NCBI GenBank assembly: GCA_029561735.1
Contig: JAKQWZ010000064.1
Coordinates: 3,583 to 67,582, forward strand
Origin: Candidatus Omnitrophota bacterium
Lineage (GTDB): Bacteria > Omnitrophota > Gorgyraeia > Gygaellales > Profunditerraquicolaceae
DNA: 64,000 nucleotides
Direction of reading: 5' to 3'
Part shown: positions 1 through 64,000 of the stretch, one piece after another
Layout of the letters: every line of letters begins with the position of its first letter
How positions within the stretch are numbered: the stretch's first letter is position 1
Notes under the pieces: generated by a model
Databases searched by the model: none
What the model was told of the DNA's origin: nothing
Seen by the model: the letters and a program-made list of their open reading frames with translations, nothing else
Translations under genes and position numbers: made by a program

Positions 1-90
1 GCCAAAGAATTAGTTGCCAAAGAAGAACTCAATTATGATGAGATCGAAGCCATTTTTAAAGAATTTGGCAAAACTCGCCCCACTCTTTAG
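1..90 (+). CDS. 3' end of a CDS entering the window (product unknown)
   Basis: Frame +1 is open from base 1 to TAG at 88-90 (AKELVAKEELNYDEIEAIFKEFGKTRPTL*). Only 29 codons are visible, so I make no family call. Confidence 0.4.
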   Translation, partial: AKELVAKEELNYDEIEAIFKEFGKTRPTL

Positions 91-937
91 CGTTATACCT
101 TTAATTTTTCTGCTAAGCGCCTGCTCCTCATCAACCGCGCCAACTTATCAAAAAAAAGACATTCCTAAAGCCATCCGGGAAATCTGTAAAAAAGATTACA
201 ATATAGACATCAGGTCCCGCATTGTAGGCTCAACACTCTGGGTATACCTGCCGATAGACGGTACTGTAGAGGTCCCCAAGAAAAAAGAGAAATACACGGA
301 GAGATTTGAAATCAAATCTCTTGATTCAAATTTTCAAGATTCCGCTTTTAACATAGATTACCTCATCAACCCGGTACCGGAAGCGGAAAAACCCATTGAA
401 TACAAATATACCAAAGAAGCAATTGAAAAACGCAGTAAAGTCTGGGCGGTAATCCGCAGGGTCCTCTTTAGCATGGACAGGAACAACTTCGCTGAACCAA
501 AATTCATCTGCTTTATCACCGCTGACATTAAATATGGTTTTATTACAAAAGATTTAGGCTATTACCTGGACCTGAAAAAGGTTTCTTATGAGCTCATTTC
601 AATGACCGAATACCAGCACCGCGTGGTAACGGAAAATGTCGATATGCCGCAAGTCAAAGGCGATGTTCAAGGCCTCAGCATTGATTACAAAGATTTTACC
701 ATGGAAGAGTTTATTGCTGCCCAGATCAAAAGCCGCACCAGATTGAAATTCCAAAAACCGGAAGTGGACAGAAAAGCGGATATGGATAAAGAGGTATTAA
801 AAGTTACCGCTGCTACTTTAAAGATCTACGATTATAAAAATTTCAGGCAGGTTAGCCTGAATAACCTGCGTACGGGCGAGAAAATAATCCTGAATGAAGG
901 AGCTATTTGGGCTAAAGATTCTGAGCAGAGATTTTAA
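35..937 (+). CDS. Lipoprotein of unknown function
   Basis: ORF 14-937. ATG at 35 precedes a signal peptide with lipobox LLSAC|SS. The start is uncertain (TTG 14, ATG 35/38 or TTG 65). The gene overlaps the upstream CDS end and converges on purN with a 26 nt overlap. Confidence 0.6.
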   Translation: MMRSKPFLKNLAKLAPLFSVIPLIFLLSACSSSTAPTYQKKDIPKAIREICKKDYNIDIRSRIVGSTLWVYLPIDGTVEVPKKKEKYTERFEIKSLDSNFQDSAFNIDYLINPVPEAEKPIEYKYTKEAIEKRSKVWAVIRRVLFSMDRNNFAEPKFICFITADIKYGFITKDLGYYLDLKKVSYELISMTEYQHRVVTENVDMPQVKGDVQGLSIDYKDFTMEEFIAAQIKSRTRLKFQKPEVDRKADMDKEVLKVTAATLKIYDYKNFRQVSLNNLRTGEKIILNEGAIWAKDSEQRF

Positions 938-1523
938 CCTTCCTGCCTTCCAGTTTTAATTTCCCCTCCACATAAAGCTGTATTGCCTGCGGATAAAGCT
1001 TATGCTCTATTTTATGTATTTTCTGCTCTAAGGTATGGAGAGTATCAGTTTCTTCAATCTTTACCGCCTGCTGCAAGATTACCGGTCCGCTATCCATTAA
1101 CTCATCCACAAAATGCACAGTAACCCCGGTTACCTTTACTCCATAATCAAACGCGTCTTTTATTGCCTGCGTGCCTTTAAAAGCAGGCAGGAGCGCCGGA
1201 TGCACATTGATTATTTTATTTCTGTATTTAACCACAAAATCAGGGCTAAGCATCCGCATGAATCCGGCTAAAACTATCAACTCAATATTATTTTCTTTTA
1301 TTACTTCGCTAATCTTGCCCTCAAATTTATATTTATCGGCAAAATCCTCTCTTTTAATCAAAACTGTCCTGATGCCGGCTCTTTTTGCCCTTAAGATTAC
1401 CCCGGCTTTAGGATTATCGCAGACCAAAAGAGCTATTTGGGCCTTGATCAAACCTTTTTTTGCTGCCCTGGCTATACTGGAAAAATTTGTCCCTCTGCCT
1501 GAAGCAAAAACCGCGATATTCAT
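912..1523 (-). CDS. purN: Phosphoribosylglycinamide formyltransferase
   Basis: 203 aa. N-terminal IAVFASGRGTNF, NVHPALLPAFKG and VHFVDELMDSGPVI motifs are typical of PurN. Confidence 0.9.
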   Translation of the reverse strand: MNIAVFASGRGTNFSSIARAAKKGLIKAQIALLVCDNPKAGVILRAKRAGIRTVLIKREDFADKYKFEGKISEVIKENNIELIVLAGFMRMLSPDFVVKYRNKIINVHPALLPAFKGTQAIKDAFDYGVKVTGVTVHFVDELMDSGPVILQQAVKIEETDTLHTLEQKIHKIEHKLYPQAIQLYVEGKLKLEGRKVKISAQNL

Positions 1524-1536
1524 ATCTCCTCCTCCG

Positions 1537-2793
1537 TTAATTCAACCAGGAAGCTTTGCGCTGATAGGCCAGATTAATTAACCCTAAAAACATTATCGCA
1601 CTTCCTACTATTACCAATATAATAAACGGGGAAAATTTTTCCGCCAGGATACTGCTAACGAACATAAAAATAAGAAAGCCCAGATGCATAACTATCTCCA
1701 GCGAACTAAATATTTTCCCCAACATAGAGCTGGAACTGGCATTATGTACGATGGTATTTGTGGCGATCATTATCGGAGAAATAGCTATACCAAGCAAAAA
1801 GGCAAAAATTGCGGCAATTATAAAATTTGAATACTGGTGCACCATGACGGCAAAAATAACAAGCATTGCCCCGCTAAGCACCAGAGAAGAAAAAATAGTT
1901 TTAAAATGCGAGAGGCGCTGGCCAAACCTGCCGTAAACAAGAGAGCCCATAAAAAGGCCTACCCCTAAAAACATAACTAAAAGCCCCAAATCTTTAGTCG
2001 CAGAATGCAATGTCTTCTGCACAAAGACTATAATGACCACATATGTAGAGCCAAGGGCAGCCCAAAGTGCAAAAATCACCCAGGCAGTAAACCTGATCTC
2101 TTTATTTTTAATAAAATAGATAATCCCGTCTTTTACTTCGGCCAGTATTGATTTGCGTATTACGTTTACGATTTCCCGGCCGTCTATTTTCACATTAGAG
2201 CGCTGGGAGGAATATTTTTTAGCAATCAAAAAAATCAATGCACCGGAAACCAGAAAACTCAAAGAATCCAGATAAAATCCGCTTCGCGCCCCCAACCACT
2301 CTACAATTACGCCGCTGACGCCGAATCCAAGCACAGCCGCAATCATACCAGTTGTATTTACCAGGGTATTGGCTATTAATAGGTCTTTTTGCTCAACCAG
2401 CTCCGGCACAATAGAAAGTTTTGCCGGCACAAAGAATCTGCCTATAGAAAAGACAACAAAGATAATAAGATAAATCCAGGTAAGATTTTTGGAATAAAAC
2501 AAAAATACCGGTATAGTCAATACCAGGGCTGCGCGCATAAAATCGCAGACAAACAGAGTCTTTCTTCGGTCCCATCTGTCCACATAGGCGCCGGCGATTG
2601 GGCCGATCAAAAAAACCGGGATTATGGTAAACGAAAGGATTTTGGCTATTTCATAGGCAGAGCCGGGGGCCCTGGAATATACAAATGCTATTAAAGCCAT
2701 CTGGCCAAGCCTGTCTCCAACCTGAGAAACAATCTGCCCCAGCCAAAGAAAGAAAAAATTACGCGATTTTAGGACATCGGAGAATTTAGACAT
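1537..2793 (-). CDS. MFS transporter
   Basis: 418 aa, about 12 hydrophobic helices, and a DRWDRRKT loop motif between TM2 and TM3. Confidence 0.8.
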   Translation of the reverse strand: MSKFSDVLKSRNFFFLWLGQIVSQVGDRLGQMALIAFVYSRAPGSAYEIAKILSFTIIPVFLIGPIAGAYVDRWDRRKTLFVCDFMRAALVLTIPVFLFYSKNLTWIYLIIFVVFSIGRFFVPAKLSIVPELVEQKDLLIANTLVNTTGMIAAVLGFGVSGVIVEWLGARSGFYLDSLSFLVSGALIFLIAKKYSSQRSNVKIDGREIVNVIRKSILAEVKDGIIYFIKNKEIRFTAWVIFALWAALGSTYVVIIVFVQKTLHSATKDLGLLVMFLGVGLFMGSLVYGRFGQRLSHFKTIFSSLVLSGAMLVIFAVMVHQYSNFIIAAIFAFLLGIAISPIMIATNTIVHNASSSSMLGKIFSSLEIVMHLGFLIFMFVSSILAEKFSPFIILVIVGSAIMFLGLINLAYQRKASWLN

Positions 2794-2802
2794 TGGTAGT
2801 CA

Positions 2803-2875
2803 AGCCGACGAGTGGATTCGAACCACCGGCCCGCGCTTTACGAAAGCGCTGCTCTACCAGCTGAGCTACGTCGGC
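2803..2875 (-). tRNA. tRNA-Thr (anticodon CGU)
   Basis: Reverse complement GCCGACGTAGCTCAGCTGGTAGAGCAGCGCTTTCGTAAAGCGCGGGCCGGTGGTTCGAATCCACTCGTCGGCT folds by hand into a cloverleaf. It has a 7 bp acceptor stem, a TTCGAAT T-loop and anticodon loop TTCGTAA. No CCA is encoded. Confidence 0.9.
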
Positions 2876-2928
2876 ATATTTGTTTGTATTATAGCAACTT
2901 TCCTATAATAGTCAACGACTGCCAAAAA

Positions 2929-2984
2929 AATACCTGCAGCTATACGCTTGCCCGGAAGTTATAGCAAGGCTCGCAGCTGCAGGT
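2929..2984. repeat. Hairpin repeat copy 1 (20 nt conserved arm / 20 nt variable core / 16 nt conserved arm)
   Basis: AATACCTGCAGCTATACGCT-N20-GCTCGCAGCTGCAGGT. ACCTGCAGCT pairs with AGCTGCAGGT. Both arms are identical to copy 2. Confidence 0.7.
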
Positions 2985-3030
2985 TAAATGCTAAGGCTCA
3001 TTTTACCCGCAAATAAACACTAGAAAAGAA

Positions 3031-3086
3031 AATACCTGCAGCTATACGCTCGCCTAGACGTTAAACTAAAGCTCGCAGCTGCAGGT
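3031..3086. repeat. Hairpin repeat copy 2
   Basis: Same 20 nt and 16 nt arms as 2929-2984 with a different 20 nt core. It sits 102 nt from copy 1. Confidence 0.7.
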
Positions 3087-3094
3087 ATAAATTC

Positions 3095-3142
3095 GCGCAT
3101 ATAACTTACGTCGCCCATAAATGGGCTCCGTAAGTTATGCGC
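3095..3142. repeat. Long imperfect inverted repeat next to the tRNA-Phe 3' end
   Basis: GCGCATATAACTTACG...CGTAAGTTATGCGC encloses an inner GCCCA-TAAA-TGGGC stem. It lies 7 nt downstream of the tRNA-Phe 3' end on the minus strand. Confidence 0.6.
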
Positions 3143-3149
3143 TCATTTA

Positions 3150-3221
3150 TGCCGAGAGAGGGAATCGGACCCCCTACGCCGGCCTTTTCAGGGCCGCGCT
3201 CTACCAATGAGCTATCTCGGC
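3150..3221 (-). tRNA. tRNA-Phe (anticodon GAA)
   Basis: Reverse complement GCCGAGATAGCTCATTGGTAGAGCGCGGCCCTGAAAAGGCCGGCGTAGGGGGTCCGATTCCCTCTCTCGGCA folds by hand into a cloverleaf with anticodon loop CTGAAAA. No CCA is encoded. Confidence 0.9.
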
Positions 3222-3283
3222 TAAAAATATACTATAAAACGGAATTAGACAATTTTAACACAAAAGCCAAAAATAGCAACCAT

Positions 3284-3300
3284 AAAAAGCCGGCAGGGCT
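3284..3300 (-). terminator. Weak candidate intrinsic terminator after the NSS/lipoprotein operon
   Basis: Minus strand AGCC-CTGCC-GGCT followed by TTTTTAT, overlapping the stop codon. The stem is only 4 bp. Confidence 0.3.
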
Positions 3301-3679
3301 ATTTCATCTCCTCTATGATCTTAAGCAATACCTCCTGCGCCATAGCCATATCCGGAAAATGATGTTTTCTCGCAGCAACTTTTATCCTGCAAGTCTGCGT
3401 TGACAGGCGGGTAATGTATATCCAGACAAAACTGCTTCCGATCTTTGCCTTAATTATGCCGCCGGAGGAATCCTCTTCTTTAATCACCCCCCGGATACGC
3501 GAAACCGTCATAGCCGAGTCCCAGGCCGCCTCATACGGTTTTTCCGAATCTATCTGCACAGCATCTTTACTGACCGCATATACTCCCGCAGCCCCGACTG
3601 CGCCTCCAAAAATGAATAAACACCCGCAAACGCTCAAACAAAAAACAATAAGCAAACAAGCCAAAATAATTTTTTTCAT
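3299..3679 (-). CDS. Small lipoprotein of unknown function
   Basis: ORF 3299-3715. The internal ATG at 3679 gives MKKIILACLLIVFCLSVCGC, a signal peptide with lipobox. This ATG overlaps the TGA of the upstream mini-ORF (ATGA). Confidence 0.6.
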   Translation of the reverse strand: MKKIILACLLIVFCLSVCGCLFIFGGAVGAAGVYAVSKDAVQIDSEKPYEAAWDSAMTVSRIRGVIKEEDSSGGIIKAKIGSSFVWIYITRLSTQTCRIKVAARKHHFPDMAMAQEVLLKIIEEMK

Positions 3680-3780
3680 TTTATCTGCCTCCTCGAGAAA
3701 ACTTTTACAAAACAAAAAATAGCCAACCCGATAATCAAAGCCCAGCTAACAATAATAAATACCCAACCGTAAATATTCAT
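3676..3780 (-). CDS. 34-aa single-TM protein, candidate NSS-transporter small subunit (MetS-like)
   Basis: Hand translation gives MNIYGWVFIIVSWALIIGLAIFCFVKVFSRRQIK*. It starts 1 nt after the NSS stop and overlaps the next gene by ATGA. It is below the 60 aa cutoff of the ORF track. Confidence 0.55.
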   Translation of the reverse strand: MNIYGWVFIIVSWALIIGLAIFCFVKVFSRRQIK

Positions 3781-3781
3781 T

Positions 3782-5344
3782 TTACAATCCTGTTTTTTGC
3801 TTTTTCTTACGCCATGCGATTTTTACCAATATGGCTAAAATTATAAAAATGGAAAACAACCCTATGCGCGTTGCTATGATATAGATATGGTTTTGCGGCG
3901 CTACAGCCTTCATAAAGATGACCGAAAGCCATTCCTGCCATAACCAGACCCCTAAAATAACAAAAAGGAACAACGGCGTAACATATTTGATAATAAATTT
4001 ATAAATCCGCGGAACTCTCATATCCGCGCCTTTATGGATCTCATCCCAGGCTTTTTCCATCCCGAAAACCCAGGCAAAAAGTATAGTCTCAATTGCCGCA
4101 AAAAGCACTAAAAAGAATGTGCCGCCCCAGAAATCCAGCTCATCAACAACTCCGTTTTTCAGGAAGAATATCACCGGCTGGCATAAGATAAATGTGGTTA
4201 TACCGAATATCAATACAGCTTTGCCCCTCTTGATATCAAATTCGTCTTCTAAGAAAGCAACTGCCGGCTGGGCTAATGATACCGCAGATGTAATACCGGC
4301 CAAGAAAAGCAGAAAAAACCAGATAAATCCGAAGAGCGCATCTAAAGGCAGCCTGTTTAAAATCAAAGGCATAGTCACAAAACCCAGATTGAAAACCCCT
4401 GACTGGGCAATAGATTTAATATCCGCCGGGCCAAAAAATATAAAAGCCGCCGGGATAATTATGCTGCCGCCTAAAATAACCTCGGTGAATTCGTTTGTGC
4501 TTGAAGCGGTCAAGCCGGATAAAACCACATCATTGCCTTTAGATAAATAACTGGCATAAGTCAATATTACTCCGATCCCTACGCTGAGCGTAAAAAATAT
4601 CTGGCCAGCGGCCTCAAGCCAGACCTTGGCAGATTTTAAAGCCGAGAAATCCGGATTCCAGAGAAAGCCAAGTCCGTTTATAACATTCCACTGCGGGCGG
4701 GCAGGATCAGGTGCGCCGAGGGTAAATACCCTTATCATCAAAGCGATGCCGCAGATAAACAAAACCGGCATGGCCCATTTGCAGAGCCTTTCTATTCCGC
4801 CCCGTATACCGTAATAAATGACCCATATATTTACAGTAAATGTAACCAGAAAAAATAAATAGGCCCAGCCAATGCTTTGGAAATATTGATTTTTTTCTAT
4901 GCCCTGAAAAGCGCGCAAAAAACTCTGCATTGATGCCTGGTCAGCCAGGGCGCTATATTTTCCGAACAAAGCAAAAAAGCTATACGCCAGCGTCCAAGAT
5001 TCAATATAAGTATAATAGATAAATATGATCAGCGGCCCGAATATCCCAATAATGCCGAAATATTTTATAAACCTGTTCTTGCGCCAGAGGCTATGGAATA
5101 TTCCCGGTGCGGTACCGTGTTCAAAACCGCCGCCGAACCGGCCTAAAGTCCACTCAATCCACATCAACGGTATGCCTAAAAGCAGCAGTGCCACAAAATA
5201 AGGAATAAGAAAAGCGCCGCCTCCGTTAGAAGCCGCCTTGGCCGGAAACCGCAAAAAATTCCCCAGGCCTATAGCCGAACCTGCCACTGCCATAATAATA
5301 CCCAGGCGTGAACCCCAGCTGTCTCTTTTTTTACTCGCACTCAT
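3782..5344 (-). CDS. Sodium-dependent transporter, neurotransmitter:sodium symporter (NSS/SNF) family
   Basis: 520 aa. N-terminal WGSRLGIIMAVAGSAIGLGNFLRFP matches the NSS TM1 signature. About 11-12 TM helices. Confidence 0.9.
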   Translation of the reverse strand: MSASKKRDSWGSRLGIIMAVAGSAIGLGNFLRFPAKAASNGGGAFLIPYFVALLLLGIPLMWIEWTLGRFGGGFEHGTAPGIFHSLWRKNRFIKYFGIIGIFGPLIIFIYYTYIESWTLAYSFFALFGKYSALADQASMQSFLRAFQGIEKNQYFQSIGWAYLFFLVTFTVNIWVIYYGIRGGIERLCKWAMPVLFICGIALMIRVFTLGAPDPARPQWNVINGLGFLWNPDFSALKSAKVWLEAAGQIFFTLSVGIGVILTYASYLSKGNDVVLSGLTASSTNEFTEVILGGSIIIPAAFIFFGPADIKSIAQSGVFNLGFVTMPLILNRLPLDALFGFIWFFLLFLAGITSAVSLAQPAVAFLEDEFDIKRGKAVLIFGITTFILCQPVIFFLKNGVVDELDFWGGTFFLVLFAAIETILFAWVFGMEKAWDEIHKGADMRVPRIYKFIIKYVTPLFLFVILGVWLWQEWLSVIFMKAVAPQNHIYIIATRIGLFSIFIILAILVKIAWRKKKQKTGL

Positions 5345-5384
5345 AGCAAAGGTATCGCCAGCCTTTCTAAAGAATTGCCGGGCT

Positions 5385-5843
5385 TTATAATGATATCAAA
5401 AGATTTGTCTGCTCTTCATCGCCTTCGGATTTCAAAAAATCTTTATCCTCAATATAGCCAAATACCTTGGTAGCGATCAAATCCTTGGCAAATGAACTTG
5501 GCGAAGAAACTTCAACCTTAGTCTGTGCAGGGCTGATATTAGTGATAAATATCCCCACAGGGGTGGTATCTGTTTCGCTGACATAAATAGCAATTAGGTT
5601 ATTTTTGCTGTCCTCGGCGTAAATATAGGCTTTTATTATCTTAAGCGCCTCACGCACCCGGGTATTGCAGCTCGTATAATCAACATCAAACGTCTTGACT
5701 ATGGCGTCTTTACGGCCGTTCTCCAGCTCTTTTGTAGAGATACCCAGGATGCCTTTGCCGGTTTCCTTAAGAGAAGCACAACCTGAATACAAAACGGCAA
5801 ATGACAAAATACAAATGATAAAATAATAATTAAACTTGCGCAT
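5385..5843 (-). CDS. Lipoprotein of unknown function
   Basis: 152 aa with a signal peptide and lipobox (AVLYSGC|AS). It lies 8 nt downstream of the patatin gene. Confidence 0.6.
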   Translation of the reverse strand: MRKFNYYFIICILSFAVLYSGCASLKETGKGILGISTKELENGRKDAIVKTFDVDYTSCNTRVREALKIIKAYIYAEDSKNNLIAIYVSETDTTPVGIFITNISPAQTKVEVSSPSSFAKDLIATKVFGYIEDKDFLKSEGDEEQTNLLISL

Positions 5844-5851
5844 GATACCCC

Positions 5852-7858
5852 CTATTCGCTGATAACCTGTTTTATCCTGTTAATATGTTTGCGGGCTTCC
5901 TCTTCGCCTCTTTTGGCAAATTCTTCGGCGCGGTAAAGCTCAAGCCAGTGCAGCCCCTTGGTATCGGGGTGCAAAACCACGTCCGCAAGCCGCGATTCTT
6001 TACGGGCAAGTTCCGACTGCATTACCTCAACACTGCTGAATATTATATCGATTATATTAAATCTGAATTTCTCTTTCAAGAAGCTTTTTATACTGAATCC
6101 CTTGGGGTTCTTTGGCTTATTTGTATCCTTAGTAGCAGCCTCAAATTCATTGATGACGTCTTCTTTTGAAGGGGTTACGTTTACGGCAATTATCTTTTTT
6201 GCCCCTAAATATACCAGCGGCTCGACCGGCAAAGGATGGATTATCCCGCCGTCCAGCAGGAATTCCCCCTTAAATTTAAAAGGCATAAATACCCCGGGCA
6301 TAGAACAACTGGCCATAATCGCATCAACCAAAAGCCCGTCATCAATTATCCGCTGTTCTTTACTCCTTACGTCGCTGGCCACTATTTTTAACGGCAGCTT
6401 TATATCGCGGAAGGTCTTAGTGCCCAGCTGCTTTTTTAAAAAATTATAAAGCTTATTCCCCCGGATAAATCCCGAAAAGGGAAAGGTAAAGTCAACTTTG
6501 CCCCATACATCCTTTGGCTCTTTAAACTCCGCGGTTATTATCTTGAGGATATCGCCGCTTTTCATTCCTGACGCCCAAAGCCCGGCGATTACCGCCCCTA
6601 TGCTTGAGCCGACAATAATATCAATAGGGATATTTTCTTCTTCAAGCACTTTAAAAATACCGATATGGCAGAAACCATAAGCAAATCCGACCCCCAGCGC
6701 CAGGCCCACAAGGCAGTCTCCCAACTGACGGGAAATTCTTCTGACCGCTCTTGAATATTCCGAATCCGGGTTCTCCAGGATCTGCCTATCAGTTAATGCC
6801 TGTTCAATTTTAGGCAAAGTGGCGTAAATACTATGCCCGAGCAGCGCGATTTGCTGTTTAGTGCTTAGTTGGGCAAGTTTATATTCATTAACCAATACGT
6901 TTATCTTGGAATCCTGAAAATTAAATTCGTTTTTTAACCTGCCTATCAGCTCGCGCGTCCTGATGAGGTCCTGTTCTTGGGGGCTGGTCAGAATATGTAT
7001 AAATTCCGACTGATTTAGCACGGCGATTATCGACCAGTCCATCACCGAAGGCAGGTCAAGCATCACATAATGATAATCATTCACCACAATACTGATAACC
7101 TCAACTATTTTTTTTACCCAAGACTGGTCCCCGGGTTCATACCAGAAGCATATAACATCAACTCCTGTATTATCTTTGAGTAAAAATTCATCTAAGGCGC
7201 CTGAACTGATATTTTTCAAAACGCTCAAATCGCAAACCTTATATCCTTCAGATATGCCCAGTCTGGCAGGCAAAGTATGCATTTTAGGCGCAGGGCACAC
7301 ATCAAGAATAACGACCTTCTTATGGGTCTGGCTGGACAGGCTTAAGGCCAGATTGAGAGCATATACGGTCTTGCCCGACTGAGAATAAGAACTAAATACT
7401 GAAATGACCGTGCTTTCAAAAATCGTCTTCTGATGTATATCCTTATTCTTCAGCCTGCGCGATAAAGTCGAGCTTAAATCAATTGCCAGGCGCGGGACAC
7501 TTTGTAAGACAAAATTAAAATCCTCCCTTCTAATCACCAAAAGCATGCAGTCATTCATGGCTTTTGCGGATACCGAATGCGGCTCTCCGGTAATTAGTGA
7601 GATTATGCCGAAATATTTCCCGCGGTGCAGGTACTCCAACGGCACATCATCAGAATTGGCGTTTTTGGAATAAATTATTACTCTTCCAAATACTATACAA
7701 TAGAAAGCATCAGGCGGGGCGCCCTCCTGATAAATAACCTGCCCCTTTTGATAAGGAACAAGTACGGATTTATCTCTGATTATCTGATTTTCCTGCTCAG
7801 TAAGGCTGGCGAATAAAGGCAGGTCCTTAAGAATGGCGTCTTTATTTATTGTGTCCAT
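5852..7858 (-). CDS. Three-domain protein: cyclic-nucleotide-binding domain / ParA-CpaE-like P-loop domain / patatin-like phospholipase
   Basis: 668 aa. The N-terminus has a CAP-type cNMP fold (FASLTEQE...GQVIYQEGAPPDAFYCIVFGRV...YFGIISLITGEPHSVSAKA). The middle has SQSGKT, VVILDV and YVMLDLPS motifs. The C-terminus has GSSIG (GxSxG) and LLDGG (DGG), but an altered oxyanion box GVGFAYG. Confidence 0.8.
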   Translation of the reverse strand: MDTINKDAILKDLPLFASLTEQENQIIRDKSVLVPYQKGQVIYQEGAPPDAFYCIVFGRVIIYSKNANSDDVPLEYLHRGKYFGIISLITGEPHSVSAKAMNDCMLLVIRREDFNFVLQSVPRLAIDLSSTLSRRLKNKDIHQKTIFESTVISVFSSYSQSGKTVYALNLALSLSSQTHKKVVILDVCPAPKMHTLPARLGISEGYKVCDLSVLKNISSGALDEFLLKDNTGVDVICFWYEPGDQSWVKKIVEVISIVVNDYHYVMLDLPSVMDWSIIAVLNQSEFIHILTSPQEQDLIRTRELIGRLKNEFNFQDSKINVLVNEYKLAQLSTKQQIALLGHSIYATLPKIEQALTDRQILENPDSEYSRAVRRISRQLGDCLVGLALGVGFAYGFCHIGIFKVLEEENIPIDIIVGSSIGAVIAGLWASGMKSGDILKIITAEFKEPKDVWGKVDFTFPFSGFIRGNKLYNFLKKQLGTKTFRDIKLPLKIVASDVRSKEQRIIDDGLLVDAIMASCSMPGVFMPFKFKGEFLLDGGIIHPLPVEPLVYLGAKKIIAVNVTPSKEDVINEFEAATKDTNKPKNPKGFSIKSFLKEKFRFNIIDIIFSSVEVMQSELARKESRLADVVLHPDTKGLHWLELYRAEEFAKRGEEEARKHINRIKQVISE

Positions 7859-9079
7859 TTATATAAGTGTGCCTGTCCTGCAGACTTCGGAATATTTTTT
7901 TGCGCTTTCCCTGACGGTGCGTTTGAAATTGGCGTAATCCATCTCCACAATACCGAAACGGGGGCCAAAACCCTTATCCCACTCAAAATTATCCAGCAAA
8001 GACCAATATAGATAACCCAGGACATTGACCCCGGAGTTTATCGCCCGGTGCAATTGTGTAAGATGATCGCGTATGTAATTCCATCTCTGACCGTCATCAA
8101 GAGTGCAAATGCCGTTTTCTAATATAAAAACAGGCAGATTGTATTTTTTTATACCTGTCAATAAACTATACAGTCCTTGCGGGTATATATCCCAGCCCAT
8201 TGTATTCTTGGGCAGGGGCTTTTCGGGCTTACGGCTGGTATCCAGCGAAAAATTCCTTAAACTCCAGCCGCCGACATCCACGACGCTGCGAGTATAATAA
8301 TTCACGCCGATATAATCTAGCGATTTACGTCTGATCAATTTATCCAGTATAGCCAAATTAAACCATTGCTGCCTCAGTTTAGATGCGATATTATTCTTTA
8401 AATTTTCCGGGCTGGCGACAAAAGCCATCATATTATGGGCAATACTGACTCTGGGCCGGCCCAGATTATTGCGTTTATAATAGCTGTGAATAAAGCGGTA
8501 TGCCTCCACATGCGCATTAACCATATTTCCGGTTGCCACCCAGGCCTTTAGAAAGGATTTCTTTTGCGGAGGCCACTGCCCCATTATATAACCGTGCGAT
8601 ATCAAAACCATAGGCTCGTTAATAGTCACCCAGAACTGCACATGCTTACCCAGGGCTTCCACAACTTTATTGCAATAGCGCAGAAAATAACCTGCGGAGG
8701 CTTTATTTTCCCAACCTCCAAGCCGGGAAAACCAGATAGGATTAGTAAAATGATGCAGGGTAACAACAGGTTCTATATTGCGTTCTTTTAAGGCGAGTAT
8801 TACCTGAAGATAGTGGGCAAGCTCTAAATCAGAGAATGTGTGTTCCTGCGGCTGAATCCTGGCCCATTCGATTGAAAGGCGATGGGCATTATGATGCAGG
8901 CCTTTGACAATATCAAAGTCCTGTTCAAAAAGTTCATAATGGCAGCATGCTTTGCCTGACCTATCCTTTTGTCCAGTAACGATTTCCCATTCCCACCAGT
9001 CACTGTTAGAATTATCGCCTTCGACTTGATAAGCCGAAGTAGCCGCGCCCCAGAGGAAACCTTCGGGAAACTTTATCAT
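7859..9079 (-). CDS. Glycoside hydrolase family 1 (beta-glucosidase-like)
   Basis: 406 aa. FLWGAATSAYQVEG, TINEP (acid/base Glu) and ILENG (nucleophile Glu) are present. The stop codon directly abuts the patatin gene start. Confidence 0.9.
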   Translation of the reverse strand: MIKFPEGFLWGAATSAYQVEGDNSNSDWWEWEIVTGQKDRSGKACCHYELFEQDFDIVKGLHHNAHRLSIEWARIQPQEHTFSDLELAHYLQVILALKERNIEPVVTLHHFTNPIWFSRLGGWENKASAGYFLRYCNKVVEALGKHVQFWVTINEPMVLISHGYIMGQWPPQKKSFLKAWVATGNMVNAHVEAYRFIHSYYKRNNLGRPRVSIAHNMMAFVASPENLKNNIASKLRQQWFNLAILDKLIRRKSLDYIGVNYYTRSVVDVGGWSLRNFSLDTSRKPEKPLPKNTMGWDIYPQGLYSLLTGIKKYNLPVFILENGICTLDDGQRWNYIRDHLTQLHRAINSGVNVLGYLYWSLLDNFEWDKGFGPRFGIVEMDYANFKRTVRESAKKYSEVCRTGTLI

Positions 9080-9098
9080 GGGCTTATTATAGCATCAG

Positions 9099-9127
9099 AC
9101 AAAAAAAATCCCAACAAAAATGTTGGG
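9099..9127 (-). terminator. Intrinsic terminator, expression platform of the c-di-GMP riboswitch
   Basis: Minus strand CCCAAC-ATTTTT-GTTGGG followed by A then T8. It lies about 20 nt upstream of the GH1 ATG. Confidence 0.7.
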
Positions 9128-9140
9128 ATATATAAACTAC

Positions 9141-9257
9141 TGCCGATAAAGGCCTGCTACCTTTACTGCGGCAACCCAGCCACCATATTACCCCACTTCG
9201 GTAATTTAGGTCTGTGGCTTTGTGTCCCCGCCTTTCGGCGGGTTTACCCTTATCGGC
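9141..9257 (-). promoter_or_regulatory. c-di-GMP-I (GEMM-I) riboswitch aptamer
   Basis: The minus strand reads GCCGATAAGGGTAAACCCGCCGAAAGGCGGGGACACAAAGCCACAGACCTAAATTACCGAAGTGGGGTAATATGGTGGCTGGGTTGCCGCAGT...CCTTTATCGGC. It shares the GGYAAACC, GAAA-capped hairpin, GGGACNCAAAGCC and GGYNGCNGGGUUNCCG blocks of the Vc2-type aptamer, as I recall them. Confidence 0.8.
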
Positions 9258-9263
9258 AATTAA

Positions 9264-9292
9264 AGTATACCACGTACCCCTGATGTTTTCAA
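9264..9292 (-). promoter_or_regulatory. Sigma-70-type promoter of the riboswitch transcript
   Basis: Minus strand TTGAAA-17 nt-TATACT. The predicted TSS is about 9257, the first base of the outer helix of the aptamer. Confidence 0.65.
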
Positions 9293-9314
9293 GGGTACGT
9301 GAATTTTATTTATT

Positions 9315-9749
9315 TTATTGCTGAACCACAGCTGCAGTAGCCAGGTATTTGCCCAGAACCTGCCATGTCTTAGGGCCAACCTTGCCGTCAACCGCAAGCC
9401 CGTTGTCTTTCTGAAATGCTTCAATGGCCTTCTTTGTCTTAGGCCCTATCTTACCGTCAATAGAACCAAGATAATAATTCGCATTCTTAAGTGCGGTCTG
9501 AATATCCATTGCCGATGGCTTAAACGGGCCTGAAGGCGGCAGCTGTTCAAGCTTTGACTCCGGGGCAGCTGCATATGTCACTACCGGGCTTACTTCAGCC
9601 GCCGGGACAGTTGAAACAGCTGTCTGCGCCGTTAACGCCTCCATTGAAGTAGGCTCCTGTAAAGCCGAAAGGTCAGATTCTTTTTTACCGCAACCTGCCA
9701 AATAAATCCCTATTGCCGCAATCGCGATGATAAAAACAAATTTTTTCAT
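9315..9749 (-). CDS. Lipoprotein with a C-terminal peptidoglycan-binding (PG_binding_1-like) domain
   Basis: 144 aa. Lipobox YLAGC|GK. The repeated DGKIGPKT / DGKVGPKT motif is typical of PG-binding domain 1. Confidence 0.75.
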   Translation of the reverse strand: MKKFVFIIAIAAIGIYLAGCGKKESDLSALQEPTSMEALTAQTAVSTVPAAEVSPVVTYAAAPESKLEQLPPSGPFKPSAMDIQTALKNANYYLGSIDGKIGPKTKKAIEAFQKDNGLAVDGKVGPKTWQVLGKYLATAAVVQQ

Positions 9750-9895
9750 TTTATTTCTCCCTTTAATATTTTGTTGGATCCACTGCCATCTTAAAGACTC
9801 TTTTTCACCCCCCTTAAAAAACTGATAGAGCGGCTAAACAAATGCTATTTTAATTTTATTCTTATTCCGTAAAAAATCAAATAAAAAAATCAATC

Positions 9896-10372
9896 CTATC
9901 TGCTTAACGATACTATTTTTAAGACATCTTTGGCGGATTTAGCGTTTTTTAGCTGCTCGACAATAAATTTATCCCTGACCAGGCGGGATATCTCAGCCAG
10001 AATCTTTAAGTGGCTTCCCACCTGCTCGGCAGGAGAAATCAAAACAAAGAACAGATAGGTCTTTTCTCCGTCAAGGGCCTTAAAATCTATGCCTTCTTTT
10101 TTCCTGGCAAAAGCAAGGACAAACTTTTTCGCTCCCTTATATTTAATATGCGGGATGGCTATACCGCCGCCTATTCCGGTAGAGCCCAGGCTTTCTCTTT
10201 CTTTTATTACCTTGAGCAATGTTTTTTTATTCCTGACCCTGGCTGCTTTAGCAATAAAATTAACCAGCTCTTCCAGCAAATCCGGCTTATTTTTACCTTT
10301 GAGCTCCAAATTAACCAGTCTCTCTTTAAGTAAGCCGCTTATTTTCAAATCCTTTGATTCACTCATTATCAC
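9896..10372 (-). CDS. PTS EIIA type-2 domain protein (PtsN / EIIA-Ntr-like)
   Basis: 158 aa. GIGGGIAIPH carries the phosphorylatable His. It lies 8 nt downstream of the MFS gene. Confidence 0.8.
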   Translation of the reverse strand: MIMSESKDLKISGLLKERLVNLELKGKNKPDLLEELVNFIAKAARVRNKKTLLKVIKERESLGSTGIGGGIAIPHIKYKGAKKFVLAFARKKEGIDFKALDGEKTYLFFVLISPAEQVGSHLKILAEISRLVRDKFIVEQLKNAKSAKDVLKIVSLSR

Positions 10373-10380
10373 CGCCCCGA

Positions 10381-11580
10381 TTATTGTATAGCCATTATCT
10401 TAGGATATTTTACACTTATAAATACAAAAAATAAAGCACAAATAATTCCGCTGGATGCCACAGTCAGGCAGACCCCAAAGGCCTGCGAGAATACCCCTGC
10501 CATCAAGTTGCCAAAAGGCATGATACCGGCAAAAGTAAACATGAATGCGCTCATAACCCGGCCCCTGAATTCATCATTTACCGTTGTCTGCAACAGGGTA
10601 TTGGTTATGCTCATGGCAGACACAGAAGACCATCCTGTGATTACCAGCACTGACAACGATAAAATGTACGATCTGGACAAGGCAAACAATACGATTGAAA
10701 GAGAAAATATTATGCTGGAAACAATAAGAAACCTGCCCTTATTTCGGAAATCCCCCATCTTGGCTAAAAGCAAGGCTGCTACCAGCGCTCCCAGTCCGGA
10801 AGCCGCCATAAGCATACCCAGGCCTTTGACCCCCACTTTAAGTACATCATTAGCAAATACCGGCATAAGTATGGCATAAGAGACACCAAAAAAGCTGCTT
10901 ACAGCGACCATAGAAATAAGTATCATTATAGTCGGATGGCTCTTGACATAAGACAAACCCTGGCCCAAGTCTTTCATAAAAGTCATTTCATTGCTGCGTT
11001 TCTGGGCAGGCCTGGTTTTAATTAACAGGAGCGCAATAATAACAGCCAGAAAACTTATTCCGTTGATATAGAAACAACCGGTCATGCCTATTGCGGCAAT
11101 AAGTATACCGGCCAGGGCCGGCCCGATGATCCGGCTGGAGTTAAAAGCTGCGGAATTCAACGCAACCGCGTTTAAAACCCGGTCTTTACCGACCAGCTCA
11201 AAAAGAATAGCCTGCCGGGCAGGCGCATCAAAAGACATTACAATGCCGTTTAATACGGCAATAAACATTATCTGGCTGGGAGTAATGACTTTAAATTGCA
11301 CCAGTAAAGCCAGAATAAATGCCAGCAACATAAAAGCATTCTGGGTAAAAAGCAATATCTTTTTCTTATTAACCCTGTCAGCAAATACCCCACCGAAAAG
11401 AGAAAGGAAGAAAACAGGGGCCAAACTTAAAAATCCCACCAGCCCCAAAAGGAATACGGACTTCGTCAAGTCAAACACCAGCCAGCTCTGGGCAAGGGCC
11501 TGTATCCAGGTGCCGATAAGCGATACAAACATGCCCAGCCAGTAAAGGCGGAAGTTCTTAACTTTTAATGAAGAAAACAT
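10381..11580 (-). CDS. MFS transporter
   Basis: 399 aa, 12 predicted TM helices, and a GGVFADRVNKKK loop motif. It starts 1 nt after the NuoI-like gene. Confidence 0.8.
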   Translation of the reverse strand: MFSSLKVKNFRLYWLGMFVSLIGTWIQALAQSWLVFDLTKSVFLLGLVGFLSLAPVFFLSLFGGVFADRVNKKKILLFTQNAFMLLAFILALLVQFKVITPSQIMFIAVLNGIVMSFDAPARQAILFELVGKDRVLNAVALNSAAFNSSRIIGPALAGILIAAIGMTGCFYINGISFLAVIIALLLIKTRPAQKRSNEMTFMKDLGQGLSYVKSHPTIMILISMVAVSSFFGVSYAILMPVFANDVLKVGVKGLGMLMAASGLGALVAALLLAKMGDFRNKGRFLIVSSIIFSLSIVLFALSRSYILSLSVLVITGWSSVSAMSITNTLLQTTVNDEFRGRVMSAFMFTFAGIMPFGNLMAGVFSQAFGVCLTVASSGIICALFFVFISVKYPKIMAIQ

Positions 11581-11581
11581 T

Positions 11582-12193
11582 TTAAGATTTCAGGACAGCT
11601 TCACGGCGGCAGCGCGGACAAAGTACTTTTATGCGGTCAGCCCGTTTTAATTCGCCTTCCTGCTTATCCTGTAAATGGCCCGTGCCGGACAGGCCCAGGT
11701 TAGCCAAATAAAAAAGCATAAGCGAGACGTTAGAAAAAACCAAGGGGCCGATTTTCCTGGCTACCCAAAGTATCTGGTCCTTGGGCGCAATAATTTCAGA
11801 GCAGCACTCGCACAGGACAAGTTCTTTTTCTATTTTTTGGCGCATAGTGTTTCTTTCTTCGGTTTTAGACAGCTCAAATTCATTGCCCAGAGTTATCCCT
11901 TTTTCCGTCGGACAATTCGCCTGGCATTGGCCGCAAAAGATGCATATATCCCAGCGTATTGTCAAAGTCCTTTTTCCTTTTCCGTTTGCCACTTCATCCT
12001 GAAATTCCAAAGCCCTGGCAGGGCAAACCTGCACGCAGGCAGTGCAACCGATACACTGTTCCTGACTAAATTGTGCCTTTCCGCGGAAACGCTCAAAGGG
12101 CTTATGGGGCTGGCGCGGAAAATCATTGGTATATGGCCGGCTGAACAATGACCTTACCGCCTCTTTTAATTCTCTTAATTTGGGATATTTCAT
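11582..12193 (-). CDS. Hydrogenase 2x[4Fe-4S] subunit (NuoI/EchF/HycF-like) with a Cys-rich C-terminal extension
   Basis: 203 aa. CIGCTACVQVCP and CIFCGQCQANCP are present, with extra CECC...CPRC motifs at the C-terminus. Confidence 0.8.
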   Translation of the reverse strand: MKYPKLRELKEAVRSLFSRPYTNDFPRQPHKPFERFRGKAQFSQEQCIGCTACVQVCPARALEFQDEVANGKGKRTLTIRWDICIFCGQCQANCPTEKGITLGNEFELSKTEERNTMRQKIEKELVLCECCSEIIAPKDQILWVARKIGPLVFSNVSLMLFYLANLGLSGTGHLQDKQEGELKRADRIKVLCPRCRREAVLKS

Positions 12194-12196
12194 ATC

Positions 12197-13966
12197 CTAG
12201 GCCTGCCTTCCTTTATTGAACAAGAAAGCTATAAAATAAGCCGCTTTACTTATACCGGAACTCAATATATTGTAAAAATCGAGCGATTCTTTCTGGATGA
12301 ATTTAAAAATAGCGTTTACAGCCGGCAGTTGCTGGAAAGTCCGGTAAAATTCAGTCGCCGGGAAGCTCGGGTTAAAAGACTGCGGGTCCTCCCCGCCGAT
12401 AAACAGATCATCTGTGCGGGATTTTTTTCCCGCAAGCATAATTTTCCAGAAAATAAAACCCAGCATTAATCCGGCGGCCAGAAGCGCAAATGTCAATGCG
12501 CTGTTCCAGGTCCCGATAAATAAAACCTGTTCGCCAAGCCAGGGTTGGATTACTATCTTTATAAACAACCCCGGCAATACGCCCAGGGTGAGGCATAACC
12601 CGGCCAGAATAATCAGAGAAACAAGGATATTTAACGTGGAATCTGTAGTAACTTTCTTATCAGGTGTATGGTCCTGGCCCAGGAATATGGCATGGATAAA
12701 TTTAACAAAACTGGCCAATGTCAACACGCTCCCAAACATCGCCGCTACAAGCGAGAATATAAGCAGGATGCGCATGAACGGATTAGTTGCCGCAGACAGT
12801 CCCACCAAAGTACTTTGATAAAGCATCCACTTGGAGGCAAACCCGTTAAAAGGCGGCACGCCTGAAATAGATAAGGCAAACACAAGCCCGCATATAAAGG
12901 TAAACGGCATGCCTAAAGCCAGCCCGCCGAGCTTATCCAGCTCAAAAGTACCTTTCTTCTCAGCAGCAGCACCTGCGGTAAAGAACAGCCCGCTTTTATA
13001 TATTGCATTATTGAGCATATGGAATACAGCCGCGGCGATTCCCAAAATATTCCCCGTGCCAAACCCGATAACCATATATCCTACCTGGCTAATGGCGTGA
13101 AAAGATAAAAGTTTTCTCAGGTCATGCTGGGCCATAGCCAGCATAACCGCAAACATAATAGTGACGCTGCCGGTTATCAGCAGGACTGCAAAAGCTATAT
13201 TATTCAGGACAAAAAAATCAGTGCAGATCCGCGCCAATAAATATATTCCCAATAGCTTATCCAGTGAAGCCGGCAAAATTGCCATTACCGGGACAGGGGC
13301 CTTATCTGCCGCATCCGGTATCCAGGTATGAAACGGAGCACAACCGGCCTTGGCAAGTGCGCCTGAAAGCATCAGCCCAAACGAGAGCCAGCTGACCGCT
13401 GAATTCAAAAGTACTTTAGGCCCGATCGGCATGATCGAAGTGCCGGTTAAATAAACGTAAAGGCTTATGCCTAATAACAGACAGAAATCCCCGAAACCAA
13501 CAATTGAAAAAGCCTTATTAGCGCTGGAACCCGAACCCAGGCTCAACAGACCATATAGTAAAATGAGGCATGCCCCCCATGAAAAAATCAACAAAATAAA
13601 ATCAAGAGAAAGGCAAACCAGATTAGAAAAAGCCAGCAGGGCTAAAAGATACGATAGGAATGCCCGGCTTGATTTCACCTGCCTGCAGCCAAGAGAATAA
13701 AGCACGGTAAAAAAGCAGAACACGCATGTAAAAAGCATAGTGAAACGGGATAGGTTATTTACTCCCAGCACTACGCTGTAATTACCGATGACTTTCAAAA
13801 CCAAAGCTGATGGAGGGTTTATAAACACCAAAACCGAAAAAAACAGGGCGGTAAAGGCGGCGAACAGCGCCAGCGCTTCTTTTGCTTTCTGTTTATTGAT
13901 AATCAACAAGACAGGGCTGAAAAGCAAAGGCAAAAAAACCAGAAAGAATATACTCTGCCAGATCAT
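12197..13966 (-). CDS. Antiporter-like membrane subunit (NuoL/EchA/HyfB-like)
   Basis: 589 aa and polytopic. Motifs of complex I subunit 5/Mrp type are present (WIPDA, FHMLNNAIYKSGLF). Confidence 0.8.
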   Translation of the reverse strand: MIWQSIFFLVFLPLLFSPVLLIINKQKAKEALALFAAFTALFFSVLVFINPPSALVLKVIGNYSVVLGVNNLSRFTMLFTCVFCFFTVLYSLGCRQVKSSRAFLSYLLALLAFSNLVCLSLDFILLIFSWGACLILLYGLLSLGSGSSANKAFSIVGFGDFCLLLGISLYVYLTGTSIMPIGPKVLLNSAVSWLSFGLMLSGALAKAGCAPFHTWIPDAADKAPVPVMAILPASLDKLLGIYLLARICTDFFVLNNIAFAVLLITGSVTIMFAVMLAMAQHDLRKLLSFHAISQVGYMVIGFGTGNILGIAAAVFHMLNNAIYKSGLFFTAGAAAEKKGTFELDKLGGLALGMPFTFICGLVFALSISGVPPFNGFASKWMLYQSTLVGLSAATNPFMRILLIFSLVAAMFGSVLTLASFVKFIHAIFLGQDHTPDKKVTTDSTLNILVSLIILAGLCLTLGVLPGLFIKIVIQPWLGEQVLFIGTWNSALTFALLAAGLMLGFIFWKIMLAGKKSRTDDLFIGGEDPQSFNPSFPATEFYRTFQQLPAVNAIFKFIQKESLDFYNILSSGISKAAYFIAFLFNKGRQA

Positions 13967-14583
13967 TTTATTAACGCCTCTATAAGGCTAAACGGTAATT
14001 TGACCGCAAACCCCAGTATTAATAATAAAACCCCCAGGCCAAAAGCCAGCCATAAAGATAAGGAATTATTTTCCTGCGCTTTTATTTTCGGCTCTCCCAG
14101 GAAAACCCGGTTAAATACCCGCATCAGATAAAACAAAGTCAGGAATGCACCGAATACAGCAAAAACTTCAATGACAATATGCCCCTCCTGGACCGAAGAA
14201 ATAGTTGTAAGCAATTTAGGCCAAAAACCTAAAAACGGAGGAATTCCCATTATTGAGAAGGCGCAAAGCAGAAATGCCAATGCGGTATAAGGCATTGCTT
14301 TTAAAAGCCCTGCTGTATGGTTAATATTATCAGAGCCCGTAGCCTTCTTTATTAAACTTGCGCATAAAAACAACCCGCATAACCCTATAACCTGAGAAAA
14401 TAAATATAATACAGACATGCGCATAGCCGCAATACCGCTCTGGCAAAAAGCCAAAAGCGAAAACCCTGCCTGGCTTAACGTAGCAAAAATAAGGATCTTT
14501 TTAAGGCTATTTTGCGCAACAGCTAAAAGCGCTCCTGTAATTATTATGGCGACAGCTGCAATAAGGGTAAGGTTTAAGCACAT
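13963..14583 (-). CDS. Half-length antiporter-like membrane subunit (C-terminal-half NuoN/MrpD-like)
   Basis: 206 aa and about 6 TM helices. LSQAGF...LFLCAS...MGIPPFLGFWPK resembles the distal half of NuoN/MrpD. It overlaps both neighbours by 4 nt and 10 nt. Confidence 0.55.
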   Translation of the reverse strand: MCLNLTLIAAVAIIITGALLAVAQNSLKKILIFATLSQAGFSLLAFCQSGIAAMRMSVLYLFSQVIGLCGLFLCASLIKKATGSDNINHTAGLLKAMPYTALAFLLCAFSIMGIPPFLGFWPKLLTTISSVQEGHIVIEVFAVFGAFLTLFYLMRVFNRVFLGEPKIKAQENNSLSLWLAFGLGVLLLILGFAVKLPFSLIEALIK

Positions 14584-15206
14584 TTGATTTTTATTTTTAA
14601 TAAGTTCCGGGCAATTTTTTTAGTGTGATAATAGATAGCTGCGGTAAAATCCAGCATGTTAAGAAACATGTTGCAGGAAAAAGGCGAGCAAAGCTTATTG
14701 ATCAGGCGCTCATTGTGGCGCCTGCGGTATTCATCAACCAGCGTGTCAATATGCTCCTGGCTTTTTAACACCTGCTTAAGCCTTCCCGGATCGTCAATTT
14801 CCAGCGCCTGAACCACTTCTTTAAAAGCGGCTTCGCTGCGGTTATAAAGCTCAACATACTCTTTTACCGCATCATCGCTAAATAGCAGCTTTTCTTCTAT
14901 TTTTATCTGCACTCTCTCCAGTATATCTTTACAGTAATCGCCGATAAGCTCCAGGTCTTCGACGACCTCCACGTAAATAATTACTTCTTTTTTTTCCGTT
15001 TCCTTTTTCAGGCCCTGTCCTGCTTCAATAAGCTCGCCGGTAAGCATCTTTTCAAAATCGTTAAGCCTGTTCTCATCTTCAAGGACTTTGGCCAAAAGCT
15101 CAAGGTCATGATCCATAAAGACCTTGAAAGTCCTTTGCCACATAGAAAGAGCAAGGTTTGCCATATCAGCTACTTTTTTCTTAATATTGCAGAAATTCTC
15201 GCTCAT
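14574..15206 (-). CDS. PhoU-domain protein embedded in the hydrogenase operon
   Basis: ATG at 15206 overlaps the TGA of the large subunit (ATGA). MSENF...LELLAKVLEDENRLNDFE...LELIGDYCKDILE resembles PhoU repeats with E/DxxxD motifs. The longer ORF-track start at 15263 would overlap the hydrogenase gene by 60 nt. Confidence 0.65.
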   Translation of the reverse strand: MSENFCNIKKKVADMANLALSMWQRTFKVFMDHDLELLAKVLEDENRLNDFEKMLTGELIEAGQGLKKETEKKEVIIYVEVVEDLELIGDYCKDILERVQIKIEEKLLFSDDAVKEYVELYNRSEAAFKEVVQALEIDDPGRLKQVLKSQEHIDTLVDEYRRRHNERLINKLCSPFSCNMFLNMLDFTAAIYYHTKKIARNLLKIKIKCA

Positions 15207-16402
15207 AAGCGGCCCTCCTTGATCTGCATAGTTTTTTCCTGGCATAACCTGACCAAATCCCACCCGTTCATTATCTTTTTATTTGTTGATTTATCAATAA
15301 CCGCCAGCCTCTCCGTACAGCAGTAACAGGGGTCAACCGCAGCCAAAGTAAGCGCTGCATCCGAAATGGTGCCGCCGACAGCTCCCACTTTGTTAGAAGC
15401 AACATTGGTAAAGCTGGGGGCGCGTATTTTCAGCCTTTGCGGGCGGTTAGTGCCATCGCTCTTGACAAAATGTATGCATTCTCCGCGCGGGGCTTCAACC
15501 CTGCCGATACCTTCTCCGGCCGGAATATCTTTTACATCTGAGTCAATTTCGCCTTTAGGCATTTTATCTAAACACTGCCTGATTATCCGGACACATTCAT
15601 ATAATTCCAGGATACGCGCTGTTGTTTTAGCAAGGATATCCCCTTCTTTTTCAATGATGACATTCCAGTCAAGCCTGGTTATCGCACCGTAAGGCTCATC
15701 CCTCCTGATATCAATATCAATTCCCGAAGCCCGGGCAGTAGGGCCGACAACACACCAGTCAATTGCCTGTTGCCGGGTAAGCCGTCCTACCCCTTTTAAC
15801 CGGCCCCTGATAACAGGGTCATCTTTTATGGCGCCGAGAAACAGGTCTATTGCCGGGGTAAATTCATCAAGAGTCTTTTTCAAAACCGGTATGTCTTCGT
15901 CTTTGATGTCCCGCCGCACTCCGCCGACCTTAAACATAGCGTAATTATTACGGTTTCCCGTAACCATCTCAAACATATCCAGCACCGGCTCGCGGTTTTT
16001 CCATGCCCACATCCAGACTGTGTTATAACCGATAAAATGGCCTACCAGCCCCAGCCAAAGCAAATGGCTGTGGATCCTTTGCAATTCATCAATAACCGTA
16101 CGGATATAAAGCGCCCTTTCAGGCACAACCTTGGACTCACCGCCCAATAAATCTTCAACTGAAAGCACATAGGCATAAGGATGGCTGGAAGAGCAAATAC
16201 CGCAAATCCTTTCCACTAAATACGGAACCTGGTCGTAGTGTTTACTTTCAGCTAATTTTTCTATACCCCGGTGGTTATAACCGATGATTATATCAATATC
16301 GACGACCTTTTCTCCATCCACATAAAGCTGAAAAAACTCCGGCTCTTCCTGCAAAGGATGATACGGGCCTATAGGAACTATAACTTTATGACTCATGTTC
16401 AT
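15203..16402 (-). CDS. [NiFe] hydrogenase large subunit, group 4 (EchE/MbhL/NuoD-like)
   Basis: 399 aa. N-terminal RICGICSSSH (RxCGxCxxxH) and C-terminal DPCYCCTER (DPCxxCxxR) supply all four Ni-Fe Cys ligands. About 32 aa follow the C-terminal motif. Confidence 0.9.
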   Translation of the reverse strand: MNMSHKVIVPIGPYHPLQEEPEFFQLYVDGEKVVDIDIIIGYNHRGIEKLAESKHYDQVPYLVERICGICSSSHPYAYVLSVEDLLGGESKVVPERALYIRTVIDELQRIHSHLLWLGLVGHFIGYNTVWMWAWKNREPVLDMFEMVTGNRNNYAMFKVGGVRRDIKDEDIPVLKKTLDEFTPAIDLFLGAIKDDPVIRGRLKGVGRLTRQQAIDWCVVGPTARASGIDIDIRRDEPYGAITRLDWNVIIEKEGDILAKTTARILELYECVRIIRQCLDKMPKGEIDSDVKDIPAGEGIGRVEAPRGECIHFVKSDGTNRPQRLKIRAPSFTNVASNKVGAVGGTISDAALTLAAVDPCYCCTERLAVIDKSTNKKIMNGWDLVRLCQEKTMQIKEGRL

Positions 16403-16820
16403 TCCTCAATGGAAAATCTCCTTGCGGCCAGTCTTCAGCCAAAAGAAGCCTTTTTAAATTGGGATGATTCTTAAAATTTATCCCGAGCATCTCCCAGATT
16501 TCGCGCTCAATCCATTCTGCCCCGGAGAAAACCGGAGTAATTGAATCAATTTCAGGGTGCTTTCTATCTTCAAGCATCGTTTTTATAGAATATACTTCGC
16601 CTGCCGGGTCATACATAAAATGATACACTATCTCAAGCCCGGCTGGCGTATCCGTGCCTGAAGCAGTGGAGAACCTTAAGCCCAGCTCTTTGAATAAGAG
16701 GCGCGCAACGCCGAAAATATTGGCTTTATTTATCGCAAAATAGATTCTTCGCGCAGAAGGCTCTTTCCAATCCAGGATTTTATCGCCTAACCTCTCTTTG
16801 ATCCTCTCTCTGATATCCAT
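16386..16820 (-). CDS. Hydrogenase subunit, NuoC/EchD-like
   Basis: 144 aa. ...AEWIEREIWEMLGINFKNHP matches the NuoC family C-terminal motif. Confidence 0.8.
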   Translation of the reverse strand: MDIRERIKERLGDKILDWKEPSARRIYFAINKANIFGVARLLFKELGLRFSTASGTDTPAGLEIVYHFMYDPAGEVYSIKTMLEDRKHPEIDSITPVFSGAEWIEREIWEMLGINFKNHPNLKRLLLAEDWPQGDFPLRNEHES

Positions 16821-16823
16821 AAG

Positions 16824-17249
16824 TTACTTACCCTTATTTATCTTTTTTACCAGTTTTGTAATACCCGCAATTATTGCCTCGGGCTTCGGAGGGCAGCCCG
16901 GGATATAAAGATCAACCGGCAATATCTCATCAAGCGGCTCTCTGACATTGTAACTATAGCGAAACATATGCTGGGAAAGCGCGCATTGGCCGACAGCAAC
17001 CACTACGCACGGTTTAGGCGCCTGCTCATAGATTTTTTTCATCCTCGGCACGGACTTTCTATTCATAGCTCCGGTAATCAACAAAGCGTCGGCATGCCTG
17101 ACCGAACCGATCAATTGCACGCCAAAACGCTCTATATCATGCCTGGGCGTAAAACAATCAAGAATTTCAATATCGCAGTTATTACATGATCCGCAGCTTA
17201 TATGAAAAACCCAGATCGACTTAGTTAATGCTTTAGTTTTTATGCTCAT
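16824..17249 (-). CDS. [NiFe] hydrogenase small subunit, NuoB/EchC-like
   Basis: 141 aa. CGSCNNCDIE, GQCA and IPGCPPKPE provide the ligands of the proximal [4Fe-4S] cluster. Confidence 0.9.
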   Translation of the reverse strand: MSIKTKALTKSIWVFHISCGSCNNCDIEILDCFTPRHDIERFGVQLIGSVRHADALLITGAMNRKSVPRMKKIYEQAPKPCVVVAVGQCALSQHMFRYSYNVREPLDEILPVDLYIPGCPPKPEAIIAGITKLVKKINKGK

Positions 17250-18160
17250 TATAACCCCACGGCAGCCAGTATAACGCTAATAACAGCCATTATCGTAACC
17301 GGGCCCCAGAAAAATCTTAACGCCTGATCAATACGTATACGGGGATTTGTGTTCTTAATCAAGACAGCTAACAATACTATACCGATATATTTAGGAATAA
17401 GCAACATCCATCCCAGGTCTTTGCCCATAAATAGACAAATAAGCAATAAAGGCATAGTGTATAGAAGAACGGCTTTGGTCAATTTAAATACAGCCAGAAG
17501 CGGTCCGGAATATTCTATTAAAGTCCCGCCCATGATCTCCTGCTCTGCCTCTGATATGTCAAAGGGGGCAAAACCTAATTTAGCCTGCATGGCAAAAAAT
17601 GCCGCAATAAAAGCCAGCGCACCTGAAAACGAGAATATGTTTGAGCCAAAACTGGCCTGATAATTGATTATCGACCCCAGCTGGATAGAATCCTGGCATC
17701 TTATAATTACCGCGATTAATGATAAAATAAAAGGCAGCTCATACCCTAAAATCAGCTTCATTTCACGGCTGGCGCCGACTGACGCCAGAGGATTGCGCGA
17801 GCTCGAAGCGCCGATCATCATGGAAACAGCCGGCATAGTCAAAAGATAAAGTATGACTATAATATCTGCGTAGAAGCTTTCCGAAGGCCAGAGCATCACT
17901 TTACCTAATACAGTAGCTGCTAGGACCAGGCTTAAAAACCCAAGATAAGGCGACAGGATAAAAGTCCAGCGGCTGCTGCGCGGGATTATAGTTTCTTTGC
18001 CAAAAAGCTTGGCTATATCAATAAAATTCTGGTACCATGGCGGGCCGACGCGCCATTGCAGGCGTGCGGATATTTTACGGTCAAACCATCCGGCCAGCAG
18101 GCCGACGCAGACGGCAGTCAGTAATCCCGGGAATACCAGAAAATTTAACAGAATCTTCAT
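17249..18160 (-). CDS. Membrane subunit NuoH/EchB/HycD-like
   Basis: 303 aa and 8 TM helices. RLQWRVGP, PFDISEAEQEI and EYSG motifs are of NuoH type. Confidence 0.85.
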   Translation of the reverse strand: MKILLNFLVFPGLLTAVCVGLLAGWFDRKISARLQWRVGPPWYQNFIDIAKLFGKETIIPRSSRWTFILSPYLGFLSLVLAATVLGKVMLWPSESFYADIIVILYLLTMPAVSMMIGASSSRNPLASVGASREMKLILGYELPFILSLIAVIIRCQDSIQLGSIINYQASFGSNIFSFSGALAFIAAFFAMQAKLGFAPFDISEAEQEIMGGTLIEYSGPLLAVFKLTKAVLLYTMPLLLICLFMGKDLGWMLLIPKYIGIVLLAVLIKNTNPRIRIDQALRFFWGPVTIMAVISVILAAVGL

Positions 18161-18191
18161 ATTAGTTTAAGCTAAAAGTCCGGATTTGTTA

Positions 18192-18689
18192 TTACTTCTT
18201 CTTTGGCTGCGCCTTTATGTCCTCTCTGGACCACTGCCTGGTATGCACAGCCAGGTGTTCTCCGACAAAATATATATCCTGCTCTAAATCCTCTTCAACA
18301 TCCTTAATCTCTACTGCTTTTTTAGGGCAAGTTGTAATGCACTTAGGAAGCCTGCCCTTCTGCCCGACGCAAAAATCGCATTTTGAATCTAAATATGGTA
18401 TAAAATCCTGGAATATCACCCCGAACGGGCAAGCCAATGAACAAGATTTACAACTCGTACAACGCATTTTATAACGCTTAATATGCCCTTCGCCGGTACG
18501 CTCAAGCGCGTTATGATAACAGGCGTTAACGCAGGGCGCCTGTTCGCAATGCCGGCAGATAGTGGCAAATGTTGCATATTCCCTTAAATTAGCAATGCCA
18601 TTATTCTGCGGATGATAAAAATAATCGCAGGCAACCTTACACTCTCTGCAAGTGCTGCAAATCTCCAAATCAATGAATAAGCGCGCCAT
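18192..18689 (-). CDS. 4Fe-4S dicluster ferredoxin-like subunit (HycB-like)
   Basis: 165 aa with several CxxCxxCxxxC(P) motifs (CSTCRECKVAC, CRHCEQAPC, CTSCKSCSLACP, CDFC...CPKKA). Confidence 0.8.
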   Translation of the reverse strand: MARLFIDLEICSTCRECKVACDYFYHPQNNGIANLREYATFATICRHCEQAPCVNACYHNALERTGEGHIKRYKMRCTSCKSCSLACPFGVIFQDFIPYLDSKCDFCVGQKGRLPKCITTCPKKAVEIKDVEEDLEQDIYFVGEHLAVHTRQWSREDIKAQPKKK

Positions 18690-18695
18690 ATTTAT

Positions 18696-19511
18696 TTAAT
18701 CCCAGATATCATGGGTATCTTTTAGTTCTTCGTAAGTAAATACCGGGCCGTCTTTGCATATGTAGAATTTGCCTATACGGCAATGCCCGCATTTGCCCAA
18801 CCCGCAGGACATTGATTTCTCCATTGAAAGATATATATCCGCAGGGGCAAAACCTAAATCGAGCAGCTTAAGCGTAACAAACTTCATCATAATCGGCGGC
18901 CCGCAGACAATTGCAACCGCCTTTTTCATATCTATAGGTAGGTCATTCAATACCGTGGTAATCAACCCCACATGCCCTGTCCAAGAAGGGTCTCCTACAT
19001 CAACGGTAGTCAGCCAGTCTACCCTCTCTTTGGCAGCCCAAACCGGGATCTGGTCTTTATAAATGATATCCTGTGCAGTGCGGGCGCCGTAACGAAATAC
19101 TATCTTATTATACTTATTAATATCGGCGAATAATCCGAACAAAAGCGCCCTCAGCGGAGCCAGACCCACCCCGCCTCCGACGATCAAAACATCTTTACCT
19201 TCAAATTTATGCAAAGGGTACCCTTTTCCATACGGGCCGCGGATACCTAAAGAAATGTTTTTGGGGGAATTATGCAGTAAAGAAGTAACCTTCCCGGCAT
19301 TCATTATAGTTACGTCTATCTTCTCTTTTACTGCCGGGTCCGATGACGGAGTAAACGGGGCCTCCCCTATGCCGGGCAGGGTCAATTCAATAAACTGGCC
19401 GCATTTAAAATCAAAACGTTCTTTTGGGCGTATAACAAAAGTTTTGATTTTGGAGGATTCGGTAATAATATTTTCCAGCACGCCCTCAATAGGTTTATAG
19501 ATATTTTTCAT
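18696..19511 (-). CDS. FAD/NAD(P)-binding oxidoreductase with C-terminal [2Fe-2S] (HydG / AsrB / PyrK-like)
   Basis: 271 aa. FNR-like fold motifs (APFTPSS, LIVGGGVGLAPL) and a C-terminal CGLGKCGHC cluster motif. Confidence 0.8.
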   Translation of the reverse strand: MKNIYKPIEGVLENIITESSKIKTFVIRPKERFDFKCGQFIELTLPGIGEAPFTPSSDPAVKEKIDVTIMNAGKVTSLLHNSPKNISLGIRGPYGKGYPLHKFEGKDVLIVGGGVGLAPLRALLFGLFADINKYNKIVFRYGARTAQDIIYKDQIPVWAAKERVDWLTTVDVGDPSWTGHVGLITTVLNDLPIDMKKAVAIVCGPPIMMKFVTLKLLDLGFAPADIYLSMEKSMSCGLGKCGHCRIGKFYICKDGPVFTYEELKDTHDIWD

Positions 19512-20569
19512 TGCGCGAGATTCAACTTTTTTGCCAGGTCTTTTAACACTTCCCTGATGTCAATCTTGCCCGGGCATACTTCAATACATCTGCCGCAACC
19601 GCAGCATCCCGGGATCTTAAGATGTTCAAAGAAAAAATCAAATTTCTTAGTAAACCTGAAACGCAGGCGCTGCGCGCGCATCTTATTAGGATTAGCGCCC
19701 CCGGCAACCCGGGCATAATTTGCATAGAGACAGGAATCCCACATCTTGACTTTTTCGTTTACGCCTGCTGACTTACGGTCTTCAAGTAAAAAACAATGGC
19801 AGGTATCACAGATCAAATTGCATCCACCGCATTCAACGCAAGTCTGCATAAACTGGCTCCATGTATCAAGGCTGAATCCCTCTTTAATCAGGCGCTGCTG
19901 TATTGACGTCGGCGGGATGTTTTTCGGAGCCAATTCTCTTTTTAACCTTTCAATCAGGTTATTTCTTTTTGCCAGGCGCGCAGCTATCTGGGTATCTTTG
20001 GCAACTGCAAAATATTCCGGGTAATTATTTACAAGTTCCTGCCCTTTTTCAGAGCCGATCTCGGCTAAAAAACCGTCATTAAGTGGGGATAGGTTCATAT
20101 CAAAGCCGGTTGTCGGATGCGGTAAAACATCCATACTCAGGCAAAAGCAAACTTCTTTAAAAGCAGTGCAATCGCTGGAAATTAATATCGTATTTTCTCT
20201 TCTGGCGCGGTACAGCGATTCTTCGGCGGCTCCTTCCAGAAAAACAAAATCCTGAATACGGTGCGCCTGGATATCGCAGCTTTTTACCCCGAATATTATA
20301 ACCTGCCCTAAATCCTTCAAATTATCTTCACAAGCAAAATAATCCGCGGCTTTTTCCTTGGCCAAGGTAAAGAACGATTTAAGCGGCTCAACACAGCGGT
20401 AAGGGTTAAATAGCAGAGTGTCTTTAGCAGCGGTTTTTTGAAAAGAATAATCCACTTCCTTGGTATAATTCTGCGGTTTGGCTGCAGGAGAAAATACCGT
20501 ATAATTATCTCTTAGCCGCTCCACAAGGAAAGAGAGTTTATCTGTAGCAATAAAATATACCTTATTCAT
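19508..20569 (-). CDS. Fe-S subunit, sulfhydrogenase beta (HydB) / AsrA-like
   Basis: 353 aa. CVECGGCNLICDTCHC and CCGCGRCIEVCP motifs. It overlaps the next gene by 4 nt. Confidence 0.7.
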   Translation of the reverse strand: MNKVYFIATDKLSFLVERLRDNYTVFSPAAKPQNYTKEVDYSFQKTAAKDTLLFNPYRCVEPLKSFFTLAKEKAADYFACEDNLKDLGQVIIFGVKSCDIQAHRIQDFVFLEGAAEESLYRARRENTILISSDCTAFKEVCFCLSMDVLPHPTTGFDMNLSPLNDGFLAEIGSEKGQELVNNYPEYFAVAKDTQIAARLAKRNNLIERLKRELAPKNIPPTSIQQRLIKEGFSLDTWSQFMQTCVECGGCNLICDTCHCFLLEDRKSAGVNEKVKMWDSCLYANYARVAGGANPNKMRAQRLRFRFTKKFDFFFEHLKIPGCCGCGRCIEVCPGKIDIREVLKDLAKKLNLAQ

Positions 20570-20601
20570 TGATTTTGGTTTTACTAAAAAGAGGGAATAA
20601 C

Positions 20602-20621
20602 TTTGTGAAAAATATCACAAA
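20602..20621. promoter_or_regulatory. Perfect CRP-type palindrome TTTGTGA-N6-TCACAAA in the hydrogenase operon leader
   Basis: The plus strand reads TTTGTGAAAAATATCACAAA. The core TGTGA-N6-TCACA equals the CRP consensus half-sites. The centre is about 42 nt upstream of the ATG at 20569. Confidence 0.55.
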
Positions 20622-20651
20622 TATGCCCTAAAAAAAATATTTCGTGCTATA

Positions 20652-20680
20652 AATATACATTACCTGCCTATTTTTGTCAA
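20652..20680 (-). promoter_or_regulatory. Sigma-70-type promoter of the hydrogenase operon
   Basis: Minus strand TTGACA-17 nt-TATATT, about 85 nt upstream of the first gene. Confidence 0.6.
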
Positions 20681-20691
20681 GAAGATATTCT

Positions 20692-21144
20692 CTACTTCGC
20701 CCCGGAGAGCTTTTGCCTTACCAGATCGCTGACCAGCTTACCGTCTGCTTTTCCGGCTACACGGATATTTACCTCTTTCATCACTTTGCCCATATCTTTA
20801 ATATCAACTGCGCCTACTGCAGCAATAATCTCTTCTACAACTTTTTTGACTTCCTCCAGGACCATCTGCGCGGGCAGATAGGTTTTTAAGATCTCCAGCT
20901 CTTTTTTTTCTTTCTCCGCCATTTCCGGGCGGTTGCCTTTTGTAAAGGCCTCAATAGAATCATCGCGCTGCTTCATCTGCTTTCTAATCACAACGATTAT
21001 ATCATTATCGTCAAGCTTATTCTTTTTTTTGGCAATAGCCGCATTCATAAACTCTGCACGCAGGCAGCTAAGTACGGAAGTCTTTAAAGTATCCCTGCTT
21101 TTCATCGCTTCTTTGTAATCACTTAATATTCTTTCTTCAATCAT
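20692..21144 (-). CDS. GatB/YqeY domain protein
   Basis: 150 aa. The pattern L..YKEAMKSRD...LR resembles YqeY. Confidence 0.75.
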   Translation of the reverse strand: MIEERILSDYKEAMKSRDTLKTSVLSCLRAEFMNAAIAKKKNKLDDNDIIVVIRKQMKQRDDSIEAFTKGNRPEMAEKEKKELEILKTYLPAQMVLEEVKKVVEEIIAAVGAVDIKDMGKVMKEVNIRVAGKADGKLVSDLVRQKLSGAK

Positions 21145-21162
21145 ATTTATCCTCCGGATAGT

Positions 21163-22059
21163 TTAAAAAAGGCATTTCTTAAAAAAGCCCAGCCTTGAAT
21201 CCAGCTTTTTCAATGTCAACCGGTGCGTCTTGTCCGTGCCAAAATCTTCAATATTAAACGAAGCGGCTACTGTGCCGTATTCAAGGGCCAATTTTATATT
21301 CTGACGGCTCAAAACTTTTGTCCGGCTCAAATAACCCATGAATGCTCCGGCAAATGTATCCCCTGCCCCGGTAGGGTCAATAACGTCTTCAGCCGGATAC
21401 GCCGGAAGTGCTAGCATAAATTTATCGCTGTAAAAAAATACCCCGTGTTCGCCTTTCTTAACCAGCACCATCTTAGGGCCGATACAAGATAAAGATTTGG
21501 CTGCTTTAATCAGGTTATCCTCTCCGGATAAGCTTCTTGCCTCCTGGTCATTAGCCACGAAGATGTCTACTTTGTTAAGCACCTTGAGCAAGGCAGGGCG
21601 TTTAGTATCTATCCAGTAATTCATGCTGTCTAGGCCGATAAGCCGGGGTTTACGCATAGAGGCCAATAAACTAAGCTGAATATCCGGATCAACATTTGCC
21701 AGAAACACATTTTTTATTTCTTTCTGGCGATCGGAAATAACCGGCTTAAATGAAGCCAGCACCCCCAATTCGGTATTAAGGGTAAATGCGGTATTTAAAT
21801 CTCCCTTGTATTCACCTGACCAGCTAAAAGTCTTTCCGCTTTCCCGGATCAGTGAATCAACTATCAAGCCCTTGCCTTTTAAGAAATTCACGTGCTTAAC
21901 CGGAAAATCTTCCCCTACAACCGCTACCAGATGCACGTCAGTAAAAAGCCGCGCTGACATGGAAAAATGAGTAGCCGAACCACCGAGCATCTTTTTTCTT
22001 TCTCCGTGCGGGGTCTTAACAGTATCCAGCGCCACTGTACCTAAAACAAGTAAGCTCAT
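21163..22059 (-). CDS. PfkB-family carbohydrate kinase
   Basis: 298 aa. DPTGAGDTFAGAF matches the ribokinase/PfkB signature 2. Confidence 0.85.
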   Translation of the reverse strand: MSLLVLGTVALDTVKTPHGERKKMLGGSATHFSMSARLFTDVHLVAVVGEDFPVKHVNFLKGKGLIVDSLIRESGKTFSWSGEYKGDLNTAFTLNTELGVLASFKPVISDRQKEIKNVFLANVDPDIQLSLLASMRKPRLIGLDSMNYWIDTKRPALLKVLNKVDIFVANDQEARSLSGEDNLIKAAKSLSCIGPKMVLVKKGEHGVFFYSDKFMLALPAYPAEDVIDPTGAGDTFAGAFMGYLSRTKVLSRQNIKLALEYGTVAASFNIEDFGTDKTHRLTLKKLDSRLGFFKKCLF

Positions 22060-22538
22060 TTTTTATATTTTGACAAATAAACTTTAGTATACAAAAAAAA
22101 GATTGAGGCCACTGAAATAACCGGGATCAATACTCCCGCTGCAATATCAACTGCATGATGCACTCCGGTATAAACCCTTGAAATGCCTACAAAAAAAGAC
22201 ACTCCCCATAACAATAACCCGATGCGTTTATTAAAAATAAAGATTACGGCAGAAATTGTAGAAACCAGTAATGTATGATGCGAAGGAAAACCATTATCCG
22301 GTTTATGGTAAATCAAGGGCTCAAATTGCCCGAGGACAAACGGCCTGGGGCTGTAGTAAAGGCGGCCGGCAATTTCAGAAAGAACAAAAATCAAAGGCAG
22401 GCATATGCAAATAAAGATTATAAACTCTTTTTGTTTAGGCCTGGGCTGGCAAAGAAACCAGGCAAAAGCAACAATGGCCACAAACAAGTATAGGTATTTT
22501 GCTCCAAAAATAAAGATAAAATCCGCAATATGATTCAT
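22056..22538 (-). CDS. PAP2-family phosphatase (membrane)
   Basis: 160 aa. KxxxxxxRP-like, FPSHHT and SRVYTGVHHAVD motifs. Confidence 0.8.
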   Translation of the reverse strand: MNHIADFIFIFGAKYLYLFVAIVAFAWFLCQPRPKQKEFIIFICICLPLIFVLSEIAGRLYYSPRPFVLGQFEPLIYHKPDNGFPSHHTLLVSTISAVIFIFNKRIGLLLWGVSFFVGISRVYTGVHHAVDIAAGVLIPVISVASIFFLYTKVYLSKYKK

Positions 22539-22539
22539 T

Positions 22540-23166
22540 TTAGCTATGGCTATCCAGGAATTTTTTCAGATCCTGCGGCAGTCCGGTATCAATATGTATT
22601 TTTTTTCCTGTAAGCGGATGCATAAATTCCACGCTCCGGGCATGCAGGCAAAGCCTTTTGGAACGCAATTGATAATCACGGCGAAAAACAAATTTTGATT
22701 CGCCTACCAAAGGATAGCCTATCTGCTTAAAGTGGATCCTTATCTGATTAGTGCGCCCGGTCAATGGATTTACTTCTACTATAGCAAAATTACTTCTTTG
22801 TTCAATAACTTTGTAACCGGTAACAGCAGGCATGCCTTCAATACTGTTTTTGATTTCCCCTCTTTCAGAGGCCAGCCTGCCGTGCACAAAAGCCAGATAA
22901 CTTTTCTTTACTGCCCTGGCCTTAAATAATTCCATTACCTTACGCTGTAAAGACTTTCCTTTTGCGTAAATTATTACTCCGGAAGTTTCCCGGTCAAGCC
23001 TGTGGCAGGGATGGGCTAGCGAAAGTTCACCTTTTTCTTTTAAATAGCTATCAAGTATGCTGCCTAATGTGCGTTTTTCTTTTTTCGGGGTAGGGATAGT
23101 CAATAACCCGGATGGCTTATCAACTATCAGAAGCGAAGCGTCCTCATAGAGGACAGGGATATTCAT
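22540..23166 (-). CDS. RluA-family pseudouridine synthase
   Basis: 208 aa with the catalytic motif HRLDRETSGVIIYAK. Confidence 0.85.
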   Translation of the reverse strand: MNIPVLYEDASLLIVDKPSGLLTIPTPKKEKRTLGSILDSYLKEKGELSLAHPCHRLDRETSGVIIYAKGKSLQRKVMELFKARAVKKSYLAFVHGRLASERGEIKNSIEGMPAVTGYKVIEQRSNFAIVEVNPLTGRTNQIRIHFKQIGYPLVGESKFVFRRDYQLRSKRLCLHARSVEFMHPLTGKKIHIDTGLPQDLKKFLDSHS

Positions 23167-24110
23167 TATATTATCTCAAGCATCCGGTCGATTGCTTTTT
23201 TAGCGCGCAGGCGCACATCGTCGCTTACCCGGACCTCCTCCTTCATTTCCTCTAAAGCCCAGAGAATCTTCTCTTCTGTGGTCCTTTTCATGTTCGGGCA
23301 TACTGCACGCTCCGAAGCCGGATAAAATTCCTTGGTCGGGTTATCTTGCTTAAGCCTGTAGACCAAGCCCACCTCTGTCCCGACAATAAATTCCTTTGTT
23401 TCGGTTGCTTTGACAAATTTAGACATCTGGCTTGTAGAAAGCACGGCATCAGCCATAGAAAGTACCGCGGGCAAGCATTCCGGATGGGCCATAACCTTGG
23501 CGAAAGGATGGAATTTTTTCTCCCTTTTAATGTCTTCGGGTAAAATCTTTATATGCGTCGGACAGAAGCCATTCCAAACTATCAGCTTCCTTCCGGTAAC
23601 CTTAGTAACATAATCGGCAAGATATTTATCCGGAATAAAAATTATCTCTTTTTTCCCTTTTAGAAAATCCACCACACCGACAGCATTTGTCGAAGTGCAA
23701 CAATAATCAAGTTCTGCCTTAATCTCAGCCGAAGTATTCACATATCCGACCACCACAGCTTCCGGATGTTCTTTCTTAAGTTTTCGCAAGTCTGAAACAG
23801 AAATCATATTTGCCATAGGGCAAGCCGCATTAATATCCGGCATGATCACTTTCTTATCCGGGCAAAGTATTGAAGCAGTCTCAGCCATAAAATGCACGCC
23901 GCAAAATACTATCACTTTAGCGCTTGTCTTGGCTGCCTGACGGCTAAGTTCCAGCGAATCTCCGCGAAAATCCGCCACATCCTGGACCTCCGGAAGTTGG
24001 TAATTATGCGCCAGGATTACGGCATTTCTTTTTTTCTTCAATTCAAGTATTTTCTTATCTAAATCCTGTTTTATCTTATTCTTTAACATTTTTATCTTCC
24101 ACCTTATCAA
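23166..24110 (-). CDS. nadA: Quinolinate synthase
   Basis: 314 aa. AVILAHNYQ, three conserved Cys regions and length fit NadA. The start may be ATG 24089 (MLKNKIK). Either start overlaps the mnmA end. Confidence 0.85.
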   Translation of the reverse strand: MIRWKIKMLKNKIKQDLDKKILELKKKRNAVILAHNYQLPEVQDVADFRGDSLELSRQAAKTSAKVIVFCGVHFMAETASILCPDKKVIMPDINAACPMANMISVSDLRKLKKEHPEAVVVGYVNTSAEIKAELDYCCTSTNAVGVVDFLKGKKEIIFIPDKYLADYVTKVTGRKLIVWNGFCPTHIKILPEDIKREKKFHPFAKVMAHPECLPAVLSMADAVLSTSQMSKFVKATETKEFIVGTEVGLVYRLKQDNPTKEFYPASERAVCPNMKRTTEEKILWALEEMKEEVRVSDDVRLRAKKAIDRMLEII

Positions 24111-25149
24111 TTATTCCTCCGCCATATACTTGATCGCCTTTGTAGAAAACGGCTGACTGGCCGGGAGTTATTGAAAACTGCGGTTTTCTAAACCTGACCA
24201 TAAGTTTATTTTTAAACGGGATAATTTCGGCAGGCGATTCTGCATGATTATATCTTATCTTAACCTTTAAAGCAACTTTCTTTTTTATCCTGCCGCATAG
24301 ATAGTGCGGATCCTTAACCAGAAAAACGCTTTTAAAAGCATCCTGCTTTGGGCCGACAATAATACGGTTATTCCGGCAGTCCAGCTTAATAACGTAGACC
24401 GGATACCCTCTGGCAATTCCTAATCCTTCGCGCTGGCCTATAGTATAAAACGGAATACCTTTATGCGTGCCTAAAATATTCCCCTGAACATCTACGACTT
24501 TGCCCGGCTTATTTTCTACGCCGGCATAACTTCTTAGGAATTCACGGTAATTGTTCCCGGGGAGAAAGCATATCTCCTGGCTTCCCGGCTTATCAGCTAC
24601 AGATAAACCGTAATTTCTTGCCAGGCGGCGCACCTGATCTTTAGTATATTCGCCTAAAGGAAATAGAATATGTTTTAACTGGTCCGGTTTAATACGATAG
24701 ATAAAATAAGACTGGTCTTTCTTTAAGTCCCTGGCTTTTTTAAGCAGCCCATTTTCTATTCTCGCATAGTGCCCTGTAGCAAGAAATCCGGCGTCCAGCG
24801 ACCTAGCTTTATTCAGCAATAAATCAAACTTGAGGAACTGATTGCATTTTACGCAAGGGTTCGGAGTACGCCCGGATAAATATTCTTTGCAAAAATCTTT
24901 AATCACGCGCTCTTCAAGTTGCTTCTTCATATTTAACACATAGTGGCGTATACCCAGTTTATATGCGACTCTTGCGGCATCGCCTATACTTTCAACGCTG
25001 CAACATGGGGATTTGCGCTTATTCCCGGCAGCCAGATTGAAACACATAGTAATACCTATAACTTCGTATCCCCGGCTCTTTAAAAGCGCCGCAGCAACCG
25101 AAGAATCCACTCCACCGCTCATTGCCACTACTACACGATCTTTGATCAT
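24076..25149 (-). CDS. mnmA: tRNA 2-thiouridine(34) synthase
   Basis: 357 aa. PP-loop VAMSGGVDSSVAA, CVKCN and typical C-terminal barrel motifs. Confidence 0.9.
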   Translation of the reverse strand: MIKDRVVVAMSGGVDSSVAAALLKSRGYEVIGITMCFNLAAGNKRKSPCCSVESIGDAARVAYKLGIRHYVLNMKKQLEERVIKDFCKEYLSGRTPNPCVKCNQFLKFDLLLNKARSLDAGFLATGHYARIENGLLKKARDLKKDQSYFIYRIKPDQLKHILFPLGEYTKDQVRRLARNYGLSVADKPGSQEICFLPGNNYREFLRSYAGVENKPGKVVDVQGNILGTHKGIPFYTIGQREGLGIARGYPVYVIKLDCRNNRIIVGPKQDAFKSVFLVKDPHYLCGRIKKKVALKVKIRYNHAESPAEIIPFKNKLMVRFRKPQFSITPGQSAVFYKGDQVYGGGIIDKVEDKNVKE

Positions 25150-25178
25150 AGCTTTATTATATCAATAAGGCGGTACAC

Positions 25179-26987
25179 TCACCACTGGAATTTAACTCCT
25201 GACTGCACCCATCTTCCCGGCTCAACTACTCCGCTAACCTCATAATATTTGGCATTCGTGAAATTGGTGATCTTTACAAACGGCTCAAATACCAATCCCT
25301 GCTTTGTGAACCTGCGCGCCAGATAGAAATCACCAAACAGGTATGTGTTTGCCAGATACCTTTGCTGATAATAAAACTGCAGTCCAAGGTCAAAACCACA
25401 GAGGCGCTGACTTAATCCGACATTCAGGCTATGCTTAAGCACATCCAGCGCGTATTTAGACTGGGCCTGCGTAGATTTATTGTCAGCGTCGGTATAGGTA
25501 TAGGAAAATTTTATATTTTCCAGGCTATAAGCTCCGGCTTTCAAAGAAGAACGGGCCTCCAGATTCAGGTCCACTCCCCTGAAATCCACCTTGCCCAGAT
25601 TTGTGGCCTGCCAGGGCTGAGAACTGCCCTGCCTAACCCAATCAATCAGGTCATGCCCCTGCCGTAGAAAAAATCCAGCTCCGAAGTTAAAAGATTTACT
25701 TTTAAATTGCGCGCCGGCTGCCAGATTATCGGATTTCTCAATACCAAGATTAGGATCCCCTTTGTTTGCCGCATCAGAATAGAATAATTCGGTAAAACTG
25801 GGCATACGAAACGCCCTGCCCAGCGATAAACTCAAACGCAGGGCATCATTTAACTCATAGCCTAAGCCGGCATTAAAAGATTTTTGCCATGGCCAACCAT
25901 GATAATGGTCTAGCCTGAATCTCAAATCCGAATCAAACCTGCCGAATCTTTTTGGCTGTATTCCAAAGAGGCCTGCTTCGTGCAACCGGGAATGCCTGCC
26001 CAGATTCGTGGAATTTATCTCATCCATCCCCGTATCCAACCCTAGCGAAAGGTCTCCTAGCCGGGTAGGGACAACTGCCGAAGAATTCCAGCCATAAAGA
26101 TAAGTAGTATGATAATTTACTGAGGTAGGATTGTTCTTATTTAATATAAATTTATCCCGGTGCTGGCGCAGGTACAGGTTATTCTTCAGCCTGTTTCCCC
26201 GAATCAGCGAATCCAGGCCAATTCTGGCGAACTCGGTCTGTGTATGTTCCTGCTCATCAGGAAAAAGATTGGAATAAAAAGTCGATGCCCCGAAATCCTT
26301 CTTTTGAAAACCGAAAAACAGATCAACCATCCCGTTCTCCAGATCGCGGGATAAATATACTGTGCCGGTCCTGTTATCAAAATCCGTATCCGGACGGGCT
26401 CCGGAGGATTTCTTATGGTCATAGGATATTCTTGCTCCCAGATCCCCTTCAACCCTGCTTATTGACAATACCTGTCCGTAAAGATCAAAGTCGCCGAAAA
26501 CCAAATCCGTATTAAACGAATTGCTGGCCGGTTTTTTGGTTATATAATTCACAGCTCCGGCCAATGCCCCGGCGCCATAGACAGAAGAAAATCCCTCTTT
26601 TTCCACCCGGATACTCTCAATATCATAGGCTGTAAGCGGGATATCCAGATTAAAGTGCCCGGTCTGAGGATCATTTACGTTTATAGAATCAATCGCCACT
26701 GCCACCTGCTCAAAAGTCGAGCCCTTAAGAGTAAGATCGGCCTGGACGCCAAAAGCCCCCCGCTGGCGAAGGTCTATTGCGCTGACAAAAGACAGAGGAT
26801 CGCTTATTGCCCCGGAGCTCTCATCCAATATCCGGCCTTCGGATAATATTTGCCCCGAATACGAAGACACGCCGGCCTGATTAGGGTACGAGCGCCTGAC
26901 CACAATGCGGTCAAAATCGCTTGTTTCTAATGCAAAACATACTGCCGGAAAAAAGAAGATGATGAATATTGCCGTATTCTTAAACAT
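25179..26987 (-). CDS. TonB-dependent outer-membrane receptor (BtuB-size)
   Basis: 602 aa. Signal peptide, a DRIVV TonB-box-like stretch, plug motifs (LKGSTFEQVAVAIDSINVNDPQTGHFNLD) and a C-terminal aromatic residue (KFQW). Confidence 0.8.
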   Translation of the reverse strand: MFKNTAIFIIFFFPAVCFALETSDFDRIVVRRSYPNQAGVSSYSGQILSEGRILDESSGAISDPLSFVSAIDLRQRGAFGVQADLTLKGSTFEQVAVAIDSINVNDPQTGHFNLDIPLTAYDIESIRVEKEGFSSVYGAGALAGAVNYITKKPASNSFNTDLVFGDFDLYGQVLSISRVEGDLGARISYDHKKSSGARPDTDFDNRTGTVYLSRDLENGMVDLFFGFQKKDFGASTFYSNLFPDEQEHTQTEFARIGLDSLIRGNRLKNNLYLRQHRDKFILNKNNPTSVNYHTTYLYGWNSSAVVPTRLGDLSLGLDTGMDEINSTNLGRHSRLHEAGLFGIQPKRFGRFDSDLRFRLDHYHGWPWQKSFNAGLGYELNDALRLSLSLGRAFRMPSFTELFYSDAANKGDPNLGIEKSDNLAAGAQFKSKSFNFGAGFFLRQGHDLIDWVRQGSSQPWQATNLGKVDFRGVDLNLEARSSLKAGAYSLENIKFSYTYTDADNKSTQAQSKYALDVLKHSLNVGLSQRLCGFDLGLQFYYQQRYLANTYLFGDFYLARRFTKQGLVFEPFVKITNFTNAKYYEVSGVVEPGRWVQSGVKFQW

Positions 26988-27023
26988 AAAAAACCCGGCA
27001 TCATTATAAAGGATACCGGGTTT
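26986..27023 (-). terminator. Hairpin plus U-tract immediately before the receptor start codon (birA terminator or attenuator)
   Basis: Minus strand AACCCGG-N17-CCGGGTT followed by TTTTTATG, where ATG is the receptor start codon. Confidence 0.5.
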
Positions 27024-27056
27024 ATTGTCAACCTGATATAAAATTATAGTTTACAA

Positions 27057-28040
27057 TTACCTGCAGTGGGCTACATCGCCGCTTAAGACCTTCTGGATCA
27101 GCCCTGAATCGCTTCTTAAAAGCAGGGCCCCGTCCGAATCTATACCTATGGCCTCACCTTCCAGTACGCGGTGGTGAGAATTCACCTTAACCCGCTTTCC
27201 CAAAGTTATGTTTGCGGCACGCCATTTATCCAAGATCACCGTCGAGCCGTACTTTTCCAGATACAGATAATTTTCTTCGATAGCTAAAAGTATCTTTTTC
27301 AGGAGCCCTGCGCGGTTGACTTCATCTTTTAATTGTTCCTTCAGTGAAGTGGCACCGGCTAATAACGATCTCTTGTCGTTATTTATGTTCAGCCCGAAAC
27401 CGACCACCGCAAAATGCGTCCGGTCTGTCTCAGCGTTCAGCTCCGTAAGTATTCCCCCGAGTTTTTTATTGTGGATCAGGATGTCATTGGGCCATTTGAT
27501 CCTGGCTTCTAAACCGGTTGCTTCTTTGATCGCTTCGCAGATACTTACAGCACACAAAAGCGTCAGTAAAGGCGTGGCATTAGGGGCCAGTTCCGGGCGC
27601 AGTACCAAAGACAGATATATTCCTTTATATTTAGGGGAAAACCATTCTCTGCCCAGCCTGCCCTTGCCTTTTGTCTGGGATTCAGCTACCACCAGGGTAC
27701 CGTTAGGGCAGCCTTTGACCCCCAATTCAGCCGCTACATCCATAGTTGTAGGTAAGGCATCATAATAATATATTTTTTTTGCGATAAATTTGGTATGCAG
27801 GCGATAAGCCAATTCTGCGGGAAACAACCGGTCAGGTGCGGATTTTAAGCAATAGCCCAAATGCGGCACTGCTTCAATATCATATCCGCAATCTTTAAGT
27901 ACCTGAATATGTTTCCACAGCGCCTGGCGGCTGACATTAAGATGCCCGCTCATCTCTTCGCCGGAAACATATTCATCTTTTTTTCTTAAATATTCCAGAA
28001 CCTTATCCTGCATGTCGGCTTTTTTTAAGATACTCTTCAA
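27057..28040 (-). CDS. birA: Bifunctional biotin-protein ligase / biotin operon repressor
   Basis: 327 aa. N-terminal wHTH, KGKGRLGREW (GRGRxGRxW-type) and a C-terminal SH3-like tail. Confidence 0.9.
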   Translation of the reverse strand: MKSILKKADMQDKVLEYLRKKDEYVSGEEMSGHLNVSRQALWKHIQVLKDCGYDIEAVPHLGYCLKSAPDRLFPAELAYRLHTKFIAKKIYYYDALPTTMDVAAELGVKGCPNGTLVVAESQTKGKGRLGREWFSPKYKGIYLSLVLRPELAPNATPLLTLLCAVSICEAIKEATGLEARIKWPNDILIHNKKLGGILTELNAETDRTHFAVVGFGLNINNDKRSLLAGATSLKEQLKDEVNRAGLLKKILLAIEENYLYLEKYGSTVILDKWRAANITLGKRVKVNSHHRVLEGEAIGIDSDGALLLRSDSGLIQKVLSGDVAHCR

Positions 28041-29073
28041 ATTTTATCCAAAACGGATCCACTTTTGGATGTTCAAGCTTATAATGCCTGCCTTTTTCAA
28101 ATACGGTTATCCCTTTGCTCTTAGGGATAACTTTACCGCAGATGCTCGCCTCTATGCCTGAACGCTTTAACGCGCGGACAACCTTTGCGGCTTTGCTTTT
28201 CTTTGCAGTAGCCAGCAAAGTCCCCTCGCTGATCGCCCTGAATGGATCAATATCAAAACACTCGCAGGTCAATCTGACTTCTTGCGGCATAATAATATCA
28301 TCCAGCCGGATATCCATACCTACGCGCGCCTGCGCTGCCATCTCAAACAAGCCGCCAAGGACGCCGCACTCAGTGGCATCATGCATAGCGGTTACTCCGC
28401 CGCAAGCCGCTGCTGTCAAGGCATCTTTTACCGTAGACATCTTATAAAAAATAGCCTGTGCCTGTTTAACAAATTTACTTCCGTACCTGGCTGCGAGGAA
28501 TTGAGGAAAATAGGCTGACATAAGCCCGGTAGTCTCTATTGCCGGGCCTTTCGAAACTATAATAGCATCTCCCGGCTGCGGCTTAGGGATAATAAGCTTG
28601 TCCTTCTTATCTATGCCGAATACCGTAGCCCCGCCGACCATCGGATAGTTGCATCCGGCATACCTGGCAGTATGCCCCGTGACAACATTAATGCCGAGCT
28701 TTTTGCATTCTTTGTGCACAGCGCCCCAGAGCCTGGCTAATTCCTCTTCACTGATCTGGGGCGGCAAATTTAAATCTACGCTTAGGTAGCGCGGTTTTAT
28801 ACCGCTCACAGCTACGTCGCTGGCCAGTATATGCACGGCAAACCAGGCAGCTTTTTCAATACCCAACTCTTTAGCAATAAAAAACGGGTCCGTAGATAAT
28901 ACCATTACTTTATTGCCCAGACTGATAACTCCGAAATCAACTCCGTGGCAGGGCTTGACGATCACCGATGCATCGGCAGCGCCTAGCTTATGAAAGATAT
29001 GTTTATTGAAAAATTCCGGATGAATCTTGCCTAGCTCCGGCAGATTCTGGCAATGACGCTTATTTTTCTTCAT
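28003..29073 (-). CDS. AIR-synthase-related (PurM/HypE/SelD superfamily) protein
   Basis: 356 aa. The N-terminal DASV...GVDFGVI...STDP pattern and two-domain length fit the PurM-like ATP-binding fold. The specific function is unknown. Confidence 0.65.
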   Translation of the reverse strand: MKKNKRHCQNLPELGKIHPEFFNKHIFHKLGAADASVIVKPCHGVDFGVISLGNKVMVLSTDPFFIAKELGIEKAAWFAVHILASDVAVSGIKPRYLSVDLNLPPQISEEELARLWGAVHKECKKLGINVVTGHTARYAGCNYPMVGGATVFGIDKKDKLIIPKPQPGDAIIVSKGPAIETTGLMSAYFPQFLAARYGSKFVKQAQAIFYKMSTVKDALTAAACGGVTAMHDATECGVLGGLFEMAAQARVGMDIRLDDIIMPQEVRLTCECFDIDPFRAISEGTLLATAKKSKAAKVVRALKRSGIEASICGKVIPKSKGITVFEKGRHYKLEHPKVDPFWIKFEEYLKKSRHAG

Positions 29074-30223
29074 AAAGAGGAGACATAGAGCGCAGCTTTT
29101 TGACTACTGCGGGTAGGTTTTCCAGGAGGCAATCAATATCTTCTTCTTTAGTCCACCTGCCCATGGTTATACGCAAAGACCCGTGGGCTAATTCATGCGG
29201 CAGGCCGATTGCCAGTAAAACATGCGACGGCTCAAGAGAGGTTGAAGTGCATGCCGAACCGGTTGAAGCGGCAATACCGAGCATATCCAGATTCAATAAT
29301 ATAGATTCGCCTTCTATATATTTAAAAGAAAAATTGACATTATTCGGCAGGCGTTTTACCGGATGGCCGTTAAGCCGGCTTTCAGGAATACTCGCCGGAA
29401 TCTGCTTGATCAACCTATCCCTGAGCTTAGACTGAAAATCCGCTTCCTGGCCCATTGCAACAGAACATAATTCCAGGGCCTTCGCCATCCCGACTATACC
29501 GGGGGTATTATGAGTTGAGGCGCGCCTTCCTTTTTCCTGATCACCGCCCAATAGATATGGGTGCGTACGCGTGCCTTTTCTTATATATAATGCGCCCACA
29601 CCCTTGGGCCCGTAAAATTTATGGGCAGATAAAGAAAGCAGGTCTATATTGGCCTTATTAACGTTTACCGGAATATGCCCCACTGTCTGGACTGCATCAA
29701 CATGAAAATAAACGCCTTTTTCTTTTGTGAGCCTGCCGATTTCTTCTATAGGCTGTATTGTCCCGATCTCATTATTAGCATGCATTATCGAAACCAGGAT
29801 CGTTTTATCGGTAATAGATTTCTTTACATCCTGCGGGTCGACTAATCCGTCTTTATCCACGCCCAGATAAGTTACTTTAAAACCTTTCTTTTCTAAAAAT
29901 TTAGCCGGCTCTAAAACCGCATGATGCTCTATAGCGGAAGTTATAATATGATTGCCTTTTCCCGCCAGAGTAAAAGCCGTCTCAATAACAGCGGTATTAT
30001 CTGCTTCTGTCCCGCCGGAATTAAAAACTATTTCGTCAGGGCTGGCCCCTAATACGCGCGCAGTAATTTCGCGGCTGTCCTCAATGGCTTTTTTAGCTTC
30101 CTGGCCGAAATAATGGATGCTAGAAGGATTGCCGAATTTTTCAAAAAAATACGGCTCCATTGACTTTAGCACTTCAGGGTCAGCCGGAGCAGTTGCCGCA
30201 TAATCAAGGTATATTCTTTTCAT
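29060..30223 (-). CDS. Cysteine desulfurase (NifS/IscS family)
   Basis: 387 aa. SAHKFYGPKG carries the PLP-binding Lys, and STGSACTS the catalytic Cys loop. Confidence 0.9.
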   Translation of the reverse strand: MKRIYLDYAATAPADPEVLKSMEPYFFEKFGNPSSIHYFGQEAKKAIEDSREITARVLGASPDEIVFNSGGTEADNTAVIETAFTLAGKGNHIITSAIEHHAVLEPAKFLEKKGFKVTYLGVDKDGLVDPQDVKKSITDKTILVSIMHANNEIGTIQPIEEIGRLTKEKGVYFHVDAVQTVGHIPVNVNKANIDLLSLSAHKFYGPKGVGALYIRKGTRTHPYLLGGDQEKGRRASTHNTPGIVGMAKALELCSVAMGQEADFQSKLRDRLIKQIPASIPESRLNGHPVKRLPNNVNFSFKYIEGESILLNLDMLGIAASTGSACTSTSLEPSHVLLAIGLPHELAHGSLRITMGRWTKEEDIDCLLENLPAVVKKLRSMSPLYEEK

Positions 30224-31014
30224 AGGCCTAAAGGTTCGTTCATGCTACCACTGCGAAATCCTTCCAAATCCACTGTCACATAATTATAACCTAACTTTTT
30301 AAAGTTGTCGACAACCTCTTTATTTTTGGACAGCAAAAATTTAATATCCGCAGGCATAACTTCAATCCGGCACAAGCCGTTATAATGCCTGACCCTGACA
30401 GGATCAAACCCGAGCATTTTAAGAAAACGTTCTGCTTTGTTTATGCACGACAGGGCCTTTGTGCTTATCGGGCTGCCGTAAGGTATTCTTGAAGCCAGGC
30501 ATGCCAGGCTTGGCTTATTCCAGGTTTGAAGGCCCAATCTTTTACTCATGAACCGGACATCCTCTTTAGTAAAACCTGCTTCGCTAAGCGGAGACCGTAT
30601 CCCCAGCTCTTTTTTTGCTTTATCTCCGGGACGAAAATCTTTTTTATCGCTTATATTTCCGGCGTCAATCACAAAATCAATCCCTCTAAGTGCGGCAATA
30701 TTTTTTAGCCTTGTGAATAATTCCTTTTTACAATGGTAACAACGCTCAACCGGGTTATTGCGGAATTTGCGGTTATTCAGTTCTTCGGTCTTTATTACCG
30801 TATGCCGGGCCCCTAATCTACGCGCCAGAAGCCTGGCAGATTTAAGCTCTTCCTTAGGGTAAGTTTCGGAAACCGCAGTAACTGCCAGGACTTTGTCAGT
30901 AAGAGAATCCAATGCCACCTTGAGCAGAAATGAACTATCCGCGCCCCCTGAATAAGCCAAAAGCACTGAATTCATCCTCTTGAGTATAGCTTTAAGTTTT
31001 TTCAACTTGCGCAT
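30220..31014 (-). CDS. LarE-like PP-loop ATP pyrophosphatase (TIGR00268-type sulfur transferase)
   Basis: 264 aa. PP-loop LAYSGGADSS, CYHC and ACLASRIPYG give three conserved Cys. Confidence 0.75.
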   Translation of the reverse strand: MRKLKKLKAILKRMNSVLLAYSGGADSSFLLKVALDSLTDKVLAVTAVSETYPKEELKSARLLARRLGARHTVIKTEELNNRKFRNNPVERCYHCKKELFTRLKNIAALRGIDFVIDAGNISDKKDFRPGDKAKKELGIRSPLSEAGFTKEDVRFMSKRLGLQTWNKPSLACLASRIPYGSPISTKALSCINKAERFLKMLGFDPVRVRHYNGLCRIEVMPADIKFLLSKNKEVVDNFKKLGYNYVTVDLEGFRSGSMNEPLGL

Positions 31015-31019
31015 TGGCT

Positions 31020-31427
31020 TTAAAAATGCACTTCCATTGCTTGGGTAGGGCAGATCTTAATGCAGAGTTCGCAGGCAATGCATTTCTTATCATGAAATGC
31101 TATCTTGCGCGTTTTAGGGTCTACCTCTAAAGCCCCGACAGGGCATATCGGAACGCATACTCCGCAATCAGTACATTTTTTTTCATTGCGCCTTATATCA
31201 TGGCTTAAAGATTCAACTTTTAAACCGCATGATTTAAGGTATTTTACCCCCTTATCATAATCTTCAGCCTTACCAGCCAGTTCAATGACCATCAACCCTT
31301 CCTCTTCCGGGGTTATAGAGGCCTTAAGGATATTAAACTTCAGGTCATGCTCTTTTATCAGATTATAGACTATCGGCTCATCAACCAGCCGCTTAGGGAA
31401 ATGCAGGACGATCCTTTTTGAAATCAT
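31020..31427 (-). CDS. NIL domain + 2x[4Fe-4S] ferredoxin protein
   Basis: 135 aa. An N-terminal NIL-like beta-alpha domain is followed by CTDCGVCVPICP and CIACELCIKICP. Confidence 0.8.
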   Translation of the reverse strand: MISKRIVLHFPKRLVDEPIVYNLIKEHDLKFNILKASITPEEEGLMVIELAGKAEDYDKGVKYLKSCGLKVESLSHDIRRNEKKCTDCGVCVPICPVGALEVDPKTRKIAFHDKKCIACELCIKICPTQAMEVHF

Positions 31428-31441
31428 TTTTGTTTATCTCC

Positions 31442-32653
31442 TTACTTTAAGCGGGCTATCGGCCTTTCTTTTAAAGGCTTAAAACTATAGCCTGATTCTG
31501 CTCCTGGAAGCTGCGCTACCGGTTCAGTCAGCAGAAAATCACCTTTTTTAATCCATGACTTCAACTCTTCGGAAATCTCGCGGGCCTTGGAATAGCTAGA
31601 AAGGCTCCCCGTAGGGACTTCCTTGCCCTGGACAGTAATCTTTCCGGATTTTAACTGCGCATAGCTGGCCTCTCCCAGGCTTTTAGCGACCATCTGTGGA
31701 TAATCCTGGCTGTAATCAACAATCTGCGCAAATATTTCTTCATCTTTTATTGCTGCGCTTTTTAGGATCTCCTCATCTAATATAGGAATAGGGACCCCTA
31801 TACCCACGCCAAGGCTGACGCCATAACCAAGCATGCTGATGCCCTTTAGCCACTTATCGCTCATAGTTTTTAAATCGCCGATCACCGCCAATGTTCCTGC
31901 GGGTACTTGAGGTACTCCGTTATCTTTTCTTTTTACGCAAGGATTATGCTGAGTGCCTTGCCAGCTGACATAACCCACGCCTCCCCCCAAGAATATTTTT
32001 GTACCTATACCGATTGTCTTATAATACGGGTCTTTTAAAAGAGGGGAAAGCTGCCCTGCAGAGCAGTAATTTGCATTGCCCAATTGTGGTTTTAGCGACC
32101 CCATATAGGTATAAATAGTCTTGTCGGATAAATTGACTGCAATGTTGTAATTCTGATAACAGTTGCGGAAATTGAAAAGTACTGCTTCATTCAAGTCTTT
32201 TAAATTTATGTAGGTCTCCAGCTTTTTGCGCGGATAACAATCGGTTCCATAAGCGCTTGCTTCCAGCCGGACATCTTTTCCAGCTACCAATTCCTGTATG
32301 ACGTGCCCTCCGCCGTATTTGAATTCACCGGGAAAAACTTTATTGCGGGGGTCATCATCCGGGATAGCAGTCGCCCCCAGGTAGACATCAACCGCAGCAA
32401 ATCCCGGATAAACCGGTACATCATTCAAGGTACAGGTGCCGCCGCCTATTTTTATCCTGGGCTTAGAATGGCCGATATTAAAATAAGCCCCGGAAGAACA
32501 CATCGGGCCGAAAGTCCCGGTTGTGACCACGTCAACTTCCTGGGCTGCTTTTTTTATGCCCTTTTTCTGTACCAGCTCAATTACTTCCTCGGCAGTTATC
32601 GCAACTACCTGGCCTTTTTTTATCTTTTCATTGATCTCTTTAATCGTTCTCAT
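31442..32653 (-). CDS. COG1900/DUF39-type homocysteine biosynthesis protein
   Basis: 403 aa. The N-terminus KEINEKIKKGQVVAITAEEV...VDVVTTGTFGPMCSSGA is typical of the family that pairs with NIL-ferredoxin (recognised from memory). Confidence 0.7.
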   Translation of the reverse strand: MRTIKEINEKIKKGQVVAITAEEVIELVQKKGIKKAAQEVDVVTTGTFGPMCSSGAYFNIGHSKPRIKIGGGTCTLNDVPVYPGFAAVDVYLGATAIPDDDPRNKVFPGEFKYGGGHVIQELVAGKDVRLEASAYGTDCYPRKKLETYINLKDLNEAVLFNFRNCYQNYNIAVNLSDKTIYTYMGSLKPQLGNANYCSAGQLSPLLKDPYYKTIGIGTKIFLGGGVGYVSWQGTQHNPCVKRKDNGVPQVPAGTLAVIGDLKTMSDKWLKGISMLGYGVSLGVGIGVPIPILDEEILKSAAIKDEEIFAQIVDYSQDYPQMVAKSLGEASYAQLKSGKITVQGKEVPTGSLSSYSKAREISEELKSWIKKGDFLLTEPVAQLPGAESGYSFKPLKERPIARLK

Positions 32654-32671
32654 TAGTATCCCTATCCCCCT

Positions 32672-32893
32672 TTATAACGCTACTACCTCTTTTATTTCCG
32701 GTATCTCTTTCTTAAGCAGTTTCTCTATGCCGTTTTTAAGCGTCATCTGGCTCATCGGACAAGAGCCGCATGCCCCGGTAAGTTTAACTTTAACAATTCC
32801 GTCTGCGGTAACTTCTACTAACTGCACATCCCCTCCGTCTGCCTGAAGCATTGGTCTGATTTTGCTTAATGCCTGTTCTACTTTCTCTTTCAT
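32672..32893 (-). CDS. NifU C-terminal-domain-like Fe-S scaffold/carrier protein
   Basis: 73 aa. GGDVQLVEV...GACGSCPMS is the Nfu/NifU C-terminal domain motif. Confidence 0.85.
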
Positions 32894-32902
32894 ATTAGTC
32901 TC

Positions 32903-33826
32903 CTATAGGTTAAATAACTCTGTGCTTAAATATCTTTCGCCTGTATCCGGCAATATTACTACAATGAGCTTGCCTTTATATTCTTTGCGCCTGGCAATTT
33001 CCATCGCCGCAAAAACTGCTGCACCCGAAGAGATCCCGGCTAATATACCTTCCTGTTTTGCCAGCTTTCCGGCAATCAAACCGGCATCTTCATTAGAAAC
33101 CTGTATAATCTCATCAATAATTTTAACATTTAATACATCCGGAATAAAACCTGCGCCGATCCCCTGGATCTTATGCGCACCCGGCTTGCCTCCGGATAAC
33201 ACCGGGGAATCTTTTGGTTCCACCGCAATTGCCTTAACCGAAGGTTTCTTTTTCTTCAATACCTCTGCGATTCCGGTAAGCGTGCCTCCAGTACCCACGC
33301 CGGCGATAACCGCATCAACCTTTCCGTCGGTATCATTCCAAATCTCAAGGGCGGTAGTCTTACGGTGCACCTGCGGATTTGACGGATTCTTAAACTGCTG
33401 CGGCATATAAAAATTTGCGTTCTTTCTAGCTATATCTTCGGCTTTTTTTACAGCTCCGGACATGCCTTCTGCTCCGGCAGTTAGAATAATCTCGGCTCCG
33501 AGTAAGGATAAAAGCCTACGCCTTTCTATGCTCATTGTCTCAGGCATAGTTAGAATTAATTTATAGCCTTTTACTGCCGCGACAAAAGCCAGGGCAATAC
33601 CGGTATTGCCGCTTGTCGGCTCGACAATCACCGTGCCTTTTTTAAGCAAGCCTTCTTTTTCCGCCTGCTCAATCATACTTAGCCCAATCCTGTCTTTGAC
33701 CGAAGAGCAGGGATTAAACGATTCGAGCTTCAGAACTATTTGCGCAACGCAACCTTCGGATAAACGGTTAAGCCGCACCAGCGGGGTATTACCTATAAGT
33801 TCAGTTATGTTTTTTGCAATTTTCAT
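32903..33826 (-). CDS. cysK: Cysteine synthase A (O-acetylserine sulfhydrylase)
   Basis: 307 aa. [10 protein letters not shown] carries the PLP-binding Lys. TSGNTG and [10 protein letters not shown] are also present. Confidence 0.9.
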
Positions 33827-33835
33827 AGTGATTCA

Positions 33836-34276
33836 TTATATTTGATATACGTATGCCGCGTCAAATTTTTTGCTTTTTTTGGCCAATTCTTCAAAAGTAA
33901 CATTATCCAAGACGTGGGAAATCGCTTTGCCTACCTTAAGCCAGACTTCTCTTAAAACGCATTTTTTAATATCCCTGCAGCCTTTATAGCCGTCCTGCAC
34001 GCACTCAATCGGATCCAGAGGCCCTTCTATGAACCTGACCACATCGCCTACTGTTATCTTTGAAGGATGTTTTGCCAGTAAATAACCGCCTACTTTACCG
34101 CGCCTGCTTTCAACAAAACCGCCGCGCTTTAAATTTAAGAGTATCTGTTCTAGAAACTTTATCGGGATATCGGATCTCTTTGCCAGATCAGGAATAGTAA
34201 CCGGGCTGTTTCCGTAATGAACAGACAGGTTCAGTATTGCTTTGACTGCGTAATCGCCCTTAAAGGTGAGTTTCAT
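33836..34276 (-). CDS. Rrf2-family transcriptional regulator
   Basis: 146 aa. N-terminal wHTH (YAVKAILNLS...) with scattered Cys (C92, C100, C106-like) that could bind a cluster. Confidence 0.85.
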   Translation of the reverse strand: MKLTFKGDYAVKAILNLSVHYGNSPVTIPDLAKRSDIPIKFLEQILLNLKRGGFVESRRGKVGGYLLAKHPSKITVGDVVRFIEGPLDPIECVQDGYKGCRDIKKCVLREVWLKVGKAISHVLDNVTFEELAKKSKKFDAAYVYQI

Positions 34277-34308
34277 GGTTTTCTAGATAATGTCTATCGT
34301 TTTGGTAG

Positions 34309-34336
34309 AGTATACATGATAATCATCCATTGTCAA
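34309..34336 (-). promoter_or_regulatory. Sigma-70-type promoter with embedded palindrome (candidate Rrf2 operator)
   Basis: Minus strand TTGACA-16 nt-TATACT. The spacer contains ATGAT-N1-ATCAT (34316-34326). Confidence 0.6.
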
Positions 34337-34347
34337 GAAAAATCTTC

Positions 34348-35256
34348 TTAAAATTTATGGCTTATCAGATACCGGAATGCGGACAACAAAGCCTTGGATC
34401 CCTCTCCTGCGGCAATAATTATCTGTTTTTCCGGGACATCAGTCACGTCTCCGGCGGAAAATATTCCCTCTACGCTGGTATTATTACGCGCATCAACCAT
34501 TATCTCGCCTGCTTCATTGCGTTTTACCAGAGAGGCAAAATCCGAATTCGGAATTAACCCTATTTCTACAAAAATCCCCGATACGGCAAGCGTCATTGGC
34601 TTTCCCTGAAAATCTATTTCTATGGCTTTAACAAATTTATCTCCATTAATGCGTTTTACAGCCGAGCTGTTAAAGACGGTGGCGTTCGGGGATTCTTTTA
34701 GAGTATCAATCATTACCGGATCGCCGGTCAACTCAGGCGAAATATTAATGATATTTACCCGGGAACAGATCTTAACCAGTTGCAATGCCGCATCCAAAGC
34801 AGAATTACCGCCGCCGATAACAGCTACATCCTTGCCCTGGAATAAAGGCCCATCGCATGTAGCGCAATACGTAAGGCCGAGGTTTTTATATTCTTTTTCT
34901 CCCGGGATATTTAATTCCCGCGACCTTTTACCTGAAGCAATTATCAGGGCCTTAGCCTGATACTGTGCTTGGCCGGTCTTTACCTTTATAATATTGCCGG
35001 ATTTAGACAGCTCTGTTACGGCTTCGTTCTCTTTTAAATTAATCTCGAATTTCCGCAGGTGTTCTTCAAACTTGGCGACCAATTCCGGCCCGGAAACAAA
35101 CTGATAACCGGTATAATTCTCTATATCGCCGCTCCAGGCAGTCTGGCCCCCTATATCCCGGCTGATCAGGATAAAATTCATTTTTTTGCGCGCGGCATAT
35201 ATAGCAGCGGTGATGCCGGCGGGGCCGGCGCCTATAATTATCAAATCGTAGATCAT
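34348..35256 (-). CDS. trxB: Thioredoxin-disulfide reductase
   Basis: 302 aa. GAGPAGITAAIYA, redox-active CATCDG and a second GGGNSA dinucleotide motif. Confidence 0.9.
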   Translation of the reverse strand: MIYDLIIIGAGPAGITAAIYAARKKMNFILISRDIGGQTAWSGDIENYTGYQFVSGPELVAKFEEHLRKFEINLKENEAVTELSKSGNIIKVKTGQAQYQAKALIIASGKRSRELNIPGEKEYKNLGLTYCATCDGPLFQGKDVAVIGGGNSALDAALQLVKICSRVNIINISPELTGDPVMIDTLKESPNATVFNSSAVKRINGDKFVKAIEIDFQGKPMTLAVSGIFVEIGLIPNSDFASLVKRNEAGEIMVDARNNTSVEGIFSAGDVTDVPEKQIIIAAGEGSKALLSAFRYLISHKF

Positions 35257-35489
35257 AACCCCAATGCTTTGGTGATTTTTTCCCGGTCAAAACCCACAAT
35301 AATCTCGCCTTCTATATCAAGTACAGGAACCCCCATCTGGCCGGACTTTTTGACCATCTCATCCGCAGCCTGCTGATCAGAAGAAACATCTATATCTTTA
35401 TAGGCTATTTTATTATCTCTTAAAAACTGCTTAACCCTGATGCAATAAGGGCACGTGGTAGTACTATAAACAGTAATCTGTTTTGGCAT
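35253..35489 (-). CDS. Glutaredoxin-like protein (NrdH/Grx family)
   Basis: 78 aa. TCPYC active site and GVPVL motif. It overlaps trxB by 4 nt. Confidence 0.85.
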   Translation of the reverse strand: MPKQITVYSTTTCPYCIRVKQFLRDNKIAYKDIDVSSDQQAADEMVKKSGQMGVPVLDIEGEIIVGFDREKITKALGL

Positions 35490-35503
35490 AAATCCCTCCC
35501 CTG

Positions 35504-35983
35504 TTATTTAAGTTTATCTTTCAGGCCTAAGAGCATCATCAGGTGTTCCTGTTCCCGGGCAATTAAATCGTTAATTATTTTCAAGTCTGACTCCGGGATC
35601 ATCTTCTTCATGCCGTCATAAAAAATTATTGAATCTTTTTCAAACTTTATGCCCAGGTCAACCGCATCAGCTTCATTTTTTGCGGATTTTGCGATTTCCT
35701 CGCCTTTATCTTTCTGGGTAAATATATATTCCGCGGCCAGGGATTTCATATATGCCGCATAATCATCGGCATAAACAGGGGCAGGCTCATATTTTTGAAC
35801 AGAATCCAGTATTTGCTGAAAAATAGCTATATGCTTCTGCTCTTCCGAAGCCAGAAATAGAAAAATTTCTTTGGCCTTGGCGTCTTGAGAAACAGCCGCA
35901 ACAGCATCGTAGAAATCCTTGCCGTTTTTTTCAATCTGGATACCTAATTCCACTATTTCGCTGCCAATAAAAATATTGCCCAT
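35504..35983 (-). CDS. Ferritin-like diiron protein (erythrin/rubrerythrin-family four-helix bundle without a rubredoxin domain)
   Basis: 159 aa with ExxH motifs (SEEQKH, REQEH) in two helix pairs. Confidence 0.7.
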   Translation of the reverse strand: MGNIFIGSEIVELGIQIEKNGKDFYDAVAAVSQDAKAKEIFLFLASEEQKHIAIFQQILDSVQKYEPAPVYADDYAAYMKSLAAEYIFTQKDKGEEIAKSAKNEADAVDLGIKFEKDSIIFYDGMKKMIPESDLKIINDLIAREQEHLMMLLGLKDKLK

Positions 35984-35993
35984 ATAAGGGTCC

Positions 35994-36455
35994 TCACTTT
36001 AAATGGTGCGGGGTCAGGTCAACTATGTGTTCAACATCCATAGCTATCAGGTATTTAGGCTTAGGCAATGCCGCCTCCGGATGCCTGGGATGGCCTTTTT
36101 CCTGCCGCAAATTTTTTAAGACACGCTGGGTTATGCGCCCGGATATACGCTCTTCCCATGCAGCATTAATCTCTTTATCCAGATCCTGCACAGCCACAAC
36201 TTTTGCCCTGCCTTTCAGGCAATAGCCTTTAAACCTGTGTTCATCAACTGCGGTAATTGAGATATTATCATTATTCTGCAGGTTTTTGAAAGTGTGCTCC
36301 TTATAAACATCAAGTAAGTAAATCTTGCCTTCCTGGGTTATCTTTACGATGCCCTTGCAGGAACAATGCAGGCTGCCTGCCGGATCGCAGGTTATCACTA
36401 TAACAAACCCCTGCTTTTGAAAAAAATCAGCAACGTCATCAGACAACTTTAACAT
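35994..36455 (-). CDS. Pyridoxamine 5'-phosphate oxidase-like FMN-binding split-barrel protein
   Basis: 153 aa. The pattern of beta-barrel segments fits the PNPOx-like family. The call is moderate. Confidence 0.55.
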   Translation of the reverse strand: MLKLSDDVADFFQKQGFVIVITCDPAGSLHCSCKGIVKITQEGKIYLLDVYKEHTFKNLQNNDNISITAVDEHRFKGYCLKGRAKVVAVQDLDKEINAAWEERISGRITQRVLKNLRQEKGHPRHPEAALPKPKYLIAMDVEHIVDLTPHHLK

Positions 36456-36457
36456 AT

Positions 36458-36616
36458 TCAGACCTTCTCAAACATATCCTTGGTAACTCCGCACTCGGGG
36501 CATACCCAGCTATCCGGTAAAGATGCAAAAGAAGTGCCGGGCTGAATACCCTGCGAAGGATCCCCCACTGCCGGATCATAAATATACCCGCAAACAGTAC
36601 AACGGTATTTATCCAT
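36458..36616 (-). CDS. Rubredoxin (unannotated in the ORF track)
   Basis: Hand translation gives [52 protein letters not shown]. Canonical CxxCG...CPxCG motifs are present. The SD AAGGAGG lies 6 nt upstream. Confidence 0.9.
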
Positions 36617-36694
36617 TTTGTCCCTCCTTAACAAACTGCGCCTCGCACCAATTGGAATAAAGCAATTGAATCTCCAGCCAATGCGAGGGTAAAC

Positions 36695-36742
36695 TTATTT
36701 TTTCTTTTTTTTCTTTTTTGCCCCGCACTTTCCGCAACTCAT
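36695..36742 (-). CDS. Candidate 15-codon mini-ORF MSCGKCGAKKKKKKK (speculative)
   Basis: The ATG is preceded by AGAGGGGG. The ORF encodes a CxxC motif followed by seven Lys codons forming a 21 nt A-rich run. The same run reads as a T-tract after a hairpin on the plus strand, which is an alternative explanation. Confidence 0.2.
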   Translation of the reverse strand: MSCGKCGAKKKKKKK

Positions 36743-36763
36743 AATCATACCCCCTCTTTTGCC

Positions 36764-37159
36764 CTACTCCAGCTCCAGATTCCTGGAGCTTTGCCAGATA
36801 CCATGAATATTACAATAAGAAGAAGCTAAAATAACCCCAGGTTTATCTGTTTTTAAATTTATTACAGCTTCAGATTGTGTAAACACAGTACTGGTATTAG
36901 GGCCCTGGACTGATTCTCCGTGAGCATTAAACTCAATTCTTGCTAGCTGATAAGGAAATTTTTCCCCTTCCGGAAGGAAATAGGCTTCAATCCAGCGTAT
37001 ATGATGTTCGGTGGTATTGGGATGCGGGATTTGCCTGCCGACACAAAGCTTAATTTCTATTGGCTCTGATTTTTTTGCTTTCTGGGGAGCGTCTATTACC
37101 GGAACATGTTTTTCTTTAGCCCAGTCTGCGCTCTGAAACAAATCCTTTAGCTCTGCCAT
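36764..37159 (-). CDS. Superoxide reductase, 1Fe-SOR (neelaredoxin class)
   Basis: ATG at 37159 follows the SD AAGGAGGG. EKHVPVI, HPNTTEHHIRW and CNIHGIW supply the 4 His + Cys ligands of the catalytic iron centre. There is no N-terminal desulforedoxin domain. Confidence 0.85.
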   Translation of the reverse strand: MAELKDLFQSADWAKEKHVPVIDAPQKAKKSEPIEIKLCVGRQIPHPNTTEHHIRWIEAYFLPEGEKFPYQLARIEFNAHGESVQGPNTSTVFTQSEAVINLKTDKPGVILASSYCNIHGIWQSSRNLELE

Positions 37160-37175
37160 ATAACCCTCCTTGCAT

Positions 37176-37217
37176 AAAAAGCGCACACCGGCGCAACATT
37201 CTTTAAGCGCCGGGTGT
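37176..37217 (-). terminator. Intrinsic terminator/attenuator between the flavodiiron and SOR genes
   Basis: Minus strand ACACCCGGCGC-N13-GCGCCGGTGTG followed by CGCTTTTTAT. It begins at the FDP stop codon. Confidence 0.6.
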
Positions 37218-38410
37218 TATTTGATTTTTGAAGCAAATGCCTTACCGAAATCAAAACACCTGTTCAGGTCAGCCGGATCAGGCGCATAAACCAGGCCTAA
37301 CGATTCCTGGGCTATTTCAAGGCCGGCTTCCTTAAGCACTCCCTCAATTTCTTTGGCTGCTCCGCCAGCCCATCCAAAAGATCCGAATACCGCAGTGACC
37401 CTGTTTTTTGGTTTCAAGCCCTTAAGAAATTCTAGGAAACCGGCAATACCGGGTAGCATATCGTTGTCATGGGTAGAAGAACCGAAAATAAACCCCTTAG
37501 CTTCCAGCATCTCTTTAATTATCTCACTCCGGTCTGAAATTGCCACATCAAAAAGTTTTACTTCTATCCCTGATTCAAGCAGGCCATCAACGATCTTTTT
37601 GGCCATTTTTTCGGTTGAACCCCACATAGTTTCATAAACTATAACAACTTTGGGCTTGACTGTATTTTTTGCCCAGGAAATATAGGCATTAATAATTTTC
37701 AAGGGGTCTTTACGCCAGATTATTCCGTGGCTGGGAGCGATCATCTTAACCGGAATGTTCATTTTTTGTATTTCTTCTATCTTTTTCAGGATTACAGTTC
37801 CCAGCGGCCAGAGGATATTGCCGTAATATTTTTGCGCCTCATCCATAAGCTCACACTCGCTTACTTCATCGTCAAACCTCTGGCTGGTTGCATAATGCTG
37901 CCCAAAGGCGTCATTAGGCAAAAGCAATTCTTCCTGCGGGCAATAAGTAAACATGCTATCCGGCCAGTGGATCATCGGGGCTTCAATAAATTTAAGCGTA
38001 CGCCTGCCAAGTTTTAATTCATCACCGGTTTTAATAATCTGGAAATCCCAATCCCCGTAATAATAACGAAAAAGACCTTCTTTGCATTTTTGCGTACAGT
38101 ATATTTTAGCTTTAGGACAAAGCATCATAATTTCCGGTAGGGCCTGAGTATGATCAGGCTCAACATGATTAACTACAATATAATCTATTTTTTCAGGCGG
38201 CACTACTGACTTGATCTTCTCAATAAAATCCCGGGAAAAAGCCCCTAGCACAGCATCAATCAACACGGTCTTTTCATCTTTAATCAAATAAGAATTATAT
38301 GTAGAGCCCCTGTTAGTGGAATAGGTGTGCCCGTGGAACGTCCTAAGGTTCCAGTCAACTGCCCCTACCCAAAATATATCTTTTTTTATCTCAACAGCAT
38401 TCATGATCAA
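37217..38410 (-). CDS. Flavodiiron protein (class A, rubredoxin:oxygen/NO oxidoreductase type)
   Basis: 397 aa. A metallo-beta-lactamase-like domain with HVEPDH is followed by a C-terminal flavodoxin domain (VVIVYETMWGSTEKMA). Confidence 0.9.
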   Translation of the reverse strand: MIMNAVEIKKDIFWVGAVDWNLRTFHGHTYSTNRGSTYNSYLIKDEKTVLIDAVLGAFSRDFIEKIKSVVPPEKIDYIVVNHVEPDHTQALPEIMMLCPKAKIYCTQKCKEGLFRYYYGDWDFQIIKTGDELKLGRRTLKFIEAPMIHWPDSMFTYCPQEELLLPNDAFGQHYATSQRFDDEVSECELMDEAQKYYGNILWPLGTVILKKIEEIQKMNIPVKMIAPSHGIIWRKDPLKIINAYISWAKNTVKPKVVIVYETMWGSTEKMAKKIVDGLLESGIEVKLFDVAISDRSEIIKEMLEAKGFIFGSSTHDNDMLPGIAGFLEFLKGLKPKNRVTAVFGSFGWAGGAAKEIEGVLKEAGLEIAQESLGLVYAPDPADLNRCFDFGKAFASKIK

Positions 38411-38422
38411 CCTGCCCCTCCC

Positions 38423-39133
38423 CTAATACCCGATAAAGCTTTCGGTTTTGATCTGTTCTTTTGCTGCGCCGATAGACTGCGTCAGCTCTTTCATCGCTTC
38501 AACCATTTTCGGCGGGCCGAAAATAAAGAACTCCCAACCCTCCACCCGGGGGAATTTTTCCGCCAGCAAATCTTTGCTCAACCTGCCAAAGATACAAGCC
38601 TTATCCACAGGCTGACAATCAGTCACTATATAATATACTTTTAGATTGGGATTTTCGCAACGCCAATTATTCAGTTCCTGCTTAAAAGCGATCTCTTCCT
38701 CGGTGCGGTTGGAATAAACAAGCGTAATATTAGTGCCGAGCTCTTTCTGGGCCACATATTCAAGGATAGAGATTATCGGAGTTATGCCGATCCCTCCGAT
38801 GATAAAACCTATGTTCTTATAATCAGCGCAAAAGACGCACGTGCCAAGCGCGGCTTCGAAGAAAATATCATCTCCGGGTTTTAAACTACAAAGCCTTTGG
38901 CAGAAGGGGCTCTGGCTAATCCTTTTGGTCACTTCAATATAATCGTTGAGAGGAGAAGAAGAAAATGAAAGGTATTTATTCAGCTCTTTATTCTGCGGGC
39001 TGGCCGGGTCAAATATAAGCCTTAAAAACTGCCCCGGGGTAAAATCAACCTTCTCCTGCGGTAAAAAGCGAAAGCTTTTTACCGTAGGGGTGCGGTCAAT
39101 AACCTGCATTAATTTGGCTTTATACAGCTTCAA
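38423..39133 (-). CDS. FNR-like FAD/NAD(P)-binding oxidoreductase
   Basis: 236 aa. TTG start after the SD GGGAGGGGG. Motifs are YLSFSSSP (RxYS-like) and FIIGGIGITP. Confidence 0.75.
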   Translation of the reverse strand: MKLYKAKLMQVIDRTPTVKSFRFLPQEKVDFTPGQFLRLIFDPASPQNKELNKYLSFSSSPLNDYIEVTKRISQSPFCQRLCSLKPGDDIFFEAALGTCVFCADYKNIGFIIGGIGITPIISILEYVAQKELGTNITLVYSNRTEEEIAFKQELNNWRCENPNLKVYYIVTDCQPVDKACIFGRLSKDLLAEKFPRVEGWEFFIFGPPKMVEAMKELTQSIGAAKEQIKTESFIGY

Positions 39134-39227
39134 GCAACCCCCTCCCTGAATAGCTGAATGACAAGTTATTATAAACTGATTATTGGATTTAGTAAAGTGT
39201 CAAAATTACCCTAAAATCGGCCTTTTT

Positions 39228-40520
39228 CTACCTGCCTTGAAGCATATCCTGCATATCTTGTTTTGCCGTATTGATAAGTTTCAAGCCGAATTTATCCTGA
39301 ACAACTTTAAACACATTCGGGGTTAAGAATGCCGGAGCCGAAGGCCCCAGGCGCATATTCTTAACATCCAGGGATAGCAAAGTCAATAGTATAGCCACTG
39401 CCTTTTGTTCAAACCAGGATAACACTATTGATAGCGGTAGCTCGTTTACCGAACAATTAAAGGCTTTGGCCAAAGCCAATGCAACCTGTATGGCTGAATA
39501 GGCGTTATTGCACTGGCCGATATCAATCAAACGCGGAATGCCCTCGATATTACCAAAATCAATTTTGTTAAAACGGTATTTACCGCAAGCCAGAGTCAAT
39601 ATAACGCAATCTTTAGGAACAGCCTCAGCCAGTTCCGTGTAATAATTGCGGCCGGGTTTTGCTCCATCACAACCTCCGATCAAAAAGAACCGTTTTATTT
39701 TGCCGCCCTTTACCGCAGCAATAATCTTATCTGCTAATCCCAGGATAGCGGTGTGATGAAAACCGGTCATAATCTTCTTTCCCGGAGTTTCGGGTAAAGC
39801 AGGCAAAGATTTTGCTTTTTCAATCAAATCCTTAAAATCCCTTCCCTTAATATGACTGGCGCCTTCAACCGAAGAAATCCCGATAGTGAATATCCTGTCC
39901 AAATAAGTTCCGGGCGGCGGGATCATTACGCAGTTGCTAGTAACTAAGATCGCTCCCTTGAATTCGTTGAATTCTTTCTTTTGCTCCTGCCAGGCTCCTC
40001 CGTAATTTCCAACAAGATGTCTAAATTTCTTTAATTCTGGATAACCATGGGCAGGAAGCATTTCACCGTGCGTATAAACATTAATACCGGTACCTTCTGT
40101 CTGCTTAAGCAACTCATAAAGATCCAGCAGGTCATGACCTGTGACCAATATGCCGGGGCCAATTCTAGTACCGGTATCCACTTCGGTCGGGACAGGATTA
40201 CCGAATCTCTGGGTATGCGCCTTATCCAGCAATTCCATGACTTTAAGATTTACCTGGCCGCATTTCAACGCCAAATTAATATAATCATTAAGGTCAAAAC
40301 TGACGTTGGTTAGCGTCTTAAATAACGCCTCATGCATAAAGGCATCTACAACCTCATCTTTGGCGCCAAGCTCTCTGGCATGATACGCATATGCGGCAAT
40401 ACCTTTTGCTCCGAATAGAATAAGGTCCTGCAAACTCTGGATATCCGGGCTCTTACCGCATACCCCGGATTTAGTGCAACCCGTGCCGCCTGCTGTCTGC
40501 TCGCATTGATAACAAAACAT
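39228..40520 (-). CDS. hcp: Hybrid cluster protein / hydroxylamine reductase, short (class III-like) form
   Basis: ATG at 40520 follows AAGGAGG. The N-terminus MFCYQCEQTAGGTGCTKSGVCGK carries the Cys motif. The protein is about 430 aa. Confidence 0.85.
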   Translation of the reverse strand: MFCYQCEQTAGGTGCTKSGVCGKSPDIQSLQDLILFGAKGIAAYAYHARELGAKDEVVDAFMHEALFKTLTNVSFDLNDYINLALKCGQVNLKVMELLDKAHTQRFGNPVPTEVDTGTRIGPGILVTGHDLLDLYELLKQTEGTGINVYTHGEMLPAHGYPELKKFRHLVGNYGGAWQEQKKEFNEFKGAILVTSNCVMIPPPGTYLDRIFTIGISSVEGASHIKGRDFKDLIEKAKSLPALPETPGKKIMTGFHHTAILGLADKIIAAVKGGKIKRFFLIGGCDGAKPGRNYYTELAEAVPKDCVILTLACGKYRFNKIDFGNIEGIPRLIDIGQCNNAYSAIQVALALAKAFNCSVNELPLSIVLSWFEQKAVAILLTLLSLDVKNMRLGPSAPAFLTPNVFKVVQDKFGLKLINTAKQDMQDMLQGR

Positions 40521-40633
40521 AATTTTCCTCCTTGGGCAGAAAGCCCACGCCAAACTATCAGCCCAGCATGGGCGCACTTGGCAATCCTTTATGCCAAGAT
40601 GCCTTTAAGTTTGGGCGCTAGTTATTCCACCTT

Positions 40634-40834
40634 TTAGTATCCAAGGCATTCTTTGGCTGCCTTACACCATTTTGCGCAGGATTGCGGCATCTGTCTGTAG
40701 ATCCTTGTTCCGCATTCAGGACAACGCACTCCGGGCTCATCGGAAAAAATCTCCGCATTATAGCCGCAGAAATTACAGGTTATAATTTCGGCCTTTATTT
40801 TGCGGCTATCTTGCCCCGGGCATTTATTTAACAT
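40634..40834 (-). CDS. Small Cys-rich zinc-ribbon-like protein
   Basis: 66 aa with CNFCG...CPECG plus C-terminal SCAKWCKAAKEC. It overlaps the Rrf2 gene end by 11 nt. Confidence 0.55.
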   Translation of the reverse strand: MLNKCPGQDSRKIKAEIITCNFCGYNAEIFSDEPGVRCPECGTRIYRQMPQSCAKWCKAAKECLGY

Positions 40835-41246
40835 TGGCTTTTTTGCTTGCTTTCATTAAAACACTCAATGTAACACGCTTAAATTGACTATAAGCAAATT
40901 CCTCAATCTTGATTATTCTCTTTCTTAAAGCACAGCTCTTTACATTGGGGCAGGGTGACTTCTTAAACATGCATTTATTTATCTTAAGCCCCCCCTGAAA
41001 AATTCTTATCAGGTCTAACAGAAATATTTTATCTGCCGGCCTTGCCAAGATAAAACCCCCGCCTGTACCCTTATGAGACAAAAGTATATTATGCTGGTTT
41101 AACACCTGGAGTATCTTCCTTAAAAACTGCCGGGGTATGCGCAGCTTATTGACCAGCTCCGGCACAGATACTGTCCTTTGGCGTTGAGCTGCAATATAAC
41201 AGGCAGCCCTTAAAGCATAATCGGTATTCCTGGTTATAAGCTTCAT
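40824..41246 (-). CDS. Rrf2-family transcriptional regulator (NsrR/IscR-like)
   Basis: 140 aa. N-terminal wHTH (TDYALRAACYIA) and a Cys triad (CMFKKSPCPNVKSC). Confidence 0.85.
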   Translation of the reverse strand: MKLITRNTDYALRAACYIAAQRQRTVSVPELVNKLRIPRQFLRKILQVLNQHNILLSHKGTGGGFILARPADKIFLLDLIRIFQGGLKINKCMFKKSPCPNVKSCALRKRIIKIEEFAYSQFKRVTLSVLMKASKKANVK

Positions 41247-41286
41247 TTTATTTCTTATTATATTAAGACGGTTGGGCAGTTTAACG

Positions 41287-41364
41287 TCATGCCCGGGACT
41301 TGGTACCGCAGCCCTCTTTACAATGAGCTACGGGGCGAAGCATATACTTGATAGTAATATCCAT
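41287..41364 (-). CDS. Candidate 25-codon leader ORF MDITIKYMLRPVAHCKEGCGTKSRA (speculative)
   Basis: The ATG is preceded by AGGAGG at 6 nt spacing and lies directly downstream of the promoter at 41382-41409. There is no homology evidence. Confidence 0.3.
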   Translation of the reverse strand: MDITIKYMLRPVAHCKEGCGTKSRA

Positions 41365-41381
41365 AGCCACCTCCTGGTGTA

Positions 41382-41409
41382 ATGATACCATAATAGTATC
41401 ATTTGTCAA
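41382..41409 (-). promoter_or_regulatory. Sigma-70-type promoter overlapped by a 7-7-7 palindrome (candidate Rrf2 operator)
   Basis: Minus strand TTGACA-16 nt-TATCAT. ATGATAC-N7-GTATCAT (41382-41402) covers the -10 element and the spacer. Confidence 0.6.
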
Positions 41410-41426
41410 CAAAAAATTTTATTTTT

Positions 41427-43868
41427 TTATTTATTTATAATACGCAGAAAAATATCAACAATGTTAGGATCAAACTGGCTGCCGGAATTATCCCTGATTA
41501 TCCGCAAGGCCTTGGTTTTGCTGAATGCCTTACGGTAAGGCCTGTCCGAGACAAGCGCTTCATAAACATCAGCCAAAGCAATGATACGCGCGCCTATAGG
41601 TATTTCTTCTGCTTTCAGCCCTGCCGGATAGCCTTTCCCGTCCCAACGCTCATGGTGATAAAGCACCATAGGAATCACATTATGCAAAGACTGGACCGGA
41701 CGGATTATTTCCGCTCCTATCTGGGGATGCTTTTTAATTTGCTCGTATTCCTTTTTAGTAAGTTTGGATTTTTTAAGCAGTATTTTCTCCGGAATGCCGA
41801 CTTTCCCCAAATCATGCAATACAGCCGCCTGCTTGATATTCTCAATTTCATCGGCGGAAAGATTTAAAGCCGCGGCAATATCATTGGCATATTTAACCGT
41901 CCTTTCCACGTGCGCTCCGGTAGAATGGTCTTTAGCCTCTAATGTATGGGCAAAAGCAAAAACAGACTCAATCAAGTTCTGGTTTGAACGTTTAGTCAGC
42001 TTCTCAATCCTACTCTTTAAAAATTTGATTTCGCTGTTGGCCTTGCCGTTCTTAACAGGCTCTTTGTTTTTCTCCGATTTAATATCGCGGGATGAATAAA
42101 CGCGGTTGCCCCCTCTTTCCTTGGCTTTGTTCAATATCTTTTCCACAAGTGCCACCAACTCCATCCCATTTGAGGCCTGGTCCTGAGGATAGGAGGCTAC
42201 TGCTATGCTTAATTTTAACTTTACAGTATTTTTTTTATTGCCGAAATTATACAAATTCACGGCATCAAGAATACGCCGCGCCAGAATAAGGGCCTGGGGA
42301 CTGGTTATGCCCGGAGAGATTATGATAAACTCTTCACCGCCGAAACGTATTACAATATCATAACGCCGGGTAATTTTATTCAGTTGCCCGGCCAGTTCTT
42401 TAAGCACTTCATCTCCGAAAGCATGGCCATAGAGGTCATTAACGGATTTAAAATAATCCACATCCAGCATCAATACCGAAAGCGTATGCGCATACCTGCG
42501 GGCGCGGTAAAACTCCGCCTCAATAACCTCCTGTAAGTAATGATGGTTATAAAGCCCGGTAAGCGAATCCCTTAATGCCAATTGTTTAAGCCGGCGGTTG
42601 GATTGTATTAATTCTTTATTAAGGACTTCCACTTCCTGTTCTTTTTTGCGCTGTTTGGTTATATCGCGGACATATTCTATAGCGCCTACGATGTTTCCGG
42701 AGGCATGGTCTACCAGAGGAAAACTGAACAGGTCAAGCCATCCTTCTATTTTCTTGCCGGCATCGCGCAGCGGCACGATATAATTACAGGCCTTACCATT
42801 TTTAAAAGTCTCTGCTGTAGGGCAGACCTTACAGGGTATACTTGCGCCATGATAGGCCTGATAGCACTTTTTCCCGACCAAAGGCATTGCATGCGCGTAC
42901 CATTTCTCCATTGTTGCATTGACCCGGATTATATTCATATCCTTGTCTAATATGCTAAGCCCATCCTGAATGCTGTCAAAAATATTAGACAAAAACTGCT
43001 CCCTCTCAGCCAGCTTAGAAGTCCGCTCTTCAATCTTTATTTCCAGATCGGCATATGCCTTTTGCAGGGCAGCTTCGGATTTTTTGCGCTCGCTTATATC
43101 AACGTTCACCTCTGCAACAAGCCATTGCCCGGATTCATTCTTAAAAGGAATAGTGGTTACCTGGACCGGGCGGTTATTTTCTTTAAACAGGATCTCCTCT
43201 GTAACTACTGTCTGCTTTGATTCCAGGGCCTTTTTAACTCCGCAGGCGTCTCCGCAATGCCTGGGCCTGCCCATAAAATATTCGTAGCACTTCCTGCCTT
43301 TAAAATCCCCGTAGATCTTTGCCCATTCCGCATCTACAAAAACCAGATTATAATCCGAATCAATAATGTCCAAACCGGTTTTGGTTGCCCCAAGGATATA
43401 TTCAATCTGTTGTTTGAGAAGTTTGCGTTCTTCTTCGGCCAGGCGCAGTTCGGTATTATCATATATTACTCCCTGGAGAAAAAGAGGCTTGCCCATATTA
43501 TCTTTGACTACCACCCCTTCATCCCGCACCCATAATATATTGCCTTTTTTATCAAATACCCGGTACTCAGCTTTAAAAGGCCGGCCGGAGACGCGCGAAG
43601 ATATACGCTCAGCCAATACTTTATCGTGATCCTTAGGATGAATATTCCTGTCCCATAATCTGTCATCTTTCATATACTCATCCGGAGAATATCCTGATAT
43701 ACCTATAATCTGCGGGCTGACATAAAGGGTAGTGCTGATATTATCTAAAGCTGCGATGTAGGTTACTGCGGGTATCTGTTCTACTAAACTGCGGTATTTA
43801 GCTTCGCTTTCACGAAGCTGATTTTCAAGTAAGCTGTGATCTTGAAGGAAGTCTTTAGGCCTATCCAT
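41427..43868 (-). CDS. Multi-PAS sensor with GGDEF diguanylate cyclase and HD-GYP phosphodiesterase domains
   Basis: 813 aa. GGEEF with an RRYD I-site five residues upstream. HDLGK and HHERWDGKGYP are also present. Two PAS modules carry CY...CxxxC / CY...CxxCP cysteine motifs. Confidence 0.9.
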   Translation of the reverse strand: MDRPKDFLQDHSLLENQLRESEAKYRSLVEQIPAVTYIAALDNISTTLYVSPQIIGISGYSPDEYMKDDRLWDRNIHPKDHDKVLAERISSRVSGRPFKAEYRVFDKKGNILWVRDEGVVVKDNMGKPLFLQGVIYDNTELRLAEEERKLLKQQIEYILGATKTGLDIIDSDYNLVFVDAEWAKIYGDFKGRKCYEYFMGRPRHCGDACGVKKALESKQTVVTEEILFKENNRPVQVTTIPFKNESGQWLVAEVNVDISERKKSEAALQKAYADLEIKIEERTSKLAEREQFLSNIFDSIQDGLSILDKDMNIIRVNATMEKWYAHAMPLVGKKCYQAYHGASIPCKVCPTAETFKNGKACNYIVPLRDAGKKIEGWLDLFSFPLVDHASGNIVGAIEYVRDITKQRKKEQEVEVLNKELIQSNRRLKQLALRDSLTGLYNHHYLQEVIEAEFYRARRYAHTLSVLMLDVDYFKSVNDLYGHAFGDEVLKELAGQLNKITRRYDIVIRFGGEEFIIISPGITSPQALILARRILDAVNLYNFGNKKNTVKLKLSIAVASYPQDQASNGMELVALVEKILNKAKERGGNRVYSSRDIKSEKNKEPVKNGKANSEIKFLKSRIEKLTKRSNQNLIESVFAFAHTLEAKDHSTGAHVERTVKYANDIAAALNLSADEIENIKQAAVLHDLGKVGIPEKILLKKSKLTKKEYEQIKKHPQIGAEIIRPVQSLHNVIPMVLYHHERWDGKGYPAGLKAEEIPIGARIIALADVYEALVSDRPYRKAFSKTKALRIIRDNSGSQFDPNIVDIFLRIINK

Positions 43869-43889
43869 ACCTATCGTATCCTTTTTTAA

Positions 43890-43918
43890 AGTTTAACACA
43901 TCTCTAGCTATAAATCAA
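43890..43918 (-). promoter_or_regulatory. Candidate promoter of the GGDEF/HD-GYP gene
   Basis: Minus strand TTGATT-17 nt-TAAACT, with TG immediately upstream of the -10 element. Confidence 0.35.
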
Positions 43919-43972
43919 CCTGCGCCGAGATAATTTCTGGAACTTAAACCATTGTAATTCAACAGCTTAAGA

Positions 43973-46222
43973 TTAGGTTCTCTTCCGGAAACGCCGGATA
44001 GTCAATGAATTGACAACTACGCTTACCGAACTGAAAGTCATGGCAAAACCGGCAACCACAGGATTAAGCAAGAAACCGGTAAAAGGATAGAACAGCCCTG
44101 CGGCTAAAGGTATGCCGACAATATTGTAGATAAACGCCCAGAAAAGATTTTGATGGATCTTTTTCATGGCAAAACCGGAAAGATCTATTGTAGTCACTAC
44201 ATCCATCAGGTCATCCCTGATTAAAACAATATCCGCAGATTCAATAGCCACATCTGTGCCGGCGCCTACAGCTATGCCAATATCTGCCTGAGCTAATGCC
44301 GGCGCGTCATTAATGCCATCTCCGACCATTGCTACTTTCAGGCCTTGATCACGCAGTTTACGCAACTCCATCGCCTTATCAGAAGGCAGCACCTCTGCCA
44401 ATACCTGCTCAATCCCAGCTTCCCTGGCTATTGTTTGGGCAGTCCTGCGGTTGTCTCCGGTAATAAGGTATACTTTTTTGTTCAGGCTTTTCAGGTTCAA
44501 TATAGCCTGCCGGGAAGATGCCTTTAAAGTGTCGGCTAAAGCGATTATTCCGGCAACCTCGTTATTAAGCCCGACCATCATCGCAGTTTTACCCTGTAGT
44601 TCTAAATCCGTGACTTTTTGTTCGCAGCCCGAAATATCTATTTTCCTTTCCCCGAATAATTTTCTGTTACCAAGGATAATGACGTCGTTTTTCAGCCGTG
44701 CAATAACACCCTTGCCGGTAATAGAATTAAATACCTCTGGTTCCGGAATATCCGGATTTGCCTGCCTAGCCCGGGTACAGATAGCTTCAGCCAGCGGATG
44801 TTCAGAGCGCTTTTCGGCAATTGCCGCAAATCTTAGAATATCATCTTTAGTGAAGCTGCCGACACAGATAATATCAGTAACTGCCGGCTTTCCCTGAGTC
44901 AATGTCCCGGTTTTATCAAATACAACAGCATCCAGCTTATTCGCCAATTCAAGGCTTTGGGCATTTTTAATCAATATACCGTTTTCAGCTCCGATTCCGG
45001 TAGCAACCATTACCGCAGTAGGCGTAGCCAAGCCTAAAGCGCATGGACAGGCAATAATTATCACTGTTATAAATATAGTCAGTGAAAATGCAAAGCCTGC
45101 GCCGGAAATAAGCCATATTAAGAAAACAACAAGCGCAATCAATAAAACCGCAGGCACAAAATAAGCAGCCACAGTATCAGCTGCTTCCTGAATGGGCGCT
45201 TTTGAGCCCTGGGCCTCCTGTACCAGCCTGATGATCCGGGCCAGGAAAGTATCTTTTCCCACGCGGGTAGCCCTGAATTTAAATGTGCCGGTCTTATTTA
45301 TGGTAGAGCCGATTACTTCATCCCCTACAGTCAATTCGCGCGGCATACTCTCCCCGGTTACCATTGACTCGTCTATTGCGGACCGCCCTTCGATTATCTG
45401 CCCGTCGGTAGGCACCCGCTCTCCGGGGCGCACGATTACAATATCGCCTACTAAAACCTGCTCTATGGGAATTTCTTTTTCTATTCCCGAACTAAATACA
45501 ACGGCGGTTTTAACCTGCAGGCCCAATAATTTTTTTATTGCCTGGGAGGTCTTGCCTTTTACTATAGATTCAAGCAACCTGCCCAAAAGGATAAATGTGA
45601 TCAGAAACGCAGCTATCTCATAATATAGCACATGCATACTATAAGGTATGATCTTAAGCCAGATAAGCACGGAATTAACCAAGCTATAGAAATAAGCAGC
45701 GCCAACCCCCAGGCTGACCAGTGTATCCATATTCGCGGCTTTTGAACGCACTACCGCAGCTGTGCCACGGGCAAAGAATTGCCCGCCGGCTGCCACTACT
45801 ACTGTAGCCAGCAAGAACTGAACAACGGCCATATTTTTAACGATAACGCCGGCAACGGGAAGATTAAGGAATGAACTCATTGAAAAATACATCAATGGAA
45901 GGGAAAAGGCCAAAGCAGTCAGAAACCGTAATTTAAGAAGTGAGGTTTCCTTTGAACGCACCAGCAGCTCAAAATCCGTGCCGCTATTCTTATCAGCAGC
46001 GCCAAAAGGCGAGAATTTGATAACTTTATACCCTGATCTTTCTATAGCGCTCTCAAGCTCTGCCCGGCTGATTTTGCCCGACTCAAATTCAACATAGGCC
46101 TTTTCAGTGGCAAAATTAACATTTACCTTACTGACGCCGTCAAGATTTCTCAGGTATCTTTCAATATTCGCTGCGCAGGAAGCGCAGTGCATACCGAAAA
46201 CACTGATGATTATTCTTTCCAT
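43973..46222 (-). CDS. copA: Copper-translocating P1B-type ATPase
   Basis: HMA domain GMHCASCA, TM CPC motif (IIACPCALG), DKTGTLT and GDGINDAP. The start is ATG 46222 or 46249. Both overlap the upstream ATPase gene end. Confidence 0.9.
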   Translation of the reverse strand: MERIIISVFGMHCASCAANIERYLRNLDGVSKVNVNFATEKAYVEFESGKISRAELESAIERSGYKVIKFSPFGAADKNSGTDFELLVRSKETSLLKLRFLTALAFSLPLMYFSMSSFLNLPVAGVIVKNMAVVQFLLATVVVAAGGQFFARGTAAVVRSKAANMDTLVSLGVGAAYFYSLVNSVLIWLKIIPYSMHVLYYEIAAFLITFILLGRLLESIVKGKTSQAIKKLLGLQVKTAVVFSSGIEKEIPIEQVLVGDIVIVRPGERVPTDGQIIEGRSAIDESMVTGESMPRELTVGDEVIGSTINKTGTFKFRATRVGKDTFLARIIRLVQEAQGSKAPIQEAADTVAAYFVPAVLLIALVVFLIWLISGAGFAFSLTIFITVIIIACPCALGLATPTAVMVATGIGAENGILIKNAQSLELANKLDAVVFDKTGTLTQGKPAVTDIICVGSFTKDDILRFAAIAEKRSEHPLAEAICTRARQANPDIPEPEVFNSITGKGVIARLKNDVIILGNRKLFGERKIDISGCEQKVTDLELQGKTAMMVGLNNEVAGIIALADTLKASSRQAILNLKSLNKKVYLITGDNRRTAQTIAREAGIEQVLAEVLPSDKAMELRKLRDQGLKVAMVGDGINDAPALAQADIGIAVGAGTDVAIESADIVLIRDDLMDVVTTIDLSGFAMKKIHQNLFWAFIYNIVGIPLAAGLFYPFTGFLLNPVVAGFAMTFSSVSVVVNSLTIRRFRKRT

Positions 46223-48894
46223 ATTTTCTTTGCAGTTTCTACGCCCCATAAAGGCAGGGAAGATATTACCACTGCCACAAACCAGTCAAGGGCCCCTAAG
46301 GGCTCGGTTTTAAAAATGGTGTTAAAAAAAGGAACATACACCACCATCATCTGCAGGGCGAATGAAAATAAAACTGCTAAAATAAGTTTTTTATTGGTAA
46401 GAAACCCGATCTTGAATATAGAGGTTGACACGCTCCTGCAATTGAACGAATGGAACAATTGCGCGCAGGCCAGCACTACGAACGCCGCTGTCCTGGCCCG
46501 GGCAAGGCCCTCTTTTTCCAGAAAATACACAAAACAAAAAGCAGCTAAACTGCAAAAAGCGATAAATGAACCCTGGCCCAATATAAGCAGGGCCGTTTTT
46601 TTAGTAATAACCGGTTCTGAAGTCTTGCGGGGAGCCCGGCGCATAATATCGGGCGCTACTGTGTCTACCCCCAAAGCAAGCGCGGGAAGGCCGTCAGTAA
46701 CCAGATTAACCCAAAGTATCTGTATCGCCACAAGCGGAGCAGGAAAGCCGATTAGAGAAGCAACAAACATAGTCAATATTTCTCCGGCGTTGCAGGAAAG
46801 AAGATAATGAATAAACTTCTTGATATTATCGTATATGCCCCGCCCCTCTTCTATTGCGGATACAATAGAAGCAAAATTATCGTCTGTCACAACCATATCA
46901 GAGACTTCTTTAGTAACATCCGTACCGGTAATGCCCATAGCTACGCCGATATCCGCTTCTTTGACTGCAGGCGCATCATTAACACCGTCGCCGGTCATGG
47001 CAACTACTTCCCCGCGTTTACGCCAAGCGCGGACTATCCTTAATTTATGCTCCGGAGATACGCGGGCATAAACCGGTATCCTCTCAACCAGTTTATCCAG
47101 CTCCTCATCGCTTAACCTGCCTAACTCTTCCCCGGTAAGAGCCAAAGAATCTTTCTTAAAGAACCCGAGCTGTTTAGCAATAGCAACAGCCGTATTTTTA
47201 TGATCTCCGGTTATCATCACTGTTTTGATACCTGCGGCAAAACATTTTTCTATTGCCTCTTTGACCTCCGGACGGGGCGGATCAATCATTGCCAGGAGCC
47301 CGGCAAAAGTCAGATTATTTTCTATTTCAGCGGCATCAAGCTTCTCCGGCAAAGCGTCTAACGCCCTGTAACCGACAGCCAAAATGCGCATGGCCCGTGA
47401 AGCTAATTCGTCATTCGTTTTAGCAATATTTTCTTTATCCGCTACACTGATCGGCCGCGGGTTATTATTTTCTTCAATAAAATCGCATTTATCCAGCATC
47501 ACATCGGGAGCCCCTTTTACAAAAGCGATATACCGGCCCTTATCCTGACGGATGATAGTCATTTGTTTGCGTTCAGAATCAAAAGGTATTTCATCAATAA
47601 AAGGAAAATCCTTTTCTAAAGCAGTTTTTTTCAAACCGGCTTTTTCAGCTGCAACCAAAAGTGAACCTTCGGTAGGATCGCCGGCTACATAGTAGGCTCC
47701 GTCTTTCTGGGATATTTCTGCATCATTACAAAGCACAGCACAGCTTAAAGCTTTTTTTAATTCCGTATACTTATCCACATCCAAAGGATTATCATTAAAG
47801 AGTATCTCGCCTTTTGGCTGATAGCCTATCCCGCTTACCTTAAATAACTTGCCTGCGGCATATACAGCCTGCACAGTCATCTCATTCTTAGTCAAGGTCC
47901 CGGTCTTATCCGAGCATATCACCGTAGCGCAGCCAAGCGTTTCCACTGAAGGCAGCTTCCTGATCAAGGCGTTTCGCCTGACCATCCTTTGTACCCCCAG
48001 CGCCAGCGCAATCGTAACCACAGCCGGCAGGCCTTCAGGTATTGCTGCCACAGCCAGGCTTACGGCAGTAAGAAATACTTCGGCGAGTTTTCCGCCGCGC
48101 AGCCATTCTAAAATAAAGACTAAGGTTACCAGGATAAAACATAAATAAACTATCCACTTGCCAAACTCTTCCAGTTTTTTCTGCAAAGGAGTATCTTCGT
48201 GCCTGATCTCCTGGACCATAACAGCTATTTTGCCTAATTCCGTTAACATTCCTGTGCCTACGACAATTGCCCGGGCCTTGCCTGAAGTCACAATTGTGCC
48301 CATATAAAGCATATTTGCCCGGTCAGCCAAAGGCACATCTCCTCCTTCTAAACAATAGGAAGTTTTAGCTACCGGGGCTGATTCTCCGGTCAGGCTGGAT
48401 TCCTGAACAGAGAAATTGGAAGTATGCCAGATTACCCGGCTGTCCGCTGATATACTGTCGCCTGCTTCAACCTCAACAATATCCCCGGGGACTAAATTGT
48501 GCGAAGAGATTATCCCCCTCTGTCCGTCGCGGATAACCCGGGAATTGGGAGCGGACAGTTTTTTTAACGCCGCAAGGGATTTTTCAGCGCGAAACTCCTG
48601 AATAAAACCGAGGATAGCGTTAAGGATTACTATAGCGATTATTGCAAAAGCATCTACCCATTCTTTAAGAAACCCGGAAACAAGCGCTGCGGCAACCAAA
48701 ACCCAGATAATAAAATCGTTGAATTGTTCCAAAAAGAGCGCCAGAGGAGAAATCTGCTTTTTCTCTTTAAGCTGGTTTGGACCGAATTTCAAAAACCTGT
48801 CCCGGGCATCTTTAGATGTCAGGCCGGCTGACAAATCAACCTTAAGCTCTTGGGATATCTGCTGGGCATTTAACTGCCACCATTTAGTAGGCAT
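46210..48894 (-). CDS. P2-type cation-transporting ATPase (Ca2+/SERCA-PMR-like)
   Basis: 894 aa. IPEGLPAV (TM4), DKTGTLT, TGDHKNTA, GDGVNDAP and 10 TM helices. Confidence 0.85.
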   Translation of the reverse strand: MPTKWWQLNAQQISQELKVDLSAGLTSKDARDRFLKFGPNQLKEKKQISPLALFLEQFNDFIIWVLVAAALVSGFLKEWVDAFAIIAIVILNAILGFIQEFRAEKSLAALKKLSAPNSRVIRDGQRGIISSHNLVPGDIVEVEAGDSISADSRVIWHTSNFSVQESSLTGESAPVAKTSYCLEGGDVPLADRANMLYMGTIVTSGKARAIVVGTGMLTELGKIAVMVQEIRHEDTPLQKKLEEFGKWIVYLCFILVTLVFILEWLRGGKLAEVFLTAVSLAVAAIPEGLPAVVTIALALGVQRMVRRNALIRKLPSVETLGCATVICSDKTGTLTKNEMTVQAVYAAGKLFKVSGIGYQPKGEILFNDNPLDVDKYTELKKALSCAVLCNDAEISQKDGAYYVAGDPTEGSLLVAAEKAGLKKTALEKDFPFIDEIPFDSERKQMTIIRQDKGRYIAFVKGAPDVMLDKCDFIEENNNPRPISVADKENIAKTNDELASRAMRILAVGYRALDALPEKLDAAEIENNLTFAGLLAMIDPPRPEVKEAIEKCFAAGIKTVMITGDHKNTAVAIAKQLGFFKKDSLALTGEELGRLSDEELDKLVERIPVYARVSPEHKLRIVRAWRKRGEVVAMTGDGVNDAPAVKEADIGVAMGITGTDVTKEVSDMVVTDDNFASIVSAIEEGRGIYDNIKKFIHYLLSCNAGEILTMFVASLIGFPAPLVAIQILWVNLVTDGLPALALGVDTVAPDIMRRAPRKTSEPVITKKTALLILGQGSFIAFCSLAAFCFVYFLEKEGLARARTAAFVVLACAQLFHSFNCRSVSTSIFKIGFLTNKKLILAVLFSFALQMMVVYVPFFNTIFKTEPLGALDWFVAVVISSLPLWGVETAKKIWKE

Positions 48895-48899
48895 AATTC

Positions 48900-49274
48900 C
48901 TATTTCCTTTTTTTCTTCTTATATTTCTTATCCAGGGCTAAAATGCAGAGCTCTCCGGTAAACGGGGCGATCTTGCCTTTTTCATAAGGGAATTCTTTAC
49001 AATGCGAGGGTTTAAGGTTGTAATCAACAATGTGTATTGAACAGAGCCCTTCCGGGTTTAAGAAAGAACAGGCATTATAGCCCACGCTGGTTCCGATCCT
49101 GTATCCGGAAGGGTAATCTTTGTCTTTTTTGAATTCGTAAAATTTCCCGGGCAGTTTCAGCTCCAGGATCTTCTTGGCTTCCTCAAGGTCTACCCATGCT
49201 CCGGTCTGACAGCAGAATTTCATATCCGGGCATTTATTACAGTCAATCTTTTTTATATTTTTTTTCTTTTGCAT
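48900..49274 (-). CDS. YkgJ-family Cys-cluster (putative Zn/Fe-chelating) protein
   Basis: 124 aa. The N-terminal CNKCPDMKFCC pattern is CxxC-x6-CC. Confidence 0.6.
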   Translation of the reverse strand: MQKKKNIKKIDCNKCPDMKFCCQTGAWVDLEEAKKILELKLPGKFYEFKKDKDYPSGYRIGTSVGYNACSFLNPEGLCSIHIVDYNLKPSHCKEFPYEKGKIAPFTGELCILALDKKYKKKKRK

Positions 49275-49278
49275 AAGA

Positions 49279-50295
49279 TTACCTTTCTAAATTTGCTCCG
49301 GCCAGCGCTGTTTGGCAAAAAATACACTTACCGTCCTTAATATTATACTCTAAAATATCAAATACTTCCCGCTTAATCAACAATTTCCTGCAGGAGGCGC
49401 AATAAGTATCATTGCCCCAGCCGGTTACATTTCCGGCATAAATATATTTGAGCCCGCACTGCCGGCCTATTTCCATTGCCTTTTTAAGAGACTGTTCCGC
49501 GGTTATTTCATAATCTGAAAATTTATAATCCGGGTGAAAACGCGAAATATGCCAAGGGATATTTTTATCTACCGAAGCAATAAAATCAGCGATCTGCCTT
49601 AATTCCTGATCAGAATCATTCTCGCCGGGTATAATCAATGTGGTAACCTCAACCCATATGCCCAGCTTATGCATCAACCTTATTGAGCCGAGCACCGGGG
49701 CCAGAGTAGCCGAGCATATCTTTCGGTAAGATTCATCCTTAAAGAATTTCAGGTCAACATTTGCCGCATCAAGGAATGTATGAATCATCTCCAGGCACTC
49801 CGCGGTCATATAGCCGTTAGTTACAAAAACATTTGATAGGCCATTTTCCTTGGCTAACCTTGCCGTATCCAGCGCATACTCAAAAAATATAGTCGGCTCG
49901 GTATATGTATAAGAGATACTGCGGCATTTATTATTCAAAGCAGCTTGAACTATTTCCTGCGCAGCCACTTCTTTACCCGGATACTGGTTTTTATCAATAG
50001 CTCTTTGCTGCGATATCTGCCAATTCTGGCAGAAACCGCAGTGAAAATTGCATCCGGCCGTAGCAATAGAAAAACTTTTTGATCCGGGAAGAAAATGATA
50101 CAGCGGTTTCTTTTCAATAGGGTCAACATGCATGGCAACAGGCCGGGCGTAAACGTGGGAATATAGTTTGCCTGAAATATTCTGCCTAACACCGCAAAAA
50201 CCGAATTTACCCTCGGCAATTTTACAGCGATGAGCGCACAAAGAACAATCTACAAAATTATTTACAGACCTGTTATAGAGCAGGGCTTCTTTCAT
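49279..50295 (-). CDS. Radical SAM enzyme of the AmmeMemoRadiSam type
   Basis: 338 aa. CNFHCGFCQNW cluster motif, an N-terminal CxxC...C motif and a C-terminal CASC...CIFC motif. Confidence 0.7.
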   Translation of the reverse strand: MKEALLYNRSVNNFVDCSLCAHRCKIAEGKFGFCGVRQNISGKLYSHVYARPVAMHVDPIEKKPLYHFLPGSKSFSIATAGCNFHCGFCQNWQISQQRAIDKNQYPGKEVAAQEIVQAALNNKCRSISYTYTEPTIFFEYALDTARLAKENGLSNVFVTNGYMTAECLEMIHTFLDAANVDLKFFKDESYRKICSATLAPVLGSIRLMHKLGIWVEVTTLIIPGENDSDQELRQIADFIASVDKNIPWHISRFHPDYKFSDYEITAEQSLKKAMEIGRQCGLKYIYAGNVTGWGNDTYCASCRKLLIKREVFDILEYNIKDGKCIFCQTALAGANLER

Positions 50296-51296
50296 AGCTT
50301 AAATCTGGCCAGATCCGCCTCTTTAATCGCGGTAACGTTAAAAAACTCTTTCTCCTTATCCGGATTACGCCAATATTCAATATTCAAACTTCCGCGCTGC
50401 TTAAATTTAGAATAATAACAGGTTATCGCGCAGGCAACAGGTATAAGTTCTTTACCAACCCTGCCCCTGACAAGGCTCGTCGGCCCGGGAGTATCCATAT
50501 CCGTCATAAAAATATAATCCCCGTCTTGGGCCATTTCTGGCAAGAGGCTGTTTTCTTTCTCGTTTCTGCCAACAACCATTTTTGTTTCAGGCCCAAGGCG
50601 CAGGTGCCTGCCCAATTTCAGCAAATCAACATTCTCCAGAGCCAAAGCATTGTGTTCAATCAGGTCCTGCAGCCTGCGGGAAAATTCAGGGTCTGTCAAA
50701 AGGCATCCTCCGGCCGCGTTAGGATAATCTTTAATGTTAAACTTTGCAGCCATGCCTCTTTGCGGTTTTCTGCTCCTGCCGGAAAAATTTGCCAATAATT
50801 CCCGTTTAACCCATCCTTTTTGCTCAGGGATAGTAGGAACAAGGTGCTGCGCAGATAAAGGGCGCAACAATAAACCGGCCAAGCCGGATTCCTTCTCTAT
50901 CCTCTCCAAGGCAGCCCTATACTGTGACATCGGCCTCTGCCCAAGCACTTCTCCGGTAACAATAAAACTGGCCCCTAATTCAGGCATTAATTCTCTGGCC
51001 TTGGCCAGCATCAATATTTTGCAATCAATGCAGGGATTCATATTTGAACCATAACCGTGTTTGGGATTTTTAAGCATAGACAGGTACTCCCCGGCAAGCT
51101 TTTCTATTCTTAATTCCACGCCGATAGAGCGCAACAAAACCGCTAATCTTTTCTTGTGTGTTTCTTCCAGAGACTTATCGCGCATGCAAAAAGGAGTGTT
51201 AAAATATATACCCAGGACTTCTATGCCCTGCTCCCTTACCAGCCGGGCAGCAAGCAGGCTGTCCAGGCCCCCTGATATTAAAGCTATTGCTTTCAT
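50292..51296 (-). CDS. PP-loop ATPase, ThiI/MnmA-like tRNA sulfurtransferase family
   Basis: 334 aa. PP-loop ALISGGLDS, CIDCK, GEVLGQRPMSQ and GGCLLTD. The exact family is uncertain. Confidence 0.55.
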   Translation of the reverse strand: MKAIALISGGLDSLLAARLVREQGIEVLGIYFNTPFCMRDKSLEETHKKRLAVLLRSIGVELRIEKLAGEYLSMLKNPKHGYGSNMNPCIDCKILMLAKARELMPELGASFIVTGEVLGQRPMSQYRAALERIEKESGLAGLLLRPLSAQHLVPTIPEQKGWVKRELLANFSGRSRKPQRGMAAKFNIKDYPNAAGGCLLTDPEFSRRLQDLIEHNALALENVDLLKLGRHLRLGPETKMVVGRNEKENSLLPEMAQDGDYIFMTDMDTPGPTSLVRGRVGKELIPVACAITCYYSKFKQRGSLNIEYWRNPDKEKEFFNVTAIKEADLARFKL

Positions 51297-51303
51297 AATT
51301 TAT

Positions 51304-52050
51304 TTAGTGAGGAAAGATCTTGCCGAACAGGAAGATAAAAGTTATGCCCAGCAGAAATGCGATGAACGAAAATACCCCTTGCCTGCTGTTGCCTTGCTTG
51401 CGCATTTCCGGAATAAGGTCGCAGGCAGCTATATAGACAAAACCTCCGGCAACAATAGGCAGAAGAAACATAGAAAATCCTTTTACATTCTGCGACAAAG
51501 GATACCCTATAGCAGCGCCTAAAACACAGGTAAGCGCGGTGAGAAAATTGCACAACAGCGCCTTTGTCCGGCTGAAACCGCCGTATACCAATACTCCGAA
51601 ATCACCTATCTCCTGTGGTATTTCATGCAGGGATACAATAATAGTTGTTACGATGCCGAAATGAATACTGACCAGGAAGCTTGCTCCGATGACCAGCCCA
51701 TCGGCAAAATTATGCACTGCATCTCCGATAAGATTAAGGTAGGTAAACGGATGGATTTCGCATTGCCCGCCCTTATGGCAATGGCGCCAATGAAGGTACT
51801 TTTCCAGAATAAAAAACAGAATAAACCCCAGTATTAGATACAAGAAGACGCTGTGCGGGCCATACTCCTCTACTGCCTCAGGCATGATATGCAAGAATGC
51901 CCCGCCCATCAACCCCCCGGCTGAGAAACCGATCAGGGAAATAAGCAGTTTTTCCAGCAGCTTATCTTTAAGAAGTATGCTGAATATCCCGATCAACGAG
52001 ATACAGCTGATGAATACGCTTGCTGCGATAGCCCAGATATAATTTGACAT
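51304..52050 (-). CDS. ZIP-family divalent metal transporter (ZupT-like)
   Basis: ATG at 52050. HNFADGL and HEIPQEIGDF motifs with about 8 TM helices. Confidence 0.85.
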   Translation of the reverse strand: MSNYIWAIAASVFISCISLIGIFSILLKDKLLEKLLISLIGFSAGGLMGGAFLHIMPEAVEEYGPHSVFLYLILGFILFFILEKYLHWRHCHKGGQCEIHPFTYLNLIGDAVHNFADGLVIGASFLVSIHFGIVTTIIVSLHEIPQEIGDFGVLVYGGFSRTKALLCNFLTALTCVLGAAIGYPLSQNVKGFSMFLLPIVAGGFVYIAACDLIPEMRKQGNSRQGVFSFIAFLLGITFIFLFGKIFPH

Positions 52051-52132
52051 AGGATATGGCGTTATACGGCTGTATTTTATATTATCACAACGCCGGGACC
52101 GGAACAAGATTTTTTAAACCGGCACGGAAGGC

Positions 52133-52942
52133 TCAATGATGGTGATCAATATGCTCGTGTTCGTGGGTATGGACAGCATCGCGATGCGCATGGCTGTGCA
52201 CATGCACAAGATTATTCTCTTCCAGAAATACCCTGTCTTTTAGAAGCTCTCTGGATGAGCCAGAGCGCGTTATTTTCCTGTTGCTGCCCAGGCAATATAT
52301 CTTATCTGCGATCTCTTCAATAATATGCAAGTCGTGGGTTGCAGTAATAATAGTTGAGCCTTTTTTGTTTGCCTGTAATATTATATCAATTATCTGGCGG
52401 GTCGTCTTAGGGTCCAGCCCTGCTGTCGGCTCATCCAAAATCATGACTTCGCTTGATATAGCCAAGGTCGTGGCAATGGCAACCTTGCGTTTTTCGCCTA
52501 CGCTTAACTGATGCGGCGAACGCTCTATCAAATGCCCGATATTTAACTGCTCGCAAATATCATTAAGGCGTTTACCGGCTTCTTGGCGGCTAAGCCCCAG
52601 CTGTAAGGGCCCGAAAACTATATCCTCTTTTACCGTAGGGCAGAATAATTGCACATCAGGATTCTGGAAAACAAAACCGACCCTGCTTCTAAATGAACGC
52701 GCTGAAACATGGTCGTTAAAAAATTCCTCATTAAGCCGGGTGCCAAAGGCCTTAATAATCCCCTTATCCGGAAATATTAACCCGTCTAATAATTGCAGCA
52801 AAGTTGTCTTTCCGGTGCCGTTAGCTCCGACCAGGGCTATTTTTTCTCCCTGTTCAATTCTTAAATCTATTCCGCAAAGGGCCGGGAATTTTGAGAGGTA
52901 TGAATACCATATATCTTGCAGCTCAAAAATAGTATTTTTCAT
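52133..52942 (-). CDS. ECF-type Ni/Co transporter ATPase (NikO/CbiO) with a His-rich C-terminal tail
   Basis: ATG at 52942 overlaps the CbiQ stop (ATGA). GANGTGKTT, LSVGEKRKVAIA and ILDEPTAGLD are present. The tail is HVHSHAHRDAVHTHEHEHIDHHH. Confidence 0.85.
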   Translation of the reverse strand: MKNTIFELQDIWYSYLSKFPALCGIDLRIEQGEKIALVGANGTGKTTLLQLLDGLIFPDKGIIKAFGTRLNEEFFNDHVSARSFRSRVGFVFQNPDVQLFCPTVKEDIVFGPLQLGLSRQEAGKRLNDICEQLNIGHLIERSPHQLSVGEKRKVAIATTLAISSEVMILDEPTAGLDPKTTRQIIDIILQANKKGSTIITATHDLHIIEEIADKIYCLGSNRKITRSGSSRELLKDRVFLEENNLVHVHSHAHRDAVHTHEHEHIDHHH

Positions 52943-53781
52943 ATCCCAGTATCTCCCAAATACAAAACCAAAGTAATTAAAATTAAAACCGCAAGCAGGC
53001 TTAGCCAATCTAAAACAGAGGCCTTAAATTCATGCAAGGCCTTTGGTTCCCCGGTATATCCCCTTGAAAGCATGGCAGTATAAACAGCATGGTTTAAATA
53101 ATACGACCTCTGCCAAAGAGAGCCGATGTTCCAGGCAACTATATACCTGCCCTTTTTATGGGGCAGCAAGATCCCCACCCTGCTTTTAATTGCCAGGTAA
53201 GTATTTTCAATTATCTCTACAAATAAATAAATATACCTGTAGCACATGCCGGTTGTCATAACAAAGAGCTGGGGCACTTTAAAAATACGCAGGGCCTGCA
53301 GAAGCTCGGTATTTCTCGTAGTCAGAGTAAGCAGGATAACAAACGAAACGCTGGTAAGTACCCGGATTAAAAATATGCCTGCTGACATCAGGCCCTGCCG
53401 AGTAATGCTCAGGCGAAAACCTGCTGCGCCAAAACCGAATATTTCCTCTCCGGGAGTAATTATGCTGAATATTGCCGGCAAAGCAATAAAAAGCGAAAAT
53501 AAAGGTATAAATACCCATGTCCTCTTCAGGAAAAATAAGATATTTATCTTGGAGGACACGCTTAATAACAGGCAAAACAGGTAAAGCGAAAAAATAGCAT
53601 AAATATCCTTGGACAGCATTACGCATAATACCATAAGGAAAATAATCAACACCTTTATCCTGGCATCCAAATACTGTAAATAGCCACTCCGGGAAGCGCA
53701 CTCCTCGGCATAAATAGATTCTTTAAAAAAAGATAGAGCGCCCATAATTGAGCGCTCTATAAAATGAGATTTTCTAAACAA
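52939..53781 (-). CDS. ECF transporter transmembrane T component (NikQ/CbiQ)
   Basis: 280 aa. The polytopic topology and operon position fit CbiQ. Confidence 0.75.
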   Translation of the reverse strand: MFRKSHFIERSIMGALSFFKESIYAEECASRSGYLQYLDARIKVLIIFLMVLCVMLSKDIYAIFSLYLFCLLLSVSSKINILFFLKRTWVFIPLFSLFIALPAIFSIITPGEEIFGFGAAGFRLSITRQGLMSAGIFLIRVLTSVSFVILLTLTTRNTELLQALRIFKVPQLFVMTTGMCYRYIYLFVEIIENTYLAIKSRVGILLPHKKGRYIVAWNIGSLWQRSYYLNHAVYTAMLSRGYTGEPKALHEFKASVLDWLSLLAVLILITLVLYLGDTGI

Positions 53782-53787
53782 ATTTAT

Positions 53788-54120
53788 TCACCTTTTTTTA
53801 GATAGTATCTTGCCTATAATAAATGCTGCCAACATCACTATCGCAATTCCCGCAACAGCAGATATTATATAGGCAAAACTTAAATGCGGCAAACCCTTTT
53901 CTTCCCAGCCTTTAAAGGCATAATCAGGCATAGGCGCATTCCACAGGCTTGATAACTTCTCTAAACCCCGGGGAATGTATCCTGTTAATTCCTTTATGCC
54001 GTCCGTACCCCATTCTCCCCAGGCATCATTGGCATTGAAATATTCCGGCAACAGCAGCCCAAGAGGAGACAGGACAATCAAAACAGCTATTCCAATCCAT
54101 AATTTCGTCGTGATTTTCAT
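53788..54120 (-). CDS. PDGLE-domain membrane protein (NikN/CbiN-like accessory component)
   Basis: 110 aa with two TM helices flanking a loop containing ...PMPDYAFKGWE.... It sits between the M and Q components. Confidence 0.65.
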   Translation of the reverse strand: MKITTKLWIGIAVLIVLSPLGLLLPEYFNANDAWGEWGTDGIKELTGYIPRGLEKLSSLWNAPMPDYAFKGWEEKGLPHLSFAYIISAVAGIAIVMLAAFIIGKILSKKR

Positions 54121-54122
54121 GT

Positions 54123-54803
54123 TTATCTGCCTCCTTCTTCTAATAATTCCGGGGCCTGTTTTTGCAAATATTTTATGACCAGCGCAGTAACCACAGCCTC
54201 TACCCAGCCAAAAACCAATAAATGTTCACCCAGCATTGCAGGTATTGCCACATTCAAACCATAAGGGCAATACAATGCCTGCCCGTTTGCAGTCTTATGC
54301 AGAAGCGGCTGAATACCGAACATCACAGCAGTGGACAAAGCCGCTATATTTAAAGCTGCATACCCGGCTATGCCGGCAGCAATAACCCTCCTGTTAGAAG
54401 AAACACCAGAACCATAGCTGAAAATCCTGTATAAATAATACCCAACAAAAACTTCCACAAATGCCATATTAAAACAGTTTGCCCCTATAGCGGTAATCCC
54501 ACCGTCTCCGAATAATAATGCCTGGACCACCAAAGCCACAGTAACTGCTATACAGGCTGCCCACGGCCCAAGCAGAATAGCTGCTAAAACAGCGCCTACT
54601 GCGTGTCCGGTGCTTCCTCCGGGGATCGGGACGTTGAGCATCATAATCACAAAACTAAAAGCCGCTGCAATAGCCAAAAGCGGAACCTGTCTGGCTTTCA
54701 AAGTCTTTTTTACAATTTTTGAAGCAATGACCCATATCGGCAGCATAACAGCATAAAATACCCCGCATGTCGTAGGGCCTAAATATCCGTCCGGTATATG
54801 CAT
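54123..54803 (-). CDS. Ni/Co ECF substrate-capture component (NikM/CbiM)
   Basis: 226 aa. The N-terminus MHIPDGYL is the metal-binding terminus typical of CbiM/NikM. Confidence 0.85.
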   Translation of the reverse strand: MHIPDGYLGPTTCGVFYAVMLPIWVIASKIVKKTLKARQVPLLAIAAAFSFVIMMLNVPIPGGSTGHAVGAVLAAILLGPWAACIAVTVALVVQALLFGDGGITAIGANCFNMAFVEVFVGYYLYRIFSYGSGVSSNRRVIAAGIAGYAALNIAALSTAVMFGIQPLLHKTANGQALYCPYGLNVAIPAMLGEHLLVFGWVEAVVTALVIKYLQKQAPELLEEGGR

Positions 54804-54821
54804 TCCTTGCCTCCTTTAAGT

Positions 54822-56204
54822 TTAGAAATCCACCTGAGCTCTCATTCCGCCGGAAAAAATATTGTTGGTATCTTCAACTATATCTTTGCCGAACGGATTC
54901 CAAACATACTGAAAATCCGGGCTTATAGATATATGTTTATTAACATATATCTTGTAGTAAGCCTCAAAATGCCCTTCGGCTCTGGCTTTACGCGCCGGAT
55001 CCAGAGTTTCTCCTGCCTTTCTATAATCTCCCGAAGGAAATACCTGGCCAATTGCAAAAGCAACTATATCTTTATCCCTGCCCCAAGGCTTACCTTCTAA
55101 TTGTAAACCTGCGCTCCATGAATGTTCAAGTGAATAATTCTGGCCATTTGACGCTGGAACAACTGGATCAGGATTATAGACTCTTGAGTTCTGCCATCCA
55201 TAACGCAGAAAAGCTGTAGTTGTTTCATTGGTTTTCTGGTCAAAACTTAAACCAAACCCGCATGAAGACTCTTTGGTTTTTGTATCATCCAACCATTTTG
55301 TATGATAAGCATTATTATTCCAGCCATACAAACGGTAGTTGCCGTCAAGATCGAAAAATCTTGTTTTAAAAGTGATTTGGCCTATATTAAACAAATCGCT
55401 ATTAATCTTTTCCCAGCTTGCCTTAGTATTAAATAAGCCGTAGCCTACTTCAATCCAATCCTTAGGCAGATAAGCCACCCGGATACCCGGGCCATTATCC
55501 GGGAACTCCAAAACAGGGGAATTCCGGAACATCCTGCCTAAAAACTGGGTTGTCTCGTCATTGGCAACTTCGCTTTGGTCAAAATAAGCAGTTGGGTCAA
55601 GTTTACCAAAAGTCAAAGCAACCCTATCCTTAAATAGGCCCTGTTCATACCAGATCTCGGTTAATCTGACATTTTCATAAGCATCGGCATCGCGGTTTAC
55701 ATTACTATATAATGCAAGATTATCTTCAATGCCTGCGCCTTGGCCACCCTCAAGATGCAAAAACGCCCTGCTGTTGAATTCTTTGAATTCTTTAGCTAAA
55801 GTAATATCCGCGGTATATGACCCATCAGTACGGTTCTTTTTAAGCGTTTCACCGTCCGGTGCGTAATTTGTATTAGTTGCGCCCTGCACAATCAATGTCG
55901 CACCTGCGCCAAGCTCAACCCCTTCCATCAACTGCATAGGTTCGCCCGGGACTCGTTTAAGTTTTTCTTCAAATTGGTAAAAATTTGATTCATAATCCGA
56001 GATTACCTGTTGCTGAGCCTTAGCTGTAGAATCCTGCGCAGCAATAAATTCATTCTGCTCCTGCACTTTTTTTTCTAGGGCAGCAATTCGTTCTTTTAAC
56101 TGCCTAATCTCATCCATAATCAATGAATCATCAGCAAAAACTGTCATGGTAAATAAAAACAAAAAGGCCAACAGGCAAACTGCTGTTTTTTTCTTGCTCG
56201 TCAC
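54822..56204 (-). CDS. OprB-family (carbohydrate-selective-type) porin with an N-terminal coiled coil
   Basis: 460 aa. GTG start after AAGGAGGGGG. Signal peptide, heptad segment IRQLKERIAALEKKVQEQ, beta-barrel pattern and C-terminal AQVDF. Confidence 0.7.
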   Translation of the reverse strand: MTSKKKTAVCLLAFLFLFTMTVFADDSLIMDEIRQLKERIAALEKKVQEQNEFIAAQDSTAKAQQQVISDYESNFYQFEEKLKRVPGEPMQLMEGVELGAGATLIVQGATNTNYAPDGETLKKNRTDGSYTADITLAKEFKEFNSRAFLHLEGGQGAGIEDNLALYSNVNRDADAYENVRLTEIWYEQGLFKDRVALTFGKLDPTAYFDQSEVANDETTQFLGRMFRNSPVLEFPDNGPGIRVAYLPKDWIEVGYGLFNTKASWEKINSDLFNIGQITFKTRFFDLDGNYRLYGWNNNAYHTKWLDDTKTKESSCGFGLSFDQKTNETTTAFLRYGWQNSRVYNPDPVVPASNGQNYSLEHSWSAGLQLEGKPWGRDKDIVAFAIGQVFPSGDYRKAGETLDPARKARAEGHFEAYYKIYVNKHISISPDFQYVWNPFGKDIVEDTNNIFSGGMRAQVDF

Positions 56205-56242
56205 ACCCCCTCCTTTTTTATAAAGCTATCTTTTAGTAATAC

Positions 56243-56267
56243 TATTATTAATTTCGTGCTACTAATA
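56243..56267. promoter_or_regulatory. Candidate NikR operator upstream of the porin-Nik operon
   Basis: TATTATT-N11-ACTAATA is nested in a larger inverted repeat CTTTTAGTA-N21-TACTAATAG (56230-56268). Confidence 0.4.
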
Positions 56268-56282
56268 GCCAAAAAAATATAC

Positions 56283-56696
56283 TTAAATATCCCGGCCGGT
56301 AGAAGACATGCTCAATGTAACATGTTTAACACCCTTGGCTGCCTGCAAAGTATCAACCAGCTCCTGCGCCGTCCCGGGCCTGCCGCGCAGCGCAATTATC
56401 TCCAAACAGTTATGATGGTCTAAATGTATATGCTGAGTAGATATTATTATTTTTCCGAAATCATGCTGAATATCCATAAGCTTATTGACTAATTCCCGCC
56501 TGTGGTGGTCATAAATGATTGTAATAGTCCCGGCAATTTCTTTATCTTCCTTCCATTGCTTCTTAATCAGGTCTTCCCTGATCAAATCGCGAATAGCTTC
56601 GGAACGGTTAGTATATTTCTTGCTTCTAAGGTGGGCATCAAAAATAGCCAACAGATCACTCTCTAAAGATACGCCAAACCTTACTAATTTAGCCAT
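56283..56696 (-). CDS. nikR: Nickel-responsive regulator
   Basis: 137 aa. N-terminal ribbon-helix-helix (RFGVSLESDLL...RSEAIRDLIRE) and a C-terminal His/Cys metal site (HHH..LDHHNCLE). Confidence 0.9.
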   Translation of the reverse strand: MAKLVRFGVSLESDLLAIFDAHLRSKKYTNRSEAIRDLIREDLIKKQWKEDKEIAGTITIIYDHHRRELVNKLMDIQHDFGKIIISTQHIHLDHHNCLEIIALRGRPGTAQELVDTLQAAKGVKHVTLSMSSTGRDI

Positions 56697-56705
56697 TTAT
56701 GATCC

Positions 56706-56759
56706 TGTTAGTGAATAATACGATTTTTATAATTGTAGCACTAACAAATTCCCTGTCAA
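56706..56759 (-). promoter_or_regulatory. nikR promoter flanked by an 8 bp perfect inverted repeat
   Basis: Minus strand TTGACA-16 nt-TACAAT. TGTTAGTG-N25-CACTAACA brackets the -10 element and the TSS. Confidence 0.55.
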
Positions 56760-56878
56760 ACCCTTTTCTGGATTAATGCCCCATGCAGGGCTTTTTGCCT
56801 TTATTAGCGCGTTTTGAGCGCCAGTTTAATTTTCCCCTGCGTTTTCTTTTCCCTATACCCATAATAAGTCCCTCCTTA

Positions 56879-57574
56879 TCAGTATTTATAATATTCCGGC
56901 GGCACTATGCCGGATACATACCTGACAGCTTCTATAATACAAATACGTATGGCTTTTTCCATAGGCGTATTCGCGTAACCGCTCAAGTGCTGGCTCAATG
57001 CCCAGCTGCCCAAAAACCCACCCATAATCGCGCCGCTGACATCAGAGGCCTGGCCCTGAACACGGGTAGAAAATAAAACATTGGAAGTAACAGGATTAAC
57101 TACGCGCACATCCAGCGCTACATGCGCTTTATTAGGCGAGCCGCCTAAAAGCGCCCCCATAAATCCGCTGCCCACTCCGCCGCCGCCGCCGACACCTGCG
57201 CTTCCGCCGGATGCGCTTGGCTCAAATTCAACCACTATTACACTAATAACTAACCCTGATACAGCCTTTTCCGGCGCATCTACAACTGCGCTTAATGCCT
57301 GAGGCTCAACGATCTGAAAGCGGTTAGAATTATTAAGCGCAGTAATAAACATTTCTTTCAACCCCATTCCGGATTCGCCTGCGGCATTAGCGGTCTTCAT
57401 TTCAAAATCAGCCACTGCAACCTTAACCTTGGGCCCGGAATAAGCGGATAGGGGCGCTGTTGATGAAGCATCTTCAGATTTAGCTGCCGGTTTTTTGGCG
57501 CTGCCAACCGAAGCGCAACCATAAAGAAAAATAGTGCTTATTACTAATATACAGATTATTCTTACGGATTTCAT
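56879..57574 (-). CDS. CsgG/HfaB-family lipoprotein with a Gly-rich insert
   Basis: 231 aa. Lipobox LYGC|AS, VAVADFEMKT...RFQIVE (CsgG-like) and an internal SGGSAGVGGGGGVGSGFMGALLGG stretch. Confidence 0.6.
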   Translation of the reverse strand: MKSVRIICILVISTIFLYGCASVGSAKKPAAKSEDASSTAPLSAYSGPKVKVAVADFEMKTANAAGESGMGLKEMFITALNNSNRFQIVEPQALSAVVDAPEKAVSGLVISVIVVEFEPSASGGSAGVGGGGGVGSGFMGALLGGSPNKAHVALDVRVVNPVTSNVLFSTRVQGQASDVSGAIMGGFLGSWALSQHLSGYANTPMEKAIRICIIEAVRYVSGIVPPEYYKY

Positions 57575-57687
57575 AGGTAAGCGCAGTTAAATAACTGCCA
57601 ACTTTTTTATACTATATAGAAAACACCGCACTGTCAAGAGAAAAGCCCTTTGCCTAGGGATGCTCCCTTTGAAGGAGGCGCTCTCGC

Positions 57688-58326
57688 TTAAAACAGCCTT
57701 AATAAATCAGTTTGCCTGGCAATGACTTTCCACGGCTTTTCCCTGGCGATCTCCTTTTTAGAGCTGGAGCCGGTAGGCACTATAATAGCCCTGATTTTAG
57801 CCCTCTTTCCCGCCTGGGCATCAATAGCCATATCCCCAATATAAACCGTCCGGCCCGGGGTAACTTTAAAATGCCTTATTATTCTGCGCAGTATCTGGGG
57901 ATGAGGCTTTTTATATTTTAGCTTATCCGCACAAAGCACATAATCAAAATATTTCAACAGGCCAAGGTGTCTTAATATAATCAGGCAATATTTTGTCGGC
58001 CGGTTACTGGCTATAGCAAGTTTGTAATTATTTTTCCTGAGGTATTTTAATACCCTGAGTGTTCCGGGAAGTATCCGGGAATATTTTAGCAGGGCCCTTT
58101 TATGGTGCCGGCGATAGATATTAATTATTTTTCCCAGGTATTTCTTATCTACTTCAGGAAAAAATAATCTGGCCTCTCCCCATCCAACCGAGCGTTTTAT
58201 AGCCAGAAATTTCTTGGCCGGATACCCTAAAGATAACAAAGAAAAGTTCACGCTTGATGCGATTGCCTTATAGGCGTCAACTAAAGTGCCATCCAGATCA
58301 AAAATTATTAATTTTGGTTTTTTCAT
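57688..58326 (-). CDS. HAD-superfamily hydrolase (phosphoglycolate phosphatase-like)
   Basis: 212 aa. FDLDGTLVD, SNRP and GDMAIDAQAG motifs. Confidence 0.8.
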   Translation of the reverse strand: MKKPKLIIFDLDGTLVDAYKAIASSVNFSLLSLGYPAKKFLAIKRSVGWGEARLFFPEVDKKYLGKIINIYRRHHKRALLKYSRILPGTLRVLKYLRKNNYKLAIASNRPTKYCLIILRHLGLLKYFDYVLCADKLKYKKPHPQILRRIIRHFKVTPGRTVYIGDMAIDAQAGKRAKIRAIIVPTGSSSKKEIAREKPWKVIARQTDLLRLF

Positions 58327-58332
58327 AAAGCA

Positions 58333-58363
58333 ATAAAGGCAGGGACGTAAACCCTGCCTTTAT
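58333..58363 (-). terminator. Candidate intrinsic terminator
   Basis: ATAAAGGCAGGG-N7-CCCTGCCTTTAT, a 12 bp stem downstream of the 58390 gene. The U-rich region lies partly inside the stem. Confidence 0.5.
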
Positions 58364-58389
58364 AATGGCGCAAAGATATGCGCGCCGGA

Positions 58390-58836
58390 TTAGTTAATAC
58401 TGTCAACAGGATTAAAAACATCCTGCTGTAAAACAACCGGCTGATCCTGGCCCGGAGAAGGGTTTTCCGAAAAAGACGAGACTTCTTCAATCTTCTCTAA
58501 ATTTACACTTTTGGCGATATTCTGCCCTGAGGCTGCAGCAATATAAGTAAAACTTATGGAATTCTCCGGCTTAATCTCATCTATAGATCCTGCATTTTCA
58601 AATTTGGTTTTCTCGTCTACGGACAAAACCATAGTCATTGCCTTATCGCTTTCAGGGTCTATATACCTGACTGTTATCAGCCTGTCTCCGGGCTTAACCG
58701 AGACAACCTCGCCCCATTGCCATTGTATCCCCGGCTCTTCGGATATCAAAGTTGTCCGGGCGTCATCAGCAGACCATAAAGGTGCTGTTGGAAAAACAGC
58801 TGCTATTAAAGCAAAAATAAATAATACTTTTTTCAT
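58390..58836 (-). CDS. Secreted protein of unknown function
   Basis: 148 aa with an N-terminal signal peptide (MKKVLFIFALIAAVFPTAPLWSA). No recognisable motif. Confidence 0.5.
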   Translation of the reverse strand: MKKVLFIFALIAAVFPTAPLWSADDARTTLISEEPGIQWQWGEVVSVKPGDRLITVRYIDPESDKAMTMVLSVDEKTKFENAGSIDEIKPENSISFTYIAAASGQNIAKSVNLEKIEEVSSFSENPSPGQDQPVVLQQDVFNPVDSIN

Positions 58837-58868
58837 TTTGCTCCCCCCTGGATAAAACAGCTGTATAA

Positions 58869-59438
58869 TTATTGAAAGATCTGCTTAAATCTGGCCCTGA
58901 ATCTCAAAAAGACCGCAGTAACCATAGCTACTTTGAATATATCCGCGGCTAAGAACGGAACAAAACCCATAAGTAAAGCCTTCTGGATATTTATTCCCAG
59001 CATAAATTTAAGCCATAAAGCCCCGCAGGCTAAAAGCAGAAAATCTGCGGCTAAGAATAAAAGAAACGTAAAAACCGGCTTGTCTGATATCCTCTTAATA
59101 AAGGCGGATACAAAAATGCTGGCCAATACAAACCCAAAGAGATACCCCGATGTCGGCCCTAAAAGATACAACGGCCCGTTTGTAGAACCGGTAAATACAG
59201 ACATCCCGGATAGCCCTAATCCTATATAGATAACCTGAGTAAGCGCGCCGAGATTACCGCCCAACGCTGCCGCTGCCAATAAGACAAAAAATGTCTGTAA
59301 GGTCAGCGGCACCGGGGTAAAAGGCAAAGGAATGCGCACAAACGCACCCAATGCAGTCAACACCACAAAAACTAAAACACCAATAGCCCTGCATTGGTTC
59401 TTACTGATAGCTAATTCTTTATTTAAAATTGTCTCCAT
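58869..59438 (-). CDS. bioY: Biotin transporter BioY
   Basis: 189 aa, 6 TM helices. RIPLPFTPVPLTLQTFFVLLA is typical of BioY. Confidence 0.85.
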   Translation of the reverse strand: METILNKELAISKNQCRAIGVLVFVVLTALGAFVRIPLPFTPVPLTLQTFFVLLAAAALGGNLGALTQVIYIGLGLSGMSVFTGSTNGPLYLLGPTSGYLFGFVLASIFVSAFIKRISDKPVFTFLLFLAADFLLLACGALWLKFMLGINIQKALLMGFVPFLAADIFKVAMVTAVFLRFRARFKQIFQ

Positions 59439-59460
59439 AGCCTCTGCCTTAAAATGTTTA

Positions 59461-59679
59461 TCAATCTTTAGCTATTGCCAGCGTTATTACGCCGACCATA
59501 ATCAAAAATAACCCGATACACCCTTTACCTACTATCAACAAAGCAGGAAACCACCTGATCAAAGCCAAAATGCCTAAAACCAAAAAACCTAAACCCAAAA
59601 TCACTTTGATCAATGTGCCGATCATTTTTGACCCGGAGCCGCAACCGCAACCGCATTCTTTTTTAACCTCTTCTGCCAT
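59461..59679 (-). CDS. Small two-TM membrane protein with an N-terminal Cys-Gly repeat
   Basis: ATG at 59679 is preceded by AAGGAGGT at 7 nt spacing. The product begins MAEEVKKECGCGCGSGSK, followed by two hydrophobic helices (72 aa total). Confidence 0.55.
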   Translation of the reverse strand: MAEEVKKECGCGCGSGSKMIGTLIKVILGLGFLVLGILALIRWFPALLIVGKGCIGLFLIMVGVITLAIAKD

Positions 59680-59736
59680 GGTATTTACCTCCTTGCACAA
59701 CGTGTGCTTACCGGCCGATTCCTTACAGGCCGGGCG

Positions 59737-60651
59737 CTATTTGCTGGGTTTACTTTTCCACCGGCGGTGGACCCAACCCCATTCCGCAGGATATTTCCTT
59801 ATATAAGACTCTATAATATCGGTAAGGCGCTGTATATTAATAAGTATTGTATCACGTTCATCTTTTCCTTCAACTAAAATTAAAGGCGGCTCAAAGAAAA
59901 TCTTATGCCGGTCATTGCCCTGGCGGACAATAAAACTTGGCAGTATTCTGGCTTTGGTGCGCTGGGCCAAAACAACCGGCCCGGTAGCTGTAGCCGCCTG
60001 AACACCAAAAAATTTTACAAATACTCCGGAAGTGCCGAAATTCTGGTCAATAGGGATAAACAGTATACTGTTATTTCTTAAGGCCCGGATAGATTCCTCA
60101 ACACATGCCTTACGCGGCTGGCTGTAAATGGTCTGTATGCCCATATTATTTCGTTTCTTAAGGAAAAAATTTTCTGTCCTGCCGTCGCGCATCTGGCGCA
60201 TGATCCCGGCGGTCTTATATCCTTCAAGGCTGAGTTTCGCCATCATCAAAGCAAAATTGCCAAAATGAGCGCTGACCAGTATAACACCGTTGCCTTCAGA
60301 CAAGGCCTTGTCAAGGTTTTCTTTGCCTTCAAAATCAACCTGTTCTTTTAATGCCCGGGGCCTTTCCATTAAATACATAAGCTCAACCGCGGACTTAGCC
60401 ATATTTACAAAACAATCTTTGGCTATTTGGCGCAATTCCTTTGGGGATTTTTCCTTCTCAAAAGCCATGGAAAGGCTGTCAAAAGCTATCTCGCGCTGTT
60501 TACCGACAAATTTATATGCCAGCCAGGCAACCGAACGGGCAAACCCGTAAATCATGCTTCCGGGAAGCAGTTTGACCGCAAAAGAACAGAATCTCAGGCC
60601 GACCCAGGCTAAATAACGCTGAAAATTTTTAGATATTTTTTTAAAATCCAT
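59737..60651 (-). CDS. Lysophospholipid/lipid A acyltransferase (LpxL/HtrB family)
   Basis: 304 aa. N-terminal TM helix, VSAHFGNF (HX4D-like region) and overall length fit the LpxL family. Confidence 0.7.
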   Translation of the reverse strand: MDFKKISKNFQRYLAWVGLRFCSFAVKLLPGSMIYGFARSVAWLAYKFVGKQREIAFDSLSMAFEKEKSPKELRQIAKDCFVNMAKSAVELMYLMERPRALKEQVDFEGKENLDKALSEGNGVILVSAHFGNFALMMAKLSLEGYKTAGIMRQMRDGRTENFFLKKRNNMGIQTIYSQPRKACVEESIRALRNNSILFIPIDQNFGTSGVFVKFFGVQAATATGPVVLAQRTKARILPSFIVRQGNDRHKIFFEPPLILVEGKDERDTILINIQRLTDIIESYIRKYPAEWGWVHRRWKSKPSK

Positions 60652-60711
60652 AGGTTAGAGATTATAACAAGCTTGGGGCAGTTTTCAAGCAGAAATTCCG
60701 TGCTTAGCTCT

Positions 60712-61365
60712 CTACAACTTCTTACCCCAACAGCTCAAAAAAAGCTCTTTGCCCAAAAGATAATCAAAATATGTGACCTTCTGATCATATAGCCGGGAAA
60801 ATCCGGATGAAGCAAACAGCCTCTTTGCCCCGTCAGTAAATGTCCAGGCGCATACGCCTTTGATATTTCTATCTTTTAGATATTCGCAAAATGCGTCAAG
60901 TAATTTATGGCCGATCCCCATGCCCCTGAACCCGTCGGCTATATTTATATGGAAATGTGCCGGGTATTCCTGATTAAAATCCGGCCGGCTGAATTCCCTC
61001 CTGATCAGGCTGCGCAGCGAATAAAACGCAAAGCGCCACGTGCGCGCCTTAAGCAATAATCCACGCAATATGCCTTTACGTATTATCCCGGGCATAATAT
61101 TCTTGTCAATTACCCGGTGTGAACCGGCTGTATCAACAGAACCCATGATATAGCCGACTACGCCTGATGAATATTCGGCGACAAAAACCGATTCAGGCTC
61201 ATAATCAAGGTAGTAACCGGACAGCATATCAGCTAAAACTACCCTGTCCGGAAGAAAGGCCTCTCCGCTTTTACCCAGAAATGCCGTATCAACAGCAATG
61301 TCCCTTAATGCGCTTTTATCTTCGTGTTTGTACGGCCTGATAATAATCCGGTTTTCTTGGGCCAT
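60712..61365 (-). CDS. GNAT-family N-acetyltransferase
   Basis: 217 aa. FRGMGIGHKLL matches the acetyl-CoA-binding Q/RxxGxG/A motif. Confidence 0.75.
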   Translation of the reverse strand: MAQENRIIIRPYKHEDKSALRDIAVDTAFLGKSGEAFLPDRVVLADMLSGYYLDYEPESVFVAEYSSGVVGYIMGSVDTAGSHRVIDKNIMPGIIRKGILRGLLLKARTWRFAFYSLRSLIRREFSRPDFNQEYPAHFHINIADGFRGMGIGHKLLDAFCEYLKDRNIKGVCAWTFTDGAKRLFASSGFSRLYDQKVTYFDYLLGKELFLSCWGKKL

Positions 61366-62786
61366 TATTTTAAGATAATTTTACGGAATGCGCTGGCATC
61401 ATGCTGCAGCATGTTGGTCTGCGCCCGGGCAGAAACCAAAATAAAATCAGGATCCCCTAAAACTTTTAGCGGTATATTAAACACCACTTCTTTCTCGCCG
61501 AATTCCATAACCGCGCCTTCAGCGTTAATTTGAGTATTGGCATCAAATACCGATAAAGCCTTGCGCTGCAGGATGACACAGATCTTAGGCATCTGCTCAA
61601 AAGGAGTTTTTTTACTGTAGCCGAAAATATACACCATGGCGCTAAACCGGGAATTGGCTTCCTTGGGTTTAGAGATACCGATGATAAAGGAGCCGTCTTT
61701 AAGCTCATAACGTACGCGCCCCTTGCCCCTTAAGACCAAGGCGTCTTCGGCAGACTCGCCCTCGGAGCTGCCGCGCATCAAATCATCAAGGATCCTGGCC
61801 CCCATTAAAAGTTTGCCTTCATTCGGCTGATTCCTGTCAATGAGCCGCGCAACCGGATAATCTCCGAATAATTCATTTCTGCGGGCAAACGCAAGAAGAT
61901 AAAATGCGCTGGATTCAGTCTGGGTCTTATTGCATAGTATGGCCATATATTTTTTGTTCAATTCTTCGGCGCTAAGTTCAAATTTTTTCCATTGCACAGC
62001 TGACCCCCGGAACTGCTCAGGGGGCATAAGCCACAGCTCCGGATGATAATGGCGCGGGACAGGCCAGCCATAACTGTGCACCAGGTATGAATGGACCTGG
62101 GGCCTGCCTATAAATTTTTCCGTATCAGCCAAAGCGATCTCTAAAAATAGATAAAAAGCACGGTGGTCAGGATTAGTATCGGCAGGGTGAGAAACAAATA
62201 TTTTATTCGGCTTATAATCCATTAAAACTCGTTTCATGTCGCTAAGGATGCTTTCTCCGGTATAAGAAGCGCCGTAAGACAGGTCACCCTTATAAGGAAC
62301 ACTGGAAATACGGGTAAGCCAGCTCATGTAGGGCCGGGAACGTTGCCAGTATCGGGCAAATACGGCAAAAGTCCCGAAATCCGGATATCCCAAGAACAAA
62401 AGCTTATCCTCACCAAGGCCGAGTACTTTTGCCGCCTTTATGGCTTCCTGCTTGCGTAATTTCCCCAGATGTATAAAAGCGCTTCTTCTAACCACAAGGC
62501 GTTTTTCATAAACAATAAACGCAAACTCATTGTGGTCGCCGTTGGTCAGATAAACGATCCGTACCTGCGCCCCGCTCTTTAAAGCATCCTGAATCACCCC
62601 TGCGCAGGCTATTGCTTCATCGTCAGGGTGAGGGGCAAGTATCAAAACGCGGTCGCTATTCTTAAATTTATCTATTGCAGGAATACCCGCTGCCGGAGAT
62701 TGCGCAACAGGGCTGGCTTGCGCCCAGGCGCAGGCTGTAAGGCAAAAGGTAATTAAAACCGTTAAAAAGGTCCTTTGGATTCTCAT
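61365..62786 (-). CDS. Secreted PIG-L/LmbE-family deacetylase with a large C-terminal extension
   Basis: 473 aa. Signal peptide, LAPHPDDEAIACAG and HPDH motifs. The C-terminal extension of about 200 aa is uncharacterised. Confidence 0.7.
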   Translation of the reverse strand: MRIQRTFLTVLITFCLTACAWAQASPVAQSPAAGIPAIDKFKNSDRVLILAPHPDDEAIACAGVIQDALKSGAQVRIVYLTNGDHNEFAFIVYEKRLVVRRSAFIHLGKLRKQEAIKAAKVLGLGEDKLLFLGYPDFGTFAVFARYWQRSRPYMSWLTRISSVPYKGDLSYGASYTGESILSDMKRVLMDYKPNKIFVSHPADTNPDHRAFYLFLEIALADTEKFIGRPQVHSYLVHSYGWPVPRHYHPELWLMPPEQFRGSAVQWKKFELSAEELNKKYMAILCNKTQTESSAFYLLAFARRNELFGDYPVARLIDRNQPNEGKLLMGARILDDLMRGSSEGESAEDALVLRGKGRVRYELKDGSFIIGISKPKEANSRFSAMVYIFGYSKKTPFEQMPKICVILQRKALSVFDANTQINAEGAVMEFGEKEVVFNIPLKVLGDPDFILVSARAQTNMLQHDASAFRKIILK

Positions 62787-62817
62787 ACTGGCTTATTTTA
62801 GCATAGCATTAAAGCTA

Positions 62818-62845
62818 TTGCAATAAATGCGGCATTATATATAAT
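62818..62845 (+). promoter_or_regulatory. Sigma-70-type promoter of the CDF gene (possibly leaderless mRNA)
   Basis: TTGCAA-16 nt-TATAAT. Only 6 nt separate the -10 element from the ATG at 62852, and no SD is present. Confidence 0.5.
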
Positions 62846-62851
62846 AAGCAT

Positions 62852-63736
62852 ATGAACAATAATTTTAGAGCGCATTATAATAAAATAAAAATTATCCTCA
62901 TATGGATCCTGGCGCTGAACTGGCTGGTAGCAATAGCCAAAATAATCTTCGGTTTTATCAGCAGGACAAGCAGTATCACGGCTGACGGCTTTCATTCGCT
63001 TTCCGACGGAGCCTCCAATATTATCTGCCTGGTGGGCATATATTTTGCCGGCCAGCCTACTGACCGAGACCATCCTTACGGGCATAAGAAATATGAAACA
63101 TTTTTTTCAATAGCCATTGCATCTATTCTATTCCTGGTAGCATTTGAGCTTATCCAAGGGGCCGTCAAGCGGATATTCAATCCGGTTATTCCCAAAATAG
63201 ATATTTACAGTTTTATTGTTATGGTCACCACAATGGTGATAAACATAGCGGTGATGTCCTACGAAAACAAAAAAGGCAAACAACTGAAGAGCGACCTGCT
63301 TATTTCAGATTCCCTGCACACAAGGGCAGACATACTGGTATCGCTTTCTGTAATCGCAGCCCTGATCATGATGAGGCTGGGAGTCAAGCCTATTATTGAC
63401 CCTGTTGTAACAATAATAATTGCCCTGATTATAGCATACTCGGCATTTGAGATAATGCGGGAGGGATCGCGGGTACTCTGCGACACAATAGCCATAATAG
63501 ACCTCAAAAGGATAATTGATGTAGTTTTAAGCGTCAGCGGTGTCCAGACCTGCCACAAGATCAGGACGCGCGGCAGATCTGACGATATCCATATTGACCT
63601 GCATGTGCAGGTCAACCCGTCAATGCCGATAAAAGAAGCGCATAAAATAAGTTATTCTATTGAAGAGGCATTAAAAAAGCAAATCCCCGAAGTCACCGAC
63701 GTAGTAGTCCATCTGGAACCCAAAGAAAATATTTAA
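62852..63736 (+). CDS. Cation diffusion facilitator (CDF) metal efflux transporter
   Basis: 294 aa and 6 TM helices. HSLSDGASN (TM2) and H...D (TM5) motifs, plus a C-terminal cytoplasmic domain. Confidence 0.85.
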   Translation: MNNNFRAHYNKIKIILIWILALNWLVAIAKIIFGFISRTSSITADGFHSLSDGASNIICLVGIYFAGQPTDRDHPYGHKKYETFFSIAIASILFLVAFELIQGAVKRIFNPVIPKIDIYSFIVMVTTMVINIAVMSYENKKGKQLKSDLLISDSLHTRADILVSLSVIAALIMMRLGVKPIIDPVVTIIIALIIAYSAFEIMREGSRVLCDTIAIIDLKRIIDVVLSVSGVQTCHKIRTRGRSDDIHIDLHVQVNPSMPIKEAHKISYSIEEALKKQIPEVTDVVVHLEPKENI

Positions 63737-63753
63737 AACGCCTTGCAGATACT

Positions 63754-64000
63754 TCAGCCGGCCCTCTTGTTGTGCAAAGCAACAGCCAGATTAAGAAACA
63801 GAATAAAAATGCAGAAAAGAATAAAATAATCCCCGAAACGGGTATAGGCCGTCAGGGAATTGCTGATGCTGTACACATCTGCCGCCTGAAATCCGGAAAT
63901 AAATGTCAGCCTTGCGTTTTTATCGCTTAACTGCGCATAGGCCCTGCCGTACGAATCAATAAAAGCCGATACGCCGGTGTTTGCCGCCCGCACCACAAAC
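63754..64000 (-). CDS. lnt: Apolipoprotein N-acyltransferase, C-terminal part (gene continues beyond the window)
   Basis: VRAANTGVSAFIDSYGR and a final TM helix are typical of the Lnt C-terminus. The ORF is open to the window edge. Confidence 0.7.
   Translation of the reverse strand, partial: FVVRAANTGVSAFIDSYGRAYAQLSDKNARLTFISGFQAADVYSISNSLTAYTRFGDYFILFCIFILFLNLAVALHNKRAG

Follow-up and report, generated by a model that had tools for sequence, protein, structure and literature searches.

The six-gene cluster that opens with a GH1 glycosidase gene is read here, with moderate confidence, as being driven mainly by its own promoter P2, while the c-di-GMP-I riboswitch upstream of it would serve as an insulated or auxiliary input and not as a gate. 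The riboswitch is probably not the main on/off gate because a terminator, T1, and the conserved P2 stand between the aptamer and the genes. Under the proposed arrangement, P2 would give rise to a leaderless polycistronic mRNA that constitutes the main cluster transcript and is independent of the riboswitch. Transcripts from the riboswitch's own promoter, P1, would mostly stop at T1 and leave a discrete, predicted c-di-GMP-binding RNA of about 155 nt, and read-through of T1 would add a leadered minor isoform, possibly in a c-di-GMP-dependent manner. With the main transcription assigned to P2 and P1 transcripts ending at T1, the riboswitch would thus be insulated or auxiliary.

The locus belongs to an uncultured Candidatus Omnitrophota bacterium (GCA_029561735.1, contig JAKQWZ010000064.1, positions 3,583–67,582 of the forward strand); these 64,000 nt are referred to as the window. 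An earlier sequence-only reading had proposed that the riboswitch gates a seven-gene operon. The aptamer and the tightly packed genes are borne out, and a polycistron is plausible; the count is six ORFs, as in that reading's own list, and the gating meets an intervening promoter and a strong terminator for which 26 related leaders show no antiterminator.

Architecture of the junction between aptamer and cluster

The elements of the junction, in the direction of transcription, are as follows.

9315–9749, minus strand: PGB, a lipoprotein gene with a peptidoglycan-binding domain (Pfam PG_binding_1, E = 5.7e-19)
9270–9302, minus strand: 14-bp stem-loop just past the PGB stop codon (terminator-like scan)
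9264–9292, minus strand: promoter P1 of the riboswitch cassette (TTGAAA, 17 nt, TATACT; 10/12 consensus match)
9167–9258, minus strand: c-di-GMP-I (GEMM-I) aptamer (Rfam RF01051, E = 1.1e-14; 82.4 bits, where the gathering score is 35)
9247–9257, minus strand: S5, GCCGAUAAGGG, 5' strand of the long closing (P1) helix and predicted transcript 5' end
9140–9174, minus strand: local hairpin between the aptamer tail (UUGCCG..UAAAGG) and S3, a candidate anti-P1 structure
9142–9152, minus strand: S3, CCUUUAUCGGC, 3' strand of the closing helix, conserved in cassette-bearing leaders
9101–9129, minus strand: intrinsic terminator T1, AUCCCAACA-UUUU-UGUUGGGAU followed by a U-tract (terminator scan)
9086–9114, minus strand: promoter P2 (−35 TTGGGA, 17-nt spacer, extended −10 TGCTATAAT; 10/12 match with TG)

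PGB is the upstream neighbor outside the cluster and is syntenic in most relatives. The stem-loop behind it overlaps the −35 element of P1 and may be the PGB terminator; similar hairpins lie upstream of P1 in several relatives. P1 has an extended −10 element, with TGG preceding TATACT, and its predicted start falls at about G9257, the first nucleotide of S5. The pattern CTTGAAAA-N17-(TG)TATACT-N7-GCCGATAAAGG is kept in 27/29 cassette loci in addition to the window.

The c-di-GMP-sensing aptamer is, as judged from model match and covariation, genuine. The match to RF01051 is full-length and far beyond chance. Among 31 homologues, 98.5% of the cells are paired and 13/22 pairs carry compensatory changes, values that 0/500 shuffles equal and that compare with 30–47% paired in slid controls, with the reservation that the alignment was fitted to the Rfam model and the test is therefore biased toward that structure. 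The ligand-contact nucleotides of Vc2 are G20, A47, and C92 (PMC4744006). Their equivalents, placed by alignment to the Rfam consensus (AAGG-U, GCAAAGCC, GGGUUGCC), are kept in the window and, with few exceptions, throughout the homologues, and the aptamer together with these predicted contacts is under strong purifying selection.

The closing helix comprises 11 bp and is almost invariant. S5 is nearly invariant across the aligned aptamers, the S5:S3 pairing is present in the minimum free energy (MFE) fold of 36/37 sequences, and one locus (L038) shows a compensatory change, GCUGAU with AUCAGC. The aptamer tail mimics S5, and its pairing with S3 would sequester the equivalents of C92/C93. This local fold is found in 35/37 sequences at a mean of −17.7 kcal/mol versus −17.0 for the S5:S3 duplex, and its conservation suggests, at the level of predicted folds, a real conformational switch. 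In full-context folding, the closed S5:S3 form is preferred by about 10.7 kcal/mol in the absence of ligand; hence, the alternative is not competitive at equilibrium, and a switch operating at equilibrium is unlikely.

The T1 hairpin proper spans 9108–9129, is followed by U8, and lies between the aptamer and GH1, 30 nt before the GH1 ATG. The earlier statement that there is no internal terminator consequently holds for the interior of the cluster, where the terminator scan returns no strong candidate, and fails for this junction. T1 is present in the MFE fold of 26/26 leaders; blocking it costs 11–20 kcal/mol, and no compensating structure forms. Folding of these 26 related leaders yields no antiterminator, and neither T1 arm is more complementary to the leader than shuffled controls are (mean z of −0.08 and +0.26). 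No gating mechanism is visible since T1 has no alternative pairing to the aptamer in the 26 leaders; thermodynamic folding leaves room for control of read-through by kinetics, by assisting proteins, or by Rho.

These results bear directly on a classical gate, in which transcription starts at P1, c-di-GMP alters termination in the leader, and read-through carries all six genes; the termination site would be T1 or else the U-rich nucleotides directly past S3, and the P2-like sequence would have little strength or another role. Such a gate would make sense of a genuine, conserved aptamer with a strong promoter of its own, of a terminator placed shortly ahead of the ATG, of the conserved pairing that would disrupt the ligand pocket (35/37 sequences), and of a cluster interior devoid of strong terminators and conserved promoters. 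The 10 nt past S3 contain at least 6 U in 23/37 sequences, and this stretch might serve as the release site. However, it holds only 5 U in the window and 2–3 in two loci (L082 and L039), and it would not discriminate between states because S3 is base-paired beside it in both conformers. With 0/26 leaders offering an antiterminator for T1, with T1 and P2 already in place in riboswitch-less species and kept in riboswitch-bearing ones, and with a GH1 ATG that suits a leaderless start better than an internal one, the classical gate is considered unlikely.

P2 shares its sequence with T1: the −35 element TTGGGA is the 3' arm of T1, and the spacer holds the U-tract of T1. T1/P2 is, as predicted from consensus match and conservation, a dual-purpose element—both terminator and sigma-70-like promoter. 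The conservation of the 5' arm of T1 is herein accounted for only indirectly, via its complementarity to the −35 element. TGCTATAAT ends 6 nt upstream of the GH1 ATG, so that P2 predicts a leaderless GH1 mRNA, and there is no Shine-Dalgarno sequence at this ATG. Other first genes behind large gaps in the window likewise have TATAAT 6–10 nt before the ATG.

The physical overlap also permits transcriptional interference, whereby polymerases from P1 that end in or cross P2 would occlude it and the state of the riboswitch would tune P2 negatively. The release site of T1 is the P2 spacer, its 3' arm is the −35 element, and P1 is close to consensus. The argument is, however, purely architectural, and a ligand-dependent step upstream of T1 has to be assumed; the identical overlap exists in riboswitch-less species, where transcription of PGB takes the role of P1. 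Interference is thus regarded as very improbable.

Conservation among relatives

The earlier reading had made its operon depend on there being no independent promoters, and on this point it is not borne out, as the promoter-like P2 (TTGGGA-17-TGCTATAAT) is conserved at loci with or without the riboswitch. The strict pattern is found in 52/76 loci (18/29 with the riboswitch, 34/47 without), and an ATG follows the −10 element by 4–13 nt in 42 loci; as a control, a similar −10 element occurs at NSS starts in only 2/47 loci. T1 occurs once per locus in 59/80 loci. In riboswitch-less relatives, the same T1 hairpin is found after PGB, and the succession of hairpin, TGnTATAAT, N6–10, and ATG directly follows that gene. 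Because the module precedes GH1 in most of these relatives, T1/P2 looks ancestral. Two loci (L015 and L030) retain P2 even though another, leadered gene comes next.

The riboswitch cassette is present in 29/76 informative species (about 40%), whose distribution over the patatin tree is scattered. Species without it still have the cluster and T1/P2; the cassette has been lost repeatedly and the cluster kept. Where present, the cassette occupies this junction without exception and precedes a GH1 or patatin gene in the 29 species. This constant placement and the purifying selection on the aptamer are compatible with a cis-regulatory role. Recurrence of a GH1-patatin-NSS order behind the riboswitch, which had been suggested as a check, is found in part: 29 related GTDB species share the riboswitch-GH1-patatin order, as do about 10 metagenome contigs, while the NSS module is separated in most relatives. 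The gene order is equally conserved in 47 riboswitch-less species, flanking genes on both sides included, and synteny is therefore uninformative on riboswitch control.

The repeated loss of the cassette next to a retained cluster could also be explained if P1 to T1 formed an autonomous gene for a stand-alone c-di-GMP-sensing sRNA, stable, about 155 nt long, and without cis effect on GH1. Ligand-driven exchange between S5:S3 and tail:S3 would hide or expose its 5' end and tune stability or buffer c-di-GMP. In line with this, transcription is predicted to begin exactly where S5 begins, a 5'/3' closing helix caps the RNA together with a strong terminator, the same layout appears at unrelated loci, and c-di-GMP-stabilised Vc2 sRNAs provide a precedent (10.1101/617340). 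Against it, the closed form is ahead by about 10.7 kcal/mol even when ligand-free, no conserved single-stranded region hints at a trans target, and the fixed junction placement could equally mean a cis function. The sRNA explanation overlaps the preferred one of a P2-driven cluster, from which it differs solely in denying any contribution of read-through, and it is judged rather improbable.

The layout of promoter, aptamer, terminator, and promoter is also found at three unrelated loci. As a tentative generalization, Omnitrophota and some co-occurring uncultured bacteria might use c-di-GMP-I aptamers as self-contained transcription units. Such a unit would consist of a promoter, a 5'/3'-closed aptamer, a constitutive terminator, and, immediately thereafter, a second promoter for the neighboring gene. 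If true, this would differ from a conventional 5'-UTR switch: the aptamer RNA would be a free-standing c-di-GMP-sensing or -buffering sRNA, or it would control the adjacent promoter via termination-coupled events.

The six genes and their products

The cluster consists of six co-directional ORFs, listed in order of transcription together with the hairpin at its end.

7859–9079, minus strand: GH1 glycosidase of the short type, 406 aa (Pfam Glyco_hydro_1, PF00232, E = 1.7e-86)
5852–7858, minus strand: cNMP_binding/CbiA-like/patatin protein, 668 aa (Pfam and NCBIfam matches)
5385–5843, minus strand: lipoprotein LP1, 152 aa (signal sequence and lipobox Cys visible)
3782–5344, minus strand: NSS (sodium:neurotransmitter symporter family) transporter, 520 aa (Pfam SNF, E = 9.7e-57)
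3676–3780, minus strand: hydrophobic 34-aa ORF, conserved beside NSS
3299–3679, minus strand: DUF3568 lipoprotein LP2, 126 aa (Pfam DUF3568, E = 9.3e-6, above cutoff)
3284–3300, minus strand: weak hairpin (AGCC/GGCU) with a 4-bp stem and T5

Their spacing agrees exactly with the earlier description: successive genes lie 0, 8, 40, and 1 nt apart, and the last two overlap by 4 nt. The previously described weak terminator at the cluster end is likewise confirmed, being the only hairpin 3' of the last gene; a tRNA-Phe gene (3150–3221) with its own promoter-like site (3279–3252) comes after it. A promoter-like 11/12 match inside the patatin gene (6079–6051) is not conserved, reaching at least 10/12 in 3/46 loci. 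A single polycistron is plausible for the six genes, which share a strand, have short gaps, and lack a strong internal terminator; this is weak evidence for one operon given the packing throughout the window. Of its 65 ORFs, 63 are on the minus strand, making tight same-strand packing the default, and 40/64 ORF junctions measure at most 40 nt; hence, five consecutive short junctions, with a chance of roughly 0.62^5 or about 0.09, are unremarkable.

GH1, the patatin gene, and LP1 form a translationally coupled core that is conserved in more than 70 species. The patatin start codon abuts the GH1 stop codon in the window, this gap ranges from −4 to +3 nt in 55/69 loci, and LP1 follows patatin in nearly all cases. 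In most relatives, LP1 is parted from the NSS module by MazG-like, YjeF_N, HycI-like, or other unrelated genes.

GH1 scores 290.9 bits against PF00232 (cutoff 22.6) and falls under the NCBIfam equivalog cutoffs for beta-glucosidase (290.8 versus 478.5); no signal peptide is apparent in its 406 aa. In this family, NEP is the catalytic acid/base motif and ENG the nucleophile motif, and the translation carries both (TINEP and ILENG). Among solved structures, 1VFF comes nearest (E = 1.7e-94, with an alignment over the full length); this is the membrane-bound beta-glycosidase of Pyrococcus horikoshii, which prefers long-alkyl glucosides, and it shares the short GH1 type of about 410–420 aa with the Omnitrophota enzyme. 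Because of this preference, the GH1-patatin pair is proposed, by analogy, to act probably on a glycolipid-like substrate.

The 668-aa protein unites three domains: one that resembles cyclic-nucleotide-binding domains, a P-loop domain of the ParA/MinD type, and a lipid hydrolase domain of the patatin type. Its homologues in Omnitrophota number in the hundreds (about 60% identity), and JGI labels homologues "NTE family protein". Its patatin domain contains the GxSxG serine (GSSIG) and the DGG aspartate, as do RssA, PlpD, and NTE-type proteins; 18 homologues all carry G417, S419, G421, D536, G537, and G538, and the glycine-rich oxyanion motif, GVGFAYG, is atypical. NTE-type proteins also combine cyclic-nucleotide-binding and patatin domains, whereas the Omnitrophota protein has the ParA/MinD-like domain in between. 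The canonical PKA-type phosphate-binding cassette reads FGELAL..PRAATV (FGE..PR[AST]A). The domain at hand (PF00027, 73.4 bits) reads FGIISLITGEPHSVSA and lacks the Glu and Arg of this cassette. Since Ile and His stand in their place—I85 nearly invariant and H94 invariant across homologues—binding of cAMP or cGMP is doubtful.

LP1 weakly resembles DUF3568 (Pfam E = 0.007, below cutoff). The NSS transporter scores 193 bits against SNF and is about 80% identical to the proteins of relatives. Compared with a MetPS-like pair of NSS transporter and small accessory subunit, the large component has its family match, and the 34-aa ORF matches no Pfam or NCBIfam model; it accompanies NSS in about 35 loci (38–67% identity). 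The LP2 start codon lies in the 4-nt overlap with this ORF and has the Shine-Dalgarno sequence GAGGAGG ahead of it.

Comparison with known c-di-GMP-I systems

The cargo had been called an unusual regulon, yet it is not especially odd for a motif that was named after "environment, membrane, motility" genes (PMC4744006). The locus resembles canonical transcription-terminating switches such as Cd1 of Clostridioides difficile (PMC4744006) in its GEMM-I class, its downstream terminator hairpin with U-tract, and its envelope- or environment-related cargo. In Cd1-type switches, however, the terminator competes with aptamer sequences (PMC4744006), whereas T1 is structurally insulated from the aptamer.

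In Bc1 of Bacillus thuringiensis, the aptamer binds its ligand, and the downstream terminator is ligand-insensitive and masks the response to c-di-GMP; the authors call this riboswitch unable to regulate downstream genes (PMC11218506). The present aptamer likewise has a downstream terminator that stays folded, herein according to predicted folds. For Bc1, there are two terminators, and no promoter has been reported between riboswitch and gene, as opposed to the one strong terminator here, which would double as a promoter.

Riboswitch-independent expression of tfoY in Vibrio cholerae comes from promoters located inside the Vc2 aptamer and 3' of it, and Vc2-containing sRNAs accumulate that are not produced by termination (10.1101/617340). 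The Omnitrophota locus shares with Vc2/tfoY a class I aptamer with promoters upstream and within or just 3' of it, here predicted from sequence. Unlike Vc2, it has a canonical terminator behind the aptamer, and its downstream promoter overlaps this terminator and predicts a leaderless mRNA.

Gene order and encoded proteins of the cluster

The c-di-GMP-I aptamer and its six downstream ORFs are all carried on the minus strand and are arranged as follows (window coordinates):

9167-9258, minus strand: c-di-GMP-I aptamer (Rfam, full-length, 82.4 bits versus a gathering score of 35, E=1.1e-14)
7859-9079, minus strand: GH1 glycosidase
5852-7858, minus strand: 668-aa protein with cNMP_binding, CbiA/ParA-like, and patatin domains (the patatin protein)
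5385-5843, minus strand: LP1, a 152-aa lipoprotein
3782-5344, minus strand: NSS transporter
3676-3780, minus strand: 34-aa hydrophobic ORF
3299-3679, minus strand: LP2, a 126-aa DUF3568 lipoprotein

The sequence-only reading described this cluster as a seven-gene operon gated by the riboswitch. Its observations hold, including the junction lengths of 0, 8, 40, 1, and -4 nt, except for the gene count, since six ORFs are counted; its interpretation is supported in part. 3′ of LP2 follow just a 4-bp hairpin with T5 (3284-3300) and then tRNA-Phe and tRNA-Thr. The strand bias of the 64-kb window is extreme, with 63 of the 65 ORFs of at least 90 aa across 1-64000 lying on the minus strand. Junctions of 40 nt or less account for 40 of the 64. 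Because tight same-strand packing is common in the window, short gaps lend little weight to one regulated unit. LP1 and LP2 are not close paralogues, as BLASTP returned no significant similarity between them.

An identical 668-aa protein is found on assembly contig logan:ERR7570000_15133 (locus L001) in the same gene order, and homologues with a source name mostly bear the label Candidatus Omnitrophota or Omnitrophica. For comparison, a profile of the 668-aa protein was used to retrieve 80 loci, each from a different GTDB species and most of them with an Omnitrophota annotation. By tblastn, they share a collinear backbone of MFS, (EIIA), PG-binding lipoprotein, GH1, patatin, LP1, a variable segment, NSS, 34-aa ORF, and LP2, with a second MFS after LP2 in many loci. 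The GH1 stop lies -4 to +3 nt from the patatin start in 55 of 69 loci, and LP1 usually follows within ~20 nt. These short distances define GH1-patatin-LP1 as a conserved, translationally coupled core. In most relatives, the LP1-NSS interval is filled by 0.3-3 kb of functionally unrelated genes on the same strand, among them MazG-like, YjeF_N, a 77-aa ORF, HycI-like protease, thioesterase, and TPR protein genes. Hence, the 40-nt LP1-NSS junction of the window is lineage-specific; only L009 among the relatives resembles it. The MazG-like, YjeF_N, 77-aa, and HycI-like genes lie between the LP1 and NSS homologues in L003-L082 (e.g., L018 4494-6154) and are all lost in the window; a search for the insert genes elsewhere in the 64 kb found none. 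NSS is usually coupled to its preceding gene in the relatives, whichever that is, and is preceded by a -10-like element of its own in only 2 of 47 loci. The conserved synteny proposed as a check on the operon claim is present, yet uninformative. An internal promoter within the patatin coding sequence was also considered: position 6079-6051 (minus strand) shows an 11/12 sigma-70 match (TTGAAA-17-TATAAT), which is probably due to chance, as a match of at least 10/12 recurs in 3 of 46 loci of relatives and the site is not conserved.

GH1 contains the NEP and ENG motifs, and its nearest match, aligned over the full length, is PDB 1VFF (E=1.7e-94), a membrane-bound P. horikoshii enzyme with a preference for long-alkyl glucosides. 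The score of GH1 lies under the NCBIfam equivalog cutoffs. The patatin protein retains the GxSxG and DGG motifs and a GKT P-loop. PKA-type phosphate-binding cassettes carry Glu and Arg at two canonical positions; in the cyclic-nucleotide-binding cassette of the patatin protein (residues 83-98, FGIISLITGEPHSVSA), these are replaced by Ile and an invariant His. This renders the ligand of the cNMP domain uncertain, and it may be one other than cAMP/cGMP. The tight coupling of a glycosidase to a lipid acyl hydrolase suggests that GH1 and patatin act on glycolipid-like substrates. The conserved pair is a candidate module for glycolipid turnover, and the envelope biology of the phylum is barely explored. 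The cargo had been called unusual for a GEMM element. It is indeed unfamiliar, yet not out of character, since the GEMM name refers to genes of "environment, membrane or motility" (PMC4744006).

The riboswitch and its cassette promoter

Of the 80 loci, 29 contain the aptamer according to a covariance model built from six aptamers. When only loci whose upstream sequence is long enough are counted, it is present in 29 and absent in 47, and the calls agree with Rfam for 7/7 positives and 11/11 negatives checked. Where GH1 is present, the aptamer always occupies the interval between the PG-binding lipoprotein and GH1. GH1 is missing in L023, L026, and L027, in which the aptamer directly precedes the patatin gene, and L015 has two inserted genes between aptamer and patatin gene. 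In the 47 riboswitch-less loci, the lipoprotein-GH1 gap typically spans just ~90-170 nt. When the patatin proteins are arranged by neighbour joining, species with the riboswitch are spread over the deep branches, and those without it fall into two large derived clades and ~ten scattered tips. An ancestral riboswitch with repeated loss is the simplest reading of this pattern, for which a single-protein neighbour-joining tree is weak evidence.

Judged by its covariation, the aptamer is clearly a functional RNA. Pairing is kept in 98.5% of cells, compensatory changes occur at 13 pairs, and the observed values are not reached by any shuffle. The equivalents of Vc2 G20, A47, and C92 (numbered as in PMC4744006) are kept. 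Two aptamers (L080 6441-6538 and L027 5212-5313) score best on the c-di-GMP-I-GGC family RF03167, with 65 and 62.5 bits at a gathering score of 59. Assignment to the GGC variant was rejected, as their core nucleotides look canonical in the alignment, and the scores probably reflect model competition. In many aptamers of alignment A3, either the loop of the first hairpin or the second hairpin is enlarged by 40-120 nt, giving total lengths of 140-224 nt (e.g., L066 6372-6595, L016 6452-6648, and L082 6463-6653) compared with ~100 nt in the window.

The aptamer is preceded by the cassette promoter P1, CTTGAAAA-N17-(TG)TATACT-N7-GCCGATAAAGG, which is kept in 27 of 29 cassette loci and in the window (9292-9264, minus strand). 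Its predicted start, G9257, is the first base of the 5′ helix strand of the transcript. Herein, GCCGAUAA(A/G)GG (9257-9247) pairs with CCUUUAUCGGC (9152-9142) to form a closing helix around the aptamer. Both strands are almost invariant, and L038 shows a compensatory C-to-U and G-to-A pair. A mobile cassette bounded by the 11-bp inverted repeat of this helix was rejected, since P1 lies outside the repeat and the aptamer variation looks vertically inherited.

The predicted terminator-promoter module before GH1

Between aptamer and GH1 lies T1, a canonical intrinsic terminator (9129-9108 followed by U8). Its 3′ arm, TTGGGA (9114-9109), together with a 17-nt U-rich spacer and TGCTATAAT (9094-9086), forms a promoter-like element termed P2, which agrees with the sigma-70 consensus at 10/12 positions and has an extended -10. 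The end of P2 is separated from the GH1 ATG by 6 nt, and no Shine-Dalgarno sequence precedes GH1. A transcription start 7 nt 3′ of the -10 would coincide with the A of the ATG, which predicts a leaderless GH1 mRNA.

In riboswitch-less species, the hairpin, U-tract, TGnTATAAT, and N6-10-ATG directly follow the lipoprotein stop codon. The module and the cluster thus persist in species without the riboswitch. Of 76 loci, 52 match the strict pattern, namely 18 of the 29 that bear the riboswitch and 34 of the 47 that lack it; 42 of the 52 have an ATG 4-13 nt past the -10. Most other loci are variants, e.g., with a different hairpin sequence in which hairpin, U-tract, and TGATATAAT are present (L037, L063, and L017). 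As far as sequence comparison can tell, the module predates the riboswitch cassette. The P2 -10 is also retained in L015 and L030, in which P2 is followed by an inserted gene of another kind that has a leader, which argues for a promoter and against a translation signal. The site itself (9086-9129, minus strand) and its homologues in L003-L082 keep their sequence where the proteins are just ~58% identical. The sequence-only reading had named an independent promoter as evidence against its operon; a conserved putative promoter, P2, is found at the most critical position, between T1 and GH1.

Other roles for T1 were rejected. It is no genome-wide repeat, occurring as a single copy per locus at the GH1 junction only, and its arm spacing, with a loop of 3 to >60 nt and structured inserts, is what one expects of a hairpin in RNA but not of an operator bound by protein.

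TATAAT-like hexamers 6-10 nt before an ATG, with no Shine-Dalgarno sequence, also precede five other genes of the window, which follow larger gaps (24076-25149, 32903-33826, 40824-41246, 59737-60651, and 61365-62786, all minus strand). Leaderless mRNAs may hence be common in this Omnitrophota genome. The literature library searched yielded nothing relevant linking Omnitrophota with riboswitches, or Omnitrophota/Omnitrophica with leaderless mRNAs.

A metagenome scan for the aptamer 5′ strand, followed by a covariance-model filter, yielded ~ten more aptamers at the GH1 locus and others with the same 5′ sequence elsewhere. Three unrelated loci sharing the 5′ GCCGATAAAGG show the order promoter, aptamer, terminator, promoter, gene:

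L098, ~3050-3260: TGTTATAAT, 9 nt, then the ATG of a 100-aa protein
L089, reverse strand: terminator with U8, then TTGTAA-17-TGTTATAAT, upstream of an HtpX-like protease
L115, reverse strand: terminator, then TTGACA-17-TAGAAT, upstream of a pilin-like gene adjoining a PilC-like gene

This arrangement may thus be used repeatedly and not be an isolated case. In addition, L038 contains a second c-di-GMP-I aptamer (5088-5184) with its own TTGAAA/TGTATACT promoter, ahead of a secreted 169-aa protein (ORF 5269-5778) with a Shine-Dalgarno-led start; a 109-aa ORF of this locus (5835-6164) appears PilZ-like by eye.

Relation of the riboswitch to T1 and precedents

A classical gate, in which the riboswitch controls the cluster, would draw on a genuine, conserved aptamer that has its own promoter and is followed by a terminator; we consider it rather unlikely, as no mechanism of control over T1 was found in the leaders folded. 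Neither constrained folding of 26 leaders nor duplex energies versus shuffled leaders revealed an antiterminator. T1 is part of the minimum free energy (MFE) fold in the 26 leaders; when its formation is blocked, 11-20 kcal/mol are lost and no other structure makes up for them. In transcripts cut before the T1 3′ arm, the 5′ arm is fully unpaired in 19 of 26, and complementarity of the T1 arms to the upstream leader is no better than shuffled (mean z -0.08 and +0.26).

The aptamer 3′ tail (GCCGA..AAGG) mimics the 5′ strand of the closing helix and can pair locally with CCUUUAUCGGC in 35 of 37 sequences. This hairpin, an alternative to the closing helix, has a mean energy of -17.7 kcal/mol versus -17.0 for the closing duplex and would make the C92/C93 equivalents inaccessible. 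When the whole leader is folded, 36 of 37 sequences adopt the closed form as their MFE structure, with an advantage of ~10.7 kcal/mol, which rejects an equilibrium switch; just a kinetic role seems plausible from these energies. T1 is touched by neither conformer. The 10 nt past the 3′ strand (S3) are U-rich (at least 6 U) in 23 of 37 sequences. A regulated terminator at this site is unlikely, since S3 is helical in either conformer and few U occur in this stretch of the window (5/10) and of L082 and L039 (2-3). Pairing of S3 with the GH1 start (AUGAUAAAG) is a coincidence, given that the N-terminal GH1 codons differ in relatives.

We modestly favour a cluster with its own promoter and a riboswitch that is insulated or auxiliary. 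The cluster would be transcribed chiefly from P2, most P1 transcripts would end at T1 after ~155 nt, and c-di-GMP would at most affect a minor read-through isoform. A purely stand-alone sRNA accords with such a short transcript and with the report that Vc2-containing sRNAs are stabilised by c-di-GMP (10.1101/617340); it appears quite improbable. Promoter interference is very improbable.

If the favoured reading is true, the cluster has its own leaderless promoter, and the aptamer is insulated by a terminator that supplies the -35 of that promoter. The annotation "riboswitch, therefore downstream regulon" would then be misleading in this lineage, a compact terminator/promoter module and widespread leaderless starts would be indicated in Omnitrophota, and a phylum without cultured-model genetics would join the few documented cases (Vc2 and Bc1) of non-simple c-di-GMP-I gating. 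At V. cholerae tfoY, expression that does not depend on the riboswitch arises from promoters located inside Vc2 and 3′ of it (10.1101/617340). Bc1 of B. thuringiensis binds c-di-GMP, and a ligand-insensitive downstream terminator masks the response (PMC11218506). Both systems are precedents for class I aptamers that do not simply gate the next gene.

Follow-up and report, generated by a model that had tools for sequence, protein, structure and literature searches.

The commonest riboswitch design places an aptamer and an intrinsic terminator before a gene, and in the EutX and Rli55 B12 riboswitch sRNAs the ligand determines whether an early or a late terminator is used, so that short or long RNA isoforms result. 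The prototype of the c-di-GMP-I riboswitch family (RF01051) is Vc2 of Vibrio cholerae. In this family G20 and C92 recognize the two guanines of c-di-GMP (PMC6140456, PMC5888326), and position 20 is A in cGAMP riboswitches (PMC6140456). In Bc1, from Bacillus thuringiensis, SHAPE-MaP has shown that c-di-GMP unfolds the first of two terminators (T1), while the second (T2) stays intact and masks the response (PMC11218506). The merRNA of Bdellovibrio bacteriovorus is a c-di-GMP-I aptamer in a transcription unit of its own and has been proposed not to regulate a downstream open reading frame (PMC3627812).

The locus considered in this study is the 235-nt gap (9080-9314) between two genes on the minus strand, PG_binding_1 and GH1, within a stretch of 64,000 nt of DNA that I will refer to as the window. 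The DNA comes from Candidatus Omnitrophota, a phylum whose members are uncultured and very small; a literature search for riboswitches in Omnitrophota found no relevant report. The first-pass annotation of the window proposed that the gap holds a regulatory cassette on the minus strand, and its promoter, its aptamer and its hairpin were each found by sequence scans. The reading I favor, with a probability of about one half, is that the locus is a dual-terminator c-di-GMP-I riboswitch transcription unit in which only the first terminator can respond to ligand. Control of GH1 by the riboswitch is probably not exerted in the textbook way. The starts, ends and ligand effects given below are predictions from sequence, folding energies and conservation. 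The features of the locus, in the order of transcription, are these:

9749-9315, minus strand: PG_binding_1 gene, upstream of the riboswitch
9270..9302, minus strand: terminator-like hairpin of the PG_binding_1 gene, TCACGTACCC...GGGGTACGTGG, 14 pairs (7 of them G-C), tail TATACTTTAA
9264..9292, minus strand: predicted promoter P1, with -35 TTGAAA (9292-9287), a 17-nt spacer and TG-extended -10 TATACT (9269-9264)
9167..9258, minus strand: c-di-GMP-I aptamer, recognized by covariance model, covariation and ligand triad
9247..9257, minus strand: strand A, GCCGAUAAGGG, 5'-terminal in both transcript and aptamer, including the equivalents of G14-G21
9127..9173, minus strand: predicted terminator T1, UGCCG (9173-9169) pairing with CGGCA (9145-9141), hairpin 9173-9141, dG -13.1 kcal/mol
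9160..9166, minus strand: strand A', GUAAAGG, a mimic of A that pairs locally with the 5' half of B
9142..9152, minus strand: strand B, CCUUUAUCGGC, complementary to A and to the GCCG of the aptamer 3' strand plus A'
9101..9129, minus strand: predicted terminator T2, AUCCCAAC-AUUUUU-GUUGGGAU and a U-run, dG about -13 kcal/mol
9086..9114, minus strand: predicted promoter P2 of GH1, with -35 TTGGGA (9114-9109), a 17-nt spacer and TG-extended -10 TGCTATAAT (9094-9086)
7859..9079, minus strand: GH1 family glycosidase gene (406 aa), first gene of the operon
5852-7858, minus strand: cNMP-binding/ParA-like/patatin gene, second in the operon after GH1

An open reading frame on the opposite strand that overlaps the aptamer (8969..9283, plus) was treated as spurious. 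All named relatives of the GH1 protein are from Candidatus Omnitrophota, a JGI metagenome contig carries the identical locus, and the closest divergent relative, L085 (a MAG contig, GCA_026387535.1), has a GH1 protein 84% identical and the same gene order as the window. The second gene of the operon, whose start abuts the GH1 stop, encodes a 668-aa protein in which a patatin phospholipase domain is combined with a cyclic-nucleotide-binding domain and a ParA/MinD-like ATPase region. This gene travels with the riboswitch module, in L125 lying directly after it, and its product matches the CBASS lipase model weakly (22 bits, the cut-off being 200). Elsewhere in the window, 41427-43868 (minus strand) encodes an 813-aa protein in which two PAS regions accompany a GGDEF domain (with the motif GGEEF) and an HD domain of the HD-GYP type. 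It is likely a c-di-GMP synthase/hydrolase, so that c-di-GMP turnover would exist in the organism.

The search with RF01051 that the first-pass annotation had recommended gave a match on the minus strand at 9258..9167, covering the full length of the model (1-87), with a score of 82.4 bits (E = 1.1e-14) against a gathering score of 35. This score lies near the top of the range of the family, and the match is the only one to a riboswitch in an Rfam scan of the whole 64-kb window, where the other Rfam matches are two tRNA genes (2803-2875 and 3150-3221, minus strand). The Vc2 nucleotides G20, A47 and C92 have their equivalents in G9248, A9221 and C9171, and G, A and C occupy these positions in all homologous modules that could be parsed. 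Read directly from the sequence are the GAAA tetraloop of the first hairpin (9236-9233) and its receptor in the second, CCUAAA (9210-9205) and UAUGG (9187-9183). In an alignment of nine diverse homologues, scored on the Rfam helices, 95.3% of the cells are paired and 10 pairs have changed on both sides; none of 500 shuffles reached the observed covariation score, and controls slid along the alignment were 30-44% paired. The pairing in homologous loci therefore agrees with the aptamer structure, as do the covariance score and the ligand triad, and the proposed GEMM-I identity may be considered confirmed as far as sequence can do so: a bona fide c-di-GMP-I aptamer, predicted to bind c-di-GMP. 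As an aptamer it adds one more ordinary example to a well-known family.

Two related classes were ruled out. The cGAMP riboswitches (GEMM-Ib) are set apart by position 20, whose equivalent is G in the window and in all 25 modules considered. The c-di-GMP-I-GGC variant (RF03167) is distinguished by a G right after GACGC, at position 47, where 22 of 22 parsed modules have A; the window itself is assigned to RF01051, and some relatives score better with RF03167 yet lack its G after GACGC, among them L085, which has A. The aptamer of L085 (2820-2911) also has AAAA where a GAAA tetraloop would be expected, which should weaken the docking of tetraloop and receptor.

Leaders were compared among 26 homologous modules from Candidatus Omnitrophota loci. 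Rfam scans of about 78 of 80 GH1 loci from species-representative genomes placed an aptamer of the GEMM-I clan just 5' of GH1 in 11 Omnitrophota loci and found none in the distant GH1 loci, while a pattern scan of metagenomes gave 120 matches, of which about 15 are real modules and the rest mostly chance. The order of the module is constant: P1; strand A, GCCGAUAA(A/G)GG, with which the RNA begins; the aptamer, whose insertions vary; GCUGGGUUGCCGAA; the variable, purine-rich A'; strand B, CCUUUAUCGGC; a linker of 8-29 nt, U-rich and then A-rich; T2, AAUCCCAAC...GUUGGGAUU, with its U-tract; and (G)TGnTATAAT shortly before an ATG. In the window, as in most modules, GH1 follows T2 at a distance of 20 nt, a co-directional reading frame downstream of the riboswitch; in L198 the module stands between genes on the opposite strand and has no co-directional gene downstream. 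In a rough, quick neighbor-joining tree of GH1, the loci with riboswitches form a basal grade of the Omnitrophota clade, and at least two clades have no riboswitch, which suggests an old element that has been lost several times. One of the more distant GH1 loci, L049, has a match to a group I intron (677-1013, 86.6 bits) adjoining tRNA genes, unrelated to the module.

The first-pass annotation placed a TTGAAA-17-TATACT promoter before the aptamer, with its start at about 9257, and this element, P1, is indeed present at 9292..9264. Its hexamers match the consensus at 10 of 12 positions, in a region where three promoter-like sites were observed and 0.8 expected, and its predicted start, near G9257, coincides with the first nucleotides of the aptamer. 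P1 is kept in 26 of 26 modules as TTGNAA, a spacer of 16-17 nt and a TATACT-like hexamer, 6-9 nt 5' of GCCGAU. What went unnoticed in the first pass is that the -35 hexamer of P1 sits in the loop of the terminator-like hairpin of the PG_binding_1 gene (9270-9302). This is the second overlap of a terminator with a promoter in the same intergenic region, and homologues have similar small hairpins around TTGAAAA.

Also overlooked was strand B (9152-9142), which is CCUUUAUCGGC exactly in 25 of the 26 tabulated modules (CCUUUGUCGGC in L047); the strand B recorded for L022 is UCUUUAUCGGC. The helix between A and B is the minimum-energy fold, with 11 bp in general and 15 bp in the window, and in 12 homologues it forms with a probability of about 1. 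Among homologues A and B are paired in 100% of cells, and such changes as occur are compatible with wobble pairing, with no compensatory double changes. The sequence of A' varies among homologues and its pairing is kept. Pairing of B with the start of GH1 (CUUUAUC/GAUAAAG) was considered and rejected, being found in the window only and absent from L085 and other homologues.

The base of T1 uses the equivalents of C92 and C93 of the aptamer. A T1 hairpin built on the aptamer's GCC(G) occurs in 25 of 25 modules, with dG from -9 to -26 kcal/mol, and is followed in 21 of the 25 by a tail with at least 5 U in 8 nt, in the manner of a classical riboswitch terminator. The tail in the window, GUAGUUUAUAUAUC (AGUAGUUUAUAUAU), is among the weaker ones, a poor U-tract with 4 U in its best 8 nt, and that of L085, AUGUUUUUUAC, is better. 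When the aptamer is enforced in folding, the base of T1 opens. In the subtype with GCCAAA, however, the 5'-GCC is still paired with the GGC of B in the aptamer-enforced fold, and T1 may not be fully relieved there. In 8 of 9 modules the apo fold is more stable than the aptamer-enforced secondary structure by 9-24 kcal/mol (by 45.5 in the divergent L198), so that the switch must be kinetic or draw on large tertiary and ligand energies. I infer that the ligand-sensitive, terminator-like element of this family would be the upstream T1 and not T2, its response coming from the nucleotides that it shares with the aptamer.

T2 is the hairpin that the first-pass annotation described, CCCAAC/GUUGGG with a U8 tract, about 20 nt before the GH1 ATG. 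As DNA it reads ATCCCAAC-ATTTTT-GTTGGGAT at 9129..9108, with a T-run to 9101 and the ATG 20 nt further on. The earlier description missed P2, TTGGGA-17-TATAAT, whose -35 hexamer lies within the 3' arm of T2 and whose spacer is the U-tract of T2. The -10 element, TGCTATAAT, ends 6 nt before the ATG, and the predicted start falls on A9079, the A of the ATG, or beside it, so the mRNA made from P2 should have no leader or almost none; GH1 lacks a Shine-Dalgarno sequence. A TATAAT stands 16-18 nt from the TTGGGA of the T2 3' arm in 21 of 26 modules, and in GH1 orthologues that have no riboswitch TGnTATAAT is retained 6-7 nt 5' of the ATG, together with a TTGGGA-like -35. Chance occurrence of the TATAAT was rejected on the strength of that conservation. 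Throughout the window, TATAAT-like hexamers are enriched about sevenfold at 5-11 nt before start codons, which suggests that leaderless or very short-leadered mRNAs are frequent in this Omnitrophota genome, alongside genes with a strong GGAGG. Starts without a Shine-Dalgarno sequence that have such a hexamer 6-10 nt upstream are at 9079, 25149, 33826, 41246, 60651 and 62786 (minus strand) and 62852 (plus strand). In L007 (2831-3000), L107, L140, L125 and L205 a structured insert of about 70-170 nt separates the -10 of P2 from the GH1 ATG. It begins with AAGTGAG and ends with GCTCATTA, gave no Rfam match in a scan of L007, and may represent either a small mobile insert or a further leader element.

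The first-pass annotation predicted c-di-GMP-controlled transcription termination, which amounts to a single expression platform in which c-di-GMP would decide whether T2 forms and GH1 would be attenuated in the classical manner. T2 is a good intrinsic terminator between aptamer and gene, as that account needs, but I consider the account very unlikely. In 12 homologues T2 forms with a probability of about 1 in the apo ensembles, and with the aptamer enforced and the junction nucleotides blocked it persists unchanged in the minimum-energy fold. Pair probabilities in transcripts truncated 5' of its 3' arm disclosed no conserved partner for its 5' arm in these homologues, none of which has a sequence that competes for either arm, and manual trials of an antiterminator from GCUGGGUU, GUGGGGUAAUAU or CCUAA reached no more than 4-6 weak pairs, which L085 does not keep. 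The same hairpin stands directly behind the upstream PG-binding gene in five loci that have no riboswitch (L029, L031, L040, L043 and L044). Its 3' arm and T-tract double as the -35 and spacer of a promoter that serves GH1 independently of the riboswitch, and an mRNA produced by read-through would offer ribosomes only an internal AUG without a Shine-Dalgarno sequence. Furthermore, the 5' arm of T2 is kept in all loci with riboswitches and in those with a co-directional upstream gene, and loci whose upstream gene is divergent have lost it, a pattern that speaks for the importance of halting incoming polymerases at P2 and against simple read-through. Other accounts of the hairpin were also rejected: a generic genome repeat, since it occurs once in 64 kb (0.03 expected) and is bound to this site in related loci, and a dimeric transcription-factor operator, since insertions of 20-86 nt in the loop leave the stem in place (L045, L032, L047, L187, L094) and so point to an RNA hairpin. 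The insertions in L047 (1995-2094) and L187 are a nearly identical structured element of 86 nt, with the closing stem intact; those in L045, L032 and L094 are 21-53 nt long. The presence of T2 and P2 in orthologues without riboswitches, the missing Shine-Dalgarno sequence and the TATAAT enrichment together suggest that T2, which the folds show as blind to ligand, is a terminator older than the riboswitch and fused to P2.

If GH1 is expressed from P2 only, then the RNA running from P1 to T1 or T2 might be a stand-alone c-di-GMP-binding RNA like merRNA, serving as a buffer or store of c-di-GMP or having its effect in trans, and its neighborhood would persist because T2 and P2 physically overlap. 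I regard this as possible though doubtful. It would make sense of a near-consensus promoter and a strong ligand-blind terminator followed by a gene with its own promoter, of the L198 module with no co-directional gene behind it, and of the T2 5' arm, which all modules retain and which would oppose read-through; and merRNA provides the precedent (PMC3627812). However, nearly every module immediately precedes one and the same operon (represented by GH1, or by the patatin gene or small membrane gene that accompanies it), a context preserved even where GH1 has diverged to about 50% identity, and a simple sponge needs neither an invariant anti-aptamer strand B nor a ligand-gated T1. Alternatively, the switch may be masked or in decay: the aptamer would bind c-di-GMP, but with T2 always terminating and the U-tract of T1 eroded in this lineage, expression would not change. 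The T1 tail of the window, with its 4 U in the best 8 nt, the AAAA loop of L085, the loss of the riboswitch from several GH1 clades and the similar masking of Bc1 in vivo (PMC11218506) all fit decay, which is nonetheless quite unlikely in view of the strong purifying selection that P1, both strands A and B and the core of the aptamer have undergone across 26 loci, the compensatory changes in the helices and the near-top score of the window's own aptamer.

In the dual-terminator reading, RNA initiated at P1 would begin with GCCGAU, that is, with strand A, the 5' strand of the aptamer. Without ligand, B would pair with A or with the 3' GCCG of the aptamer, destroying the binding pocket and bringing a stem up against the U-rich tract of T1. 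With c-di-GMP bound, A and GCCG would be held within the aptamer, B would be left with only the decoy A', and the base of T1 could not close. Polymerase relieved of T1 would proceed about 40 nt more, to T2, which would stop it regardless of ligand and whose 3' arm and U-tract would form the -35 and spacer of the leaderless P2. The output is the least certain step: c-di-GMP may set the amount of P1-initiated polymerase that reaches T2 or leaks through it onto P2, the GH1-patatin operon being modulated in cis on top of its expression from P2. The effect on GH1 could come about through leakage at T2, occlusion of P2, hand-off of polymerase to P2, or there could be no effect. If T2 is efficient, then T1 may be gated without obvious effect on GH1, and since the U-tract of T1 is degenerate in the window, c-di-GMP may elicit only a weak or masked response there, as has been reported for Bc1. 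A more specific version, which I think unlikely, is that c-di-GMP chooses whether polymerases from P1 stop at T1 or reach T2 inside P2, where they would occlude P2 or, once terminated, be handed over to it, a gene without a 5' UTR thus being controlled through polymerase traffic and not through its mRNA leader. The joint of terminator and promoter also links the PG-binding gene to GH1 in the riboswitch-less relatives, a hint of a general chaining of leaderless genes by termination and re-initiation.

The locus extends c-di-GMP riboswitches to Candidatus Omnitrophota and would link c-di-GMP to an operon of GH1 and a cNMP-binding patatin protein that is conserved in the phylum. What is unusual is the predicted architecture: a ligand-gated T1, a ligand-blind T2 and, built into T2, a promoter that should yield a leaderless mRNA, all kept together across deep divergence. 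Classical attenuation does not easily explain this arrangement, which raises the question whether and how a riboswitch could regulate a leaderless gene and offers a test case for the puzzle posed by Bc1, namely why a riboswitch masked by a second terminator should be retained.

Compared with the systems described at the outset, the aptamer shares with Vc2 the two hairpins joined by a GAAA tetraloop and an 11-nt receptor, the G20/A47/C92 contacts and a short P1 helix made of the equivalents of G14-C93 and C13-G94. It differs from Vc2 in its host, Candidatus Omnitrophota, in that the RNA is predicted to start exactly at the 5' strand of the P1 helix, in the invariant distal strand B that complements both flanks of the aptamer, and in a downstream gene with its own leaderless promoter. 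In the EutX and Rli55 sRNAs the choice of terminator yields a long isoform, whereas here no payload for such an isoform was found, the extra 40 nt amounting to a generic terminator. The merRNA is massively expressed and has no conserved downstream reading frame, in contrast to the conserved operon that lies here within 20 nt. The closest precedent is Bc1, with two tandem intrinsic terminators after the aptamer, for which the same behavior of T1 and T2 is predicted here from pairing. Bc1, however, belongs to a 5' UTR of 267 nt that includes a ribosome-binding site and lacks an internal promoter, whereas the T2 of Omnitrophota appears to be fused to a leaderless promoter and to be older than the riboswitch.

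Follow-up and report, generated by a model that had tools for sequence, protein, structure and literature searches.

The window analysed here, a 64-kb stretch of DNA in its entirety, comes from an uncultured Omnitrophota bacterium. Between positions 9896 and 20680 its minus strand carries thirteen tightly packed, co-directional ORFs, spanning 20569 down to 9896 (Table 1). Co-direction by itself is weak evidence for an operon because the minus strand holds about 62 kb of the window. Inside the unit, neighbouring ORFs overlap by 1-17 nt or are 1-31 nt apart, and the spacing is wider at its edges (122 nt upstream, 146 nt downstream). The first two genes overlap by 4 nt, the second and third are separated by 6 nt, and the widest gap, 31 nt, falls between g03 and g04. 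Scanning of positions 9200-21300 placed a sigma-70-like promoter in the 122-nt gap upstream of g01, and revealed a sole strong terminator-like hairpin (9302..9270), one gene past g13. The initial annotation had described a tightly coupled unit of thirteen genes, which agrees with this packing, and the six core and three module genes that it had named are correct according to the Pfam and NCBIfam profile searches of the window ORFs on which our family calls rest. It had left unnamed the PhoU gene and a shortened antiporter ORF. The region is a real, conserved operon.

Table 1. Genes and regulatory features of the operon
Feature	Position	Strand	Basis
g01, HydB/AsrA-like Fe-S subunit, 353 aa	19508..20569	-	Pfam Fer4_22 2.7e-26
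g02, HydG/AsrB-like FAD/NAD(P)/[2Fe-2S] subunit, 271 aa	18696..19511	-	Pfam NAD_binding_1, FAD_binding_6, DHODB_Fe-S_bind
g03, HycB/CooF-type polyferredoxin, 165 aa, 16 Cys (4x[4Fe-4S])	18192..18689	-	Pfam Fer4_11
g04, NuoH/MbhM/EchB-like membrane subunit, 303 aa	17249..18160	-	Pfam NADHdh 7e-61
g05, NuoB-like hydrogenase small subunit, 141 aa	16824..17249	-	Pfam Oxidored_q6 4e-29
g06, NuoC-like subunit, 144 aa	16386..16820	-	Pfam Complex1_30kDa 3e-27
g07, NuoD-like group-4 [NiFe] large subunit, 399 aa	15203..16402	-	Pfam Complex1_49kDa, NiFeSe_Hases
g08, PhoU-domain protein, 210 aa	14574..15206	-	Pfam PhoU 5e-18, two stretches
g09, shortened antiporter-like ORF, 206 aa	13963..14583	-	Pfam Proton_antipo_M, profile positions 150-294 only
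g10, full antiporter-like subunit (L2), MrpA/MbhH-like, 589 aa	12197..13966	-	Pfam Proton_antipo_M 2e-46
g11, NuoI/HycF/MbhN-like 2x[4Fe-4S] subunit, 203 aa	11582..12193	-	Pfam Fer4_7 and related families
g12, MFS_3 transporter, 399 aa	10381..11580	-	Pfam MFS_3 5e-63
g13, PTS EIIA_2 (PtsN-like), 158 aa	9896..10372	-	Pfam PTS_EIIA_2 2e-34
Sigma-70-like promoter, TTGACA-17-TATATT	20652..20680	-	11/12, best match in 9200-21300 scan
Rex operator-like palindrome, TTGTGATATTTTTCACAA	20603..20620	.	near-perfect match to TTGTGAA-N4-TTCACAA

The large subunit displays both Ni-Fe motifs, RICGICSSSH (C67, C70) and DPCYCCTER (C359, C362), the latter followed by a tail of 34 residues. All 80 of the 80 orthologues compared keep its four Ni-Fe cysteines, which upholds the initial proposal that the enzyme is to be read as a group-4 [NiFe] hydrogenase, not as a remnant of complex I. 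Among solved structures it comes closest to MbhL (6cfw_L, 2e-83) and HycE (7z0s_E, 4e-76), and relatives occur in 549 species-level genomes. All cofactor cysteines are invariant, across 49-80 orthologues depending on the subunit. In the small subunit these are C22, C25, C89 and C119 (73/73); in the NuoI-like subunit, whose solved relatives include HycF (7z0s_F, 2e-17) and MbhN (6e-15), the eight cluster cysteines are accompanied by four further invariant ones in a C-terminal extension (C128, C131, C192 and C195; 49/49). The NuoH-like subunit retains 100 of the 102 positions that are invariant among relatives.

Further genes accompany this core. The start codon of the PhoU-domain gene overlaps the stop codon of the large subunit gene (ATGA); its product retains 44 of 45 invariant positions, and a PhoU gene sits at the same place in 33 of 49 complete related loci. 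In 26 of 45 related loci an MFS_3 gene comes next after the NuoI-like one, and g12 is probably a co-transcribed accessory gene rather than an enzyme subunit. The synteny of g13 is variable: only a few related loci have an EIIA_2 gene behind the operon. Neither g12 nor g13 is likely to belong to the enzyme proper.

Upstream of the core lie the genes of the putative electron input. The HydB/AsrA-like protein matches the NCBIfam models ShyB (1.5e-47), HydB (1.8e-39) and AsrA (9e-36), its best solved relative is the beta subunit of Pyrococcus furiosus SHI (9nez_B, 1e-34), and 15 of its cysteines are invariant (57/57). The best solved relative of the HydG/AsrB-like protein is the gamma subunit of the same enzyme (9nez_C, 2.5e-53). 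In a comparison of 60 sequences, its motifs GEAPFTPSS and GGGVGLAPLR, the latter containing GGGVGLAP, vary little or not at all, while R144 and D148 of YGAR(T/S)xxD and the cysteines C236, C241, C244 and C252 are invariant. The YGAR motif suggests NADPH, while Rex senses NADH. Every score of the HydB/HydG-like pair, those of g01 included, falls below the NCBIfam equivalog cut-offs: the module is a member of the AsrAB/HydBG superfamily but no orthologue of a characterised enzyme. Among solved structures the polyferredoxin is closest to HycB of formate hydrogenlyase (7z0s_B, 4e-13) and to HycB4/B3 of HDCR; its 16 cysteines are invariant (64/64). In the formate hydrogenlyase of E. coli, HycB connects FdhF to HycF.

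Among loci drawn from the best 80 of the 549 genomes, the order HydB-HydG-Fer4_11-NuoH-NuoB-NuoC-NuoD is found in all 52 related Omnitrophota loci that extend far enough upstream, and the HydB-HydG-CooF block adjoins the core, without intervening genes, across some 25% divergence of the large subunit. Large subunits at 73-83% identity come from Omnitrophota MAGs, including UBA6233, UBA1562 and RBG-13-41-10, which are placed in Profunditerraquicolaceae; the relatives of the operon belong to this family, class Velamenicoccia. The block is thus a conserved part of the unit. Two objections that the initial annotation had raised against itself, that these genes might be accidental neighbours and that the HydG-like protein might lack a functional NAD(P) site, both fall, in view of this synteny and of the invariant FAD, NAD(P) and [2Fe-2S] motifs. 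Its remark that a formate or CO dehydrogenase partner is missing also stands: neither is present in the 64-kb window, nor is there a molybdopterin enzyme among its ORFs longer than 600 aa. A single ORF of the Prismane family occurs in the window, and it encodes a hybrid-cluster protein.

Between the promoter and the start codon of the hydB-like gene lies a Rex operator-like palindrome, TTGTGATATTTTTCACAA, the only match with at most two mismatches to TTGTGAA-N4-TTCACAA in the whole window. In 22 related loci a Rex-type site of the same stringency precedes hydB at a distance of 25-75 nt and is nearly unique within each 20-kb locus (background 0.014 per 330 nt at up to three mismatches). A rex gene immediately precedes hydB in L017, L018 and L045; in L070 and L073 there is one some 1.4 kb upstream of it. 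This conserved operator links the operon to the NADH/NAD+ ratio. It is supportive of an NAD(P)H-linked function without being specific, because in other anaerobes Rex also regulates ferredoxin-dependent hydrogenases.

How does this arrangement compare with known systems? In the available sections of two Omnitrophota surveys (Williams 2021, Seymour 2023; PMC8542988, PMC10066038), the membrane-bound [NiFe] hydrogenase of Profunditerraquicolaceae is classed as group 4g and treated as a ferredoxin-dependent Mbh, with HydB/HydG/CooF-like genes unmentioned; that of Williams et al. (PMC8542988) describes the Omnitrophota enzyme as Mrp-linked. It probably represents the gene family of the window; most relatives have the Mbh-Mrp arm, whereas the window copy lost Mrp. 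In 2019, Matheus Carnevali et al. reported an asrA/asrB/cooF module beside an Mbh-Mrp hydrogenase, naming the hydrogenases of Omnitrophica and Zixibacteria as nearest relatives (PMC6349859). In Saganbacteria and Elusimicrobia, the clusters named 'Mbh-Mrp-oxidoreductase' (PMC6349859; Meheust et al. 2020, bioRxiv 10.1101/765248) have, as does the window, asrA-, asrB- and cooF-like genes adjoining a group-4 hydrogenase that includes antiporter-like subunits, and the same holds for group 4b clusters that encode homologues of SHI-beta/gamma (Front Microbiol 2026, PMC13582414). Their authors, by sequence analysis only, took these genes for an oxidoreductase or NADPH module (PMC6349859, bioRxiv 10.1101/765248, PMC13582414). 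Those clusters add a molybdopterin Fdh-like subunit, often devoid of the catalytic Cys/Sec, and no such subunit lies beside the Omnitrophota operons. Earlier still, Spring et al. (2010) proposed for Thermosphaera aggregans, Desulfurococcus kamchatkensis and Staphylothermus marinus a membrane-bound 'dehydrogenase-linked MBX complex' of the MBH/MBX type that would pass electrons from NADPH to protons or sulfur (PMC3035292). There the Mrp cassette was kept in one lineage and lost in others, a parallel to the window; the NADPH module is of the SudA/GltD type, not HydB/HydG-like, and the hosts are archaeal hyperthermophiles. The initial annotation had held the coupling mode to be uncharacterised: we found no biochemistry of a group-4 hydrogenase with such an NAD(P)H module in the literature searched, but the idea is already on paper, sequence-based proposals of NAD(P)H-linked group-4 clusters having appeared in 2010, 2019 and 2026 (PMC3035292, PMC6349859, PMC13582414).

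Better studied enzymes illuminate the parts. Formate hydrogenlyase of E. coli (Hyc, group 4a, 7Z0S) runs, as the window enzyme would, from a dehydrogenase through the HycB polyferredoxin, HycF (NuoI-like) and HycG (NuoB-like) to HycE; its membrane arm likewise consists of two subunits (HycC and HycD), and its large subunit too bears a tail after the second CxxC. It differs by having FdhF, for formate, instead of an NAD(P)H flavoprotein pair and by the fusion of NuoC and NuoD in HycE, which is less similar to the window large subunit than MbhL is. P. furiosus SHI (group 3b sulfhydrogenase, 9NEZ) shares the cluster and FAD/NADPH motifs of its beta and gamma subunits with g01 and g02, but its alpha and delta subunits are soluble group 3 proteins, whereas the partner pair in the window is of group 4, NuoD/NuoB-like and membrane-bound, with an extra polyferredoxin in between. 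As for the label 'Ech-type' of the initial annotation, the subunit count fits: Ech (group 4e; Methanosarcina, Desulfovibrio, Thermoanaerobacter) has one antiporter-like and one NuoH-like subunit and a small peripheral arm. The descent does not, since 41 of the 49 complete relatives have the entire Mbh-Mrp antiporter module in the same operon and, in the survey sections available, the family is classed as 4g. Unlike Ech, the window enzyme stems from an Mbh-Mrp lineage; it is also larger by three subunits for electron input, a PhoU-domain gene and a shortened second antiporter-like ORF.

The window operon is therefore a secondarily reduced derivative, which lost the Mrp module and kept half of one antiporter-like gene. 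This remnant, g09, corresponds to residues 260-464 or so of the first MrpD-like subunit (L1) of relatives (aligned to L026), that is, to its C-terminal half only, about 255 N-terminal residues being gone, and the truncation is common to four assemblies from three or four samples. It evolves faster than expected: its identity ratio to L2 is 0.82, where other pairs give 1.13 +/- 0.15, and it retains 38 of the 44 invariant positions. The intact subunit L2, whose best solved relatives are MrpA (7qru_A, 5e-39) and MbhH (6cfw_H, 5e-36), keeps 123 of 128, with no charged position among those lost. The missing Mrp module, the halved gene and its six lost positions might be taken to mean that the whole enzyme is decaying into a non-functional relic. 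We regard this as highly improbable: the other eleven genes are intact ORFs with 96-98% of clade-invariant positions and every cofactor ligand, and differences among the four near-identical assemblies are mostly synonymous (14/19, or 10/14 distinct sites). Furthermore, eight other species have Mrp-less versions, of which seven group as a near-clade on an NJ tree that lacks support; minimal forms of the operon thus do persist.

We consider it somewhat better than an even bet that the operon encodes a Rex-controlled group-4 hydrogenase with an AsrA/AsrB-type NAD(P)H input, an Mrp-reduced arm and a redox-balancing role. Against this stands the treatment of this hydrogenase type as a ferredoxin-dependent Mbh in the available survey sections (PMC8542988, PMC10066038). 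Reduced ferredoxin could instead be the main donor, docking, as it does in Mbh and Ech, on the NuoI-like or the CooF-like subunit, with the HydBG-like pair as a second port; H2 would then be made from ferredoxin and NAD(P)H in a confurcation-like manner, or the complex would work partly as a ferredoxin:NAD(P)+ oxidoreductase. This is conceivable, if rather doubtful. It would do away with the unfavourable energetics of the step from NAD(P)H to H2, and is consistent with a core nearest to the ferredoxin-dependent MbhL, with the full Mbh-Mrp arm of most relatives and with the three-way bifurcating/confurcating network proposed in 2026 for 4b clusters (PMC13582414). However, none of the 52 Omnitrophota loci has the Fdh-like third branch of those clusters immediately upstream of hydB, the operon has no ferredoxin gene, and flavin is expected at one site alone, as the FNR/PyrK-type FAD in the HydG-like subunit. 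To our knowledge, this FAD is not the bifurcating flavin in the known relatives (SHI gamma, NfnA/PyrK). One might also imagine that the HydB/HydG/CooF-like proteins form a separate soluble oxidoreductase, such as an NAD(P)H:ferredoxin or NAD(P)H:polysulfide/sulfite-type reductase, merely co-transcribed with a conventional ferredoxin-dependent membrane hydrogenase. A shared operon, even conserved, is no proof of assembly into one complex, AsrAB/HydBG modules serve partners as varied as sulfite reductase and group 3b hydrogenase (NCBIfam matches), and the widest gap of the unit separates block from core. We nevertheless find this unlikely, given the fixed adjacency in 52 of 52 loci and given that g03 belongs to the standard connectors to NuoI-like subunits in formate hydrogenlyase; the module has, moreover, no catalytic partner of its own (AsrC/siroheme, group 3 large or small, or GltD/SudA-like subunit) among the window ORFs scanned.

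In the NAD(P)H-fed hydrogenase that we favour, electrons would enter not by way of a formate or CO dehydrogenase but through a flavo-iron-sulfur dehydrogenase for NAD(P)H, of the AsrA/AsrB type known from sulfhydrogenase beta/gamma. Electrons would pass from NAD(P)H to the FAD and [2Fe-2S] cluster of the HydG-like subunit, then through the [4Fe-4S] clusters of the HydB-like subunit, the four clusters of the HycB/CooF-like connector, the two of the NuoI-like subunit and the proximal cluster of the NuoB-like subunit to the Ni-Fe site, wired as in formate hydrogenlyase or CO-dependent hydrogenase but with another substrate module. The ancestral clade form has the full Mbh-Mrp membrane arm, and deletion of the Mrp block in the window organism left an Ech-like minimal arm, made up of the NuoH-like and a single intact antiporter-like subunit, together with the half-gene remnant. 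Making H2 from NAD(P)H is uphill at standard conditions, by about +18 kJ/mol (textbook potentials), and outward ion pumping with it is feasible at very low H2 only. The analysis establishes the gene content, the cofactor ligands, the conserved synteny, the Rex site and the reduced membrane arm. An NAD(P)H:H+ oxidoreductase appears plausible; that the subunits assemble into one complex, that they use NAD(P)H, and which way and in what stoichiometry ions are coupled, is inference. The role would be redox balancing: upon NADH build-up Rex would free the operon, and the enzyme would vent NAD(P)H electrons as H2 when its partial pressure is low, the membrane arm tying this near-equilibrium reaction to an ion gradient. 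The organism would thus possess a membrane [NiFe] hydrogenase with an NAD(P)H-oxidising input module, of a layout whose likes have been noticed in other genomes.

The thirteen ORFs that run on the minus strand from 20569 to 9896, here called g01 to g13 in order of transcription, form an operon-like unit in which a group 4 hydrogenase core is joined to a HydB/HydG-like module, as the initial annotation had proposed and as both the layout and the Pfam and NCBIfam assignments bear out. Successive ORFs either overlap by 1-17 nt or stand no more than 31 nt apart, against 122 nt on the upstream flank of the unit and 146 nt on the downstream one. Of the sigma-70-like sites in the region, the best (TTGACA-17-TATATT) lies immediately 5' of g01, and the sole strong terminator-like hairpin is found 3' of a peptidoglycan-binding gene, itself next after g13. 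Co-direction alone is little evidence for an operon here, since nearly all of some 62 kb is on the minus strand (912-62786, 64 consecutive predicted genes, with a uniformly negative GC skew).

ORFs of the hydrogenase operon, in transcription order, with assignments from Pfam and NCBIfam
ORF	Product	Position	Strand	Length (aa)
g01	HydB/AsrA-like Fer4_22 protein		-	353
g02	HydG/AsrB-like FAD/NAD/[2Fe-2S] protein		-	271
g03	Fer4_11 polyferredoxin		-	165
g04	NuoH-like		-	303
g05	NuoB-like		-	141
g06	NuoC-like		-	144
g07	NuoD-like [NiFe] large subunit		-	399
g08	PhoU-domain protein	14574-15206	-	210
g09	C-terminal half of antiporter-like subunit	13963-14583	-	206
g10	Full antiporter-like subunit		-	589
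g11	NuoI-like 2x[4Fe-4S] protein	11582-12193	-	203
g12	MFS_3 transporter	10381-11580	-	399
g13	PTS EIIA_2 protein	9896-10372	-	158

Relatives of the large subunit number thousands, those that are named being Omnitrophota MAGs. A scan with one genome per species placed them in 549 genomes, the best 80 of which show 73-83% identity and are almost all labelled Omnitrophota; UBA6233, UBA1562 and RBG-13-41-10, among these relatives, are MAGs assigned to Profunditerraquicolaceae, class Velamenicoccia. Mapping the window proteins onto those best 80 of 549 loci (designated below by L numbers) gave the synteny counts.

The core is that of a group 4 [NiFe] hydrogenase. Its NuoD-like large subunit, of which MbhL and HycE are the best solved relatives, carries the RICGICSSSH and DPCYCCTER motifs that had led to its being read as a hydrogenase and not a complex I remnant, and the Ni-Fe ligands C67, C70, C359 and C362 are invariant in 80/80 large subunits. 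Retention of all four cysteines sets the enzyme outside complex I, Mbx and Mbs. Pfam supplies the rest of the group 4 set, with a NuoB-like subunit, a NuoI-like protein with two [4Fe-4S] clusters, and NuoH-like and antiporter-like membrane subunits. Cysteines 22, 25, 89 and 119 of the NuoB-like subunit, which hold the proximal [4Fe-4S] cluster, are invariant, as are the eight cluster cysteines of the NuoI-like one. The closest solved structures are MrpA and MbhH for g10, and include HycF and MbhN for g11. As to the soluble alpha/delta catalytic pair of group 3b, the NuoD/NuoB-like pair is the sole hydrogenase pair present, and the large subunit matches ShyA at 46 bits against a cut-off of 700.

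Which group 4 lineage is involved is a subtler matter. An Ech-type enzyme, understood as six subunits partnered with ferredoxin and devoid of extra electron-input subunits, does not describe the operon, because three further redox subunits (HydB-, HydG- and HycB/CooF-like) accompany the core in 52/52 loci; the window adds a PhoU-domain ORF and a truncated antiporter-like ORF to the six Ech-like subunits. The evidence also argues against placing the large subunit in HydDB group 4e (Ech), given the Mrp modules of its orthologues and the group 4g calls published for this Omnitrophota family. In two published surveys, HydDB runs gave group 4g membrane-bound hydrogenases (PMC10066038; PMC8542988), and it is from these calls on the family that the subgroup is taken, the group-4-type references in the PDB being only MbhL, HycE and MbsL. 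The term 'Ech-type' used in the initial annotation therefore holds for subunit count, while the lineage is that of Mbh-Mrp, with an Mrp cassette in 41/49 relatives.

The membrane arm makes this descent visible. The window operon lacks the Mrp cassette typical of the Mbh-Mrp architecture of groups 4d/4g, which is present in full, between large subunit and NuoI, in 41 of the 49 loci complete through the NuoI-like gene. By Pfam analysis of L026 it comprises an MbhD/E fusion, MnhB, an MrpC/NuoK-like subunit, a further MrpD-like subunit, and MrpE, F and G; cassette-bearing loci have one or two further antiporter-like subunits beside it. Among the eight cassette-less loci (of 49), seven have a single antiporter-like subunit, corresponding to the second, MrpA/MbhH-like one (L2), and L030 is alone in having two. 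The window arm resembles that of L030, except that the first, MrpD-like gene (L1) has been deprived of about 255 N-terminal residues, leaving g09, which covers approximately residues 260-464 of the relatives' subunit. Its ORF is intact and translationally overlapped on both sides. An assembly artefact was considered and rejected, the identical arrangement being found in four assemblies at 99.9-100% DNA identity; these represent three or four samples and are too similar for measuring selection on g09. The remnant diverges faster than expected, and faster than its neighbours: compared with full-length L1 orthologues, it reaches 0.82 of the identity that L2 shows in the same pairs (1.13 +/- 0.15 in other genomes), and it has lost 6 of 44 clade-invariant positions where other subunits keep 96-98%. 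The window L1 and L2 are closest to those of the Mrp-bearing L025 and L026 and of L027, whose contig stops short of the cassette. The remaining Mrp-less loci group apart as a near-clade on a neighbour-joining tree that is unsupported and poorly resolved at 73-83% identity. It is mainly the closeness of the window L1 and L2 to Mrp-bearing loci that suggests, with weak resolution, that the cassette was probably lost more than once. With the cassette in 41/49 orthologous loci and a remnant L1 in the window, sequence comparison identifies the window enzyme as a reduced, derived hydrogenase of the Mbh-Mrp lineage that has converged on an Ech-like subunit count.

Several accessory features deserve mention. 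The start codon of g08 overlaps the stop codon of g07 as ATGA; a PhoU-domain gene directly follows the large subunit in 33/49 complete related loci, and g08 keeps 44/45 invariant positions. To our knowledge, no function has been described for PhoU-like proteins encoded in hydrogenase operons; as a subunit, g08 could have an accessory or regulatory part or handle metals. The g11 protein has a C-terminal extension of about 90 aa where residues 128-195 include a CxxC...CxxC arrangement of invariant cysteines (C128, C131, C192, C195), which might form a zinc site, hold an additional cluster or act in docking; MbhN, a chain of only 139 aa, has no counterpart of it. An MFS_3 (EntS-like) gene follows the NuoI-like gene in 26/45 related loci (in the window, 1 nt past the g11 stop), and the PtsN-like EIIA gene (g13) is only occasionally syntenic. 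As for maturation, the window ORFs scanned yielded no hyp gene and no HycI-type protease; HycI cleaves a C-terminal tail off HycE, and the large subunit here carries a tail of that sort. Parts of an ECF-type cobalt/nickel transporter (CbiQ T-component and ABC ATPase, 52133-53781) could supply nickel to the hydrogenase. Elsewhere in the window, an oxidative/nitrosative-stress cluster of a kind typical of anaerobes (36764-41246) encodes a desulfoferrodoxin-domain protein, a flavodiiron protein (ODP and flavodoxin), an Hcr-like NADH oxidoreductase, a hybrid-cluster protein (Hcp) and an Rrf2-family regulator. In L033, an extra pair of partial NuoD-like and NuoB-like matches upstream of hydB, the g01-type gene, may belong to a second hydrogenase or to a complex-I-like cluster.

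The module that precedes the core brings us to the substrate. The closest solved structures to g01 and g02 are the beta and gamma subunits of Pyrococcus furiosus soluble hydrogenase I (SHI; 9nez_B, 1e-34, and 9nez_C, 2.5e-53). Both are clear homologues of HydB/HydG, yet they score far short of the NCBIfam equivalog cut-offs and resemble AsrA/AsrB just as closely, whose own cut-offs they miss as well (124 vs 323 bits for g01, 210 vs 289 bits for g02). The operon and its flanks hold no AsrC siroheme subunit such as an AsrABC sulfite reductase would have. A damaged NAD(P) site in the HydG-like protein would have told against the initial annotation; on the contrary, the flavin motif GEAPFTPSS and the nicotinamide nucleotide motif GGGVGLAPLR are invariant or nearly so in 60 sequences. 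Also invariant are R144 and D148 of its YGAR(T/S)xxD motif, the sole ground on which NADPH may be weighed against NADH: the Arg of YGAR(T/S) aligns with the TAR of NADPH-dependent SHI gamma, and its resemblance to the 2'-phosphate-binding Arg of NADPH-specific FNR-family enzymes hints, by analogy, at a preference for NADPH. The third protein, g03, is a connector of HycB/CooF type (Fer4_11, best solved relative HycB, 7z0s_B). The window has no FdhF/FdhA or CooS catalytic subunit, in agreement with the initial annotation, which had noted the lack of a formate or CO dehydrogenase partner, and its Prismane-family ORF, tried as CooS, was rejected as Hcp (711 bits for hydroxylamine reductase vs 34 bits for CooS). 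No Fdh-like or CooS gene was recognised directly upstream of hydB in the related loci; between yqeY and hydB, seven loci show unrelated small ORFs, rex, or a 589-aa or 466-aa ORF.

Regulation points in a compatible direction. Between the promoter-like site and the g01 start, TTGTGATATTTTTCACAA at 20603-20620 has 1 mismatch to TTGTGAA-N4-TTCACAA, and no other stretch of the 64-kb window comes within 2 mismatches of it; this is a predicted Rex operator. Twenty-two related loci (for example L045, L050 and L071) have a predicted site (at most 2 mismatches) in the stretch 25-75 nt before hydB, usually as the sole such site per 20-kb locus, the background being 0.014 per 330 nt for up to 3 mismatches. 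While tblastn found no rex gene in the 64-kb window, five related loci have one near hydB: in L017, L018 and L045 it is the immediate upstream neighbour, and in L070 and L073 it is some 1.4 kb away on the upstream side; in two of the three rex-adjacent loci the best operator-like match (2 mismatches) is upstream of rex. Since Rex leaves its targets as NADH/NAD+ goes up, a build-up of reducing equivalents probably turns the operon on, as would suit a redox valve that evolves H2. Elsewhere Rex also governs ferredoxin-dependent hydrogenases, so that the operator supports an NAD(P)H substrate without proving it.

How, then, would such a complex work? Formate hydrogenlyase (FHL) and the CO-dependent hydrogenases display the same subunit logic. 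The substrate-oxidising module would here be the AsrAB/HydBG-type pair g01/g02, a kind of pair which, in sulfhydrogenase and anaerobic sulfite reductase, takes electrons from NAD(P)H at an FNR-type FAD and hands them on singly along Fe-S clusters. From this pair electrons would flow to the HycB/CooF-type polyferredoxin, then to the NuoI-like subunit, the NuoB-like proximal cluster and the Ni-Fe site. It is on this FHL-like wiring, together with the known NAD(P)H oxidation by such pairs, that we lean, with modest confidence, towards an NAD(P)H-linked membrane hydrogenase, attachment and substrate being taken jointly. An enzyme for which ferredoxin is still the main donor, HydBG acting as a second port or as a confurcation partner, seems improbable without being far-fetched. 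That the HydB-, HydG- and CooF-like proteins make up a separate soluble enzyme appears unlikely. Nor are the genes accidental neighbours of the hydrogenase, which would have told against the initial annotation: the order HydB-HydG-Fer4_11-NuoH-NuoB-NuoC-NuoD is kept on one strand in all 52 of the 52 loci that reach more than 4.5 kb upstream. Finally, we give very little credit to the idea of a decaying relic in the window organism, g09 notwithstanding; every cofactor ligand is invariant among the orthologues compared, in all redox subunits, with 15 invariant cysteines in the HydB-like protein, four ([2Fe-2S]) in the HydG-like protein, 16 in the polyferredoxin, and four in the NuoI-like subunit besides those of its clusters.

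If NAD(P)H is indeed the donor, energetics matter. Its oxidation with H2 production costs about +18 kJ/mol under standard conditions, by textbook potentials, and turns slightly exergonic only once H2 is down to a few Pa. This unfavourable step would give the membrane arm its place, an ion gradient driving H2 evolution or energy being conserved during H2 uptake. A genuine ion-coupled NAD(P)H:H+ oxidoreductase, occurring in natural variants that differ in antiporter number, is a tentative reading of the sequences that we hold with considerable doubt. A group 4 hydrogenase would then have gained an NAD(P)H input module independently, as complex I did with NuoEFG, and the ion-motive force would drive the uphill transfer of electrons from NAD(P)H to H2, or else H2-dependent NAD(P)+ reduction would conserve energy. 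All in all, what the initial annotation observed is confirmed, and its interpretation is partly supported.

The idea of an NAD(P)H-linked group 4 hydrogenase has precedents on paper. An MBH/MBX-like complex linked to an NADPH dehydrogenase of SudA type was proposed in Thermosphaera aggregans, in a study which also remarked that some lineages have lost the Mrp cassette (Spring et al., 2010; PMC3035292). In Saganbacteria, an Mbh-Mrp hydrogenase with nearest relatives in Omnitrophica and Zixibacteria is flanked by asrA-, asrB- and cooF-like genes, in a cluster that also holds an unclassifiable molybdopterin subunit (Matheus Carnevali et al., 2019; PMC6349859). A 2026 survey reported that group 4b clusters can hold SHI-beta/gamma homologues together with Fdh-like proteins, and its authors suggested bifurcation (PMC13582414). 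It is from this literature that the association outside Omnitrophota is drawn, our scans having covered the best 80 loci. We found no biochemical characterisation of such a hydrogenase in the literature, in keeping with the belief, expressed in the initial annotation, that this coupling mode is uncharacterised. In contrast to the Saganbacteria and group 4b clusters, the Omnitrophota loci examined lack the Fdh-like subunit. These operons are further set apart by their strict HydBG/CooF association (52/52 loci), by the predicted Rex operator, and by successive degrees of membrane-arm reduction, with the window at one end.

Were the module only co-transcribed, we would be left with an ordinary Mbh/Ech-type hydrogenase beside a redox enzyme. 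Were the attachment real, NAD(P)H would feed electrons directly into a membrane hydrogenase, and the enzyme would be a second and independent counterpart of the complex I step in which an NADH-oxidising module met a hydrogenase-derived ion pump. Metabolic reconstructions of Omnitrophota would change as well, inasmuch as the surveys consulted class such hydrogenases as ferredoxin-dependent Mbh (PMC8542988; PMC10066038). The conserved Rex site makes both regulatory and bioenergetic predictions open to testing. The clade offers natural variants with a full Mrp arm, two antiporter-like subunits, or one; should ion coupling prove true, these three-, two- and one-antiporter forms would constitute a built-in series relating coupling stoichiometry to the size of the membrane arm.
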